Below are positions 1 to 64,000 of a stretch of DNA of 64,000 bases, piece by piece. Source of the stretch: Macrostomum lignano (Eukaryota); assembly GCA_002269645.1 (NCBI GenBank), contig NIVC01000250.1, forward strand, positions 172,650 through 236,649. The letters run 5' to 3'. Position numbers and translations under genes: made by a program. Position 1 is the stretch's first letter, and every line of letters starts with the position of its first letter. Under the pieces are notes generated by a model, which saw only the letters and a list, made by a program, of their open reading frames with translations, was not told the origin of the DNA and made no database searches.

Positions 1-3000
1 TTTATCTTTATGGTGACAGTCACCTGGTCCGGCTTCAGGCTAACAAATTCGAGTGCAAATTTTTTTGAAGTCTCTCCATGCGACCCAACACTAGAGTGAA
101 GTTCTCGAATCGCATTTAGGTTTTTTTCACATTCATTCAACCTTTCTAACAAATTTTTCGTAGCCGTATCCTCTGATGCGTCACGGGACTGAATATGACA
201 TCCAATAGAGCTGATTGAGCGATTGATACATTTAAATATCTCATGTATTAAAGGCTGCGAACTTGAGAAAAGTGGCTTCATTGCACGTTGTAGCAGAAAC
301 AATGAGTTGATAGTTGAAATGCTTACATCTTGACCAGCAATTTCACAGTCCATTAAGTGCTGGAAGTCAGAACCTGCCTGCTCCCGAATAAATTTTATAA
401 TTCCGTCTCTACAGTTGAAAACGCATTCAATAACGCACCAAGCGTTCTCAGTGACCGAGTTAAATTCATTGGACAAGTCATTGTGCAACTGCAAGAACGT
501 TGACAATGTGATGTCGCTAGGCAGATTTAGGTACTCATGTAATAGTTCCAGCACACGTGAATCTTCACAGAAATTTTGACTTGAACTGTCTGAGCTGTCC
601 GAGATGCTTCGCTTTTCTTTCTCAGGACACACAGATAAAGTTTCATGAAGCCACAAAAGTGCACTAAGTCTACTTTTCCACTCATTCCGCGACAGCACTT
701 TGCAAAAGTTTTCAATGCCTCGACTAGCAAACAAAATTTTCTCTAGCAGTTGAAGCTCATTCGAAAGGTTAAAATTTCCTTCCAAACTTTGTGAAATATC
801 CTCAATATCCTTTAGGCTGACCTCTTCAGCCACAAGACTCTTTGATACAAATTTTGTGTATTGATCAAAAGCTACTGGAAAAACTTCGTGCCAAAATTGT
901 GAGCAAGTTATACCAGAGCTGCTAAGAGAGCTTTGCTCTGTAGCGACTTTCCGAAAGAAATAATTGAAAACAGATGACTGAAGAGCAGTATTCGGGTCTA
1001 AATTGACGCCCAGCATATTTACGTCGATTCCGAATCTCTTAAAGACGGAAGTGTGAAGCATTTCACAGATTTTGATATTTTCGCTATGTCTCATAAATTC
1101 GGTAAAGGCCCTTTCGACCTCCTCCACGTCGGATAAATTGACGCTATATGACGTCTTGACTTCAGTAAAAAAAGCTATAATTTCTTTCATTGCCATCTGT
1201 TGATGCCGCCAAGTATCGATAGCAGACTTCCCTTCTTTGACAACTTCTTGGAAATTTACTCTTCCAATTTGACTATGCAGTAGCAAATTTGCAATAGAAT
1301 CTATTGCCTCGCATGTTTGGCGCTCTTCATTTTCATCGCTCATATAGCCAGTGACGAACGCTTTGAATTCATTGGCTGTGAGATTGAAGCTGGTAAACTT
1401 TTGAAGGTAAGTGGACAAGCTATCAAGGCAATTTACTGCTTCGTTTACAAATTTCGTAGACAAGTCTTCATTCGCAGCTGATTCAACCCACTGCCAAATA
1501 TGGCAATGGTGACGCAGGACCTGAATTTGTTGTTCGACTTCCGAGGCATTCTCTAAAGAAGCGCGCAATAATTCCACCATTATGCTCACAGTATCTCTAA
1601 AACAAAAACGAAAGGTTGTTTTTTAGCATTAAATATTTAAAATAGCTACATTTATTTTACTTTTTACTACTAACACGTGAATTTTTTAATTTCGCACGGC
1701 AGAGCTCAGTTGCTAAATGGATGGAATGTTTCAGCTAGTTTAAAAGACTAAAATTTAGTTATTCCAGGCCTAGGGCTTCAAGCTGGGTGTTACATTCAAA
1801 GACTACCTTAGAGACTCAAAGACTACTCAGAACTTACGAATTGTGTACTCGTAAATTTTTCAAAGGCTGACCCTCAAATTTTATCTTTTTCCAAAACGCA
1901 GCATGCAGACACCTAACTTTTCACCATTTGTTTAATACTTATTCTTTTTAAAGCTAAATTTATACAAAAGACGAAAGCATCACACCAATGTGCTAAAATG
2001 AGCCCCTGCAAAAATAGCTATAGTACAATACTACAATAAAGCAATTATACGAGTAAATAATTCGTCCTTGGTTATTTTTCGATAAGCTCTCGAACGAGCT
2101 GCATCCATTATGGAAATAAAAAATGAACGAGCTACCCCATGTGCGATTTTTTTTAAATTTTCAGCCGCATTAAAACTTACTACTTACCTATTTGGCTGAT
2201 AATTCTTCGACTTAAGGACATCTTTTTGCAGAAAGTATTTTACGATATCGCTGCGTTCACTGCAGCTCTGCCGAAGACACTCGGCACATATGTTGAATGC
2301 GACATTCAAAAGCTCTTGATTGGATGTTGAAAAAGCTGATTCTAAAGCGTTTCCACATAACCGTTGGTCCCGAAGCACCTTTTCATACGCAACTAGACAG
2401 GCGTCTTTGAAATCTTTGTGTTCCGAATCCGAACAATCTAGTAACAGTTCTTCAGTAGCTTCTTGTGGCAATTTATCGCTTTCTTCTTTGCAAACAAGAA
2501 GGTATGTGGACAAAATTTCATGCGATTGGCCCTTCATTTGCCCCGAAGTCTCTTTTAAATGAGTATCGATGGGCAATGTGTTGAATTTTCTCACAAACGC
2601 AGACCGTAAGTGAGATTTTTTCTCAAGAATTTTCTTCACCAGCTGCCACGCAAAAGCGTCTTTTTGTTGAAGACAGGTAATGCTAAGAAGTTCAGCAAAT
2701 GCTGGAGCACTGCAAATTTTATCCTCCGCAGGATAGTTCTCCAGAGACTTTAAGAAAGCGGCTCTAATTGTCTCAATTTTATCAGCATTAGCGTCTTCAG
2801 AATTATCGGCTGGTAATATTATTCTGGCTGATTTAAGAATTTCTGGCACAGTTAGTCCTTTATCGCATTTCAGGCTTTCGAGTGCGCCAGATATTGCCCG
2901 TTCTCTTAGAACTTTCTTGATGAACGACAACACACTAGGATCTAATCCTTGTGTGCTTTCGGCGCTGTTCAAAAACTCTTTTGCTTTTCGACTGCAGCTT

Positions 3001-6000
3001 TCTTTGTCGTTCGACGCAATATACAAAGCCAATGACGCTTCACAGTCGTTCAAATCGAAACCGTTTTTGTGAGCAATGTAGCAAAACTCAATCATCATTT
3101 CGTCATTAGCATGGTTCTTGCTTCTCATAAGACAGTCAGTAACCACTGGAATGAATCTTAAGTCTAATCTTTTTGGACACCTTAGCTTATCAAGAAGCGT
3201 AAGGAACGACGTGTTACATCTACCAGCACTAGATGAAGCCTTTCGATAAATTGCAAAAATCGTGTCAATGCAACCTGCATGGTCCAAGCACTTAAGGAAA
3301 TCGTCGTCAAGTTCCGGAATTAGAGGATCATTAATGAAATTAAGAAACAAATCTGCCACTTTCGGTTCCAACGGTATAACAGCGCCAAGCTGCCGTATGA
3401 TTGACATGATCCGGACAAATAAAATGCCAGCAAGTGCTTTTCCTTCAGCAGAAAACGGATAAAATTGTGTTATTTGTGGGTTTAGAATGAAGAAAGTGAC
3501 ACCGGCGATAAACTCATTAGAAAATCGGTTTTGCGCTGAAAAATCGGCGTTTTTCAGCAATGGCCTCAAAAACCTGCTGATAAAATGAATATAAATCGAT
3601 GGAATAGAATCGACGTTTTCAGTATTTTCAAAACACTCATAGCAGAAACTAAACATTAGAGTTGTTAAGGAACGGGAATCAGGTAGCTTTTTTAAGGTCT
3701 CATAGCGACCGAAGATAGCAAACTGAAGAAAGCAGTGCTCGTTAAGTTTGCGATAGCATTTTTCGCGGATTTTTCGCAATCGCCTTTCTGTGACTACATC
3801 ATTTAGTTTTTCAGTTAAAAGGCCGTGAATGCTTATCTGCTTATATCTTTCAAGAAAGACAAACTTATTTGCCAATTGTCGATACTCTTCACAATCAAAT
3901 AGATTGATCATCTCACCGCACTCACTAATATTAAATTGATATGAAATGTGCTCAGCAGCATCTGATCGAATATATACTTGCCATGCAGGCAAGCAGTAGT
4001 AGTTGGAGCCGTCTACTTTATTCGGGATTTCTTGGTACATTTCGAACTTCTTGTTTTTGAGCACCAGAGAAACAGTGAAACCATGCATTTTCCTTAACAT
4101 ATAACTCATTGCTACTTCTGCCAGTTCCTTACGAAGGCTGGGTTTTCCAACATTACAAAACTGATTATCTAAATAGCTGAATAGATCAGGCAGACAAAGC
4201 CGAAACTCGTATTGAACCTAAAAAGTTATGTGCAATGTGCATGGTGGTGTTATTTGATTTGAAAGTACAAGCCTAAACTGACAAGACTTGGCGTTGATAC
4301 TTACGTATTTGTTTTGGCTTTCTTGTGTCAAGTTCTGATACTCAGATTTACTAGACAAGACTGCTGACAGTAACTGAAATGTTAAAATAGAATATAACTT
4401 TTAAGTATGTAATGCATATGTATGTAGCTATTTAATTTTTTGCACCTAGAGAAAATTGAGATATTATACAGGGTTTCTTTGCAAAGGTTCCAACTGTGAA
4501 ATCAAACAAAGCTGTCAATATGCGCAGTTCTTTCACAGCTAAATGTTCTCATAACGGCTATTTCCTGCTAAAGTTAGCTGGCAATATGAGCTAACAACAA
4601 AATATGCTGCATGTACTTGTAAATGTGTAAGTGAAGTAAAGCTCTCAAAATGACACAATCTCAGTTATTGAAGGGACCATGCAGTTGCCTGCCCAGTAAC
4701 CAGCAACAGAATTAGATTATCTAAAAAGGCCAATGCTAATTAACCACTTCAATTACTCTTGAAGATTCCTGCCAGTCTAGAAAGTTAACTATGCCACTGC
4801 CACTGCTAGGACAAATCGTCCTTCACAAGAAGGGGGCAATGCAAACACAAGCTGATAATTTTTGGATAGAGAAGACTAAATTGATAATAACAACTAAATG
4901 CTATAATATACTCGTAATTATTGATGCCATTTAAAATTTGGAAGGCAATGCCCCTCTCTCCCGACTCCGCCACGCCTGGGCACTGGGATGCTGTTATCAT
5001 AAAAGTATTAGAAATTATTTATGAATAAATACAACTCTGTTGAAATATACTTGCATATGGTCATTAAAATTGCCTTTTGTCATGCAAAATGTAATGCAAT
5101 AATAAAAAGTAATGCAAAATGTTTTAACTATGCATTGTTTAGGCACCCTATACTAAATGCTCCGTTAAAGCTTGCAGCAGCTGGAGGTTCGAGATAGTCT
5201 GGCTATTTCTCTTGATTACAAATACAAGTGTTTTTTTTAAATTATCGGTCTTATTTTTAAAGTTTTCGAAGTTATAGCTAGTTGAGTCAGAGGTTATATT
5301 TAATTTGAGAGAAAGAGAGCAAAATAGAGAATAGGAGACTGTATTGGCTTTGAGCCAAGCTGAGTGTTTGAAGAGAGAGATCTACTGAATGCGCATGCTA
5401 GTGATCTATAAAATGAGGGCAATTTTGTTAGAGAAAAGTGAAAGGTAACAATCAGCCTTGCACGGTAACTTTAGCTGACTGCTGAATAGCCCCTGACCAG
5501 ACTGGGTGAATGATCTACAGCATGTTGCAAGTTAAAGATAGAATATTTAGTATCTTACACTTGGGCACTAATATAGCTACCGGGACAACTAGCCGTGCAA
5601 GGAAATACAAAGGACTTTTAATATTTATAAAAATAATTTATAGAAAAGAAGGCAAACTTGTTTGCTCGTAACATACATTAACTCACAGAAAGCAAAAGTC
5701 AAGGAAAGTTTAGGATTTAGAAATTTAAAGTTAAGTATAGGAATTAGATTTCAGCTTTAGATTGTCAAGCTTTACACTTAGGAAGAAATTTATGGAAGAG
5801 ATTACAAAAAGGCTTAAAGCCAGCGTTAGAAGTAAAAAAATAATGAATTCAAAGGGTACAAAAAATTTAGAAGTTAAAACTTGTTCTCTTAACTTCAACT
5901 CACGGCTGCGGCGCAGGGGAGGGGGGGGGCCGTAGCCCCCGGGTGACCATCCGCGGGGGGGTGACCACCCCTTTAACAAAAAATTCTGTAAGTATGCACA

Positions 6001-8092
6001 AGGCCACGAGAAATTTTGCCAAATGCCAGGGGTTAGGGGGCCATAGTTCGGATTGTGCATTAGTGTACGCCTTGTTTCTGGTGTTGCGGCGCACCGAATG
6101 ACCTTTTTTTGGTCCCTCGTTCTGTCTCCTAGGGGGCAGGGGGGTGACCACCCAACCACGCCCCCCCCAACTGGAGGTGCTGCGCCGCCACGCCACTGTC
6201 AACTCACCTCCGATGATACTGATGCATCCACTTCAGTATTTCCACCGAAAGCAGTCTTTGCAGCAGTTGTATCGGCACAAGTGTCAGTAGCGTCTGACTT
6301 TGCTGCAGTTGTATCGCCACTAGTGTCAGTAGCGTCTGACTTTGCTGCAGTTGTATCGCCACTAGTGTCAGTAGCGTCTGACTTTGCTGCAGTTGTATCG
6401 GCACAAGTGTCAGTAGCGTCTGACTTTGCTGCAGTTGTATCGGCACAAGTGTCAGTAGCGTCTGACTTTGCTGCAGTTGTATCGCCACTAGTGTCAGTAG
6501 CGTCTGACTTTGCTGCAGTTGTATCGCCACTAGTGTCAGTAGCGTCTGACTTTGCTGCAGTTGTATCGGCACAAGTGTCAGTAGCGTCTGACTTTGCTGC
6601 AGTTGTATCGCCACTAGTGTCAGTAGAGTCTGACTTTGCAGCAGTTGTATCGCCACTAGTGTCAGTAGCGTCTGACTTTGCTGCAGTTGTATCGCCACTA
6701 GTGTCAGTAGCGTCTGACTTTGCTGCAGTTGTATCGGCACAAGTGTCAGTAGAGTCTGACTTTGCTGCAGTTGTATCGCCACTAGTGTCAGTAGCGTCTG
6801 ACTTTGCTGCAGTTGTATCGGCACAAGTGTCAGTAGCGTCTGACTTTGCTGCAGTTGTATCGGCGCAAGTGTCTGTAGAGTCTGACTTTGCAGCAGTTGT
6901 ATCGCCACTAGTATCAGTAGCATCTGACTTTGCTGCAGTTGTATCGGCACAAGTGTCAGTAGAGTCTGTCTTTGCTGCAGTTGTATCGGCACAAGTGTCA
7001 GTAGCAGCTGAGCTTTTGGCATAATATTCAGTAGTGCCAGTAGGTGACTTTGTTGCCGTTTTGATAGTCCGTGCACTTGTTGAAGGCAAATGAAATTTTG
7101 AAAATGGTGAGTTATAACTGAAAACATAACTTTACAAGCCATACTCAAAAAGTTCAATTAGCGATAAAAAAACTGAAAAAATGCAAAATAAAAAATCGAT
7201 AAGCAATTAGATAAAACACAACAAAAACACTTACTGCAGCTTCTTAGCATTCTTCAACAGGGACTTGAAATATTCTTCTTCAAACAAAACACAGAAGGCA
7301 ATGTCATTTTGAACTTTAATACTTTTTGTTATCAATTCAATTAAGCCACCAGTTTGTTGACAAACAAAATCCTTAAAATGTTTTAACTGGCCAGAAGAGA
7401 AATCCACGATTGATATTTTTAATTCAATTTCATGGAAGCCTTTGAGACAATCTTCATCATCTGATAAGTCACTGTCAGTGTTGGAACTATCAGAAGCTTG
7501 TTTTTGGGTCACTGTCACCAAGTTGAAGTTGCCATTGCTTTGATTTTGAAGTAACAGCTGCAAATCATCTTTCTTGGCATCAATTTTTTGACACAATCTT
7601 GAAAACTCTTTATCATTTAGTTGATACTTGATTTCTTCCTTCAGCTTGTAGGGAACTGAAAAAATGTATTTGAAATATGATAGATAAATATTGATGTCTT
7701 TTTAAAAAGAAAGCACACTTGCTAAGCAACTTATTCAGTATACTGAATATTTTTGGATGTCTATAGATAATGCTGTAATTTTGTTTTTAAAATAGTCCTA
7801 TTAACACCTTTTGTTGATTTATTGATTTAGTATTTATAATAAGTAAGCAAAATTAAATGTAATAAAGTGCTTAATTATGTAATATCTAGTTAAAAACTTT
7901 AACAATCTAGAAGCTTAAGACTAAGTACTTAAGCATATTTGTTCAGATAGCTTACATTTTTCGAAAATTTGCCTACTTTTGCAACACTACTCATTTATTT
8001 AAACAAATATTTAAAAGGCACAAATTTAATAAAAATTGTTACATAAACTTACCAATACTAACACAAGCTGTCAACCCACTCTCAGAAGCCAT
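1..8092 (-). CDS. RNF213/mysterin-like giant protein, N-terminal part (5' exons; gene runs off the left edge)
   Basis: Hand-spliced exons 8092-8053 (MASESGLTACVSI), 7655-7235, 7117-6208, 4373-4305, 4217-2188 and 1596-<1. All junctions are GT-AG and phase-consistent (1,2,0,0,2). The last exon is open for ~530 codons to the window edge and is not shown in the ORF track. The segment DFQHLMDCE..VSISTINSLFLLQRAMKPLF...LNAIRELHSSVGSHGETSK resembles, from memory, the stalk preceding the AAA+ core of RNF213-like proteins. No AAA or RING motif lies inside the window. Gene structure is high confidence; identity is moderate. Confidence 0.6.
5904..6198. mobile_element. GC-rich non-autonomous TIR element in an RNF213-like intron
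   Basis: 9-bp direct repeat TCAACTCAC at 5895-5903 and 6199-6207; degenerate inverted ends (ggctgcggcgca / tgcgccgccacgccactg); G/C-run-rich interior against AT-rich intron. Confidence 0.55.
6250..7010 (-). repeat. 42-bp coding tandem repeat, ~18 copies (DTTAAKSDATDTSG/CA)
   Basis: Unit gcagttgtatcgccactagtgtcagtagcgtctgactttgct; lies wholly inside exon 7117-6208 and keeps the frame. Confidence 0.95.
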
Positions 8093-8756
8093 CGCTGAAA
8101 AAATGTCCTGGCCTTAGTGACACAAATGAATTGAAGTCATCAATCAATATTGTTTACATTCTGCAACTTTATTGCATGTTAAAACAGCCATTGACAATTT
8201 GCTATAGCAAAAAAAAACAAAATAAGCCCAACTAACAAATTGTTAGGTCTAACCTAACAAATTGTTAGTGGGATGAGGCTGAGGTTGTAGTAGTTATTTA
8301 GTATTCAGCTAGACTTCGACTCAGACTCAGTAGGGTGCTAAGTTAACGTGAGCTTTTGTTGTGGCTTAGCTATAGGTATCTGAATATTTATGTATAAGTT
8401 GTTGCCACCATTACTGACAATTTTTTTTTGTTATCGCAAAATAGTTCACAATTAATTCGTATATCGTCTCCACACGGAAATTGATAAAAACAGTTTCATT
8501 AAAACAAGTTTGAACAAATTTTGAAGTCACTGACTAAAATTTATTGTTAAATATTCAGCACCAAAACGTTATTTATTTTTTAACCTGAATTTTGTGTTTG
8601 AAGACTATACCGTACGAGTATAGTCTTCACTATACTCGTACGGTATAGTCTCTACCTTTAGTAACCTCAAGTAGCCTCTACCTTTCTCTTCCAACTCGGT
8701 ATAGAAAGCTACAAGGTGTACTAAGTTTACAGAACTGTTTTTTAGAATTTTCAAAT

Positions 8757-10450
8757 TGATGGGTTCGGCCTTTTTAAGCCTGTAGCTTCGGGCCTCAGAA
8801 CTTAGAAATGAATCACTTGGAATTCTGGCCTCACTCCTGTCAGATGGTCAGCCTCATGGTAGCTAGATTGTGGGCGAGCAGCAAGGTCCTACAGCTAAGA
8901 GAACAGAAGACAGCGAGAGACAAGCAGGGAGAATTTGAAAGTAGAGATTAGCTAGTCCGCGGATGAGATAACCCGCTGCCACCAGTCCGTGCGCCCCGGC
9001 TCACCAAACCGGAGCTATATCGAAATCGGACTTCCGACTAGAGGGGCACTGCACTTACCTGCCATTCTAGTGTCTTTTAGCTGTCTAAATCTCGAAGTCA
9101 TAGCCGAATAGAAGGGACGCTGCTGGGACTAAGATTGCATTGGCCATGCAGGGACAGAGAGGACTTTTGCAGGGGGTTCTTGCGCTGGCGAGCCTTCATA
9201 CACTACTAAATGTACTATCTCATTACCAAATTCCCAGAAGTACATGTAAGTACACGCAACTGCACGCTTTTGGCACTAAATGTGTTAACACGTCGACAGA
9301 TAGCGATGATGTAGATGTATTGTTACCTTTTGGAGACCTTCAGACTAATATTTAACTCGTTTTAGCCGCTCAGCTGCCTGAGACCGCGCGAGAGCACCAG
9401 TCTGGCACTTAATTTGCATGCCTATCATGATTTCCTAGGTTGACCGATTGACTGGGAACTGTGCCGCTTCCGTTCCACTGTGACCCCTGCCTCTAGATCT
9501 AGCCGCTCATCTCAGCTGGCATTGCGAAAAAGAAAGAAAACGCTAAGTCTTTAACTTCCAGATTTAACTTTCTCACTTAATTCGCAATCCTAAACACCTT
9601 AGATTGAGTTAGAGTGAATGGCTACTTTTAATATTAACTGACACTTCTGCCTCGAGTTTGACACACAAAAGCAAGTGAGCAAAAGTGCAAATCCTATCAG
9701 ACTACTAGGAAGGGGTCAGACAAAGGGCGCACCCAGTTAAGTAGGTCAAGAAAGCCTCTCACCCAACCAATCAGAGGTCCTAACTGCCGGTAGCCAAGGA
9801 ATCCAGAGAGACCGAAGCGCTCAGATGGGATGCTGCTGCTGATCTTAACTGACGAGTGCCGCCGTTACTCTTCACTTGCCGATTGTTGTTGTTGCTCTTT
9901 GTTCACACGGCCGAGAAGTGCTGGTGAAACCTCTCAAGGGGAACTTAGCTGTTGAAGCCGAAACTGCCGGGGAAAGGGGGATCAGACGTCGAAGACGCTG
10001 CAGAAGCCGAAGGGGATCAGTTCGGCAGGTCTGGCCAAGGCCAAGGTAAGAAAAACGGCCGGGCTTCTCGAGCGCGGTTCGAGTTAGTTGCCGCCTTTTA
10101 TAGCTCTCACGTGGCCGATTTGTTATAACGCACGCCGAATTTTCTGATTGGCTGAGAGCTTTTGTTAAAATAGGCGCCGAATTTTCTGATTGGTCGAGCC
10201 GAGGGCAGTCAGGTCGACTCTGATTGGCTGAGCTCAAGACCCCAAAACCCACCCCACCAGGTGGCCTTCAGACCCCAGGGAAGTTGACAGGTGCGGTCAT
10301 AAATATGCGCAAAACATAATAAAAGTCACTTGTCCAGACATCCTGGCGCCAAAAGTGACAGCAAAACGCCCATAAATCAAAGGAGAAAGTAACAGAGCCA
10401 GTGGGAAGAAAGCTGGAAAGACCTCGTTGACCCAGACAGGCTGGAGCCAA
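8757..10450 (-). repeat. Unclassified dispersed repeat, copy A, with CCAAT/TATA promoter architecture
   Basis: Reverse complement aligns by eye with 12090-13565 in two blocks (8757-9185 with 13135-13565; ~9660-10450 with ~12090-12690). Confidence 0.7.
10096..10227 (-). promoter_or_regulatory. CCAAT-CCAAT(-CCAAT)-TATA Pol II promoter-like module pointing left
   Basis: ATTGG on + at 10147, 10189 and 10223; TATAAAA on - at 10096-10102; same layout retained in copy B. Confidence 0.5.
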
Positions 10451-10790
10451 AAGTGACAGCTAGACCGCCATAAATCACTAAAAACAGTGAAAAAGCCGCA
10501 AATCTGGGGGTCAGAATGGGGTTGAAAACATTCCTCCCAGACTTAGTGTCGCCTGTCTAGACTGTTAGAGGTCAATCCGTCTCAAACCCAGACAGTCTGA
10601 TGACCTTCAAAGATGCGTAAGCAATCCAAAATTAGAATCGTAAAAGAAGTACATTGAATATTTAACATAATTAATAGTAATGTCATAAATTAGTATAAAA
10701 CTGCCTAGATGAGAGGATGGAGGGAATTTCTAAGCTAGCCTACTGACAGTAGGGGAAAAGCGCATCGAAGCAAAATGCGCAGTTCTAAGA

Positions 10791-11004
10791 TTGAAAAAAA
10801 GATGCGTCCTCATCAAAATAATGCAACACGCGTGTACATATATGAATGTTAGCATCCTGGATGTACCACATGTTCTAAGTTAAACACCAATGGTTTTCGA
10901 TAATATTGGCAATATGGCGACACTTATGAACTGTGGAATAAGTTAATTTTAATTTCGTGAACTGAATTTAATCAAGGACTTGATGAGGACGCACTTTTTT
11001 CCAA
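10791..11004. mobile_element. Small element with imperfect inverted ends (MITE-like)
   Basis: aaaaaaagatgcgtcctcatcaa near 10794 versus ttgatgaggacgcactttttt near 10980; no clear TSD. Confidence 0.4.
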
Positions 11005-11022
11005 ACCCCGCGCTAGCACATT

Positions 11023-11614
11023 GGGCCGTATGCAGAAAGCTTAGTACAGACTAGCTAGTCCGGACTTGGGTAGTTCAGTCTATGGTCTATGGTCCAGCTA
11101 CCTTAGTTCTGTCTATACATGGATGAATGAATAGAATGGATTGCTATTCTGGCTCTGGCTATTTTCGTTTTTGACTCTTTTGCATCCGGTTCCCCCCCGT
11201 GCCTTTTCATTGGTTGATGATTGCCATAGACAGTTTTCGGCCTTCGCCCCTTTCTTTCGATGCACAGGCGCAAAGAACTGAGAATGTCAGTTACTTGCAG
11301 AGAATATCGAGCGCTCGTAGGTCTTCCCCCTTTATTTCAAAACACGAGCGAAAGCGCTTGTGCATCGAAAGAAAGGGGCGAAGGCCGAAAATTGTCTATG
11401 GCAATCATCAACCAATGAAAAGGCACGGGGGGGAACCGGATGCAAAAGAGTCAAAAACGAAAATAGCCAGAGCCAGAATAGCAATCCATTCTATTCATTC
11501 ATCCATGTGTCTATAGTAGACCGGTCTAACTTTGCGTTTCTGCATACCAAATCCAAGTCCAGACTAGCTTTTCAAGACCGGACTACCCTAGACAGAGCTT
11601 TCTGCATACGGCCC
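11023..11614. mobile_element. PIF/Harbinger-like MITE with a long internal palindrome
   Basis: 18-bp TIR GGGCCGTATGCAGAAAGC at 11023-11040 and 11597-11614; internal 150-bp arms at 11117-11266 and 11359-11508; flanks ATT/ATG (imperfect 3-bp TSD). Confidence 0.75.
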
Positions 11615-12089
11615 ATGGGCTCTAAACTTACTAGCCTACTAACAGTGGGCAATGGACATTTTTATCCTTTTTCTGCGAATTGTCATAGAATCTATACTAG
11701 ATATAATGTTTGGTCATACTAGTAGTCATAATAACATAGGCATAGCTTTTTGGGTCATAAATCATCGCTTTCGAAGTTGGTCTGACAGCGACCTGCGCCT
11801 CACTCAGTGTTGAGGCGGGCGCCAGATGGTCTGAGAGGATGCGGGCGGTAGCTTTTTTCTCATCATTTTGACAGGCCATCAAGATTTATGAGGTCAGAGC
11901 CTATTGTTCGTGTTCACTCAAGCGTGTGACAGCTTTGACAGCTATGCGTTTTACCCCTAAAAGTACTTTGGAATTAGCGATTAGCGATTTCTCTTCATTA
12001 TCTTCACTTTCTATTAAATAAGAGCTTTCTAATGTATATTTTTTCATTAATTTCTGTCAATCCTACGCGAAAAGTCATAAATCATTTCG

Positions 12090-13565
12090 TTGCGATTTTG
12101 ATTGATTTATGGCCGCACCTGTCATATTTTTGCGACCCTGGGGAACTGATAGGATCTCTCGGTCACGTGATTCTGGGTGGCAACAAGCTTAGCCAATCAG
12201 AAAATTCGACGCTCATTTTAACAAAACGGCTCAGCCAATCAGAATCGACGTGTTCCATTATAACAAACTGCGGTCCAGTTGGCGGCTATTTAAACCGGTG
12301 TTTTTGGCCCGCTCGGACCTCAACCTCCTGGGACCTTAGCCTAGCTTGAGACATCCCGGAGCGCGACCGTCGTTTCTTGATCCCCGGATTGCGACTCCCC
12401 CCATCATCATCAAGGACGAATCCCCCCGGTCATCAGCAGCGAACATCAAAGTTAAGATCATCACCTGCTAGCTATCTGCGAAGAGTGTGACATCAGCATC
12501 ATCCCGGGTCTACAGCTGCGAAGCATCAAGCCGATTCGGTCGCTGTGGATTACCTGGTCTTCGGCTGTTGAGTTTCTGATTGGTTGGGTGAGAGGCTACC
12601 TAGACTTGCTTGGTTGGGTGATCCCTTATCTGTCCCCTGTTTCAGTAGCTGGATTAGGCGCACAGTTTTGCTCATTTTGTTCAGTAGTGCTGTTACTGAG
12701 GCAGAAATCATTCAATAATACTGCTAGTAGTCTGAAACTCCAATTCAATCTGAAGTGTGAAGTGATTTAAGGAGAAGGTTAAATCTGACAGTTATTTTTA
12801 TCGGTTTTATTTCTTTGTTCGCCGATGGCTCAGAGGAGTAGCTAAGCCAGTAGGCGCCGGTCAGAGTGGACCAATGGCAAGGCAGTTCTCAGTCGATCAA
12901 TCTATCAAATCAGTGAGCAAAATTGCCAATAGTGCAAAATCGGCGCCAGAGATGTACTTTGTGCACTCTAGGTTCGCCAAGCGGCTCGGGTAATGAATCA
13001 TGCGGTCTCTGAAGTTCGAGTTAGTCTATCATCAGCGCTATGAGAGGCTGGTTGGCGCGTTGAAGGCCAAAAGTACAATTCTTCGTATTTAGCAATGTAA
13101 TAGTACATGTAGCTACCCCATAGTCTCACCACTGCAAGAATCCCCTGCACAAGTCCCCTCTGTACCTGCATGGCCAATGCGATCTAGTCCCAGCAGTGTC
13201 CCTTATCATCGGCTATGACTTCGAGATAGACAGCAAAAAGACACTAGTTGGCAGGTAAGTGCAAAGCCCCTTCTAGTCGGAAGCCCGATTTCGAGAGTCC
13301 CGGTGTGGTGAGCCAGGACGTACGGGCTGGTGGCAGCGAGTTAGCTAACCTGTGGGTTAACTAATTTCTACCTTCAAAATTCTCCCTGCTTGTCTCTCGC
13401 TGTCCCTCTTTTAGCTATAGGACCTAGACTGCTCGCCACACGATCAAGCTACCATGGGGCTGATCATCTGACAGGAGTGGGGGGCCAGGACTCTAATTGA
13501 TTTATTTCTGAGACCTGAGGCCCGAAGGCTTCCCCACAAGGGGGCCAAAAGGTCGAAACCCATCA
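12090..13565 (+). repeat. Unclassified dispersed repeat, copy B (inverted relative to copy A)
   Basis: See copy A; CCAAT at 12193 and 12235, TATTTAAA at 12287-12294, donor-like CAG|GTAAGT at 13255. Confidence 0.7.
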
Positions 13566-13689
13566 GACTACTTAAGTACAGATAAATATACATTACTTCA
13601 GTCGTCCTTGAATTTAATACTGTGGTACGTATAATTATTGTTAACTATAGCCTGTGTCGTGTCTGATTTGATATTTGTTATCAAATATC

Positions 13690-16600
13690 AAGCGCGGAAG
13701 AGACGCACATTCAGGCCGTCCTTGAGTTAAAGACATTTCTGAGCAGATGCGTCGCGCGCCAGTTCTGATTCCTCCTGTCGGAGACGATGGATCAGTCCGG
13801 ACTCGTTGCTGGCGATCCGATCGTAGTGCCTCTCAAACACCTGCTCACCAAGGGAGCGAGCATGGAAGTGGGTGATCCCACGAGGACCACTTAGCCTGAT
13901 CCGTGCTTTAAGTCAGCTGCTGCTGGATTCCGGCGCCCGATCCACTTCAACCCGGACGTGCCTCTTCGAACGGAGCACAACGCGTCAGCATACACCACCT
14001 GATCGTGATAGGGCAGGACCATGCGATTGAAGTCGCTGGCTGACCTCGGCCCAGCAAAATTACTCCCAGCTGGACAAGGAGGCGCTGCATGGCAATCGTC
14101 TTTACGGCATTCGGCGTGTCGAGAAAATAAGACTAAAAACTAAACTAAAGACTATTAAATTGGAGTTAAATTGATACTGAGAGAGAAAATGAGCAGAAGA
14201 CGATCCAACGAGCGAGACTGAGTGCCCCCGGCAAACGAATCGAGACCATGGACCGGCAGACACAACAGGACGCGCACTGAGCAGACGAATGAGCAGCGAG
14301 GGCCAGACGAGAAAATTGCGAGGGCCAGACGAGAAGACTGCGAGGGGCAGACGAGAAGACGGCGGGATCACATCACTGTCACGATTTGCACTTGACGAGT
14401 GCTGTGCAGATCAATGTTATTTTAGTTCAGGTGCCATGTCGAGAAAATAGCAAACAACTACATTTCTAGGCTGGCCTGCAGGCAGCCACTTTTTTTACAC
14501 TCAGATGATCAGCGATGATCAGCTGCCGGCATCCCGTGTTACGGCGTGTCGTGCGTTCCAGCATGTTTGCCTCGATTACTGCGGCCCCCTCATCTACCGC
14601 AGGGGGAGGATGACGGCCAACATAAAGCCTACAATCTATTGTTGACCTGTACTAGCACACGAGCAGTACATCTCGAACTCGTCACTGACTTGACAACGCA
14701 GTCATTCCTTCTGAGCCTGAGACGCTTCTGTGCCCGCCGAGGTGTACCATCGATTATCTCTGACAACTTCAAAACCTTCCATGCGGCGGGCAGGCTACTG
14801 GATGCAGAAGAAGCTCCATTACGGACTCAAGCAGGTCAAGATTTTCTGAGCAGCCGCCGAGTCACCTGGACATTCATTCCCGAGCGAGCTCCATGAATGG
14901 GAGGCTTCTATGAGACTGGTCGGCGTAGTGAAATCAGTGCTCAAGAAGACAATCGGAAGGGCTTTCCTGACCGTCGAGGAGCTGTCGACAGTAATCTGTG
15001 AGGCGGAAGCGGTTGTAAACTCAAAACCGCTTGGCTTTGTGTCTTCCGGCGAGCAATCAGAAGTCATCACACCTGGTCATTTCCTCGTTCTGCGCCGCCT
15101 GACAAAAGAACCAGAGGACGAAGCGGAAGTTTCAATGGTCCTTGCCGCTTCCCGAAAGGCTCCGAAAGTCCAGACAATCGCTGAACAAGTTCTGGAAGGA
15201 GTGGCAAGCACAGTACATTCTGGCCCTCCGTGAGCGATCATCTAAAGACGGTCGAACATCGAATCGGGAAATACGAGCTGGTGACGTAGTGTTAGTGATG
15301 GATGCCGGATTGCCAAGACTTCAATGGAAGCTTGCAGTTGTCGAAGCTGTGCACCAGGGTCGCGATGGAGTCGCCCGCTCATGCCTACTGCGGGTGGCCA
15401 GTTCTCAAAGTGGTCGAGCTGCTACGCATCTTCGACGGCCAGTGAAGTTGCTGGTACCTCTGGAAGTCTGTGTCGTTAGTGGTCGGTCAGTTAGTTGGTT
15501 GGTGGCGTTCGGCCGGTTGTCGTTCGATGTCTGTGGCTGTGTGACGGTCGGTGGTCGTTCAGTCGGTTGGTTGGTGGTTCACGGTCGTTGTTGTTCGGTG
15601 GTCGGTTTTGGTTGCGGCACGTTTGTTATTTTTTGTAGTTGGTGGTGTTTGTTCTTACAGTCGCTTTAAGTTTTGTTTTTTTCTTCGTGCCGGTTAGTTC
15701 TTGTTTATGTGGTTTGTGTTTTCTGTGTTTTTTCTCTTTTGTCGGTGATTGGTTTGCGTTTTTTCTGGTAATTTTGCAGTTTATTCACAGTTGGTTTATT
15801 CTCGTGCTTTTTCGGTTTTTGCTTTTTTTCCGCAGTCCGATGTTTTAGCGGTGGCAATATTTGTTTTTTCTACCTTGTGTTACTTTTCCTTTTGTGAAAT
15901 GACCTTGACCTCAATCGATCAGGTCATTGGGGGAGTGTGGCGGAAAGGTTCATATTTATTCAGCCCAAATGGTTTTTTACAATAAGAGAAAGCCGACTCA
16001 CCTTTCACCCCACTTCGCCCTGTCGTGCAATGTACATCTGCTCGTACACTGGGCGCCCCCACCCCCAGGCGTCAATTTCTCTTAATGTAAAAAACCATTT
16101 GGGCTGAATAAATATGAACTTTTCCGCCACACGGCGGTTTCATGATTCCTATACGGTCGCTATTTCACCATCGTGTGACATATTGTTCGCCGCTCCTGGG
16201 ACTGCTGGGCCCGGACAAGGAAATGCCGACGCGCGCTGCTGCCAGGATGCAGAGGTGAGCCATCCAATCAGGCTACCAGTAATCTATTATGAAGTTCAGG
16301 CTGACCGAGAAGTAGAATGGAGACTGCGATCCTCTCTAACCGTCTGCCTCTCAAGGGCAACTTTGTCGAGAAGCTGCGGTGCACTCGATCACACTGGAGG
16401 ACGATTCGATTAACGTCTCAGTGACTGCTGCTGCCATTGCCAATGCAACTCAAGCTGACACGACACTGTTGAAGCTGTTGTGGGGCTTGCAGTTGGGACA
16501 GGAGCTGCCATGCAGCTAACGAATTCCCGGACTTCGCCCAACGTCAAACAGAGCTTTCAGTCGAAAGTGGTTGTGTGCTGAGGAAAACTCAGGGAGTCTC

Positions 16601-16760
16601 GGTGCGAGCCGAATGAAGATCCTTGAGCGGAGCTTCGTCTGGTGGCCCGGACTCGACAAGGAACTGGACAGCGACACCGTTGGCACCTGGCCCGCGCTCA
16701 GGCCGGAGGTGGGCAACCAATTATTTCCACGGAATCCACGCTACCCTCGGGCGTGAAAAT
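13690..16760 (+). mobile_element. Degenerate Ty3/Gypsy pol remnant (RNase H and integrase zinc finger), interrupted at 14117-16131
   Basis: LTSAQQNYSQLDKEAL..IV at ~14040-14100 continues as RFHD..YGR..LLGPDKEMPTRAAARMQR after 16132, then GASRMKILERSFVWWPGLDKEL at ~16600-16660; many stops and frameshifts. Confidence 0.8.
14117..16131 (+). mobile_element. Composite TG...CA insertion containing a BEL/Pao integrase and DUF5641-like remnant
   Basis: 5-bp TSD CGGCG at 14112-14116 and 16132-16136. Motifs FQHVCLDYCGP, CTSTRAVHLELV, RRFCARRG, SDNFKTF, GGFYERLV, TPGHFL, WKEWQAQY, GRDGVAR at ~14550-15470. PPT GGGGGAG at 15929-15935 precedes a 196-bp terminal unit. Confidence 0.85.
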
Positions 16761-19460
16761 TAATAACCAAACTGGAAATTATAGCCAATGCAACAGCTCA
16801 CAATCTTCGCGGTCCGATCAAAAGTAGGCAGCAACGCCGGGCGGCCGTCAGTTATGCTGCTCATGAAGTTCTGGGAATGCCATTTCGTCGACAATGGCGT
16901 ACGCTGGTGCCGCAACAACTGCAGCAAAAGTTCCTCACTCGGCTACAACTGGCTCCATCGGCTGCAGTTTTGTGGACCTTTACCAACGAATGCTTTCATT
17001 CGCGAGTCGAACCCACAGAGTCCAGCAAGACGCCCAGCAGCTACAGCTAAATGTACCGCTGCTTATAGTCGACAAAGAACTAAGACATGGCCTTTGGCTG
17101 GACTCGCCGACTAGCTATATTATGTCCCCGGTGCACGCAGTGTCTCACCTGCAGCGACCTAATATGAGAGCTTCACGGCGGTTTGAGGACCAACTTGGCG
17201 ATCGACACAGCAAAAGTGCAGCTTAACAGCGTCGACGGTACACAACAAAACGTTTTACCAGATCAAAATGTTTCCAAGGTGACTGCATATCAAATGTTTA
17301 TTTTTCTTGTAGGTTTTCATTTCTATATGCATACAGGGGTACACCTGGGAGCTATTTTTTATGCCATGTAGCTTTGTCCCCCCAAGGTCTGAGCGAGTAT
17401 TAAGACTACTAAACATTAAAGAAGATTTTGGAGTTATCAGCCGTGATGTACACGTTCTGTCGAGTCCAGGTCGGCTGCTTGTTGACCAGGTCGATGTACT
17501 CGTACACGATAAGAACGTGGCACACGAGCCCACTGACAAAATGGTGGGCTTTTACAACCCAGCCCGATATAACCGACCGAGTGAATAAACACAATGCCAG
17601 CGGCGGTCAGTGTTGTGTTACTAATGACTTGCCGGCCGAGGAGACTCAAAGAGCCGATCTAGAAGAGTTGCTCCCAATCAAACACAACATGACAAGTACT
17701 GGAGCGAGACTCAGGACCTATCAAGCCCCAGAACCTGACTGCCTCGAAAGCCTTATTTGAAGTTCTTAAATATCTTTTAAAGGAAATTTTCTCAGCACCA
17801 CTTATGTTGCGTGTCTGTTTCTGCAAAATAATCCGAAAGGGCTGCTAGGAATCTATTCGATGGTCTAGAATTATTATAGGTTGGAAGTCTAGCCCAAGAG
17901 ATCATTTATTGACCTGGAAATCAAGTCGAAGGCTTAATTAACCAACCCAGAATTTTATGGAATTTAGCTTAATATTTGACTTTTGAATTACCAACTCGGA
18001 AATGAATCAATATAGACAATAAGCTTTTAGAAGCGTTTGAAACAGTACATGCAATTCATATATAAATGTGTATTTTTAATTAAATTGGTAATTTATTAAC
18101 AGCTCAACAACCGACGAATAACTGCACACACACAAAAAACACTCGCGCATTCAATCTGCATCGAGATGCCCCAGCTAGTTCAGACAGGAAACAAAAGCTA
18201 TATAAATCCTAGGTATATATCAGAAATTAGTTCAGTAAAATTTCAGCGTTAAGTACATGTACATGCCTCGCCTGGACTGGCAAAGCCACGCAAAAATGGA
18301 TACAGCGCGCCGCATGAGACAATAGATGCTCTCTTTTTCAATAATACATACCGTACTGCATTTGCATAAATAGCTGGATAAATTTAGAAATAGATTTACT
18401 ACTGCAAGTAACACGGTCAAAGTTATCAAATGGTCAAATAAGGTCGTGCGAAATCTACAAACAGAGTGACAAACGGTCATAACAATGCAAACACTTTGAC
18501 AGTTAAGTGGAGCCGAAAAATAACGGAACCTCTCCATTGCGTTTAATGTTTCCTTAACAGAATATAGTTACGCAATTAAATAGGTTCCATAAATTTGTTG
18601 AAAGCTTCAAGTCAAGTCAAAACTAGTGACTTTCTAAACCTTTAATTAATGTGTATAACTTTTAAGCATTTAGGACTATTGAAGATTATCTGCTTGCGTT
18701 GGAATAGTAAACAGAATCGAAGCATCAAAGGAGTTTAAATTGTTTTTATTTGAAACTGTACTAGAAATAAATAAGTACAGGATTTATTAATAATTTTAAA
18801 AAAATTGGCTTTCTGAAAATAGTTTTTGTGCGATCAGTATTTCTTGTATTAGATTATGCTTGACCTGGAAATAATTACTGTTAGAATCAATAAAAATATA
18901 TTTTGGCATGAGAAGCACGCTTAGTTAGGCATTTTTATTCAACCCTTCACTATTGCGAGCGCGCTTGAATGTATTGAGAATTGTAAGCTAATGTATTGAA
19001 ATTAAAATAGGACAAGCTATTTATATCAATTTTAGTAAACATGTAGCAATTTAAATATTTGATTTGTTTGCTTTGGACATGCTAGCTGAATATTTGGTTT
19101 GATTTTTTACTAAACTGTACTACTATTTAGATTAGTAGTATATTTAAATTTAATATGACTACAGAATGGCAAAATCCTCTCAGGTAAATTAATAACACCG
19201 ACATGGACTCGACAATAATAATCTCCCAGAATACGAGGAATTTAAATAGATTTAATTTGCTGTTTCGGCACTTACTACTTATTGGCATTGTCTCTACTGT
19301 TGACAGACAATAAGGAAAACTGTCACCAAAATTTTGTCTATGGCTATAACTAGCCCATACTTAATCTTCACTTGAGCGCGGCCATAGACTACAGAAACAG
19401 GATTATTAGCTGAAGACTTGTTTATACAAGTAGTAGGCCTCATCATTTTACGTACGCATG

Positions 19461-19683
19461 CAGGGGTTGGCAAACTTTCTTTTTACCTAAACGGTCAGAG
19501 AGTCCAGCTCATGGCTGCGGGCCAGATGAGTGTGGAAAGAGAGGGAATAGAAGATCAGAGATGAGAGAAAGGGGAGATAAAAGAGGGGAGAGGAGATTGA
19601 TAGATTGAATTCCCTGTGATTGGAGGGGGCGGGTACATTTTAAAAACAAGCGTCGCGTCAGATTTTTTGTTTTACTGGCCCTG
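19461..19683. mobile_element. Possible hAT/Charlie-like remnant
   Basis: Begins CAGGGGTTGGCAAACT, a typical Charlie-type end; right end is only weakly matched. Confidence 0.35.
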
Positions 19684-19960
19684 TTCGATGTTAGGACTTA
19701 ATCAAATCCAACAATTATAACAACAAGTGTCTGACACAATGCATTATATATATAGTTATTTGAAAATGAAGCATAACGCTCATTATTACAATGGAAAGCA
19801 AACAAAGAACAGCTAATAACGAAACTGACTCACAATCAGCTGTCACTATCAAATCAGCATCCACCAATATTTTAATGATGGAAAATGAAAATGAAGAAGC
19901 TTGAGCTTGGCTTAAACCTTAAGGATAAATAAATAAATAGATAGAACGAACAAGACTCGG

Positions 19961-22900
19961 TTAACAGCACCTGCCAGCCCGATGGCCACCGCCGCCCTCG
20001 TGCGGCCTGACGGTGCCGCCACCGGCGCCGCCACCGTCGCCAGCCATGGCGGCGGGCGTCTTGCGCAGGATTAGCTCCGTCTGGGCGCGGAAAGCCGCCT
20101 CAACGCCGTCGCCGGTTTTAGCCGACGTCTCGAAGAACGGGATGCCCATCTCGCGGGCCAGACGGTCGCCCTCCTCTTGGCTGACCTGAAGGCGGGGTCG
20201 AGTTTAGCCTAGTTAGGCTTGTCGCTTCATTAATACATTTCTACCCGACAAGTGTTGACAGTGCAATCTCTCTCTCTCTCTCTCTCTCTGGGTCTGCTTC
20301 CCAAAGGGTTCCATCCCTGTGGGTCATCCCGCTGCAAATGCTGCACCCACTCACCGCCTGCTCTCTCCGCCCAGGGGCTGAAACCGGCTTCTGGTTTTTT
20401 AATCTCTCAGAGCCTGTCCTGTGGCTCCAAGAGCATCATCTATGGCATCTCCTGTAACCAGTGCCACCCGGGGAAAATCCTCTATGTAGGTATGACTAGA
20501 AGAACAATGAGAGATAGAATGAACCAGCACAGGTCAAATATTAACAGGAGAGTCGTTACTTCGGGATCTGAGCACTTTCTCACCCCGATCACTCGATTGC
20601 AAACTTTGTCTCCATTGCTATCGAACAAGTTCTTAATAAGAACAAAATCGAACTAAGGGAAGAAATCTGGGTTAAAAAACTGGGGACTGACAAACCGCCA
20701 GGTACGAACATCAGGGTCGACAATCATCTTCTCCGACCCATCCTTCTGGTCCTTCCTTTTCACCCATCTACGGTCTGGCTTGCCAACGAGATTGCTAAAA
20801 ACTTTGAGAAGCTACAAAATAAACCAGGCTCCCGCATACTGCCCGCATTTACATGGCAACGAAATTTACAGAGCCTCCTGGCTCCCAATAAGTTCAAGTC
20901 TCAGCCAGGAAACCATTGAATCATTTTAACCAATGCGCTCACTTTACCTATAGAACTACAATTTATTTACATTGTCGTTTATTTTATTCAAACTTCTTGA
21001 TTGTACGCACAAATATTCGATTTTTAATGCACTAAATATACTGTCGCCCAAACTGACTGGTTGAAATGCCTCTGGAACAAGTTAGAGTTAGACTGAAAAG
21101 GGTTTAAAATGTACATCTACTCATTAATTCTATCAGACAGAGCACAGAGGCTTGAAACTGGTAGTCTAATATTAAAAAGAATTTTTAACACGCCGTGACC
21201 TCTCTTCTCTCTTTATTTTTGGCCCGACGAAGAGCCCAGAGGCTCGAAACCGGTAGCCCATATTCAATTTTTTTTACACACCGTGACCTCTCTTCTCTCT
21301 CTCTCTCGCCCTGACGAAGAAATATAATAATTTCGAAATATCGGCAATTCAACTTAACTGACTTTCTTCAGTCCTTTCTACCGTGTCGTATTCTAGGCGT
21401 GAAGTATTTCCATGCTGCTCATGGTCTCCCCAAAGACTACTCAAAGTAGAAGGATGGGAAACAACTTTTCTAGGAAAATTTAAGGAGACAGGCTTTACCT
21501 AAAAATACATTACGGAGATAAAGAAACTTTTTATTCAGCCCGAATATTTATTGCTTTTGATAGAAGTAAGACATAATGTTCATCTTTTGATATGCCTTGC
21601 TTTTTCTGATAGCTCTATTAGAAAATCATTTTGTTACAGTCATTAAGCTACGATTACGAATGATAAATTAGACTCTTAGAGCTATAAGAAAGGCATGACA
21701 TATCAAAAGATTAACATTGTGTCTGCTTCATATCAAAAGCAATAACTATTTCTGTGCTGAAATAATGAAAACTTTCTATCTGCGTAATGTATTTTTTCTG
21801 TAAAACCTACTCCCGAACATTTTCCTAAGAAACGTAGTCCTATTTGAGTAGTCTTAGGCTTATTCATTAAGACAGGTCCTTCAGAAAGGTTCCTCGTTGT
21901 ATAGCCAAAGAACTCCAACTGTCATCTCCGAATGTTTGCCATCAGCTTCCTTCTACAACCAGCAATTAGCAGAACATCCTCATTCGCTGTGACTGGTCCA
22001 TCGCACTCTCAGGATGCGCCTAAAAAACGCTGTGGTGCTGGTGATGGTGATCTTGTCCAGCACTCTAACCCATATGTGAGAACAGAGAGAACAAAACAAT
22101 CAGCAATATTATTAGTAATAATTGATTACACCTGCCCAAATTGGGCCAGATGTGCAACCGACAGCTCAGCCGCATCTATTGCTGCGTACGGCTGTTCAGT
22201 CCAAGGACTGGGGGGTCGCCACACACACCCCCAATTACCACCCTTTTTACAGCTGGGTGAACTGAAGCAATGCAGAGTAAAGTGTCTTGCTCAAGGACTC
22301 AAATTGTTCCAGTGGGACCGGGCATTGAACCCCTAAACTTTCGCCCGTTAAACTACCAAGGGTGAGAATACCCCCTGAACACCACCCCGATCCCGGTATC
22401 CGTATAGTTCAACTATTAGTAGTGCACGCTGCTGATGCTTGTGTCTATGGCCCAACTTTGCACGGAATGACATTTGTCTGTAAGGAAAATACAAAATATT
22501 TGATCCTAAGTTGGCGGGAGAACTTTTTGATAATTGAATCGATTGTGGGCAAATGGTACACAGACCATATATTGATTGTCAGGATATATAAACACCTACC
22601 TGCCGCTTATCACCCATATCCTTCTTGTTTCCAATAATCACTCGTTCAACATCTTCGCTGGCGTGCTCGTCAATATTGCGCAGCCATCTGGACACGCTTT
22701 CGAATGTTTTGCGCGAGGTGATGTCGTAAACTAGCATTATGCCCATTGCGCCTCGGTAATAGGAGGTCGTGATGGTGTGGAACCGTTCCTGCCCGGCCGT
22801 GTCCCAGATCTGCCGGAGTTCGTTACCATGGCGACATTAGTTTTATCCGTTAGATACATTATACTCTAACACGACTACCAATTATGGCCCTGAATCTAAG

Positions 22901-23714
22901 AGGATAACGGCAGCCCAGCAACTGAGGATCTGGGAGGCTGGCCCAGCAACTGAGGATCTTGGAGGCTGGCCCAGCAACTGAGGATCTGAGAGGCTGGCCC
23001 AGCAACTGAGGATCTGGGAGGCTGGCCCAGCAACTGAGGATCTGGGAGGCTGGCCCAGCAACTGAGGATCTGGGAGGCTGGCCCAGCAACTGAGGATCTG
23101 GGAGGCTGGCCCAGCAACTGAGGATCTTGGAGGCTGGCCCAGCAACTGAGGATTTGGGAGGCTGGCCCCAGCAACTGAGGATCTGGGAGGCTGGCCCAGC
23201 AACTGACACTCTGGGAGGCTGGCCCAGCAACTGAGGATCTGGGAGGCTGGCCCAGCAACTGAGGATCTGGGAGGCTGGCCCAGCAACTGACACTCTGGGA
23301 GGCTGGCCCAGCAACTGAGGATCTGGGAGGCTGGCCCAGCAACTGAGGATCTGGGAGGCTGGCCCAGCAACTGAGGATCTGGGAGGCTGGCCCAGCAACT
23401 GAGGATCTGGGAGGCTGGCCCAGCAACTGAGGATCTGGGAGCAGGAAAGCTTATTTATTTTATCAAAATGAAAGTTTCTTTGATTGTGGTCTCTTCCAGG
23501 TCTAGAAGCATCACTAATTTACAATAGTTACCTGTAGCTTAATCTTCTTGCCTTCAACTTCAATGGTTTTAATTTTAAAGTCGATGCCAATAGTAGATAT
23601 AAATGAAGTCTGGAAGGTGTTGTCAACAAATCGAAACAGGATGCAAGTCTTGCCAACACCGGAGTCCCCAATGAGCAGAAGTTTGAACAGAAGGTCGTAT
23701 GATTTTTTAGCCAT
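19961..23714 (-). CDS. RAB10: Rab10-like small GTPase (205 aa, 3 coding exons)
   Basis: Exons 23714-23532, 22809-22600 and 20185-19961, all phase 0. [70 protein letters not shown]-terminal CC prenylation motif. Confidence 0.93.
21221..21258 (+). ncRNA. Minimal type I hammerhead ribozyme motif 1 (core variant CCGACGA)
   Basis: GGC-CCGACGA-A-GAGCC(caga)GGCTC-GAAA-CCG-GTA-GCC: stem I GGC/GCC, stem II, palindromic stem III; U4 is replaced by C. Confidence 0.7.
21308..21345 (+). ncRNA. Minimal type I hammerhead ribozyme motif 2
   Basis: GCC-CTGACGA-A-GAAAT(ataata)ATTTC-GAAA-T-ATC-GGC: intact core, loopless stem III, AUC cleavage triplet. Confidence 0.8.
21485..21812. mobile_element. Old foldback/MITE with ~130-bp imperfect inverted arms
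   Basis: ~21485-21620 matches the reverse complement of ~21677-21812 (e.g. ttgcttttgata / tatcaaaagcaa, tttgatatg / catatcaaaa). Confidence 0.6.
21830..22110 (-). mobile_element. RTE-clade LINE reverse-transcriptase C-terminal remnant
   Basis: Minus-strand translation [13 protein letters not shown]...RRILRVRW...NEDVL...IRR*QLEFFGY, with frameshifts and a stop. Confidence 0.7.
22130..22350 (-). mobile_element. tRNA-derived SINE
   Basis: Minus strand reads gggttcaatgcccgg (B-box-like) followed by gtccttgagcaagacacttta, a common SINE2 body motif; AT-rich tail near 22130. Confidence 0.6.
22912..23441. repeat. 28-bp minisatellite, ~19 copies, Rab10 intron 1
   Basis: Unit ggcccagcaactgaggatctgggaggct. 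Confidence 0.95.
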
Positions 23715-23923
23715 AGCTGGAAATGAAATATTGGGAGTATATTAATAAATGATTTGTTAAATCAAAATAATATTACCGTGCTTAACAAGGCAATATTGAA
23801 ACTTAGTATTCTTCTACTCTACCAGATAGGATGTTTCACACCTTGCTTTTTGTCAGAAACTGGATGCAAAATTCAAAATCTTGATGTCAATTTTATCAAC
23901 CACAATCAATATGAAACAAAATG

Positions 23924-24249
23924 CAGGGCATTGCCATAGATTTTATGGTAGGGCGGGGGCGGCAGCTGAGAATTCAACATGTACTATACATTGTTTTCAA
24001 AATTGGTGTTGTCAGCGCCCACTTTAACACTGCAGGCACTCGTTTTGGTACCACATACCCTTTTTAGTGTCCCAGGCACTCATTTTGGTGCTGCAGATGC
24101 TATATTTTTTTTGCCCTGAAGCAAAATTATTAATTTTCATAATGAGTCACAAGGTTGGATGGGGGGCACAAAGAATTGGCATGTCCCCTCATAGCTTTTA
24201 CTAGGAGGGGCATGCCCCCTGCCCCCTCCTAGTGGCAATGCCCAGGCTG
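23924..24249. mobile_element. hAT-type MITE
   Basis: 8-bp TSD ACAAAATG at 23916-23923 and 24250-24257; ends cagggcattgcca / tggcaatgcccaggctg. Confidence 0.75.
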
Positions 24250-26363
24250 ACAAAATGATTGTTTACAAGTAAGAAATCTTAGGAACTAGCAAAAAAGAAT
24301 GAAAAATTAGCATCTAGAATTAAAAAAGTTGGATACCAATTTTGGCATTTAAGGTAAAAATTCAGAATTTATACCTTATTCATAATTCATGTATTCATAA
24401 ATACATAAATTTAAAAGTTTATGAAAACCATGGTTTGTACAACTAAGACATGGTTTGTACAAGATAAGACATTATTTTTACATAGGCTTAAGCTTAAACT
24501 ATTCAAGAAGAAAAAATATATACTATCAATATTGCATTTTTGACAAAACTATATTGCATTTTGGTCACCTCAAACCATTTTAAAACAATTTTTAGAAGTA
24601 AATCTAAATTCACCTCTACTGTTAAAGTATATACTAAATTTTCTAAGGTGATTATTGAAAAAATCAATGAAATTGTAAATGAAATAACAACAATAATAAG
24701 CAAAAGCCAAATTTAAATTTAAGGATAGTTCATATGATCAGATTGAGTGCACACCAAGGTTAGGGCCTAGGGAATTTTAATCTTAGGACAATGCTATATT
24801 TAGGGAATTTTTATGATTTCTGATTCTAATTTATAGTACAAATTTAGTATTATAAATATCAGAGCAAGATCTTTTATATAATTTATAGTAGGTGAGCAGT
24901 GTGAGCACTTTTAGCATAGAAAACTATAATAAAGTTATAACATTTCTATATAGAAAATGCATTGTAGTTGAATTGGGTTTAACTCTTAGCAATGCTATGC
25001 TAGACACAAAAACATGATCTAAGCCTCACTGGGCTACAGTTTATTATATATTAAATAGTTAGTGCCAAGATGAAAATTTAAGCTTAAGCCAGGCTGCGCA
25101 GGCTGTACAGAGAGTACTTTCACTAGCTTGTGTACATTGTATATTGAAAGCGATATGAGCTTGTTGGAGAAAATAAATCAGTAGGCACAATAGAATAGCC
25201 ACAGATTGAGATTGAGTAATTGATTGAAAATAAATAGCACTTTCCACCACATGCATTATCCAACTATAAGAAAGCACATTTAGCCTTTTATGAGCACTTG
25301 ATTGGCTAGAGTGAATGTTATAAGAGTAAACCTAAAGATCTATGAGCTATTTAACATTTTTACTATGGTAACTTAGACTTAAAATAAAAAAATCTAGTGA
25401 TACATTGAAGATGCTCCATAAATACTTATACTTTGCATGCTAACAATGAACAATATATCCTATGATAACAAGTTTGATATTGCTAGAAAGCAGCTTTTCT
25501 CTTTTTTTAAAATGCTAAGAGTTATTCTATTCTATCAGTTACAACAAAGAATGCAATGAAAGGTCATAGATATAGACTTACAAGATTTCAGTGCTAATTA
25601 TTTATGGACACCAACAACCCAATTGTCCACATCAACACCATTGAGAGGTCATGCTATCTTGGGCCCATATTAAGCTTAAAAGTGAAATTCAGGGTAATGC
25701 ATAGCACTTTCATGCCCTATTTAAGAGCCAACTGAATTAAATATCTATGAGGGATATCCCAAAAGTCATTTCAATAACTATAAAAAATAAAACAAATAAC
25801 TAGAAAGTTATAGAATTCAAGTCCTTCAAAGTAGCATCCTTTGGTTACAATTAGCAATCATGTAATGCCAGAGCTCTAACAGCTTCTCACTTTATTAACA
25901 ATGCTAGAAGCATTCCAAACTTGTTTATGCAATGATAGCAATTGCCTCAAAGCTTGGGAAAGATAAAAGTTATAGAGACTTTGTGTCAAAAAAAATAAGT
26001 AAAATGCAATAGTATATCCTAATCATAGTTTTCTAGCAGCTTCTTTATAAGCCTAGCCATACAAGGATTTGCATTTTCATAAAGTAAAAGCAGCAATGAT
26101 CAATCTTCTAGTACATATAGTTTCCCTATTGGAATAAGTGTAAAAGACCTGTAGACATCCAATATGGGGTCTAAAATTACAGCTCAAAACTGCAAAACAA
26201 AATAAAAAATGTTAACTTTCACATAAATATAGGCATAATACGAGTGTACTAATTAGATAACAAGGCATTTAGCCCTGATAAAATATAGCTACTCATATGT
26301 TTACTCAAAACTGTACCATACTATAACACTACTTGCTTTTTAGAAAACTAGTTAAAGACAATA

Positions 26364-29300
26364 TGTTGTATCGTGACTTGAATTGAAGTGTGCAGTGTGG
26401 GGCTGCACCTCAATTGTTATTGGCGCTGAGTTTAGGACTGCTTGCTCTCTCCCCGTCTGCTCTGTCTGTCAATGTACGCTTATGCCTAACCGTCTAATCT
26501 ATTAGCTGATGCTTTACTCGTATCTGCATGTACATCTATGTGCAATGCCAACTACAATAAATAACAACCTCTCGCCCATTTGCGGCTCAAGTTTGGCTAG
26601 CCAGCCACGACACGACAATGGCGTCGCAAGCAGCCAGTGAATTACCTCTCAATGATCCAGCCATGGCTGAGGCCTGGCTGCAAAGTTTTGAAGCACTGTG
26701 CAGGCACAAAAAACTGCAAGATACAAACAAAGAGAAGCAGGTGACAGACCTCTTCCTTGCTCGAGCAGGAATCAATGCAGTCCGATCCGTCTCTATCATG
26801 GCAAAGCCGAAAAACATTGAGGATATGACCTTCAAGGACATCAAGAAAATGATCATCGGGCGACTCCAGCCCAAAAAGAAACTGGTGATTGCAGAGCGCA
26901 CAAGGTTCATGTCCCAGCGGCAGCTGTCAACAGAGTCGGCCCAGCAGTTCGCGGAGCGCTTGAGAGACGCGGCAAAGCACTGTGAGTTTGACAAGCTCAA
27001 CGAAAAAGACTGCAAACAGTCAGCCGAGGATGACTTGATCCAAACACTGCTGATCAGCGGCTTGTGCAACCACAGCCAGCGGACTAAAACACTTGAGCAC
27101 ATTCAGAGCTCTGAGAATCCAGTGACTCTGGACACGTGTCTGCAGTACATCCAGCAGTTAGAGCTCATCCAGAGCTACAGCTCAAGCGACCGATCTGCTG
27201 AAGCCCGAGAGCCTAGCAGAAGCTCCGAGACGGCTGAGAGTTCAACGCCAGTTGCCAGCATCGACAGGAACCGCAATAGCGGTGCTCAGTGCAGGTCGTG
27301 TGGTCTGCAGCACCAGCCAGGCAAATGCCCTGCATTCGGGAAGACCTGTAACAAGTGCCACCGCAGGAACCACTTTGCTGCAGTCTGCAGGAGCAGCGCC
27401 AAGTCCAAGTCAGTTGCACCTGCCCATGAAATCGACACGAGTGAGTGTGAGCAGGCAGGCATCTACACCATCGTCGGCAACGAGAGCGGAAGCGGCAGCA
27501 TAAAAACTGTGCTCATTGAAGGCAAGCCGTTCAAAATGCAGCTCGACTCTGGATCCGGTGCGAGCATCATTCCGATAAACTTCTGGAGGAGCCTCAGTGA
27601 GCCCAAGCTACGAAAGTCCAAGCTGAGACTGCGACAATTTGACGGAACGGTCATCAGAACTAGAGGATGCTTCACGGCGCTCATCGAAGTCGGGAGACAA
27701 ATCGCCTGTGCGGACGTGACGGTCACCGAATGCACAAAGAAGCACGGCCTTATCGGAACAGACGTGCTGGACTTCAAGCTGGACACAGCGACTGTCAATC
27801 AAGTGGAGCGCAGCAGCAAACCGCTAGGCAAGCTCAAAGGTTTCCGTGCTCGGGTCCTGCTCAGGGAGAACGCTCAGCCCAGCTTCTTCGATGCCCGGCC
27901 ACTCCCGATTCATCTCAAGCCGCTGGTGGTGGCTAAGCTGCGGACGATGATCGACGCCGGGATCCTCGAGCCCGTGCCGCCAGGCGGCAGCAGTTGGGCA
28001 TCGCCCATTGTGGTGGTGCGCAAGGCCGACGGAGACCTGAGAATCTGCTCCGACTACAAGATTGGGGTGAACCCGAAGATCTGCTCTGACGCCTACCCAC
28101 TGCCCAACATCGAGCAAGCCTTCAGTGCCCTGGCAGGTATGAAGCACTTCGCAATTGTAGACTTAACAAATGCCTACAACCAGATTGAGCTAGACGAGGC
28201 CTCCAGAGAAATACTCACCATCAACACGCCCCTAGGCCTGCTCAGATGGACGCGCATGCCATACGGGGTGAAGACGGCCAGTGCGCAGTTCCAGGCTGCC
28301 ATGGAGGCAACGGTCGGCGGTGCGGTCAGCAACCTGGTGATCTACCAAGACGACATGTGCGTTGGCGCCACCACAGCGGACGAATTGGACAGCAAAGTCC
28401 GGGACCTGCTGAGAGCGCTTTCTGATGCCGGCATGTCAATCAACGAAAAAAAGTGCGTTTTCCGCAGCACGGAAATCAGTTTCCTTGGCTACCGCATCGC
28501 GGCTGACGGCGTGCGCCCTGATCGGAAGCTGGTGGAGAAAATCCTCGGCGTGAGCACCCCGGCGAGCAAAAAGGAACTCGAATCATTTCTAGGAATGACG
28601 GTATACTACTCGCGCTACATCAAGTCCTACTCGGAGAAGACCGAGCTGCTGACCGAGCTGCGGAGCAAGAAAGTCGCGTTCCATTGGGGACCTCGGCAGC
28701 AGAAAGCATTTGACGAGCTCAAGCAGGCGCTTGCAGCTTCCCCAGTGGTCCGAATCTTCAATGCAAGAAAGCGCACAACTCTGACTACTGACGCTAGTGA
28801 AAAGGCCATAGCAGCAATCCTCTCTCAGGACGAGCACCCAGTGATGTACCTGTCAAGACGGCTGACACCGGCTGAGAGAAATTACTCGAATATCGAGCGA
28901 GAGGCCCTGGCTGTGGTGTGGGCCACTCAGAGAGCCAGACACTTTCTTCTCGGCAGCAAGTTTGTGCTCCAGTGCGATCATCAACCATTGGAGTTCATTT
29001 TTAGTCCGTCTCGGGAGTTTCCAAAGGTCACATCGGCTAGGATCATGCGCTGGGCGTTGCAGCTGTCGGCCTTCGACTACGAAATCTCGTACATCAAGGG
29101 CAGCTGCATCCCGCATGTCGACGCGCTGTCTCGAATTGAATTCAAGGAGGAAGGCGATGGAGACGACTGCCAGGAAAGCTTTGTTCACTGGACAGAGACG
29201 GAGGTGCTCAAGCTGGAGCAGATCAGAGACGCCACTGACAATGACCCGGTGCTCGCCAGCGTCAAGCGCAGGATCCGCAGCAATGCGTGGAACAACTGCT

Positions 29301-30771
29301 CGGCAGCGGAGCGACCGTATAAAGCCGTCCGCCAGCAGCTCTCAGTGGAGAATGGTGTCGTCTGCCTGAGAGACCTGGTGGTCCCGCCTAGCCGGCTGCG
29401 GCAAGACGTGCTGCGAGCGGCTCACGGTGACTCGCACTGCGGTGCCCTAGCGACAAGAAATTGACTCAAGCTGGAAGCCTGGTGGCCGGGTCACTGCGAG
29501 GACGTCGAAAACTTCGTCAAGCAATGCCAGCGATGCGCGGAGATCCGTCCAATGCCTGCCAGAACGTGCCACACCTGGCCGGCTGAAGATGGTCCCTGGA
29601 GACGCGTGCACATGGACCATGCTCACGTTCCCGGCTTCGGCCTGCTGCTCATTGTGGTGGACGCCTTCTCCGGCTGGCCGGAAGCAGTGCCTGTTGCCGA
29701 CAAGAGCGCGACAACGGTCATCAAGGTACTCCGCCTGATTTTCTCCCGCCTGGGTGTGCCGCATACCTTGGTGGCGGACAATGCTCCGGAGTTCCGTGAC
29801 CAGCAGCTGCACGAGTGGCTCAAGAAGATCGGCTGCTCGCCGATGCACTCGCCGCCGTATCATCCGCAGTCAAACGGGTGCGCCGAGCGCATGGTCCAGA
29901 CCGTCAAGAAGGGGCTGCGGGCCTTCGCCGTGCACCAGGGCCGGTTCGACGCGTACCTCGCCAAGCTGCTGCTTAACTACCGGGCCACTCCGCGGGGCGA
30001 CAGGCGTGGCAGTCCATCTGCGCTTATGGGGCGACAGCTGCGAAGTCCGCTGACCCTCCAATTCGACACCGATGCGCCGCTCGTCTACCAGTCGCGGCCA
30101 GGGGGGCCGGCGGAGACCGTCCGCTTTGTGGTACAGGCCGGCCACAACACGGCCGTGGTCACCCGGGACAAGGATGACAGGCCTGTGCTGGCACACTGGG
30201 ATCAGCTGCGCTTGCGTCCGAGTCCAAGCCGGGCGGAAATTACGGACAACACTGACGACAGCGGCCGGGACCCTGACGATGCCGGCCGGAGCCCTGACAA
30301 CGGCGACCGGAACCCTGACGACGGCAACCAGAACCCTGACGAAGGCGGCTGGAACCCTGACGAAGGCAGCCGGAACCCGGAACCTGATAGCCAGCGGCCA
30401 GACGCAGCGGCACCACCGCAGCAGGCCGCTGAAGCTACACCGGAGCCCCGACGAAGCTGCAGGTCGACCAAAGGGGTCGCCCCAGACCGACTGTCTCCTC
30501 GTTGGTGATGAGGGGATGTTGTATCGTGACTTGACTTGAAGTGCGCAGTGTGGGGCTGCACCCCAATTGTTATTGGCGCCGAGTTTAGGACTGCTTGCTC
30601 TCTCCCCGCCTGCTCTGTCTATCAATGTACACTTATGCCTAACCGTCTAATCTATTAGCTGATGCTTATACTCGTATCTGCATGTACATCTATGTGCAAT
30701 GCCAACTACAATAAATAACAACCTCTTGCCCATTTGCGGCTCAAGTTTGGCTAGCCAGCCACAACACGACA
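26364..30771 (+). mobile_element. Full-length Ty3/Gypsy (Mag/K02A2.6-like) LTR retrotransposon, 4408 bp
   Basis: LTRs 26364-26617 and 30517-30771 (TG...CA; 9 substitutions and 1 indel); TSD CAATA; PBS-like TGGCGTCGC at 26619; purine tract before the 3' LTR. Confidence 0.97.
26618..30508 (+). pseudogene. Single gag-pol ORF with one in-frame stop (TGA 29462-29464)
   Basis: Two zinc knuckles (CRSC..H..C, CNKC..H..C), protease LDSGSG, RT YQDD, RNase H TDAS/YSNIEREAL, integrase HHCC plus MDHA/DNAPEF/GCAER. ORFs 26618-29464 and 29552-30508 share one frame. Confidence 0.95.
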
Positions 30772-31833
30772 CAATAAATGATGAAGATTTTGTAGTATTA
30801 CTAGTTCATGTCCTTATTTTGGGAGTTTTGACATGATACTTGTAATTATATCAAAGTAATTGTAACAAAAGATAAGACTTATCTTCTTTGAATCCTTGTT
30901 GCATCTGAAGACTAGGCTAGGCCTAATACAAGATTATTATCTTAAGATTAGGCTTATATTTTTAGTATATATAAGTAGAGCCATGTCTTATTCAAAGAAA
31001 TGGTTATAAAGAAACAAATCTCTTTTTTTCTTTCTAAGTGGCAATGTAGCATAATAGCTGCTTGGCAATGGTTATCTGGTGATCTTTTAGTATAATGCCT
31101 AGATGGCAAGGTATCTATTATATCTAACAAGTAAAAACTTTCTACATGTCAATATTTTTTGCTAAAAATAAAATATAATCATATATATACAATTCCCCTT
31201 CTCTAATTTACTGGCCATGCAATTTATTTTTTGATTAAAAATGTAACTTACCTATAAAAAACATTAAAGTAAAAATCTATGTAGTTTTAGATAAATGGTA
31301 AAAGTAACTAGGCCTTTGGCTGTCTTTTTAAAGCCAAATGTCTTGTTATCTAATCTAATCTAATCTAAATCTAATAAATCTAAGTACTAATATATATATA
31401 GGGCCTATTCTTTAAAGTAGGAATTTTTGCAACTTACCCCAAGTCTACCAGAATTTATAGTGGCTAGATTGGCTAGCAATGCAGTTGCACATATATGAAA
31501 AATAAAATATAAATTTTATATTATTCAGTCAAAAAATAATAACTAAGACTATTTTAGATTGCTACTAAAAGGGCCTATTTTTCTATCAGATAAATATCTT
31601 AAAAATTATAGGGCCCATACATGCGCAACAGTCGGCCGAGTCGGCCGATCCGGCCGACCGATTTGGCGGCCAACCAAGTAAGTCGCAAAATTGATTAACC
31701 GCCAAAAAAAACGAAAAAACAAAAGACGAAAAAGGGGAAAGGAAAAGGAAAAAATGAGAAAAAGGGAGCAAAGAGAAAGAGAAAAACACAAAAAGAGTTG
31801 TAAGTGCTGTAAGTTGCAGCACTGAAGACAAGG

Positions 31834-33401
31834 TAAGTCGCACCGAGGGCAAGCTAAGTCGCACCGAGGGCAAGCTAAGTCGCAGCAGGACCGAGCTAAG
31901 TCGCACCGAGGGCAAGCTAAGTCGCAGCAGGACCGAGCTAAGTCGCACCGAGGGCGAACTAAGTCGCACCGAGCGAGAGCTAAGTCGCACCGAGGGCGAG
32001 CTAAGTCGCACCGAGGGCAAAATAAGTCGCACCGAGCGAGAGCTAAGTCGCACTAAGTCGCAGCAGGACCGAGCTAAGTCGCACCGAGGGCGAGCTAAGT
32101 CGCAGCAGGACCGAGCTAAGTCGCACCGAGGGCGAACTAAGTCGCACCGAGCGAGAGCTAAGTCGCACTAAGTCGCAGCAGGACCGAGCTAAGTCGCACC
32201 GAGCGAGAGCTAAGTCGCACCGAGGGCGAGCTAAGTCGCACCGAGGGCAAAATAAGTCGCACCGAGCGAGAGCTAAGTCGCACTAAGTCGCAGCAGGACC
32301 GAGCTAAGTCGCACCGAGGGCGAGCTAAGTCGCAGCAGGACCGAGCTAAGTCGCACCGAGGGCGAACTAAGTCGCACCGAGCGAGAGCTAAGTCGCACTA
32401 AGTCGCAGCAGGACCAAGCTAAGTCGCACCGAGGGCGAGCTAAGTTGCAGCAGGACCGAGCTAAGTCGCACCGAGGGCGAACTAAGTCGCACCGAGCGAG
32501 AGCTAAGTCGCACTGAGGGCGAGCTAAGTCGCAGCAGGACCGAGCTAAGTCGCACCGAGGGCGAACTAAGTCGCACCGAGCGAGAGCTAAGTCGCACTAA
32601 GTCGCAGCAGGACCAAGCTAAGTCGCACCGAGGGCGAGCTAAGTTGCAGCAGGACCGAGCTAAGTTGCACCGAGGGCGAACTAAGTCGCACCGAGCGAGA
32701 GCTAAGTCGCACTGAGGGCGAGCTATGTCGCAGCAGGACCGAGCTAAGTCGCACTAAGGGCGAGCTAAGTCGCACCGAGGGCAAAATAAGTCGCACCGAG
32801 CGAGAGCTAAGTCGCACTAAGTCGCAGCAGGACCGAGCTAAGTCGCACCGAGGGCGAACTAAGTCGCACCGAGCGAGAGCTAAGTCGCACTAAGTCGCAG
32901 CAGGACCGAGCTAAGTCGCACCGAGGGCGAGCTAAGTCGCACCGAGCGAGAGCTAAGTCGCACTAAGTCGCAGCAGGACCGAGCTAAGTCGCACCGAGGG
33001 CGAGCTAAGTCGCACCGAGCGAGAGCTAAGTCGCACCGAGGGCGAGCTAAGTCGCAGCAGGACCGAGCTAAGTCGCATCGAGGGCGAACTAAGTCGCACC
33101 GAGCGAGAGCTAAGTCGCACTGAGGGCGAGCTATGTCGCAGCAGGACCGAGCTAAGTCGCACTAAGGGCGAGCTAAGTCGCACCGAGGGCAAAATAAGTC
33201 GCACCGAGCGAGAGCTAAGTCGCACTAAGTCGCAGCAGGACCGAGCTAAGTCGCACCGAGGGCGAGCTAAGTCGCACCGAGGGCGAGCTAAGTCGCACCG
33301 AGCGAGAGCTAAGTCGCACTGAGGGCGAGCTAAGTCGCAGCAGGACCGAGTAAGTCGCAGCAGGGCCGAGGTAAGTCGCAGCAGGACTGAGTTAAGTCGC
33401 A
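31834..33401. repeat. Subterminal array of TAAGTCGCA motifs (~75 units, mostly 21 bp, several spacer types)
   Basis: Invariant TAAGTCGCA followed by ccgagggcgagc, gcaggaccgagc, ccgagcgagagc or a single c; the same 9-mer occurs in the element ends and its MITEs. Confidence 0.95.
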
Positions 33402-33605
33402 GAGCATCTTTAGGATTATTAGGATAGGATTAGTTTAGGATGAATTTAATGTATCACTTACTAGGGTGTAGGCTACGTGTGCATTAACGCATCAATTTGA
33501 AAAATTAAGAATTACGAAGCCAGAAATGGCTAAGGAATAGAAATAGGGATAGAATAACTTATAAGCAGTAATTTTTCAGCCCTATTACAATTGCAAATCA
33601 TACTT

Positions 33606-36600
33606 TTAATAATATTTAATTAGCAAATTAAAACTGCAAGATTCTAACGGTCTTATATATGAACTTAGAAGAACTGTAGTCTGACCAGAGATTGTCCTTT
33701 CTGTAGCGCGTTCTGAAGCATCTGCATCTCTAGAGTCTGAATCAGAAAGATGGTCCTCTGTTTCAGATTCAGAGCTGTCATCTTCCATTCCAAACCGTCT
33801 AGCAAGAGGTATGATTCTCGAACTGTATGTAAAGACAGTATGTAATGTTTCAGCATTAGGCAATAACACTGGGTTGAGCACATTAAATATTGAGTAGTCA
33901 TCCTCAGGAAAATAATTACGCAGCTGATCAATTATGCTATCAATGATTCGACTGCGAATCTCATCCAGTGCTGGATAAGCTCCCATGTCAACAACACTGC
34001 CACGTCCACTAGCATCAAATAATCTATTTCTTAGAGATCTGTCTGCAGCAGAACCTGGTTGCTTCAACTCAAACCTCTCTGTTGGATCGCTGCTTCCAGG
34101 GCCGGAAGGACAAGCAAAGTTAGAATAAGATAGGTCTCTTGTGTGACATCCTGAATGGTATTCCAGCTGCGGATATCCATCTGCAGTTCCCAAAACTCGA
34201 CGACACTTGCAGGAAGCCAAAAAGTCCACAATGCGAGGACCATTGTTCGTTTTTAAGGTTTCTAGTGAATGGATAAGGTTAGTGTGGCGTTCTTGCAAGC
34301 CAATAAATGTACCCTTGGCTCTTTGAAACTGCAAGGACTCAAATTCCAGTAATTTTAGAATGTCCATGAGAAATAGATGTAATGAATAATACCGGACATT
34401 TTGCAATGTTTTCAATAATCCAGAGGCAGTTGCTTTACTTTCGTCATCAAAGCCTGAGGAAGGTGATTTGATATTTTCTAAATTTGTCAGAAGCAAGTAG
34501 TACGACTTTCGAATCACATCAAGAGCAGACACTTCCGATGCAACCCACCTGATGCGATATATTCTTTTTAATTCATAGAAAACCAAGTTGAGTGCTTCCG
34601 AAGTTTGTGCCAAAGATGCCTTACGTTTAACAGCGTGGCTCATATAAAATTTGTGTAGAGAATTTATATTCTTATCGAGATGTTGCATAAATGGGAAGAT
34701 TTCAAAGGCATGATAGATTGAAAGTTCTAACTTATGCGCTGCACAATGGTGCTGAAAAAATTGTTTGCTAGCCCAAGGCCTCAGTTGACTTATTAATCCC
34801 ACTCGACTTCCTGTCATTACGGATGCACCATCAGTTGTCACCCCCAATAGCCTTCGTTTGATTTCATCTTCTAGCTTGTCATCCGAAAATAAACGGATGA
34901 GAAGTTCATAAATGCTTCGTCCAGTCTCTACTTCAGTCAGACGTTTAAACCGATAAAAAACATCAAATGTTGGCTGTTTTCAAGAACTCTGAAGTATATC
35001 ATGACGTAGCTGTTTGAATGAATATCAGACGTTGTATCTAGTACAATAGAAATCGGAAGATTGTCAGCACTTTTAATGTAATTCACAAATGTCCGATGCA
35101 TTGTATTACTGATTGATTCCACCATTGCTGCGGCACTTTTGCGATGCTTATGATGGCTCCCCATATCCAACCCATTTTTTACTTGTAAATCAATCATATT
35201 TGGATGAGCACTGAATGGAATATTAGATTTGACTTCGGCATAAACTGTTGTCAAAACTCGGGCTGTTATTTCATCTCGTTTAGTTTTAGCTAGTCTAGCG
35301 GCCTCATTCATCTGTTTGAGTTGCTTTGCAAGAACTGAAGTATGTTTTTCCTTCATCCACTTTATGGCGTCACTGAAGTGTATTTGATGAATGTTCCTGT
35401 AGTTTTCTTCGTACGCTATCTTTTGCATGACCTTTGGGAATGTAGCCTTGTTCTGTTGCAAAAGTTAACTTACGTTGGCTCTCTAGATTTGTCTCCTTTT
35501 TCTTATGTGCATTCAAAAATTTTCTGCAGATCCGACATTGTATTCCAGATCTTGATAGATCTTCGGTGTTTTGAACATATTGAAACCATGTCTTCATTTC
35601 TTGTGACACAAATTTTCTTGAAAATGATCTGCAATGGTCAAATTAGAGAATATTTTGGGATTTGGACTATTTGTGAGTATCTAAAAGCAATATGCTAATA
35701 AGTGCAATACACAATACACTATACATTAATTTACAGTTCGTCAGTTTCCATTTACTTACTGTGACTGGTGCATCTCCAAAGAATGTAACCACTCCTCTCG
35801 AAAACCAGATGTATCCTCCCAGTCCTTTTTAGGGAAAACTTCAATATTTTCGCCCATCATAGAGGAAGACGAGGGCTTTGATGCTGAAGTGGCTAGACAT
35901 GCGTCTGCAGATGTGCTTATGCATGGTATTTTTTTTGCGATGGCCCTGCTTCTGCAGTATTTACTTGTACTATTTCAACATCACCTGAACCCCTTGAGTC
36001 GCTCGAATCTAAATCAACAATAGGACTTTGGCAAAGTGATCGTTTCGTTGATTGTCTTTGAATATTTACTTGCCTAATAATTTCCACTTGTAGTTTGCTT
36101 GTTTGCTGGTCATTCTCCAACAACTCTCTTCTTTCCTGTACATTTGCAGCAGAGCAAAAATTAGAAGTTTCTGCAGCAGCAGTTTGAACAGCATGATCTC
36201 GATTAGCTGCTATTTGCTCTGAAAATTCATAGGACCTGGCCAATTCACTACGGTGTGAGCTTTCAGAACATGGAGCTGGAGCAGGAGCTAGTCGCATTTC
36301 GATTCTTTCTGTTGCTGATGAAGCAGATGCTAATGCTGAGTCTGCCAATGTACCTGCTTCTCTTGAAGGTGTATTTATGATGGCTTCAATATTGTCCTCT
36401 AAAATCCAATGAGCACCTGAGCAGTCATTTTCTCTACCTGGAGTCAACTGTCCAAGTTTCCACCTTGTAAAAAGCAAAGGCTTTCGTAACTCACTGCTGG
36501 ATTCAGGGCACCGGTTTATTGAATAGTCCTCATGACCAAGTTCATCCCATTCTCTTGCTGGCTTTAAGATGTAGTTGGGCTTGTCTCTTAGCCTACGATA

Positions 36601-37386
36601 AATGGACTAAAAAAATGTGCACCTGTTATTTTGTGTACTTCGTGCATAGATGATCATGTCATGCACATTGTTCCTAATAATTTCAGCTAATGAGTTATCA
36701 ATGATAATTTTATCTTCATAAACAGGTCTTCTTTGTGTTGCATGCATTTTAGCTAGTCGCAGTTTTCCAATGCTACTGGCAGTTGTGGAACTTGAACTGT
36801 CCGATTCTGATCTAGAAAAGTCTCGTTGATACAAGAGAATAATGGCCATAGCACTTTTACCATTCCCATTCTTTAATGCATTTGGTTCTGTTGGAATTGT
36901 CTTACTAGCAGACTTGAAAAAATCAATGATGGATGACTGCGATGATCCACTAGGAGCGGAACTTGGCAGCCCATGTCTAGTTTTTCCCTGATACCCAATA
37001 GATGTATCGGTAAAAAACATATCTGCTGCTTCCTGCTTCTCTTTTGATGCAATAACAAAGAAACTGCTGTCCGTTTTGAAGCCCGAGGACCGATAGAAGT
37101 CAGCAGAAAATGAAACCACAGGTCGTCTAAAATCGCCGCTATATTCTTGAACTCCAATCAGAAGAAAATCACGGAGTCTCACTGGCACTGATCCTAATAG
37201 CATTGCAGTTGTGGAACAAACTTTCTTCAGCTCAATGAACTCTGAAAATTCTTGAGATCCAATATTAGGCTCATCAGTATTTAACTCATTTATAACAATT
37301 GAGCACTCACTCTCAGCTAGAATACCATTGATAGCTAGGATGCCACTTAGAATCAGTAGGCAAAGACAACTAAGGCTGTACATCAT
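33606..37386 (-). pseudogene. Signal peptide + lamin-tail-like domain + TTF-type zinc finger + hAT (ZNF862/KIAA1586-like) transposase, disrupted
   Basis: Exon 37387-35760 (in-frame TAG at 36607-36609; indel in A-run 35929-35936), intron 35759-35629, exon 35628-33606 (frameshifts near 35390 and 34973). Motifs CRIC..H..H, VLDTTSD, TTDGASVM, HCAAHKLEL, IRWVAS. No S.ER.FS dimerisation motif seen. Confidence 0.8.
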
Positions 37387-37830
37387 TCTGTGAAAGATTA
37401 AGTCGAGTATATGATTTTGGTGATAAAATAAAATTGATTTATGAGTATTACTATATAAATAAAACATTTAAAAGCCCTTACCTTTACCAATTCATGTACA
37501 GAAAGTAAGTGTAAATACAACCAATTGCCTTGGTAGTTTAGTTATATGCTCGTATCAGATGCAGGCAGACAGCATAGGCTGCCAAGGTGCTATAAGTTAA
37601 GGTTAACTTTCACTATTTGGCTTTACAGACTGCTTTTATCGCTGCATGCATTGACTTAGCCTTAGCTTGTGCCATCATACTCATACAGCTATATATACAT
37701 ATGTATCTCTGCCACTCCCCACTTTTGCAACCTTACACTGTACAATCATGCCTAAAACACTCCGTGTCAAGTGTACTGTTCTAGTGCCACATGGGGTACA
37801 AATACGATTAGGAATGACAAGAGTCAAAAC

Positions 37831-38117
37831 CATACATGCACAATAGTTGGCCGATATGGACGACTGATTTGGCGGCCAACCAAGGTAAGTTGCAAAAATG
37901 CCCACCCAAATAAATACCAAAGTAGTATTAAGTAGCTGACGAAGCATTTTGCCTTAATAAAGACAGTTATAGTTACTCCTGCCGTTTACCCAAAGTTGCG
38001 TTAATTTTGCTTTCAGGTTTTTTTCATGTAAGTCGCATTTTTGGCCGAAAACTACGTCGCATTTTTGTTAAAACTAAGTCGCACGGCCGACCAAATTTTG
38101 GAGGTTGCGCATGTATG
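37831..38117. mobile_element. MITE-equivalent unit forming the right end of the hAT element
   Basis: Starts CATACATGCACAA (second left-type TIR) and aligns along its length with the MITEs at 41203 and 42281; has no TSD of its own. Confidence 0.85.
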
Positions 38118-38238
38118 ATAGGGCCTAAATTTTAAAATCTCACTTTAGCCTATAAGCCTAGTCTTTGTAGTTAGGTCTACTATGACATAATATCATTGTT
38201 AGGCTTAGACAGTAAGTGATAAGTCTTAGTCTATTATA

Positions 38239-38716
38239 GGCATAACTATGGTTTCGTTCGTTATATTATTTCTTGTTTCAAATTTGCTCTAGCGTACAAA
38301 GAAATGGCTGGACGACCACCGGCGCCTACAACAATCATTCCACGAGTCTGTAAACCACCGGCTCCATTTTATAGACCCCTAGGACCCAAAGGTTCATACA
38401 AACACTATCAAGGGAACGTAGGTACATTGCAAGGCGAAGTTTTGCAACATGTGTGGGACGAGTGATGGTCTATTCGAAACTCATTTGCAGGAATTTCTGT
38501 GGTGCCATCTATATCCACGAAATGTGTTTGGCAACTTTCTCTACTGGGTGTCACATTATTTTCCTCTCTAATTATCTTTCTTGTGACTTTGAACTCTAAT
38601 TTGAACTTTTTTGGTGGTGGGTCATCTTTTCTGAACTTCTCCAAGTATGGTTTGTCGTAATCTCTAAGAACTTGTCGCTCTTTTAAATAAAGTAATAAAA
38701 AAACCATAGTTATGCC
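38239..38716. mobile_element. Unclassified 478-bp TIR element carrying a coding-like fragment
   Basis: 16-bp TIR GGCATAACTATGGTTT at 38239-38254 and 38701-38716; internal ORF 38408-38707 (-). Confidence 0.65.
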
Positions 38717-39400
38717 CTATTTTATTGCAATATGCCAATAATTATTGGCATGAAATAAAACAAAATGAATTAGGCCTATTCAATAAAGTACTATACAAAT
38801 ATAATTATTAACATGCACTAGGCCTAAGCTGAAATTAAATTTGTTGTTAATATTTTTATCTATATTAGGCCCTACTATATATATAGGTGTAGGCCTAGCC
38901 TTAGGCTTCAATTTTTTAAACAAGAGTATACAATATATAATACAAAAAACTTAAAAGTTTTTTATTATTATATATTTCTATCCATTAAATGTATCTATAT
39001 ATATTAGACCCTAGCTAGTATATCATGACATTGATAGTGTAGTTGTTAAAATGATCATTAAAACATAACCATGTTATATTTCAGATTCTAATTCTAAGAC
39101 CTAATTAATTTTAGGGGGCCTAACACAATATAGATATAGACAGATGCCATATATCTATTAGAATCAGATTATAGAAGGTAGGCCATTTTTAAAACCTGAA
39201 GAGGTGCTTATTTTTGCAAGTCATAGTCTAGTCATAGGTTCTTGCTTATAGTTAAGTTATACTGTATGCCTATCCTAATTTTATATTTATTTATAGAATT
39301 TTTAATACAAATAAAGGCGATTTCATTTTAAACAAGGACAATATATGGTTTATGTTTATGCATCAAATTATTTCTTGTCAGTGTCAGTGTCAGCCCACTT

Positions 39401-39512
39401 GGGGATCCTGAAGATTCCCGCGTTTAATTATAACCCCCACCCCCCACCAGCCTTGAATAGAGGGCGAAATAATTCCGTAAAATAATTAAACGCGGGAATC
39501 TTCAGGATCGCC
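39401..39512. mobile_element. 112-bp MITE with GG termini and 8-bp TSD (Merlin-like)
   Basis: 28-bp perfect inverted repeat gatcctgaagattcccgcgtttaattat; TSD GCCCACTT at 39393-39400 and 39513-39520. Confidence 0.75.
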
Positions 39513-40779
39513 GCCCACTTAAATCAATATTTTAATGTTTTGGAAAAAGTCCCATAGCCATAGGCCTAGGGTCCTAGGCATAATAATCTCATTAGATACA
39601 TTTTTAGGGGATCACTCTTGTATGAAAATGAATCAAATTTTATGCAAACAGCTTATGGTGCATGGCCATGGGTTAAAAAATCGATGTGGCGGTTGGACGG
39701 GCCAGTTAGGGTGACCAGACAGCTAGCGACCAAGGACCACTAAGGATCTTCTAGTGGTCCTTGCTAGCGACGTGGAAGTCCTCGAAAACCCCGGAAACAT
39801 TAAATATAAAATATTACGTTACCATAAAATGTAGCTTGTAAGTATTAGTAATGTTTTATATGCGCATTGCTAAACTTGAACAACAGCTCAACTGACAAAA
39901 GGATAGACCAAATTCTTCTTTTGACGTTGTTTAAGCATACACTTACTTAAGTATAACAAATTCAAATAGCAGCAATAAGTAAATTATTTTCTTAGAAAAG
40001 CGCTCGAAACGCCCTTATTTATTATTATGCATGTTGGATTTGACATCATTAAAATTTAGGAAAGATGGAAAGTTATCGGAAATTAATTGGCTGAAGATGT
40101 AAATAGGGTAGAGAAAAAATATATCTATCCACCTATACTAAATATTATACTAATTTTGTATTTTTGTCTTATTTTTGTGCTGTTTGTCTGTTGTCTGTCT
40201 GTTCTAGATTTTTTAGAACTGTCTAGCTGATTTTTTTAAATTAGCTTTGTATTGTATTGTATTGTATTTCTTTGTATTGTATTAAAAAGAATATAATCCA
40301 CTTCGGTAACAGCCACTTTGGTAACTGCCATTTTGGTAATAATTTTTTTTTCATTTTTATTTTTTGTATCTTTTTTTATAATAGGGCAAGGCCTAGTCCA
40401 AGAGAAATTGCTCATTAGTACATAGATTGGCAACTTTTCAATGTTGCTGAGTATGTATAAAATTTTGAACAATAAAAAAATCAATTTGGAAGTAGATCAA
40501 ATAATGACTCAAATTGACTCAATAATGACTCAAGTTAATATTAAATCAAAATAAAAAAGTGATTTTTATGCATGCTTTGAATGTTTAAATTTTTAATTTG
40601 AATGCCCTTATGAGGGCTTAATTGACTAGTATGTGACTATAAATATGGATATAAAGTTAGGCTCTAAGCATATTTTACACTGTTTTTATTGTGCCCAATT
40701 TCTTTAATTTCTTTTTTTATAATAAACATAATTCAAAACATTAAAAATTGATGGTTTTCTAATATTGTAATAGGAGGCT

Positions 40780-41650
40780 AGAATCATAGAAGTGTCATAT
40801 AAACATTCATAGAAGTGTCATGTAAATAATCATAGTAGCTCCATGTAAACAATCATAGAAATGTCATGTAAAAAATCATAGAATTGTCATAAAACAATCA
40901 TAAAAGCATCATAAAAAATCATAGAATTGTCATATAAAGAATCATAAAAGTGTCATGTAAACAATCATAAAAGCTTTAAATGAACAATTATAAAAGCATC
41001 ATATAGGCCTAAAAATCATAGAAGTGTCATGTAAAGAATCAGAAGTGTCATGTAAACAATCATAGAAGTGTCATATAAACAATCAGAAGCATTATGTAAA
41101 AAATCATAGAAGTGTCATGTAAAGAATCATAGAAGTGTCATGTAAGCAATCATAGAAATGTCATATAAAAAATCATAGAGGTATCATATAAAAATCTAAG
41201 AACATATATGCGCAACACTCGGCCGAGTCGGCCGATGTGGCCGACCGATTTGGCGGCCAACCAAGGAAGTCGCAAAAATGCCCACCCAAAAAACACCAGA
41301 GTAGTAGCACTAAGTAGCTGACGAGGCATTTTGGCTTAATAAGAGTTATAGTTACTCCTGCCGTTTACCCAAGTAGGTTTTTTACATGTAAGTTGCATTT
41401 TTGGCCAAAAACTACGTCGCATTTTTGTTAAAACTAAGTCGCACGGCCGACCGAATTTTGGAGTTTGCGCATGTATGTCTAAGAAGCATAAAAAAATCAG
41501 AAGTGTTATGTAAAGAATCATAGAAGCCTCATGTAAAGAATCATAGAAGTGTCATGTAAGCAATAATAGAAGCTGCATGTAAACCATCATAGAAATATCA
41601 TGTAAAAAATCATAAGCATCATTAAAAAATCATAGTAGCGCAATGGAATA
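40780..41650. repeat. Degenerate ~23-bp AT-rich tandem repeat (aatcatagaagtgtcatgtaaaa), interrupted by a MITE
   Basis: Recurrent catagaagtgtcatgtaaa; decayed copies continue to ~43900. Confidence 0.8.
41203..41477. mobile_element. hAT MITE of the 31616-38117 family
   Basis: TIRs CATATATGCGCAAC / TTTGCGCATGTATG; perfect TSD TCTAAGAA. Confidence 0.93.
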
Positions 41651-42280
41651 ATAAAAAAGTGTCATTTCAAAAATAAAAGAAGCATCACATAAAACTGTGC
41701 TGTGACTCTTAAGGAGAATTACTATGAGTTCAAGGCTCACAGAGAATAACTAAGCTGTAAAGGATTATGGGGGGATTTCTAAGATGTCAAAGCAAAAGCC
41801 AGAAGCTACATATAGTTAACTGAAATTTTTTATTACATTCTTTGTTGGCTCGTCACAGGGGTGCTGATAGAAGAAGTGTCATAAAAAAGAGGGGAATAGC
41901 TAAGATGTCAAGACTTACAAGGGATTGCTGAGGTTATTGTAAAGAGAAGCTATTGTTTAAACATGTAGTTTATTCAAAAGTAGAATAAAGCCTTGACAAA
42001 AGAAGTGTCATGTAAAAAAATGTCCCATGAAACTGTAAAGAAATTGTGACTCTGGAGAAGAATTACTATTGATGTCAAAGCTTATGGGGGAAGATGTCAA
42101 GGCTTATGGGGGAATAACTAAGATGTTAGGGCTAAAGTTAGAAGCTACATGTAGTTTCTTCAAAACTTTTTATTATATTATTTGTTGGCTCTTTGTTGGG
42201 ATGTCACTGATAGAAAAAGCGTCATGTAAAAAAAGAAGTATCATGCTGAAGTTAAGAGATTCATTTGGGAATCCCTATGA

Positions 42281-42576
42281 CATACATGCGCAACAGTCGG
42301 CTGAGTCGGCCGATCTGGCCGACCAATTTGACGGCTAACCAAGGAAGTTGCAAAAATGCCGACCCAAAAAAACCAAAGTAGTAGTACTAAGTAGCTGACG
42401 AGGCAATTTGACTTAATAAGACAGTCATAGTTACTCCTGCCGTTTACCCAAAGTTGCGTTAATTTTGCGTTAGCGTTTTTTTACATGTAAGTCGCATTTT
42501 TGGCCAAAAACTACGTCGCATTTTTGTTAAAACTAAGTCGCATGGCCGACCAAATTTTGGAGGTTGCACATATATG
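42281..42576. mobile_element. hAT MITE of the 31616-38117 family
   Basis: TIRs CATACATGCGCAAC / GTTGCACATATATG; TSD CCCTATGA / CCCTATAA (7 of 8). Confidence 0.9.
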
Positions 42577-45364
42577 CCCTATAATGTCAAGACTTGCAGG
42601 GAATTACAATAATACTATAGTGCTATAATAACTCTTGGGGAGAATTATTGAAATGTCAATGCTTTAGGGTTAGGATTAAGGTTAGAGTAGGGTTAGGGTT
42701 AGGTTGACAGATTTTTTAAGATTTCAAGGCTTATGGGAGGCATCACTGAGATGTCAATAGGGAAAGTTGATATTTTAAGGCTTGTGGGAGGAATTGCTAA
42801 CATGTCAATGCTTACAAGGGACTACTAAGATATATTGCAAAGAGATGCTACATGTACTTTATTAAAAAACTTATACTGCATTTTTTAGCTCCCAATGGGG
42901 GCGCTAATTGCTAGTCCCATATACTAAAAACACACCTATTATATATTAACAACAATATGATTATATAGAAGTAATTTTGGCAAAAATGGCCTAACCAATT
43001 TTCATGAGACTTTGACTATTCAATCAGAAAATTTTCTAAGATAGTAATGTGTTGTTGCTAGGAAATTGCTCAATGCTAAAGGGATTAAATATTTAAAACA
43101 AGCTTTATTGCAAGTATCAAGCAGATTCTTAAAGTTAAAACATATTGTTAAAATGCTAGAGAAAAAACTAACATATAGAATTTAGATTCTGATTAAGATT
43201 GTATCATAGCTGAATTGTGATTCTAGCTTGAATTGTGGCAATGTGAAATGCCAAAATATGTTCCACATAATGTGGAAACATAACATGAGACTTAATTTAG
43301 ATTATGCAACCACATTGTTAACTTTAATTGAAACTGATATTCACTGAATAAGAAATTGATTATGTCATAACTGCTTTGTGTGACTTTTACTCTAATAGAG
43401 TATGTAATATAATGTAGTAATGAGTAAGTATACCTAGGTGTCTAGGTGTCATGTATACCTAGAAGAAGCATCATGTAAAATATCACAAAGTATCATCATG
43501 TATAAAATAAAATAATTGTCATAAAATATAAAAGAAGCATCATATACAAAATAAACAAAATTTCATATAAAACAAAAAAGCATTAGTGTTACTAGGTTTC
43601 TCTTTTGTGATATGGATAGTATAGTGTCTTGACTTTCAAAATTGCATCCTCAAATTAGACATTATGCTTGAATGCAATTTTGCATCCTAGTGCCAGTGAA
43701 AAAACCATAGGCTATATACTAGGGATGGTATGTAATATCCTGACTTTTCAAATCATATCCTAAAGTTTGACCTTTGATACATTTTGCATGTTAGCACCAG
43801 TGAAAAAACCTAGATCATAAAAGTAATAACAAAAGAATCATCATGTTAAACAGAAGAAACATCATATAAAACATGAAAAAGCTCATATAAAACATCAAAG
43901 AAGTTATTATATGAAAATAATAGTTATTTCAGACATGTAAAAGAAGAAATCATATAGTCTTTGTAAGAATTGCTATTGCTAAGATGTCAAGGCTTAGTTT
44001 GGAATTATTGAGATGTTAAGGCTTATGGGGAGAATTGCTGATCATGAGTAACAAGGTATATAGGGGGATTTCTTAGATGTCAAGGCTTAGGGGGATAGCT
44101 GAGATAGCTGAGATAATAATTAACTTATTACAATTTATAAGTAATTGCTGAGTTATAAAGGCGAAAGTACTTTTTCGATTTTAAAACTGCAATAAACCCC
44201 TATTTTTTGTATTATAGTTTTTTTAAAGGCTTTTCTTTAAAAATACAACTTTGTTTTTTATCACCCCATTAAAGTCAGATGAATATTTTTTTATTTTTTT
44301 TTGAAAATGTATTTCTTTCTTCTTTCTAATTAATATTTGCTTTTAATTCTAAGCAATTGGATTGCACAGTTATTCATTTGCAAAAAACCCAACATTTTAT
44401 TAAAATTTGCCATTTGTATTCATATTGGCAAGTCATGGGATCCCTGGGTTTTTTAGAAAGTTTTTTTGAGAAATACGAATTGTAATATATAAAGAGCCTT
44501 AAAGTTGAGCTTAAAGCCAGTGAATATAGGTTTACAATACACTTTTAAACACAAAATGTTCCTAGAGCAGTCAACTTTCATATCTAAAAAGTTTCTTGTG
44601 TCTATGACCATTTTTAAAGGTGAATTTGATATTAAGAGTAGGTTGATTGCTAAAACAAAAGTTTTATGGTCTTTCTCACTTTCAAATACAGCAAGCATGT
44701 CATCAACATAGCATTTGTAAAACTTTGGTGTACAAGGCAGTTTCAGGCTTCAGCCATTTACAGACTCCTGGTAAGTCATACAGAGATCAGCTAATGTGGG
44801 AGCTAAGGGGTTACCTTTACCTTTATGCTATGTGTATATGATTTTCATTTTTATGTGTATCAAAATATATATTTACATATATAAAATACATATTCAGTTT
44901 TTATACCTAGGAGATATTTGCTTTTTAATAGCAATATATAGTTCTTTGTAATTTTATTAACATATTATAGCCAAAAATTGTTTAAATTTGCTACACAAAA
45001 TTTTTGAATTAATATTAACTTTGGTAAAGTTTTTTCTTACTATGTAAATAGTAGTGATATATATACTATTTTATAATTTAACAATCCAACTTACTTTGTA
45101 CTTTAAAAAACTTCACATGTCTTATATTATCTGAAATTGCCCATTATTTCTTGAATAGTTGAATTACAAGTTATAACAAAAATTACCTCCAAAAATTGCA
45201 TGCATACTGCGCGCTGCATTGTGCAGCCGCTAGCAGGCACTGCAAAGCCTTAGGTTCTAACTTGATTAATCAGACTTTTGAGTCCTAAGCAGACTGTCAA
45301 AGAACTTTAGAGCTCAAAGAAGTGTGATTCTACAGTTAGTGAATATTTAATTATTAGCAACAAA

Positions 45365-48300
45365 ATGGGCTGCTGCTTTTCAAAGCACGCGGCAGAGCAA
45401 CCCGGCCGGAGGTACATTGAAGATCCGCAGCAGCTGCAGCAGCAGCAGCAACAGCAGCAACTGGCGCCTGTTGCACAGTGGAACAACCACATGGGCCATG
45501 CTGACGCGATACCAGGCCACATGCAGCCGCAGAGGCCGGGTAACAAATTCATGGGGCCATATCCGCAGCAGCCCATCGGCCGGCCCAACCAGCCAATGCC
45601 GATGGTTGAGCCGCAGCCTCCGCCACAGCAGCGCATCTTGGTCAGGGCGCTCTACAACTACAATGCCCAGAATCCTGACGATCTGGACTTTCGCAAAGAC
45701 GACCTAATGGAGGTTTTAGGCGACACCTCCGAGCCCTGGTGGTACGCCAGGCACCAGCGCAGCTCCAAGGCCGGCTACATACCGTCTAACTATGTGCTCA
45801 TTGACGACGGCAAGCCGACTTCGCTCAGCTCCTGGTTCGAAATCAGCCGCAGAGATGCTGACAGGTTTGTGTGGTCTGCAGTGCCGCTTGGTTTTGCTTT
45901 GGCCACTGGTTGGTATACCCTAACCCCTGACACTCCAATCCCTGACACCCTAACCCCTGACACTCTAATCCCTGACACCCTAACCCCTGACACTCCAATC
46001 CCTGACACCCTAACCCCTGACACTCCAATCCCTGACACTTTAACCCCTGACACTCCAATCCCTGACACCCTAACCCCTGACACTCCAATCCCTGACACCT
46101 TAACCCCTGACACTCCAATCCCTGACACCCTAACCCATGACACTCCAATCCCTGACACCCTAACCCCTAACACCAATCCCTGACACCCTAACCCATGACA
46201 CTCCAATCCCTGACACCCTAACCCATGACACTCCAATCCCTGACACCCTAACCCCTGACACTCCAATCCCTGACACCCTAACCCATGACACTCCAATCCC
46301 TGACACCCTAACCCCTGACACTCCAATCCCTGACACCCTAACCCATGACACTCCAATCCCTGACACCCTAACCCATGACACTCCAATCCCTGACACCCTA
46401 ACCCATGACACTCCAATCCCTGACACCCTAACCCATGACACTCCAATCCCTGACACCCTAACCCCTGACACTCCAATCCCTGACACCCTAACCCATGACA
46501 CTCTAATCCCTGACACCCTAACCCCTGACACTCCAATCCCTTAACACCCTAACCCCTGACACTCTAATCCCTGACACTGAAATCCTTTACACCCCAACCC
46601 CTGTCCCTGACACCCTAACTTCTGACACTTGAATACTTGATACCCAAACCCCTGGCCCCTGACACTTAAATCTTTGACACAACAACCCCTGACAGCTTAC
46701 TTCCGACACTTCAATCCCTGACACCACAACTCCTGACACCCCAACCTTTGACAGCCTAACTTCTGACATTCCAATCCCTGACATCCCATTCTCTGACACC
46801 CTAACTCCTGACAATTCGATCTTTGACTCCCCAACCCGTGCCACTGACACATTAATCCCTGATACCCCAATCCCCGGCCGCCAAAGCAGTTGTCTGGTAC
46901 AAGAAATGTCAAACCTGTGAGATGCAGGTGGCAAATCAGTAGTTGGGAGGGGGCGCGATAATCCCCCCTCCAGCTAAGCCCCTGCCCTGACAGCCGCATC
47001 CCTGTCTATCCAAGCCTTTCGATAAGTGCCACCCAGTTTCAACTGATTCCTGAGTTTGATATTGAAATTCTATTAATATTTGATTTACAAGAAGTTATTT
47101 TTGGTTTAGACCAATTAGTTAAATTTTGTATCAGCTGAAAATAGAATTCGCTATAAAATTGCCAAAAAACATCGTCAAAAGTAGAACTTTTAAATCTAGA
47201 ATTAGAAATTTGTTTAACAAAAATTGATTGAACTCCTGATAAAGGGTGATGGTAAGGTGGGGACAATCCAATTAGAAAATGACCAGATGAAAGGAAAGAG
47301 ATGACAGCGCTAAACAGAGGCCCAGACAGCTGGCTGTCGTACGATTGAGGACCAGCCCCTGAAGCACCGGGAGTGTACATGCGTGTGTACTACAGAATGG
47401 GCAGAATTGCCGTTAGCCCTGCGAATATTGTTATTAAGCGTCAATGTGAGTAGCTTTAACCGCATGTCACCTTCTCCCCAGGCACCTGCTGATGCCTGGC
47501 AACCCATCGGGCACGTACATCCTGCGGCCCAGCTCGTCCGGTCACTACGCTCTCAGCGTTCGAGTGAAAGATCAAACAAAGGAGAATAATTTCATGGTTA
47601 AGCACTACAAGATCAAAAACATGGACAATGGCGGATTCTACATATCGCCGAGAATCACCTTCAACTCCATGCAGGACCTGCTTAGTCATTATCAGGAGCG
47701 CACCGACGGCCTGTGCTGCAAGCTCACCATCCCGTGTCCCCGCGCCTACAAACCGCCTGTGCAGTTCCGCGACATCGAGGTGAACCGCGATTGCATCCAG
47801 CTGCTGCAGAAACTTGGCAACGGCTCCTTCGGCGAAGTGTTCCTAGGCAAATGGAACAACAGCGTTGAGGTGGCTGTGAAGACCATGAAGCCGAACACTA
47901 TGGAAGCTCAGAAATTCATCTCGGAGGCGCAGATCTTGCATCGATTGAATCACCCGAGAATTGTGCAGATTCTCGGTGTTTGCACCACGGGTGAGTACTG
48001 CCCCAGTTCTTAATCGCTAGATCCTCAAAATTTCATGCCTAGAGATCCTATTCTTCTTAGAATCATAATTGTAGTCCATTTTTAAGAATAGTTCAGATAC
48101 CACCCGGTTGTATTTGTTAGAATGGCCGAGTTGATCTCATTTAAAAAACTAGACTATTTAAACTAATTTCTTAAAATGGCCGAGTTGACCTCACTTCTAA
48201 AAATAGACAATTTGGACCAATTTCTTAGAATGACCGAGTTAATTCCTTTTCTTAGAATGACCAAATTGATCTTATTTCTTAGAATAACCAAATTGATCGC

Positions 48301-49596
48301 ATTTCTTAGAATAACCAAGTTGATCTCATTTCTTAAATAACCAAGTTGATCTCATTTCTTAGAATGACCAAGTTGATCTCATTTCTTAGAATGACCAAAT
48401 TGATCTTATTTCTTAGAATGACCAAATTGATCTTATTTCTTAGAATAACCAAGTTGATCTCATTTCTTAGAATGACCAAATTGATCTTATTTCTTAGAAT
48501 TACCAAATTGATCTTATTTCTTAGAATAACCGAGTTGATCTCATTTCTTAGAATGACCAAATTGATCTTATTTCTTAGAATTACCAAATTGATCTTATTT
48601 CTTAGAATAACCGAGTTGATCTCATTTCTTAGAATGACCAAATTGATCTTATTTCTTAGAATTACCAAATTGATCTTATTTCTTAGAATAACCGAGTTGA
48701 TCTCATTTCTTAGAATGACCAAATTGATCTTATTTCTTAGAATGACCAAATTAATCGCATTTCCTGAAACGGCCAACTTGATCCTACTTTTTGGAATCGC
48801 CAAGATAATTCTATTTCTTAAAAAAACTCAAACATTTTCTGAGAATATTATTTAAATTCCAATTCCTAGAAACACATTCACAATTCATTTAAGTTCGATT
48901 TCTTAGAATCTTCTTCAGATCCCATTCCGCCAAATTTTTCCCATTCTAAGAAATCAAAAACTATTTGAACTGGCAGGTGAGCCAATCTACATCATCACTG
49001 AGCTGATGGTGAACGGAGCACTGCTAGACTATCTGCGCAAAGACAACGGATTGAATCTGAAATTCGAGAATCTCATCGACATGATGGCCCAAATATCCGA
49101 CGGCATGGCCTATTTGGAGAGTTTGAACTTCGTGCACAGAGATCTTCGGGCCGCCAATATTCTGGTGGGCGACAATAACTGGGTGAAGGTGGCGGACTTC
49201 GGGCTCGCCAGGATGACCGCTGAAGACGACATCTACACGGCCGACGAGGGCGCCAAGTTCCCCATCAAGTGGACAGCGCCTGAGGCTGCTCAGAACCGAA
49301 TGTTCTCAGTCAAATCCGACGTCTGGTCGTTCGGCGTGCTCATGTGGGAGATTGTCACCTACGGCCGCGCGCCCTACGTCGGCATGGCCAACCGCCAGGT
49401 GCTAGAAGAAGTGTCCAAAGGCTACCGCATGCCGAACCCGCACAGCGGACACGTGTACTGCGACAACAACATCTACCAGCTCATGCTGGAGTGCTGGAGC
49501 GCCAATCCTGACAGCCGGCCGACATTCGCCTATCTGAAGGACGTCTTTGAGAACTATAACGTTGCCACGGAGATTCAGTACGTGGATAAGCGTTGA
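45365..49596 (+). CDS. Src-family non-receptor tyrosine kinase (Src42A/FRK-like), 542 aa, 3 coding exons
   Basis: Exons 45365-45864, 47482-47990 and 48977-49596 (phases 2,1). MGCC acylation start, Gln/Pro-rich unique region, SH3 ALYNY..WW..GYIPSNYV, SH2 YILRPS, GNGSFG, VAVK, HRDLRAAN, DFG, DDIY, KFPIKWTAPE, C-tail EIQY. Confidence 0.95.
45917..46870. repeat. 30-bp (2x15) minisatellite with CCCTAACCC-like core, Src intron 1
   Basis: Unit cctaacccctgacactccaatccctgacac; decays after ~46570. Confidence 0.95.
48220..48760. repeat. 27-bp minisatellite, Src intron 2
   Basis: Unit atttcttagaatgaccaaattgatctt. Confidence 0.95.
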
Positions 49597-50387
49597 ATGT
49601 GGCAATTGCTGTAAAGAACAAAAGGTGTTCTCTTCATAAAAATTTCTTTTCTGACTTGCTCTCCTATGTACATTTTTATTACTAGTAAGTTTCCTGCGAC
49701 GTTGACTTTTTTTAGCCTGCAAAAAAATTATAAATTTATTGATTAGTTCAATAATAGAAAAGCAAGTAGTACATTAGCTTGTTAGCTTGTCCTAATTCTG
49801 AGAAATGTATGTGGCTACAATGAGACTCTCATTCTAGCTCGTAAATCAATTCTGCTAAAATTCGTTGTTGCTATTAATCTACTTTAAAAATCTAGATTAA
49901 TTTGTTCTATTATATTGCGGTTTATATCTTTGCTTTGTTGGAACCTTAACATGCTTGTTTGGTCTGTTTTTACTGAATCAGGTCCCCCCTCTGACTCTTG
50001 ATTCAATCCCAATAAATGTTACCTGACGATAGTTACTAAATCTTTTAAATTGTTATAATAAAATTGCTGCTTTGGATACATATCGGCTGAGACAATCTAT
50101 GCGTTTGTTTTAGTTTTGCTTGCAGCCGGCAGAAAGTCTGCTAGCTGTTTTGCTGTCTTGGTGCGGTCTTTCTGGAGAGCACTGGCAAGTTTTGGCCAGC
50201 CTTTTCTCTCTCTCAGTCCTGATGTAACCCGACCCGTCTCCGCCAGTCAGCTACCATGTTTGCATGCCTAACTAGCTGCTCACCTGGTTCTAGTTGCTGA
50301 GCGCAGAAAATATGCCTTTTTTCCTTCTTGTTTGTTCCTATTGTGCTGCGCTTTGCTATGCTGTAATGCAGATTTTTATGGAACCTT

Positions 50388-51742
50388 CCTGATCATTCAG
50401 TGAGTCACCCGCCACCCCCTCTGATCATTCAGTGAGTCACCCGCCACCCCCTCCCTGATCATTCAGTGAATCACCCGCCACCCCGTCCCGGATTATTCAG
50501 TGAGTTACCCGCCATCCCCTCTCTGATCATTCAGTGAGTCACCCGCCACCCCCTCCCTGATCATTCAGTGAATCACCCGCCACCCCCTCCCGGATCATTC
50601 AGTGAGTTACCCGCCATCCCCTCTCTGATCATTCAGTGAGTCACCCACCATCCCCTCCCTGATCATTCAGTGAGTCACCCGCCATCCCCTCCCTGATCAT
50701 TCAGTGAGTCACCCGCCATCCCCTCCCTGATCATTCAGTGAGTCACCCGCCACCCCCTCCCTGATCATTCGGTGGGTCACCCGCCACCCCCTCTCTGATC
50801 ATTCAGTGGGTCACCCACCATCCCCTCCCTGATCATTCAGTGAATCACCCGCCACCCCCTCCCTGATCATTCAGTGGGTCACCCACCATCCCCTCCCTGA
50901 TCATTCAGTGAATCACCCGCCACCCCCTCCCTGATCATTCGGTGGGTCACCCGCCACCCCCTCTCTGATCATTCAGTGGGTCACCCACCATCCCCTCCCT
51001 GATCATTCAGTGAATCACCCGCCACCCCCTCCCTGATCATTCAGTGGGTCACCCGCCACCCCCTCTTTGATCATTCAGTGAATCACCCGCCACCCCGTCC
51101 CGGATTATTCAGTGGGTCACCCGCCACCCCCTCTCTGATCATTCAGTGGGTCACCCACCATCCCCTCCCTGATCATTCAGTGAATCACCCGCCACCCCCT
51201 CCCTGATCATTCAGTGAGTTACCCGCCATCCCCTCTCTGATCATTCAGTGAGTCACCCACCATCCCCTCCCTGATCATTCAGTGAGTTACCCGCCACCCC
51301 CTCCCTGATCATTCAGTGAATCACCCGCCACCCCCTCCCTGATCATTCAGTGAGTTACCCGCCATCCCCTCTCTGATCATTCAGTGAGTCACCCACCATC
51401 CCCTCCCTGATCATTCAGTGAGTTACCCGCCACCCCCTCCCTGATCATTCAGTGAATCACCCGCCATCCCCTCTGATCATTCAGTGAGTCACCCACCATC
51501 CCCTCCCTGATCATTCAGTGAGTTACCCGCCACCCCCTCCCTGATCATTCAGTGAGTCACCCGCCATCCCCTCTGATCATTCAGTGAGTCACCCGGCACC
51601 CCTCTGATCATTCAGTGAGTCACCCGGCACCCCCTCTGATCATTCAGTGAGTCACCCGCCATCCCCTCCCTGATCATTCAGTGAGTCACCCGGCACCCCC
51701 TCTCTGAACATTCAGTGAGTCACCCGGAACCCCCTCCCTGAT
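50388..51742. repeat. 34-bp minisatellite, ~40 copies
   Basis: Unit tgatcattcagtgagtcacccgccaccccctccc. Confidence 0.95.
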
Positions 51743-52769
51743 TGCTTGCTATTTAATTCTGATGTGTTTGATTCAGTGCTACTTTATATGTTTTGTTAAA
51801 TATTTGTACAGTTAATCAAGCGCAGTCTCTCTGTCCCTAGCTGGGACGGGTTCTTTCTGTCAGCATGAGTGACTATTGACTAGTGACAGTTGCTGGTTGA
51901 TTGCCAGCTCACACCAAATCCAGTGAATCTTGCCACCCTGGTCGGTCACTGTTCAAATGTGTTTTTTTCTCTTTCCTGCTGTCCTGTGTGCTGCTTGGTT
52001 AATAATTGCTGTCTATATTAATTATTGTCTAATCGAGAATTATAAATTAACTATTCTAGTTGTCTCAAAAATTGTTTTCTTTCTGTTTACAACAATAAAG
52101 CTAATGATAATAGCATCTATACTTTATTTATTTGTACAACGCGAATACTTGATGCTAATATTTATATTTATATTTGTTTGTTTAAACTGGAACTGTAAGA
52201 TCTAGTGTTAATTATATTGAGAAAATTAGTGGCACATTTATAAATTATTTTAATTGACCAATGTCTGTCCCCAGTGCGTTGCCGACAATTACTGTGCGTA
52301 ATTATTTGTTTTAACGGCTTGCTTATATGCGGTTTGGTCACCCCTGCGAGTTCTACAAAATATAACAAAAGGCCATGTAATTTCTAATGAAAGTTCAGTC
52401 GCCTTTTTGTGTATTTTTAACTGAGTAGGCTTTCTTATCCGATAAATTTTATCAGAAAACGTTTAATTTATTTAATTGGTCAGGCCTTGACTAATTAACT
52501 AAATTGCTGTTTTTATGGTGTTCGCTTGATTTTTCCTATAGGGTTTTTCAATAGAACTGAACATTTATTTCAGACACGTTGAACTTGGTAATTAGATTGA
52601 ATTGGAAACCTTTTACTGAGGGTATGGTAGTCAGGGAGCTCTGCGCAATTGCAGACTTTTAGGCTGGCTGAGGAAGTAACTGAATTTCATAAAATTCTTT
52701 TAAGTATTCGAAATATCTTGCTTTTATTATTGCTACTGACTTTGAGAAAGGAGCCAGAAGGGAGAGTGC

Positions 52770-53140
52770 AGGTGAGATGGAGAGGGAGATGGATAGTGAG
52801 AGTGGGTATGAGAAGGTGAGTGGATATGAGGGAGAGTGGAGGGTATGAGAGGCAGAGTGGAGGGTATGAGAGGCAGAGTGGAGGGTGTGAGAGGCAGAGT
52901 GAAGGATGTGTGAGAGATAGAATGGAGGGTGCGAGAAGCAGAGTGGGGGTGTGAGAGGCAGAGTGGAGGGTGAGAGAAAGAGTGGAGGTTAAGGGAGGCA
53001 GAGTGGAGGGTGTGAGAGAAAGAGTGGAGGTGTGAGGCAGGGTGGAGGTTGTGAGAGGGAGAGTGGAGGGTGTGAGAGGGAGAGTGGAGGGTGTGAGAGG
53101 GAGAGAAGAGGGTGTGAGAGGCAGAGTGGAGGGTGTGAGG
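52770..53140. repeat. Purine-rich degenerate ~21-bp repeat
   Basis: gagaggcagagtggagggtgt variants. Confidence 0.85.
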
Positions 53141-53899
53141 GACAAAATAAGTTTTATACGGTATAAAGTAAGTAGCCAGTTCTACTAAAGTAAATTTGGT
53201 AGAAGTAAATATATAACCCTTTAATAGAATGTAATACATCTCTATTACATGTATTATGCATTTGGAATTGGCCAACATGTGCGAAGCCTATAAATTTTTG
53301 GATAGATTGTGACCGAATTTAGCTACTTAGCTGCGTAAACTACATGTAATTGATGAAGAAACGATAAAAAATTCAGGTGTTGGCCTACTACTATACAGTT
53401 CATGCGTGTTTTACCGGTATAGATTATTGCATGTTTATTCGACAGTTCAGTATTGCTGCATCTGAACATATCGCACAGGTGTGATGCAAATCTGCACTGG
53501 CAGTATTGCATATACACGTGTATATCTGGCTATGTGGCTACCGTTTCTCACCAAATTTGACGCAAAGTTTATACATGCATTTGAAGTAGTCAGTAGTGTT
53601 TGAGTAGTAAATTAAATAAAAAGCGAGTCGCTTTGATGAGTTCGTATTTATATTATGAAAACAATTTGAGTTTTAGCTTCTGTTCAGAATTTAACAGTGG
53701 TACTATGAAAGTGTAAGGCATAGTGTAAGGCACATTTTCAACACTTATAATAAATCTGCTTAATACATGTACAAGTGTAACTTATGTTCATTCAAACTTA
53801 CATAACTCTTGTGTTGCTAGCCAATACATTTAGAATGTACAATTAGTTGGCATTTGCAAGTACATGTAGGCTACATGTAAATAACCCTTTTCCCATTCA

Positions 53900-54496
53900 C
53901 TGTCTGTCACTGCCAACCGTCTGTCACTGCTAACTGTCACTATTAATTGTCACTGCTAACTGTCACTGCTAACTGTCACTGTTAACTGTCACTTAATTGT
54001 CACTGCTAACTGTCACTGCTAACTGTCACTGCTAACTGTCACTGTTAACTGTCACTTAATTGTCACTGCTAACTGTCACTGCTAACTGTCACTGTTAACT
54101 GTCACTTAATTGTCACTGCTAACTGTCACTGCTAACTGTCACTGTTAACTGTCACTTAATTGTCACTGCTAACTGTCACTGCTGACTGTCACTGCTAACT
54201 GTCACTGCTAACTGTCACTGTTAACTGTCACTGTTAACTGTCACTTAATTGTCACTGCTAACTGTCACTGCTAACTGTCACTGTTAACTGTCACTTAATT
54301 GTCACTGCTAACTGTCACTGCTAACTGTCACTGCTAACTGTCACTGTTAACTGTCACTTAATTGTCACTGCTAACTGTCACTGCTAACTGTCACTTAATT
54401 GTCACTGCTAACTGTCACTACAACTGTCACTGTTAACTGTCACTGCTAACTGTCACTACAACTGTCACTGTTAACTGTCACTGCTAACTGTCACTG
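53900..54496. repeat. 13-bp tandem repeat (ctaactgtcactg)
   Basis: Direct inspection; related copies at ~55196-55275. Confidence 0.95.
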
Positions 54497-54632
54497 CGAA
54501 GCTGTTGCAGCCTACGTCAACGTTCTGATGGACATGCAGGATGCTGACTGGTCTGCTGCATTTCACTCGTGGTTTCAGCGTATGGAAAAGTGCATAGGTG
54601 CTGCAGGCGACTACTTCGAACAGGCCTAGCGC
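54497..54632 (+). mobile_element. Mariner-type transposase C-terminal remnant
   Basis: EAVAAYVNVLMDMQDADWSAAFHSWFQRMEKCIGAAGDYFEQA* matches the W..R..KCI...G.YFE terminus of mariner transposases. Confidence 0.65.
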
Positions 54633-55277
54633 TGATTTTGATTTCTGAAGTTCAGAAGCTAGTGAGGCTAAAGCCTTTCGGAGTGGACCCTCGTATGCAT
54701 AGTTTTGTTATCTTTGTGAAAACACAACAAGAAATTCAAAAAATTGGTTCTGAATTTGAGCAATCAAATATGCCTGGCCGTAGATGGGAGTAGATTGAGG
54801 GACTCCACTTGGTTAAATTTCGGTTTCGGTGAGCACAGAGAATCAGTTGCTTCTGCCTCAGTACGAGTATAGCTCGTAATCAATTTTTTAATTTGAAGGT
54901 CGGTGAAAAATGCTATACCGTAGCCTGGTAGGTTGACTGTATAAGTGAAGTGAGTTGCTATATAGGTGAAAATAAATAAAGAAGAAGTCTGATTTTCTCT
55001 GTATATTTTTGGGCATTTGACGTTCCATTGTTTCTACTGAGTCAGTAGACTGTGAAGGAGAAGGCGTAAAAATATGTGAATTTTGTAATTAACGAAATTT
55101 CTGTAACGAGTCAATATTGAAAAAATCTGTCGCTCAAAATTCTGTTGTCTGTGAAGATTCTGTACAGATTCGTTCTCAATTTTCTCAGCGGGTACCTGAC
55201 ACTGCCACTGCCAACTGTCACTGACAACTGTCACTGCCAACTGTCACTACCAACTGTCACTGTCACTGCCACTGCTG

Positions 55278-58200
55278 TCACCTCCCGGAACCCGGCCGCT
55301 CCGGCAGCGTCGCCACCCCCTTGGGCAGCTCCTCGCCCTCCGAGCACACTTGATTCTCGTCCTCGTCGTCTTCAGTTTGAAATCCGCCGCCGCCGAGGCC
55401 GTTCCCTCCGGCGGAGTTCGGCGCCGAGGCCGTGTAGGAAAGAAGGTCGGCCCGACGCTCGTGGAAACCTTTGTTACCGCCGCCGCCTCCATCGCCACCG
55501 CCGCCGCCGGAGCCCTTGCGCCGCGGCAGCTGCTGCTGGCGACCGGAGACCAGCAGCTGATCGGCGCTTGTTGGCTGTGACTGCGCCGGCGCCGCCTGTT
55601 GCATCGGCAGCGGCGCCAGAACGGCGCCAGGCGCGTCGGCCGCGTACATCACTGAGGCCTGGTGCAGCACGGCAGCCTGACGCTGCGCTGTCTGTCGCAG
55701 GAAGCACTCATCTTTGACCGCGTGAAGGCTGCGTTTGAGTACGGCGAACTTCTTCTCCCAGGCCTGGTCCGACTTGCGGGCCTCAGCGCGCAGGCGGCCA
55801 ATCTGCAGTTTTCGTGGGTCATTTGGTCATTTTGTCATTGGGTCATTCCATCATTGGGTCATTTGGTCATTGGGTCATTTGGTCATTGGGTCATTTGGTC
55901 ATTGGGTCATTTGGTCATTGGGTCATTTGGTCATTGGGTCATTTGGTCATTGGGTCATTTTGTCATTGGGTCATTTTGTCATTGGGTCATTTTGTCATTG
56001 GGTCATTTTGTCATTGGGTCATTTTGTCATTGGTCATTTTGTCATTGGGTCATTGGTCATTGGGTCATTTGGTCATTGGGTCATTTGGTCATTGGGTCAT
56101 TGGGTCATTCCGTCATTGGGTCATTTGGTCATTGGGTCATTTGGTCATTGAGTCATTTGGTCATTGGGTCATTTGGTCATTGGGTCATTTTGTCATTGGG
56201 TCATTTTGTCATTGGGTCATTTGGTCATTGGGTCATTTTGTCATTGGGTCATTTGGTCATTGGGTCATTTTGTCATTGGGTCATTTGGTCATTGGGTCAT
56301 TTTGTCATTGGGTCATTTGGTCATTGGGTCCCCAAGTCACCTATGCCCAGCCCCCCATTCCCACCGACCTGCCTCCGCAGCTCCTCCTCGCTGCGCCTCA
56401 GCTTCTCCACGTCCTTCAGCTGCGCCATTCGCTCGGCGTTGTCTCGCCGTTCGGCTTCGAGCGTCGATTTAGCCTCGGCGAGTTCACGGCGAACGGCGCC
56501 GAGTCGCTCGTCGGCCTCCTGGCGCTCTCGATCGGCGGCCGCGGCGGCTTCGGCGAGAGCGGCGCCCCGCGCCTCGGCAGCGGCTTCGGCGGCGGCCTCG
56601 GCGGCTCCAGTGCCGGCGCGGCGCCGCTCGGCCTCGAGCTGCTCAGTGGCGGCCGCCCAAGCCTCCATCTTGGCGTCCAGCGCCGATTGCAGCTTCTCGG
56701 CTTCATCGCGAAATTTGGCCGCCTCCTCCAGAGCGGCCGTCTGGTGAATCACAAAATCGGGCAGGGGGAGAGATTTACTACTGACAAGTAGCGAGTGCAG
56801 GGTTTATAGAATTTCATCAAATATTTCAGAAACAGCCGTACCTTCTCCGCAGTCAGCTGATCCGTCAGCTGATCCGCCTTCGCCAGCTCCTTCTCCAGCT
56901 TGCTGACTGTCTTCTCCAGCTCTTCAACGTCGACCTTGGCCGGCTTCTGCTCCTGCGGCTGCGCCTTCGACTGGTGCGCCATCATCTGCTGCTGCAGCTG
57001 CAGCTCCGCCGACTGGGCCTGCTGGCGCTTCGCCGAGTCGGCCAGCTCTGCGTCCGCCTCGGCCAGGGCTTCGTTTAGCCGGCCAACTTCTGTCTGCAGG
57101 TTGGCCACCTGGGCTTCGAGTTCGAGCACCCGGTTGCGCAGCTTCCTGGCCGCCGCTGGGCTCAGCGACTCCTGCTGGGACGGCTGCGGCGCCTGCGACG
57201 ACGCGGCGTCCTGCTTGCGCTTGCCAAACCCGGAGTCGTACATGCGGTGCACCTGGGGCGGGGAGAGGCGATGATCGACTCAGATCCCAGCCTCCTAGCA
57301 TCATCCGATCAGATCCGCCTCACGACATCATCTCGGATCCCAGCCTACAGCCTCATCGCAAGATTCTATCCTCCCAACCTCATCTCGGATCCCCCGCCTC
57401 TCAACCTCATCTCGGATCCCAGCCTCTCAACCTCATCTCAGATTCTATACTCTAATCATCATCAGGGATCCCAGCCTTTCAACCTCATCTCCAGATTCTA
57501 TTCTCTAAACATCATCTCGGATCCCAGCCTCTCAACCTAATCTCCAGATTCTATCCTCTAAACATCATCTCGGATTCCTGATTCTCGACCTCATCTCCAG
57601 ATTCTATCCTCTAAACGTCATCTCGGATTTCAGATTCTCAACTTCATCTCCAGATTTTATCTTCTAAGCATCTCCCAGATTCTCAACCTCATCTTTCTTG
57701 GTTGAAAGAAAGGAAACTAAAAAACAGACGTTGTCCAAATGTGTTTGAAAAACATGTGCAGCAAGCTGTGCTAATTTTAGACTAAATTGACACCAGCCAT
57801 AGACTATTAAATAGCAAAGCTATACTCGTATGTGTAACTATATTTTGTATTTGGTGTCATACACGTGTAGTGCACTTCTAGGCGCCTTTGGTCACTGGTG
57901 TACAACAGCACCAACACACTTAGAAGAGACCTTCTGAGAAAGTACACGGATGCGATACAGCCTTCTCAAACCGATTTAAGGTAAACCGCGAGAAATGCCC
58001 GCCTGGCAACGGCAGCTGTTGTACTCATCTGAGTTCGCGAACGCCTAAAAGAGCCATGGCCGATCAGCAAAATCGAAAGTCCAAAACCAGCCGCAAGGCC
58101 TCGTTGGACTCGGTTCGGCCAAAGAAGCCGCCACGAGACGATGAATATGCTCAGCAGCCTCCGCCACCGACGCCTCCGTCGCTTCCCGTGTCGGAGTACC

Positions 58201-61200
58201 CGACAGCCCGAGCACTACACGCCTACACAGCCGAATCAGCGGACGAGTTGGACTTTAAAAAGGACGACGTCCTGGACATCATCAGCGACCTCAGCAAGGG
58301 CTGGTGGTACGCCAGACGGCACCGGGGCAACAAGCTGGGCTACGTGCCCAGCAACTACGTCCTGTTGAACAACGCGGAAGTGACCCAGCAGCCGGGCTGG
58401 ATGGAGATCACCCGGTCGGAGGCTGACAAACTGCTGCTCCAGCCGGGCCTGCCAGAGGGCCTGTTCGTGCTCAGGCCCTGCTCAGTTGGCTGCTACTCCA
58501 TCAGCCTCCGAGTGAAGCACCCCACCAAGCCCAACTTCTACTCAGTGCAGCACTATCGAATGTCCATCACCTCCGCCGGGCTGTTCTGCATCTCGCCGGA
58601 GGCCACCTTCCACTCTGTCGGCGAGCTGCTTGCTCACTACGCACAGACTGCGGACGGCATGGCCTGCAAGCTGATGAAGCCGTTCCCGCAGCCTCCACCG
58701 CCGCCTCCAGCGGACCTCAGCCAGCTCGAGGTGAACCGAGACTGCTTCGTCATGTTGGAAGTTATCGGCCACGGCTCGTTCAGCGAGGTGCACCAGGCCA
58801 AGTTCAACAACTCCATCTTCGTGGCGGTGAAAACTCTCAAGCCAAACATGGAGGCTGAGCAGAACTTCATCCAGGAGGCGCGCCTGCTTTTGAAAGCTCA
58901 CCATCCGCATGTGCTGCAAATCATGGGTGTTTGCACCGACCGAGAGCCGCTGTACATCGTCACGGAGCTCATGACCAACGGCTCCCTGTTGAACTATCTG
59001 CGCAAAGACAAAGGCGTCCTGCTGAACATTGAGCACCTCCTGCTCATGAAGATGCAGCTGGTGGAGGCCATGTCCCACCTGGAGAGTCTGCGGATTGTCC
59101 ACCGGGACCTGCGCGCCGCCAACGTCCTTGTCGGCGAGGACGCGAGAGTGAAGCTGGCCGACTTCGGTCTGGCTCGCGAGCTGGACGACGCCGGGTGTAC
59201 ACCGGCCAAGGCGAGAAGTTCCCAGCTAAGTGGACACCTTCCGAGGCCGTGACGAAAGGCAGGTTCACCGCCAAGTCCGATGTCTGGTCGTTCGGCGTGG
59301 TGATGTGGGAGATCGTCACCTACGGCGGCGTGCCCTATCAGGGCCTGCAGAACCGCGAGGCGGTCGAGCTGGTCTCCAAGGGCTACCGGATGCCGAATCC
59401 GCACGGCGGGCACATCCGGTGCGACCCCAGCCTGTACCAAATCATGCTGGACTGCTGGAGTGCCAGCCCAGAGAAGAGACCAACGTTTGCTAAACTGAAA
59501 GACCAGCTCAAGGCCTACGCGGCTGAAAAGCACAGAGCGTCGCGCAGACGCGTTTAAACAAAACGACTTATTAATTTGTTAATTTGAATCGTTCAGTTGA
59601 GTTCATTCTTCTCTTCGGCCGGGTTATTTCTGCTTTCAGATAATTTCTTCATTTTCTATTTCTCGTGCAAAAACATTTGCATAAAATTTTCTTTGTTTGC
59701 TTTTTGGTTCTTTAAATTTGAGTTGAAATTGATCGATATGTTTACAGAGAAGGTTCAGTTACATTCTATCAATGAGAGAAATTGACACTAGGCAAAAATT
59801 CTACTGCGTGCAAGCAATAACAGCGATGCCAAATTTAAGCATAAAGGCATCATCAGTACAAGGCTGTCAGTTTAAATACGGCAGGCAGGCACCAGTTTAA
59901 ACAAAGAGGAGCCTGTTTAAAAAATGGCGCCAGATTAAACAAAAAGGTGACTGTTTAAATATAATGGCGCCAGTTTAAACAAAGTAGCCTGTTTAAATAT
60001 AATGGCACCAGCTTAAACAAAGTGGAGCCAATTTAAACTAAATGGCGCTAGTTTAATCAAAGAGGAGCCTATTTAAATGAAATGGCGCCAATTTAAACAA
60101 CAGGGAGCTTGTTTAAATAAAATGGCGTCAGATTGAACACAGAGGAGCCTGTTTAAACGAAATGGCGCCAGTTAAAACAAAAAGAAGCTTGTTTAAACAA
60201 AGAGGAGCTTGTTTAAATAAAATAGAGGAGGAGGTCCTGGCTTACAGAATAAGCAGATTTTTCTTGCAACTCCCTGAGAGCAATCTCATTATTTTCTCAC
60301 CTTGATCACTGCCTCATCCATCTCTGCCCGATGCGCCTTCCGCGCTCTGTCCAGCTGTTTAACGTAGGACCTCTCCAGCCTGTTAATCTGCTCGTTCATG
60401 TGCGCCTGCAGGTTCACCGCCCGGCCTCGGATCTCCTCTTCCAGTTGGGCCTGTGGTCATGGTTTATGAGCGGTTAATGAACTGACTTTGTATGAGCAGT
60501 TAATAAACTGTCAGAGGTGATTTACAGCAGTGAGTGACCTGACTGAAGCTAAGGTCATAATAAGAAAAGGCCTATGAGCGGTGAATGACCTGACTCTATG
60601 AGCAAAGAATGGTGATGAACAGCAAATGACCTGACTCTATGAGCAAAGAGTGATGATGAACAGCAAATGACCTGACTCTATGAGCAAAGAATGGTGATGA
60701 ACAGCAAATGACCTGACTCTATGAGCAGAGAGTGATGATGAACAGCAAATGACCTGACTCTATGAGCAAAGAGTGATGATGAACAGCAAATGACCTGACT
60801 CTATGAGCAGAGACAATTTATTAAAATCAATTAACCTGCAGGTAGCCGCTGGTGAGTCCGAATTCTCGTTTGAGCTCGGCTGCCCGGGCCCTCAGCGCTA
60901 GCAGAGACGCCGTCAGCTCGTTCAACGGCCGGATCTCGCTGCTGTCAGTGTTGGTGGCGCGGTCTCCGCTGTGCTTGCCGATTTTCAGCTGGTCGGGAGA
61001 TGGCTGGCGGTCGGAAATCCTCCTCGTCTGATGACGAATCTTCAACTGGCCGCTCAGCTTCCTGTACCTGTGCTGGATCATCTGCGTCAGCTTCTTCCGG
61101 TTGCTTGACTGCAGCATCCGCATCCTCCAGCGGTCTCTGTTCCTCGCCATCGGCGGCTTCCGCTTCAGTCTCGTCTGCTTCGGCAATGGCTTGCGGGATG

Positions 61201-61252
61201 GCGCCGCGGCGCTCTTGTTATTGGCCGCCACAATGTCAATTGCGTCAGACAT
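55278..61252 (-). CDS. C10orf67: C10orf67-like coiled-coil protein (DUF4709/DUF4724-like), 5 coding exons
   Basis: Exons 61252-60836, 60450-60301, 57252-56842, 56740-56369 and 55802-55278, all phase 0 GT-AG. DQLKIG..DRATNTDSSEI..L.EL and WEKKFAVLKRSLHAVKDE.F.R resemble, from memory, the N- and C-terminal conserved blocks of C10orf67. Confidence 0.75.
55817..56330. repeat. ggtcatt-based 8-9/17-18-bp minisatellite filling an intron
   Basis: (gggtcatttggtcatt)n variants. Confidence 0.95.
57270..57690. repeat. Degenerate ctcatctcggatcc repeat
   Basis: Recurrent aacctcatctc(g/c)gat. Confidence 0.7.
58056..59557 (+). CDS. Intronless divergent Src-family kinase (SH3-SH2-kinase) with one frameshift at 59193-59195; gene or recent pseudogene
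   Basis: ORF 58056-59252 plus ORF 59195-59557; adding one G gives ~500 aa. ALHAY..WW..GYVPSNYV, FVLRPC, VAVK, HRDLRAAN, DFG, KFPAKW, SDVWSFG. Confidence 0.9.
59888..60222. repeat. 40-bp (2x20) minisatellite, ~8 copies
   Basis: Unit aatggcgccagtttaaacaaagaggagcctgtttaaataa. Confidence 0.9.
60586..60810. repeat. 41-bp minisatellite, ~5.5 copies
   Basis: Unit tgacctgactctatgagcaaagagtgatgatgaacagcaaa. Confidence 0.95.
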
Positions 61253-63048
61253 GGCTGCAGTTGGTTTGAGTTTAAATTTAATTTATTTAGTTTGAATTTA
61301 AAAGAAATGAAGAGTTAATTTTTTCAAAGTATAAGAAAGCCTTATAAAAATGTTGATAGAGTGAAAAGCTGAGGTTTTAATAGAATTTTTAAATGTTTAT
61401 TGCAAAGTAAAAAAATCATCACAATTTAACTCAATTCTTATCCTATATTTTATCAATTGAAAATGAAAAGATATTTTCATATTATGAATTTATCAAACTT
61501 CAGCATAAATGAAGTTAAAGTGACAATAAACAACTTCATTAACTTTCAGTCAGTAGACTTTATTCATAATATGATTACTTTTGTATTTTATTAGTTTCAT
61601 TCTAGCAAATTTGGTAATTGTTTTAATTCCAATCAATCTAGTTGGGTCTTGAACTTATTTACATGGATAAAATAGATTCCCTGAGAAGCTAGTTTATCAG
61701 AGTATCACGTTTTTGGAAATTTTGGTAATCAAAAAGTGTACAACACTTAAAAAATGAATATAGCTGCATAATTGTAGCTACTAAAATATCATATACAATG
61801 CTAATGAAAATGAAAAGTAATGACTTGCTATTCCATAATATTGTACAAGGGGCTCCTAATGACATTTGATAACATAATTCACAAATTACAATGACGACAG
61901 AGTGAGAAATTTAATGTGCATAAATGCCGGTAAACCTGGTGCAATTTGGCAAGAAGTTAATAACTGACCTAATAATATCTGATATCTAATATCTGATTTC
62001 GAACGGCATATGCTCAGTTCATGAGCTCAAATCTACGCATTGACAATTGTAACTTTGGCTATTTATTTTACAATATAATGGCTTCTGAAAGAGTAAATTG
62101 AATCGGTAATAAATTCACTTCGTTGTTATTGTAAACCAACTATAACAAAATATCATAACGTGGTGACAAAAATTTAGCAAAATCTATACAGTTCATTAAA
62201 AAAACTATTAATACAGAAAGTTTTGTTAACGTGGAAAATTAAATCAGCATTGAAACTAAATACTAGCTAAAACATGGATCTGGAGAAGACGGTATCACAG
62301 GGTAGCCAAAAATTGCTTAAGAATTGCTTTATAATAATAATTCTCAAAGAACTTTCAAATGCTCATTATACAACGAGTACCTTGTACTGTACATATTCGA
62401 TCTATATATCAGACTTCGTACATTACTCGTTACATTTTTAAGTGTGAAATAAGAAAGCTCCCTACTTGCAGCTAAGCATGCAGCTTGATTTAGCCAATAT
62501 ACATGTAGTTTACACGCTTGCATACAATTAGTAGTACACCTTGTATATCAACTCGACTTCACTCGAATTCATCGGCCGAAAAACTATATCGTATACCTTA
62601 GTACTATAGCTAGCTGTAGCGAGAAAATTTTTCCAGCAAAGTGAATCTTCTCGTCCTGCAAAGCATGGGCACGCGCTCCCCAGCCTCCTCTGAGCTCAGC
62701 GCCGAGTGTGGGGATTCAGTTAACTAGCCATATATGTATGCGAGCAGGCCATGGCAGACTGAAGCCCTTGCACCGATATGACCAGTAATAAGCAAAGCAA
62801 CTTTTCTACTCTCTCTAAATGCTTGACAGCACTGCGACACAATTTTGCTTGCGACGAAGAAAATTGGTTCACAACAATGTTGAGCAGGACGAACTTGGCG
62901 CGCTCGCTAGGGCTGGCATGCCCAAATCTCGGCATTATTAGTCTCCATCCACAATCGTTATGGCTTATATGTACACAACTGTACATTCTTGGCACCTCTG
63001 CAAAGTCCCACCTAAGTACTTGCATAGTCTCATCTTATCGCCTCGTAA

Positions 63049-63190
63049 AACTCCATCTTATCAACTTGTAAAGTCCCATCTTATCGACTTGTAAAGTCCC
63101 ATCTTATCGACTTGTAAAGTCCCATCTTATCGACTTGTAAAGTCCCATCTTATCGACTTGTAAAGTCCCATCTTATCACCCTAAGTCCCA
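63049..63190. repeat. 23-bp tandem repeat, ~5-6 copies
   Basis: Unit taaagtcccatcttatcgacttg. Confidence 0.9.
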
Positions 63191-63578
63191 TGTGTGGAGA
63201 GCTACCAATAATAGTACAAAGCGTGGGTTCGCTTGTACTATTGGTACTTGTTGATTCGCTTCGATAAAATCAGTTCAGCGAAACGAGCAAAGAAAGTAAA
63301 AGAAATTTAGGATGCTTTTCTCTACTCTCAGCAGCTCTCTAAGCCTGCCATACATGCGCTCCAATAGCTTCTGCTCAGTCAGGTGTGTCTTCTAGTAAGA
63401 GAAGAAATGGAAAGTGGAAGGGCCTGAGAAGGACAGGCCAAATACTCTCGCACATAACCGGAGTGTGCTATAGATCAGTCTGCCTTGAAAGCAGTGTACA
63501 GAAATTGTTATTGAAGCTACAGATCTACGTGAATAAACTGATATAACTTTTCTAAAATAAATAAATGCCTTAATATTT

Positions 63579-64000
<422 letters not shown>

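Follow-up and report, generated by a model that had tools for sequence, protein, structure and literature searches.

Why should a gene carried by a DNA transposon begin with what looks like a signal peptide and an extracellular type of lamin-tail domain (LTD), and is such an arrangement a peculiarity of one insertion or a feature of a whole family of elements? The question is raised by a minus-strand gene in the window, the whole stretch of 64,000 nucleotides of Macrostomum lignano DNA that was analysed, in which a sequence-only reading had proposed a hAT transposase fused to a secretion-targeted domain. In eukaryotes, transposases of the cut-and-paste type are regarded as enzymes of the nucleus, and the accessory modules known for them are DNA-binding fingers and oligomerisation domains. 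The best explanation, to which we give a probability of about three in four as a joint figure for the whole of it, is that the element in the window is dead and non-autonomous and belongs to a young hAT DNA transposon family with many copies, of Buster/ZBED5-FAM200-like type.

The element extends over 6,502 bp (31616-38117) and is bounded, as had been claimed, by terminal inverted repeats (TIRs) and a target-site duplication (TSD), whose positions are collected with those of the other features in Table 1. The TIRs are perfect over 14 bp, and a search allowing up to 2 mismatches found 9 in the window against 0.42 expected by chance. Perfect 8-bp TSDs also flank three paralogous copies, where they differ in sequence, and one MITE. 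In the copy alignment similarity starts at 38117-38123 in about 30 copies, and at least 40 copies, 97-100% identical and with differing flanks, are present in genome G000. The motif TAAGTCGCA occurs 78 times inside the element, in a single orientation, and 81 times across the whole window; the ~21-bp subterminal repeats that carry it are probable transposase binding sites. At least 10 independently inserted loci share a 457-aa open reading frame (ORF) from the second coding exon (exon B), the 3' deletion included, and it is thus a dead copy that has been amplified. MITEs and dead copies of this hAT family are abundant in the G000 genome.

Table 1 Features of the hAT element and its gene in the window.
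Feature	Position	Strand	Basis
TSD ATAGGGCC, left copy	31608..31615	.	identical to 38118-38125
Whole non-autonomous hAT element	31616..38117	-	family copies in genome G000: at least 40
TIR CATACATGCGCAAC, element 3' end in gene orientation	31616..31629	+	exact match
1.57-kb array of ~21-bp subterminal repeats carrying TAAGTCGCA	31834..33405	+	TRF
Transposase exon: CxxC...Hx5H zinc-finger-like motif and putative DDE/RNase-H-like core; disabled	33606..35628	-	ORFs, paralogue comparison
506-bp deletion; last 146 codons gone, including hAT dimerisation domain	after 33681	-	comparison with intact paralogues
T-run, 1-nt loss	~34958	-	comparison with intact paralogues
2-nt deletion	~35376	-	comparison with intact paralogues
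131-nt GT-AG intron, phase 2	35629..35759	-	sequence and paralogues
Low-complexity linker, ending in conserved WEDTSGF..W; broken by A-run 1-nt deletion	35760..36411	-	sequence comparison
A-run, 1-nt loss	~35932 (run at ~35929-35936)	-	comparison with intact paralogues
Divergent lamin-tail (LTD) module, aa 28-325, interrupted by TAG	36412..37305	-	hhalign, AF2
In-frame TAG (GAG, Glu260, in intact paralogues; G>T at 36609, end of T-run)	36607..36609	-	
Start codon and signal-peptide-like hydrophobic leader, aa 1-27, MMYSLSCLCLLILSGILAINGILAESE	37306..37386	-	hydropathy, AF2
Putative 94-nt 5'-UTR intron, AAG/GTAAGG ... TTTCACAG/	37388..37481	-	sequence signals
5'-end subterminal repeats, TAAGTCGCA motif, 2.4 units	38029..38083	+	TRF
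TIR CATACATGCGCAAC, element 5' end in gene orientation	38104..38117	-	exact match
TSD ATAGGGCC, right copy	38118..38125	.	perfect 8 bp

That the element is a hAT is borne out by the 8-bp TSD, the 14-bp TIRs and a match to Pfam Dimer_Tnp_hAT (PF05699; 3.5e-7, its 30.4 bits exceeding the cut-off of 21.4) on the intact 799-aa ORF of a paralogue, a domain also matched on the homologues P0013, P0019 and P0075. A Pfam scan of the window ORFs gave no match because this copy has lost the domain through its 506-bp deletion, and it is revealed only by the intact paralogues. For the DDE core, local Pfam gave no match in window or paralogue ORFs; the motifs LDTTSD, TTDGASVM, CAAHKLEL and RWVASE can be read in the transposase exon, PF27073 (FAM200-ZBED5 RNase-like) is precomputed on a homologous contig (L064), and Hermes was returned by a PDB sequence search with weak matches in the C-terminal region only.

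How is the gene laid out? The single frame that had been described from the leader through INELN and EFIEL, across a TAG and on to INRC, lies where it had been placed: the minus-strand ORF 36607-37467 reads MMYSLSCLCLLILSGILAINGILAESECSIVINELNTDEP...EFIELK, and beyond the stop the frame continues unchanged as SINRCP...WKLGQLTPGRENDCSGAHWILE. The donor and acceptor signals of the putative 5'-UTR intron are present, and both are kept in L061, a 92%-identical element from a different sample, despite indels between them. The predicted 131-nt intron leads from upstream frame 0 to downstream frame 2, as in all paralogues, and the spliced junction (..EMHQSQ/SFSRKFVSQEMKTWFQY..) aligns to homologue sequences that are uninterrupted. 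Its position is conserved in two lineages, L064 and L066, each at ~69% DNA identity.

The window copy cannot make the fused protein given that it has five defects relative to intact paralogues. The single A-run indel that had been thought sufficient to repair it is accompanied by the TAG, by the lesions at ~35376 and ~34958 and by the 506-bp deletion. As judged from the paralogues, the fusion of leader, LTD and transposase is a property of the family and not of this copy. Exon A, the first coding exon, is open for 570 aa in paralogues C366, C698, C1051 and C1052, and C4213 has an exon B that is open for 799 aa; no copy with both exons open at one locus was found among the loci fetched, and C3487, a divergent subfamily copy with open frames of 543 and 775 aa, is possibly intact. 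Joined by the intron, these open exons establish a predicted single transposase of ~1,337 aa for intact family members, and so place the N-terminal part and the transposase in the same gene. Exon A would contribute the leader, a ~300-aa divergent LTD with conserved cysteines, and a low-complexity linker with an NLS-like basic cluster and WEDTxxF, and exon B the zinc-finger-like motif, the DDE/RNase-H-like core and, at the C-terminus, the hAT dimerisation domain.

The same architecture is encountered well beyond this family. A database search with the composite full-length protein gave no match and word-indexed searches returned 5-9 relatives; phmmer with the N-terminal domain recovered 172 homologous cluster representatives at E<=1e-3. 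In other organisms 38 of 150 homologues of the N-terminal domain have the transposase part in the same polypeptide, as do all but one of the 23 that reach 700 aa (22/23), the exception being an amphioxus LTD-repeat protein; in P0013 and P0075, leader, LTD and hAT dimerisation domain all lie inside one ORF. Similar N-termini are present, as had been suggested, on transposase-length proteins of other organisms, and their placement near 'KIAA1586-like' proteins is consistent with the PF27073 annotation. Within G000, subfamilies that are 50-74% identical also have the module and the transposase linked. The LTD part has dN/dS values of 0.18 and 0.15, and its motif residues are invariant across 38 sequences. 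Leader plus LTD is, on these comparisons, an evidently old part of a transposase clade that has been kept by selection, and the notion of a chimeric element stands for the family and fails for the window copy. That the N-terminal ORF is instead an artefact of chance or annotation, a decayed fragment of a host gene recently picked up by one element and functionless for it, might be prompted by the broken window copy and its lack of a Pfam match, and is scarcely credible against the number of homologues, the linkage in subfamilies and other organisms, the low dN/dS and the invariant motif residues.

What is the domain that follows the leader? Profile alignment identifies it as lamin-tail-like, a divergent LTD, in keeping with the motifs (INELN..EFIEL..TPG.ENDC) from which the domain had been proposed. 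The family profile aligns end to end with six amphioxus LTD repeats (hhalign 99.4%, E 5.6e-21, over all 181 columns with 180 aligned columns, query residues 30-322), and the amphioxus protein, reached by phmmer from the transposon domain, matches Pfam LTD at 7.5e-95. The window protein does not reach the gathering threshold of Pfam LTD (PF00932), giving no match, and 4 of 38 family members match below the cut-off (best E 0.0011); at this sub-threshold level, no Pfam family ranks above LTD in the members. The AF2 model of the module is rich in beta-strands (pLDDT 82, pTM 0.83; the pLDDT from a single sequence alone is 31.6). Foldseek of this model against the PDB found nothing at E<=0.001, with weak matches to Ig-like antibody V-domains only, and the N-terminal part, when its sequence was compared with the PDB, returned only low-complexity noise (tRNA-splicing endonuclease Sen34, E 0.3).

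The amphioxus relative (Branchiostoma floridae LOC118427361 / C3ZWX4, 'LTD domain-containing protein') shares the layout, in that its signal peptide abuts the first INELNAD module. That module, INELNAD..EYIEL..FVIGS..NG.DA..LY..LVD..YS..SRC..TPG..N.C, is homologous to the transposon domain from end to end, Cys pair included. C3ZWX4 differs in having nine tandem modules followed by a transmembrane segment and tail, without a transposase, whereas the transposon has a single module with two large insertions (~aa 131-170 and 190-225) as well as two additional conserved cysteines. From this shared layout, the most likely source of the captured module would be the 5' end of a gene that encodes a cell-surface protein with LTD repeats. 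A Pfam LTD search of the G000 genome for the host donor gave three sub-threshold places only, and hence no candidate gene.

The leader itself is signal-peptide-like, a call that is based on its hydropathy, variable length and position. In the window it reaches a maximum 10-residue hydropathy of 2.93, with 24 uncharged residues in a row. A 10-residue window of at least 2.0 is found in 57 of 72 homologue N-termini (79%) compared with 2% of control windows (Mann-Whitney p = 2.6e-34), and a strong hydrophobic window is absent from 12 of the 72, some of which may reflect ORF calls that are truncated. Elsewhere than in the leader region, no transmembrane-length window (19 aa, mean hydropathy >=1.6) extends over more than a single start position, and P0013 and P0019 each have one such isolated window. 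Basic residues tend to precede the hydrophobic core and small or acidic residues to follow it, an n-h-c pattern that fits the layout of a signal peptide (n-region, h-region of 10-15 residues and polar c-region at the extreme N-terminus). Leader length varies from ~12 to 70 aa in homologues and the sequence is conserved in hydrophobicity only. Most probably the leader is a genuine ER-targeting signal. In 23 of 33 homologues an NLS-like motif (RKRR or PKKKRV) precedes WEDTxxF, and if the leader does act as an ER signal then entry into the nucleus through this motif would be limited to a portion of the protein or to an alternative isoform; dual targeting or self-limitation would result from the two together.

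For an enzyme of the nucleus to carry an ER signal is a paradox, and the leader could for this reason have another role. It may be a membrane anchor or structural helix, tethered to the nuclear envelope or packed on the LTD, with the LTD as a nuclear chromatin- or DNA-binding module as in the lamin tail, although we consider this rather unlikely. AF2 gives a confident helix for residues 2-25 (pLDDT ~84-90 over the first 20 residues), the NLS-like motif is conserved, transposases act on nuclear DNA, and the Ig-fold tail of lamin is reported to bind DNA and chromatin partners. Against this, a leader that varies so widely in length, is conserved in hydrophobicity alone and has an n-h-c pattern resembles a cleavable signal and not a packed helix or an anchor facing the cytosol, and the repeat most closely related to the LTD is extracellular and shares its invariant Cys pair.

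A two-gene element, in which exon A encodes an independent secreted LTD 'passenger' ended at the TAG or at an intron-retention TAA and the transposase is made separately from exon B, is improbable. In the window family, L064 and L066, an in-frame TAA follows at once if the phase-2 intron (donor GTAAGT) is retained, and translation of the unspliced mRNA would thus end in a leader-LTD-linker protein of 543 aa. A stop is found at the same codon in two lineages (TAG in the window, TAA in L064), and 12 of the fetched copies, with different flanks, carry the TAG and have transposed. However, the full-length intronless homologues have leader, LTD, zinc finger and transposase in one uninterrupted ORF, which argues against a separate passenger gene, and exon B directly past the acceptor aligns to the interior of these ORFs. 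The TAG moreover falls in the middle of the LTD, ahead of the invariant SINRCP...TPG.ENDC part, so that the truncated product would be a half-domain. It also lies at a T-run that varies in length between copies (T5, T6 and T7), and the TAG and TAA copies have other disabling lesions. With GAG in the intact paralogues, this variable T-run indicates that the TAG is not a designed stop. A programmed stop or readthrough was rejected on the same grounds, namely the position at the end of the T-run, the T5/T6/T7 variation and the other lesions in the same copies.

For the fused transposase, movement would be by ordinary hAT cut-and-paste. Transposase supplied by autonomous copies would bind the TGCGACTTA subterminal repeats and the TIRs, and dead copies such as the window element would be mobilised by it in trans. 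The LTD is most likely an accessory binding module of the transposase. It is conceivable, if quite unlikely, that the leader sends the transposase, or an LTD isoform of exon A alone produced by intron retention, into the secretory pathway, with the NLS-like motif then directing the protein, once taken up, into the nucleus of that cell or of a different one; transposase might in this way be supplied across cell boundaries (e.g. from soma to germline), or sequestration in the ER might act as a dose limiter.

How does this protein compare with known systems? Buster-clade hATs (TcBuster, AeBuster1) and the domesticated ZBED5, FAM200A/B, KIAA1586 and ZBED8/9 share with it the 8-bp TSD and short TIRs, the hAT dimerisation domain at the C-terminus, and a zinc finger that precedes what would be, in the window family too, an RNase-H-like DDE core containing an insertion domain. 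By their descriptions, the extra ~540-aa N-terminal part (leader, LTD and linker) sets the window family apart. We know of no description of such an N-terminus on Buster-clade proteins, and the literature searched gave no relevant account that links an LTD, a signal peptide or secretion to a hAT element or a transposase. The same order of signal peptide, LTD and DNA-cutting enzyme is found in bacterial secreted nucleases (ExeM/NucH-type and Vibrio Xds). These differ in having an endonuclease/exonuclease/phosphatase fold in place of an RNase-H-like DDE core, and in functioning outside the cell and not being mobile; no homology is implied beyond the LTD. Functional analogies, with no sequence relationship, are provided by PTHrP, where a signal peptide and an NLS are conflicting targeting signals as they would be here, and by P-element transposase, where intron retention generates a truncated non-catalytic isoform, comparable to the TAA that the retained 131-nt intron would introduce.

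There is a consequence for annotation, in that the first exons of these genes are now called as orphan 'hypothetical proteins' of 300-400 aa, one of them located in a MAG labelled cyanobacterial. Among hAT elements the combination would represent a new, apparently undescribed domain architecture, and a clear case of a host exon captured and kept by a transposon. It raises the paradox of a signal peptide and an NLS on one transposase: across many lineages and under purifying selection, the clade appears to keep an ER-signal-like leader and an extracellular-type LTD on its catalytic protein.

The element is a hAT transposon, its extent set by a pair of perfect terminal inverted repeats and the perfect 8-bp target-site duplication that directly flanks them, and the TIR/TSD-bounded unit seen in the sequence-only reading is thereby delimited at both ends (Table). 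The last 1.57 kb at its 3' subterminal side is an array of ~21-bp repeats, in which TAAGTCGCA occurs 78 times in a single orientation, and the motif is present again at the 5' end; these subterminal TGCGACTTA repeats are putative transposase binding sites. Two MITEs with the TIR of the hAT element, and a solo TIR-like end 118 bp from it, also lie in the window. Within the element, the frame of the N-terminal ORF continues unchanged beyond its TAG, as had been read, via ...SINRCPESS...WKLGQLTPGRENDCSGAHWILE... to a low-complexity region, downstream of which the ORFs carry a CxxC...HxxxxxH motif and the transposase-like motifs LDTTSD, TTDGASVM, CAAHKLEL and RWVASE.

Table. Features of the hAT element, its lesions and its surroundings (window positions)
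Feature	Position	Strand	Details
hAT element	31616-38117	- (gene)	6,502 bp; ends from TIRs and TSD
TIRs	31616-31629 and 38104-38117		CATACATGCGCAAC, 14 bp, perfect
TSD	directly flanking 31616-38117		ATAGGGCC, 8 bp, perfect
N-terminal ORF	37467-36607	-	reads MMYSLSCLCLLILSGILAINGILAESECSIVINELNTDEPNIGSQEFSEFIELK...; TAG at 36609-36607
Intron	35759-35629	-	131 nt
Lesion 1	36609	-	G>T, GAG to TAG
Lesion 2	near 35932	-	A-run short by 1 nt
Lesion 3	near 35376	-	2-nt deletion
Lesion 4	near 34958	-	T-run short by 1 nt
Lesion 5	after 33681	-	506-bp deletion, last 146 codons gone
MITE	41203-41477		275 bp; TSD perfect over 8 bp, TCTAAGAA
MITE	42281-42576		296 bp; TSD agrees at 7/8 positions, CCCTATGA / CCCTATAA
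Solo TIR-like end	31484-31497
LTR-retrotransposon pol	26561-30508	+	aspartyl protease, RT, RNase H, integrase
Src-type genes, tandem pair	45311-49596 and 57924-59252	+	SH3-SH2-tyrosine kinase
Long minisatellite-like arrays	6047-7157, 22859-23518, 45790-46548, 55656-56791
Two large ORFs	3-4217	-	540 and 677 aa

In this family a single gene encodes a leader, a lamin tail domain (LTD), a linker, a zinc finger, a putative DDE core and the hAT C-terminal dimerisation domain (hATC). The first exon, holding leader, LTD and linker, is a 570-aa open frame in four paralogues, ending ...WEDTSGFREEWLHSLEMHQSQ at a CA/GTAAGT donor, and the second is open over 799 aa on contig C4213, with Pfam Dimer_Tnp_hAT over the cut-off at 3.5e-7. 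The proposed intron takes frame 0 to frame 2, exactly as the fusion requires, and the spliced ...HQSQ/SFSRKFVSQEMKTWFQY...CRICRKF aligns to uninterrupted homologues such as ...YQGRYISMDLISPARKTWLNY...CRFCAKY; the position of this GTAAGT-donor intron is kept in two lineages whose DNA identity is ~69%. When the N-terminal 345 aa were scanned against 1.84 billion representative proteins, 172 relatives emerged, and among the best 150 of these the transposase part lies in the same polypeptide in 38. Among hits 700 aa or longer, 22 of 23 contain it as well, the sole exception being an amphioxus LTD-repeat protein. In homologues P0013 (1,147 aa) and P0075 (1,139 aa) a hydrophobic leader, the domain, the zinc finger and a Pfam-positive hATC follow one another in one ORF; P0019 (1,131 aa) shares this architecture, but with a short N-terminus that is not strongly hydrophobic. 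Could the first exon instead yield a separate secreted passenger? Intron retention would give a 543-aa leader-LTD-linker product with an immediate TAA, but this explanation is weakened by the homologues in which leader to transposase forms a single ORF.

The identity of the N-terminal module as an LTD has strong support from sequence profiles. A Pfam scan of the window protein gave no match, and among 38 family members LTD was the top family, at sub-threshold scores in four (best E 0.0011). A phmmer search reached amphioxus LOC118427361 / C3ZWX4, an 'LTD domain-containing protein' with Pfam LTD at 7.5e-95 over eight stretches, and profile-profile alignment of the transposon domain with six of the amphioxus LTD repeats extended across the full 181 columns at a probability of 99.4% (E 5.6e-21), with the landmarks INELN.D.P..EFIEL, FVIGS, NG..A..LL, VD..VY, SxxRC and TPG.ENDC, the transposon version differing by two insertions. 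AF2 with a 38-sequence alignment gave a confident model (pLDDT 82, pTM 0.83), in which an N-terminal helix at 2-25 precedes a strand-rich domain; a Foldseek search of this model against the PDB returned no significant match. The module is conserved and under purifying selection, with (nearly) invariant residues that include E34, E52, D243, Y247, C256, C293, P316, N320 and C322, and a domain dN/dS of 0.18 against a 96%-identical relative and 0.15 against a 64%-identical one.

The leader was assessed in homologues starting with Met (n=72), as the stretch upstream of the INE motif. A 10-residue window with hydropathy of at least 2.0 is found there in 57, the median maximum being 2.8; control windows of equal length, drawn from these same sequences, attain 2.0 in only 2% of cases (p = 2.6e-34). 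Apart from one isolated 19-residue window each in P0013 and P0019, additional TM-length segments were not detected. Leader length ranges between ~12 and 70 aa; what the leaders have in common is not sequence but an n-h-c-like layout. The arrangement in the transposon recurs in the amphioxus LTD protein, whose signal peptide abuts its first module. The leader is probably a true ER signal. A basic cluster (e.g. RRKRRLS, PKKKRV) that by its pattern resembles a classical NLS lies ~15 residues upstream of WEDTxxF in 23 of 33 homologues.

Although the proposed fusion holds for the family, it does not hold as a working gene in the window, where comparison with paralogues whose frames stay open defines five lesions and the copy is dead and inert. 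The dead form has itself been amplified: an identical 457-aa truncated ORF is common to at least ten loci, showing that a non-autonomous derivative was multiplied, presumably in trans. The recurrence of one stop is striking, in that L064, a contig from another organism, has an in-frame TAA (1103-1105), after T7, on exactly the codon of the window TAG, in an element of only ~60% protein identity. A designed stop was rejected in favour of a mutational hot spot at a homopolymer end, given that the T-run ending at the TAG is T5, T6 or T7 depending on the copy and that the L064 copy bears further stops.

In the 764-Mb genome, 40 or more copies have 97-100% amino-acid identity, and there are older subfamilies at 50-74%. 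Wherever both parts were detected in a subfamily (including those on contigs C3487, C12, C926, C551, C3564, C1809 and C5074), the N-terminal and transposase parts share contig and strand, and in C3487 their spacing equals that of the window. The copies are products of transposition, since their flanks differ and three have their own perfect 8-bp TSD. Two copies, on C698 (~2290) and C1051 (~37225), share the 5' flank CCAGTGCA and an upstream 169-aa ORF; they probably represent haplotigs or else a segmental duplication rather than separate insertions. Among the loci retrieved from this genome none has both exons intact; the divergent C3487 copy, with open frames of 543 aa and 775 aa, may be intact.

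Around the element, the retrotransposon pol lies ~1.1 kb from its 3' end, one stop dividing the two long pol ORFs. The first Src-type gene is split by introns, and in the second a single exon holds SH3, SH2 and half of the kinase domain. Together with the pol, these genes mark the genome as one of animal type. Several frames are open in the minisatellite-like arrays, with HWVIWSLGHLVIGSFG as one example of the repeat units, and the two large minus-strand ORFs, which have no match in Pfam, are probably exons of one gene.

No relevant account emerged from full-text literature searches that paired hAT, Buster or transposase with lamin tail domain, LTD, signal peptide or secretion, and a hAT clade with this N-terminal architecture is unreported in the literature searched. 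Nearly all homologues are unnamed ORFs in assemblies of public reads. One family member (P0161, 619 aa) is deposited at NCBI as 'MAG: hypothetical protein [Cyanophyceae cyanobacterium]', its contig probably being a eukaryotic one mis-binned into a cyanobacterial metagenome-assembled genome. The transposon probably acquired the N-terminal module by capturing the 5' exon of a gene for an LTD-repeat surface protein, and the leader and the NLS-like cluster could mean dual targeting or self-limitation of the transposase. The interest of the family lies in this paradox, the conserved combination of a signal-peptide-like leader and an NLS-like cluster on one transposase.

What the first reader, a model, noticed from the sequence alone, without database searches (positions are those of the whole stretch)
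58056..59557. v-Src-like intronless Src paralogue nested antisense in another gene, 8.5 kb from its likely parent
Seen: it shares lineage-specific blocks with the 45-49 kb Src (EVNRDC, LRKD.G, YRMPNPH.GH..CD) but lacks both of that gene's introns. It starts MADQQ (no Gly2, so no myristoylation) and ends LKAYAAEKHRASRRRV (no EIQY-type tail Tyr). It has a hexa-proline SH2-kinase linker and basic termini, and keeps the catalytic K, E, HRD, DFG and the activation-loop Tyr. It sits in intron 2 (57253-60300) of the C10orf67-like gene. Known: loss of the C-terminal Tyr removes Csk inhibition, as in v-Src; Gly2 is required for membrane anchoring. Inference: a retrocopy that became a Csk-independent, soluble (possibly nuclear or germline) tyrosine kinase. 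Heavy divergence with an otherwise preserved ORF suggests long purifying selection.
Basis: partly seen in the sequence, partly recalled or inferred. Interest (0 to 1): 0.75.

Follow-up and report, generated by a model that had tools for sequence, protein, structure and literature searches.

The report
Tail-less, non-myristoylated flatworm Src paralogue
This is a real, already annotated but unstudied flatworm (Macrostomum lignano) Src-type tyrosine kinase gene that has lost its membrane-anchor and "off-switch" sites, much as vertebrate SRMS has; it is probably an old tandem duplicate rather than a retrocopy, and the break in its reading frame in this window looks like an assembly error.

Summary
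The window is Macrostomum lignano DNA. At 58056-59557 (+) lies one of four genomic copies of gene Mlig030404, an SH3-SH2-tyrosine-kinase gene without introns. It sits antisense in intron 57253-60300 of a DUF4709 (C10orf67-type) gene, 8.46 kb downstream of a canonical Src gene.

A G-run (59193-59195) is one base short, just before the activation-loop Tyr. Three other copies are intact (500 aa). One of them matches the window over 11 kb with no substitutions and about 20 short indels, so this is very probably an assembly error.

The gene is under selection: dN/dS is about 0.28 between genomic copies (p=5e-4) and there are no indels, while the flanks differ by 7-8%. Constraint is about ten times weaker than on the neighbour, and the gene evolves about five times faster.

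The retrocopy inference is not supported. Three ancient Src introns are missing from all four M. lignano paralogues. The six introns these paralogues do have sit at unique positions. The neighbour groups with another paralogue rather than with this gene. There is no poly(A) remnant. An old tandem duplication of an intronless ancestor fits better.

Functionally it resembles vertebrate SRMS, by convergence. Interest is modest.

The parts
58056..59557 (+). Intronless Src-family paralogue (one genomic copy of M. lignano Mlig030404). It encodes 500 aa once a 1-nt deficit is repaired.
   Evidence: The repaired translation is 100% identical over 100% of its length to PAA46134.1/P0001.
59193..59195 (+). 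G-run one base short (GGG here, GGGG in the three other copies). It shifts the frame just before the activation-loop Tyr and is probably an assembly indel.
   Evidence: Window versus L001 shows 0 substitutions and about 20-23 short indels, mostly in G-runs, over 11.2 kb.
58056..58205 (+). N-terminal region of 50 aa: MADQQ (no Gly2), rich in basic residues and proline (RPKKPPR, QQPPPPTPPSLP). Predicted disordered.
   Evidence: AF2 pLDDT is below 50 for residues 1-46.
58209..58361 (+). SH3 domain. The ALYDY motif is changed to ALHAY. WW and P..Y are kept.
   Evidence: Pfam SH3_1, E=5.7e-15; Y55H deviation.
58395..58670 (+). SH2 domain. The phosphotyrosine-binding Arg of FVLRP is kept.
   Evidence: Pfam SH2, E=3.5e-11; alignment.
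58692..58709 (+). Hexaproline in the SH2-kinase linker (PFPQPPPPPPADL). It uses mixed Pro codons (CCT CCA CCG CCG CCT CCA) and is conserved in the divergent copy g3.
58752..59509 (+). Tyrosine kinase domain. Lys259, Glu274, HRDLRAAN, DFG and Tyr382 are kept. The Gly-loop is GHGSFS (third Gly changed to Ser) and APE is changed to PSE.
   Evidence: Pfam PK_Tyr_Ser-Thr, E=1.5e-83.
59198..59200 (+). Activation-loop Tyr codon (TAC, Tyr382). In frame only after the repair.
59525..59554 (+). C-terminal tail EKHRASRRRV. The column that holds the regulatory Tyr in 48 of 48 other sequences is substituted here.
57921..57923 (+). First in-frame stop upstream of the ATG. There is no alternative in-frame start between it and the ATG.
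45365..49596 (+). Canonical neighbour Src gene (Mlig024122g1, 542 aa). Starts MGCCFSK and ends ...EIQYVDKR. Exons are 45365-45864, 47482-47990 and 48977-49596.
   Evidence: Exact spliced match to P0124; Pfam.
45865..47481 (+). Neighbour intron 1 (phase 2, in SH2). Mostly a 30-nt minisatellite. Its position is unique to this gene.
47991..48976 (+). Neighbour intron 2 (phase 1, kinase N-lobe). Contains a 27/81-nt minisatellite. Its position is unique to this gene.
55278..61252 (-). Host gene (624-aa coiled-coil protein with N-terminal DUF4709, the C10orf67 type).
   Evidence: Gene calls at three paralogous loci; ORFs and Pfam.
57253..60300 (-). Host intron that contains the kinase gene on the opposite strand.
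   Evidence: Read on the minus strand, the donor is ...ATCAAG|GTGAGA at 60300 and the acceptor is ...CCCCAG|GTGCAC before 57252.

Best explanation
This locus is one of four genomic copies, in the recently duplicated Macrostomum lignano genome, of Mlig030404. That gene is a transcribed, single-exon, 500-aa SH3-SH2-tyrosine-kinase gene belonging by descent to the flatworm Src clade.

Shown:
- It is old (synonymous sites against the neighbour are near saturation).
- It evolves about five times faster than the neighbour.
- It is still maintained by selection.
- It has lost Gly2 and the C-terminal regulatory Tyr by substitution, and keeps the catalytic residues and the activation-loop Tyr.
- The frame break in this window is a single missing G in a G-run, in a stretch that otherwise differs from a sister contig only by indels.

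Inferred mechanism:
- The protein cannot be N-myristoylated and cannot be latched shut by Csk-type tail phosphorylation.
- It therefore probably acts as a soluble tyrosine kinase.
- Control would come from activation-loop phosphorylation and from its SH3 domain binding its own proline-rich SH2-kinase linker, with the hexaproline compensating for the lost tail latch.
- This makes it a convergent functional analogue of vertebrate SRMS.

Inferred origin:
- An old tandem DNA duplication of a Src gene that was already intronless in the Macrostomum lineage.
- The neighbour's two minisatellite-filled introns were acquired later.
- So the intronless state is retained, not produced by retroposition of the present neighbour.
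For: Identity and copies:
- The repaired protein is 100% identical to PAA46134.1. The cluster also holds g1, g3 and the window's truncated 398-aa product.
- Three intact 1503-nt single-exon copies exist. Each is nested antisense in the 624-aa gene, and two of the three loci (L002, L003) also show the Src neighbour upstream; L001 reaches only 5.3 kb upstream.

Frameshift as artefact:
- Window versus L001 shows 0 substitutions and about 20-23 indels of 1-2 nt over 11.2 kb.
- The assembly is PacBio/Canu polished with Pilon and has 180 Mb of non-repetitive blocks duplicated at 95% identity or more (PMC5730564).

Selection:
- dN/dS is 0.27-0.29 for this gene (p=5e-4) against 0.015-0.045 for the neighbour.
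- Between the window and L002 the CDS differs by 2.2% with no real indel, while the near flanks differ by 6.8-8.0% and carry many indels.

Rate and age:
- Tajima relative-rate test: 101 unique changes in this gene against 19 in the neighbour, p=7e-14.
- Against the neighbour pS=0.61 and dS is about 1.2.

Src descent:
- The neighbour-joining tree places it in the flatworm Src clade with 97% support.
- PDB sequence scores are Src 335 bits, Btk 295, Abl 275 and Csk 242.

Lost and kept sites.

Transcription: the GenBank models derive from stranded RNA-seq, after removal of antisense transcripts with at least 5-fold fewer reads.

Origin:
- Introns conserved between an annelid and two flukes are absent from all four M. 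lignano paralogues.
- The 2 + 3 + 1 introns of the other three paralogues are all at different positions.
- The neighbour and Mlig015610 share 17 exclusive derived residues, against 7 for this gene and the neighbour.
- A second tandem Src pair exists in the genome.
- No poly(A) tract lies at the 3' end.
Against: - The phylogeny is neighbour-joining only. The M. lignano cluster has 43-58% support, and the long branch could be misplaced.
- This gene's highest identity is still to the neighbour (51% against 46%).
- No orthologue from another species was available, so there is no cross-species dN/dS and no dating.
- Evidence for expression is indirect. It rests on how the annotation was built. No tissue data were found.
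- Twenty-one deviations at columns that are at least 90% conserved could impair catalysis or SH3 function. They include the third Gly of the Gly-loop changed to Ser, APE changed to PSE, and Tyr changed to His in the SH3 ALYDY motif.
- Which contig carries the indel error has not been proven.
- A 14/16 direct repeat flanks the gene (57784-57799 and 59779-59794). Only 3.7% of shuffles reach that score.
- The compensating role of the polyproline linker is inference only. AF2 domain arrangements were uninformative, because the control model of the neighbour also failed to match closed Src.
Confidence: 0.65

Rival explanations
1. Retrocopy. An mRNA of the neighbouring Src gene was reverse-transcribed and inserted into the DUF4709 gene's intron, which removed both introns at once.
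For: - The gene lacks both of the neighbour's introns.
- The neighbour is its most similar paralogue (51-52% identity).
- A 14/16 direct repeat flanks a 1,979-nt segment of plausible mRNA size, and 3.7% of shuffles reach that score.
- Reverse-transcriptase sources exist in the genome, for example a Ty3/gypsy-type pol at 26.6-30.5 kb.
Against: - The neighbour's introns are at positions found in no other Src gene examined. Its sister paralogue Mlig015610 has three different introns, so they were most simply gained after this gene's lineage had split off.
- A retrocopy landing 8.5 kb downstream on the same strand as its parent would be a coincidence in a 764-Mb assembly, whereas tandem duplication predicts exactly this.
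- There is no poly(A) tract next to the candidate repeat.
- A neutral 16-mer pair would be expected to retain only about 40% identity after a dS of about 1.2. The observed 88% means the repeat cannot date from the gene's origin.
Confidence: 0.15
2. The window's copy is a real, very young pseudogene. The 1-nt deletion is genuine in this chromosome copy, which is tolerable because the polyploid genome holds intact copies.
For: - The frameshift is in the deposited sequence and was annotated as a 398-aa product.
- M. lignano DV1 carries redundant chromosome copies.
Against: - Over 11.2 kb the window differs from the L001 contig by no substitutions and about 20 short indels, mostly in G-runs. That is the signature of unpolished long-read consensus errors.
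- The other three copies are intact, and the gene shows dN/dS below 1.
Confidence: 0.12
3. Pseudokinase or scaffold. The protein is kept for SH3, SH2 or proline-rich interactions, but its catalysis is crippled by the Gly-loop and APE changes.
For: - Unique substitutions at columns invariant in 48 of 48 other sequences (G243S, P396S), plus A395P and I391A.
- dN/dS is ten times that of the neighbour.
Against: - Every residue needed for catalysis (Lys259, Glu274, HRD-Asp, Asn356, DFG) and the activation-loop Tyr is kept.
- The third Gly-loop glycine is the least constrained of the three in active kinases (general knowledge).
- The non-synonymous differences between genomic copies are spread over all domains rather than concentrated in the kinase domain.
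Confidence: 0.1

Closest known systems
[quoted passage not shown]
   Same: - SH3-SH2-kinase architecture.
- No Gly2 myristoylation signal and no regulatory tail Tyr.
- Keeps the activation-loop Tyr (SRMS Y380).
- Has a distinctive N-terminal region.
- Lies next to a related kinase gene (SRMS is 1.5 kb from Brk).
Source: PMC7352994.
   Different: - Independent origin. This gene branches inside the flatworm Src clade (97%), so the resemblance is convergent.
- It has a hexaproline linker.
- It is intronless and nested antisense in another gene.
- It has never been assayed for activity or localisation.
v-Src (Rous sarcoma virus oncoprotein)
   Same: No C-terminal regulatory Tyr, so the Csk/SH2 latch is impossible.
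   Different: - v-Src keeps Gly2 myristoylation and needs membrane anchoring to transform cells (general knowledge).
- It arose by viral transduction, with replacement of the C-terminus.
- Here the tail Tyr is lost by substitution in a cellular paralogue that is under purifying selection.
Canonical Src-family kinases, e.g. the neighbour Mlig024122/013558, or c-Src and Hck
   Same: - Same domain order.
- Best PDB sequence matches (Src 335 bits, Hck 330 bits).
- HRDLRAAN, DFG and the activation-loop Tyr are kept.
- Shares the Macrostomum-specific MPNPH..CD motif.
   Different: - Lacks the MG start and the tail Tyr.
- Deviates at 21 highly conserved columns, against 5 for the neighbour.
- Evolves about five times faster.
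Csk
   Same: SH3-SH2-kinase architecture, no myristoylation and no tail Tyr.
   Different: - Csk lacks the activation-loop autophosphorylation Tyr (general knowledge); this protein has it.
- Sequence similarity is clearly lower (242 bits against 335 for Src).
- The tree places this gene within Src.
Processed retrogenes
   Same: Single coding exon. Lies inside an intron of an unrelated gene.
   Different: - No poly(A) remnant.
- No convincing target-site duplication.
- Tandem, same-strand position next to its relative.
- The relative's introns appear younger than the split.

Membership tests
Src-family kinases (by descent) | SH3-SH2-tyrosine kinase domain order | tested here: met
   Pfam SH3_1 (52-99), SH2 (117-195) and PK_Tyr_Ser-Thr (233-485).
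Src-family kinases (by descent) | Groups with Src rather than with Csk, Abl or Tec | tested here: met
   Neighbour-joining tree: flatworm Src clade with 97% bootstrap. PDB phmmer scores: Src 335 bits, Btk 295, Abl 275, Csk 242.
Src-family kinases (regulatory definition) | N-terminal Met-Gly myristoylation signal | tested here: not met
   Starts MADQQ, while 48 of 48 other sequences have Gly2. An in-frame stop lies 135 nt upstream. The RNA-seq-derived models start at the same ATG.
Src-family kinases (regulatory definition) | C-terminal regulatory Tyr (Y527 equivalent) | tested here: not met
   The tail is EKHRASRRRV, and the column is Tyr in 48 of 48 others.
Src-family kinases (regulatory definition) | Activation-loop autophosphorylation Tyr and catalytic Lys, Glu, HRD and DFG | tested here: met
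   K259, E274, HRDLRAAN, DFG and Y382 are present in the three intact copies. In the window Y382 is out of frame because of the 1-nt deficit.
Brk family (SRMS, Brk/PTK6, Frk) | Common descent with the vertebrate/cnidarian Brk-family lineage, with its own exon structure | tested here: not met
   The gene branches within flatworm Src paralogues and shares the Macrostomum-specific MPNPH..CD motif. It has no introns to compare. The resemblance to SRMS is functional and convergent only.
Csk family | No activation-loop Tyr; closest similarity to Csk | tested here: not met
   Tyr382 is present. Csk (1k9a) scores 242 bits against 335 for Src.
Processed retrogene | The parent's introns predate the copy, so their absence is derived | tested here: not met
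   The neighbour's two intron positions are shared with none of five other Src genes. The ancient introns are missing from all M. lignano paralogues. The neighbour is sister to Mlig015610, which has different introns.
Processed retrogene | 3' poly(A) remnant and flanking target-site duplication | tested here: inconclusive
   There is no A-tract downstream of the stop. One 14/16 flanking repeat exists and is reached by 3.7% of shuffles. Such signals would be expected to have decayed at a dS of about 1.2.
Processed retrogene | Dispersed insertion site unrelated to the parent locus | tested here: not met
   It lies 8,459 nt downstream of the neighbour on the same strand, in the window and at two other loci.
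Functional (selected) gene as opposed to pseudogene | dN/dS significantly below 1 and an intact ORF across copies | tested here: met
   dN/dS is 0.27-0.29, p=5e-4. Three of four copies are intact, and there are no indels although the flanks are indel-rich.
Functional (selected) gene as opposed to pseudogene | Transcription and tissue of expression | not testable with these tools
   Support is indirect only: the GenBank models come from stranded RNA-seq assemblies. The gene ID was not found in any held supplement.

The most novel reading that the evidence does not exclude
The intronless gene preserves the ancestral, intron-free state of the Macrostomum Src cluster. All six introns now present in its three paralogues would then be lineage-specific gains after duplication. 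Several of them are little more than length-polymorphic minisatellites. The cluster would be a dated before-and-after series for recent spliceosomal intron gain in an animal. Separately, the gene would be a convergent SRMS-like kinase whose lost tail latch is compensated by a hexaproline SH3-binding linker.
Probability: 0.4. Interest if true: 0.5.

Novelty: new member of a known kind. Interest (0 to 1): 0.3.

Why it matters
If the mechanism holds, a flatworm has independently built the same kind of kinase as vertebrate SRMS: Src-derived, not lipid-anchored, and without the Csk-controlled tail. SRMS regulation is still poorly understood. A second, independent case with an unusually proline-rich linker, in an animal where transgenesis works, could show how such kinases are kept in check.

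The locus also carries a caution for genome scans. A missing intron next to an intron-bearing relative does not by itself mean retroposition. Here the comparative data point to later intron gain in the relative.

On present evidence this remains an uncharacterised lineage-specific paralogue that is already in the public annotation.

Tried and rejected
- Expression data. I searched full text for the gene ID and the held supplements of four M. lignano papers for Mlig030404, Mlig013558 and Mlig024122, and found nothing; two further papers had no supplement text held. One large table was truncated when stored, so absence means little.
- Orthologues. The protein search found nothing closer than the gene's own genomic copies (97-100%) and the neighbour (52%). 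No sequences from other Macrostomum species were in reach, so cross-species dN/dS was impossible.
- dN/dS against the neighbour. Synonymous sites are near saturation (pS 0.61, dS about 1.2), so the ratio (about 0.35) is unreliable. I used differences between genomic copies instead.
- AlphaFold2 domain arrangement, to ask whether the SH3-linker clamp or the closed state is kept. The model is confident for each domain (pLDDT 86, pTM 0.74) but matches closed Src only at TM about 0.5. The control model of the canonical neighbour does the same, so the arrangement is uninformative.
- Target-site duplication and poly(A). There is no A-tract. One 14/16 flanking repeat is marginal (3.7% of shuffles) and too well preserved for the age of the gene.
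- Csk, Tec or Abl membership: rejected on scores and on the tree.
- A tiny intron or programmed frameshift at 59193. Rejected because homology is continuous across the site and the other copies simply have one more G.
- A classical nuclear localisation signal in the basic termini. By eye I saw no clear K-K/R-x-K/R match, so I dropped the nuclear idea as untested.

Full report
**What is in the sequence.**
- The six-frame ORF list shows two ORFs in different frames where the finding describes one: 58056-59252 (398 aa) and 59195-59557 (120 aa).
- The first frame reads ...VKLADFGLARELDDAG and then runs into nonsense. The second frame reads ...VYTGQGEKFPAKWTPSEA....
- Kinase homology is continuous across the junction, so the break is a one-base deficit at the G-run 59193-59195. 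It falls immediately before the activation-loop Tyr codon (59198-59200).
- Counting G59195 twice gives a 500-aa protein with Pfam SH3, SH2 and PK_Tyr_Ser-Thr domains.

**Organism and public status.**
- The repaired protein is 100% identical over its full length to PAA46134.1, 'hypothetical protein BOX15_Mlig030404g4' of Macrostomum lignano.
- Its 90% cluster has four members: g1, g3 and g4 (all 500 aa) and a 398-aa product on a 236,649-bp contig. That last one is the window's own truncated ORF.
- The Src gene at 45-49 kb is Mlig024122g1. My model (exons 45365-45864, 47482-47990, 48977-49596) reproduces the annotated 542-aa protein exactly.
- The GenBank annotation of this assembly was built from genome-guided, stranded RNA-seq assemblies. 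Antisense transcripts with at least five-fold fewer reads than the opposite strand were discarded (PMC5730564).
- The co-existence of the kinase model and its antisense host model at three loci is therefore indirect evidence that both are transcribed.
- All three intact models are single-exon, 1503 nt, with the same start and stop.
- An in-frame stop lies 135 nt upstream of the ATG with no start codon between them.

**The frameshift.**
- Aligned to the three other copies, the window's CDS is identical to g4 except that GGGG is GGG.
- Over the whole 11.2 kb shared with the g4 contig, blastn finds 0 mismatches and 23 gap openings. Most of the gaps are length differences in G-runs.
- The assembly is PacBio/Canu polished with Pilon and contains 180 Mb of non-repetitive blocks at 95% identity or more. 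Short-read polishing is weak in such regions.
- I conclude, at about 80% confidence, that the break is an assembly error and not a mutation.

**Setting.**
- The host is a minus-strand gene (CDS 55278-61252, 624 aa at the paralogous loci). Its first two exons match Pfam DUF4709 (34 bits, E=4e-8). I recall DUF4709 as the C10orf67 family domain; this was not checked here.
- On the minus strand its second exon ends ...ATCAAG|GTGAGA at 60300, and the next exon starts after ...CCCCAG| at 57252.
- The kinase gene lies wholly inside that intron on the other strand.
- The same nesting occurs on all three other contigs, and the upstream Src neighbour is seen on two of them (L002, L003).

**Selection.**
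- The genomic copies act as an internal test. Between the window/g4 haplotype and g3 there are 17 synonymous and 16 non-synonymous differences: dS 0.050, dN 0.014, dN/dS 0.285, p=5e-4 for a ratio below 1.
- For the neighbour Src the same contigs give dN/dS of 0.015-0.045.
- Between the window and L002 the CDS differs by 2.2% with no indel other than the artefact. The 330-350 nt on either side differ by 6.8% and 8.0% and carry many indels.
- The ORF is therefore maintained by selection, with constraint about ten times weaker than on the neighbour.
- Against the neighbour pS is 0.61 (dS about 1.2) and dN is 0.44. The split is at least 20 times older than the divergence between genomic copies.
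- A Tajima relative-rate test with Fasciola as outgroup gives 101 unique replacements in this gene against 19 in the neighbour, p=7e-14.

**Kinship.**
- In a neighbour-joining tree of 32 Src-type proteins the gene falls in a flatworm Src clade (97%) and, weakly (58%), in a M. lignano group with the neighbour and Mlig015610. It sits on by far the longest branch.
- The neighbour is its most similar relative (51%). However, the neighbour is closer to Mlig015610 (63%), to a metagenomic flatworm-like protein (62%) and to Fasciola 'Yrk' (59%) than to this gene.
- I counted residues absent from twelve non-Macrostomum sequences. The neighbour shares 17 such residues exclusively with Mlig015610. This gene shares 7 with the neighbour, 10 with Mlig015610 and 10 with Mlig007901.
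- If this gene were the neighbour's sister and had simply lost shared states, many three-way shared states would be expected. Only 4 are seen.
- The neighbour and Mlig015610 are therefore probably sisters, and this gene split earlier.
- MPNPH..CD is shared by all four M. lignano paralogues and by nothing else. That places the whole radiation within the Macrostomum lineage.

**Introns and the retrocopy claim.**
- I mapped exact exon structures by spliced matching of annotated proteins to their loci.
- Three kinase C-lobe introns are shared, in position and phase, among the annelid Dimorphilus and the flukes Fasciola and Cichlidogyrus. All three are absent from all four M. lignano paralogues.
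- The M. lignano genes have 2 introns (neighbour), 3 (Mlig015610), 1 (Mlig007901) and 0 (this gene). None of those six positions is shared with another gene.
- The most parsimonious history is an intron-free Src ancestor in this lineage, then duplications, then independent gains.
- The alternative needs the same six gains plus about 18 differential losses.
- The neighbour's introns are largely minisatellites (30 nt x 22; 27/81 nt x 20) and vary in length between haplotypes.
- There is no poly(A) tract after the stop.
- The only flanking direct repeat (14/16) is reached by 3.7% of shuffles. It is far too well preserved to date from an event with dS of about 1.2.
- Tandem Src pairs occur elsewhere in this genome (Mlig007901g2 plus a 528-aa MGNC... 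gene 2.7 kb downstream), and Cichlidogyrus has two Src-type genes on one 21.5-kb contig.
- Taken together, an old tandem duplication explains the locus better than retroposition of the present neighbour. Retroposition stays possible at about 15%.

**How it probably works.**
- By descent it is Src. PDB sequence scores are Src 335 bits, Hck 330, Btk 295, Abl 275 and Csk 242.
- It deviates from the consensus at 21 columns that are at least 90% conserved. The neighbour deviates at 5 and the other two paralogues at 11-12.
- Five of these columns are invariant in all 48 other sequences: Gly2 to Ala, Asp64 to Glu (SH3), Gly243 to Ser (third Gly-loop glycine), Pro396 to Ser (APE becomes PSE) and the tail Tyr.
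- From established Src biology, which is inference here: without Gly2 it cannot be myristoylated, and without the tail Tyr the Csk/SH2 latch cannot form.
- The SH2 phosphotyrosine-binding Arg and the SH3 WW and P..Y surface are kept. The first Tyr of ALYDY is His.
- The linker that SH3 binds in closed Src has become PFPQPPPPPPADL, through several substitutions plus one inserted Pro, encoded by mixed Pro codons. It is conserved in the divergent g3 copy.
- I read this as a strengthened or re-tuned SH3-linker clamp that compensates for the lost tail latch. This step is untested.
- AlphaFold2 gave confident domains and a disordered N-terminus (residues 1-46). Its domain arrangement did not match closed Src (TM about 0.5). 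The control model of the canonical neighbour failed in the same way, so nothing can be concluded from the geometry.

**Comparison with known systems.**
[quoted passage not shown] - The flatworm gene is not a member of that family by descent. The resemblance is convergent.
- v-Src is a poorer comparison because it keeps Gly2.
- Csk is excluded by the activation-loop Tyr, the similarity scores and the tree.

**Verdict.**
- The functional reading is plausible but not new in kind.
- The retrocopy reading is not supported.
- Germline or nuclear roles are untested.
- The gene is already in GenBank and UniProt as an uncharacterised tyrosine kinase.
- Interest is modest (0.3). The more unusual lead is the pattern of intron turnover in the M. 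lignano Src cluster.

Noticed in passing
window 45365-49596 and 58056-59557, compared with L002-L005: The contigs show mosaic kinship. The intronless gene in the window is nearly identical to the copy on NIVC01000119 (dS 0.003) and distant from the copy on NIVC01000412 (dS 0.05). The neighbour Src 8.5 kb away shows the opposite pattern (dS 0.018 to NIVC01000412, 0.054 to NIVC01000119). This suggests recombination or gene conversion between duplicated chromosomes, or a chimeric assembly.
   Followed up: partly
window 45865-47481 and 47991-48976; L006:3001-7018; L007:3001-4717; L008-L010: All six introns of three M. lignano Src paralogues are at positions shared with no other gene examined. Three kinase-domain introns conserved between an annelid and two flukes are absent from all four M. 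lignano paralogues. This looks like complete intron turnover in the gene cluster.
   Followed up: yes
window 45917-46577 and 48121-48763: The neighbour Src gene's introns consist largely of minisatellites (30 nt x 22; 27/81 nt x about 20). They differ in length between genomic copies (1579-1810 nt and 986-1094 nt). Intron 2 is bounded by a GTGAG direct repeat (cgg|GTGAGT ... cag|gtgagc).
   Followed up: partly
window 52754-64000 compared with L001:1-11242: Two contigs of the public assembly are identical in substitutions but differ by about 20 indels of 1-2 nt, mostly in G-runs. These include sites in host-gene exon 1 (about 60995 and 61200). Other gene models in this region may carry artefactual frameshifts.
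   Followed up: partly
window 26618-30508 (+): Two ORFs of a Ty3/gypsy-type LTR retrotransposon: 948 aa with aspartyl protease, RT and RNase H, then 318 aa with an integrase core.
   Followed up: no
L007:3001-4717 and 7457-7717: A second tandem Src pair in M. lignano. Mlig007901g2 has one 73-nt intron. A 528-aa SH3-SH2-kinase gene starting MGNCISRK follows 2.7 kb downstream on the same strand.
   Followed up: partly
window 50384-51742, 52828-53139, 53921-54505, 55817-56330, 57315-57672, 59888-60227: Long tandem arrays with units of 34, 21, 13/50/63, 16, 53/79 and 20/40 nt fill most non-coding DNA between and within these genes.
   Followed up: no
P0004 (Mlig015610) and P0009 (Fasciola 'Yrk'): These otherwise canonical Src proteins (MG start, tail Tyr) have no Tyr at the activation-loop autophosphorylation position in the alignment.
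   Followed up: no
window 57784-57799 and 59779-59794: A 14/16 direct repeat (AAATTGACACCAGCCA and AAATTGACACTAGGCA) brackets the kinase gene. A collinear 12/13 pair lies at 57748 and 59669. The 14/16 match is reached by 3.7% of shuffles.
   Followed up: partly
window 45427-45459: [quoted passage not shown] Mlig015610 has a similar Q-rich N-terminus.
   Followed up: no
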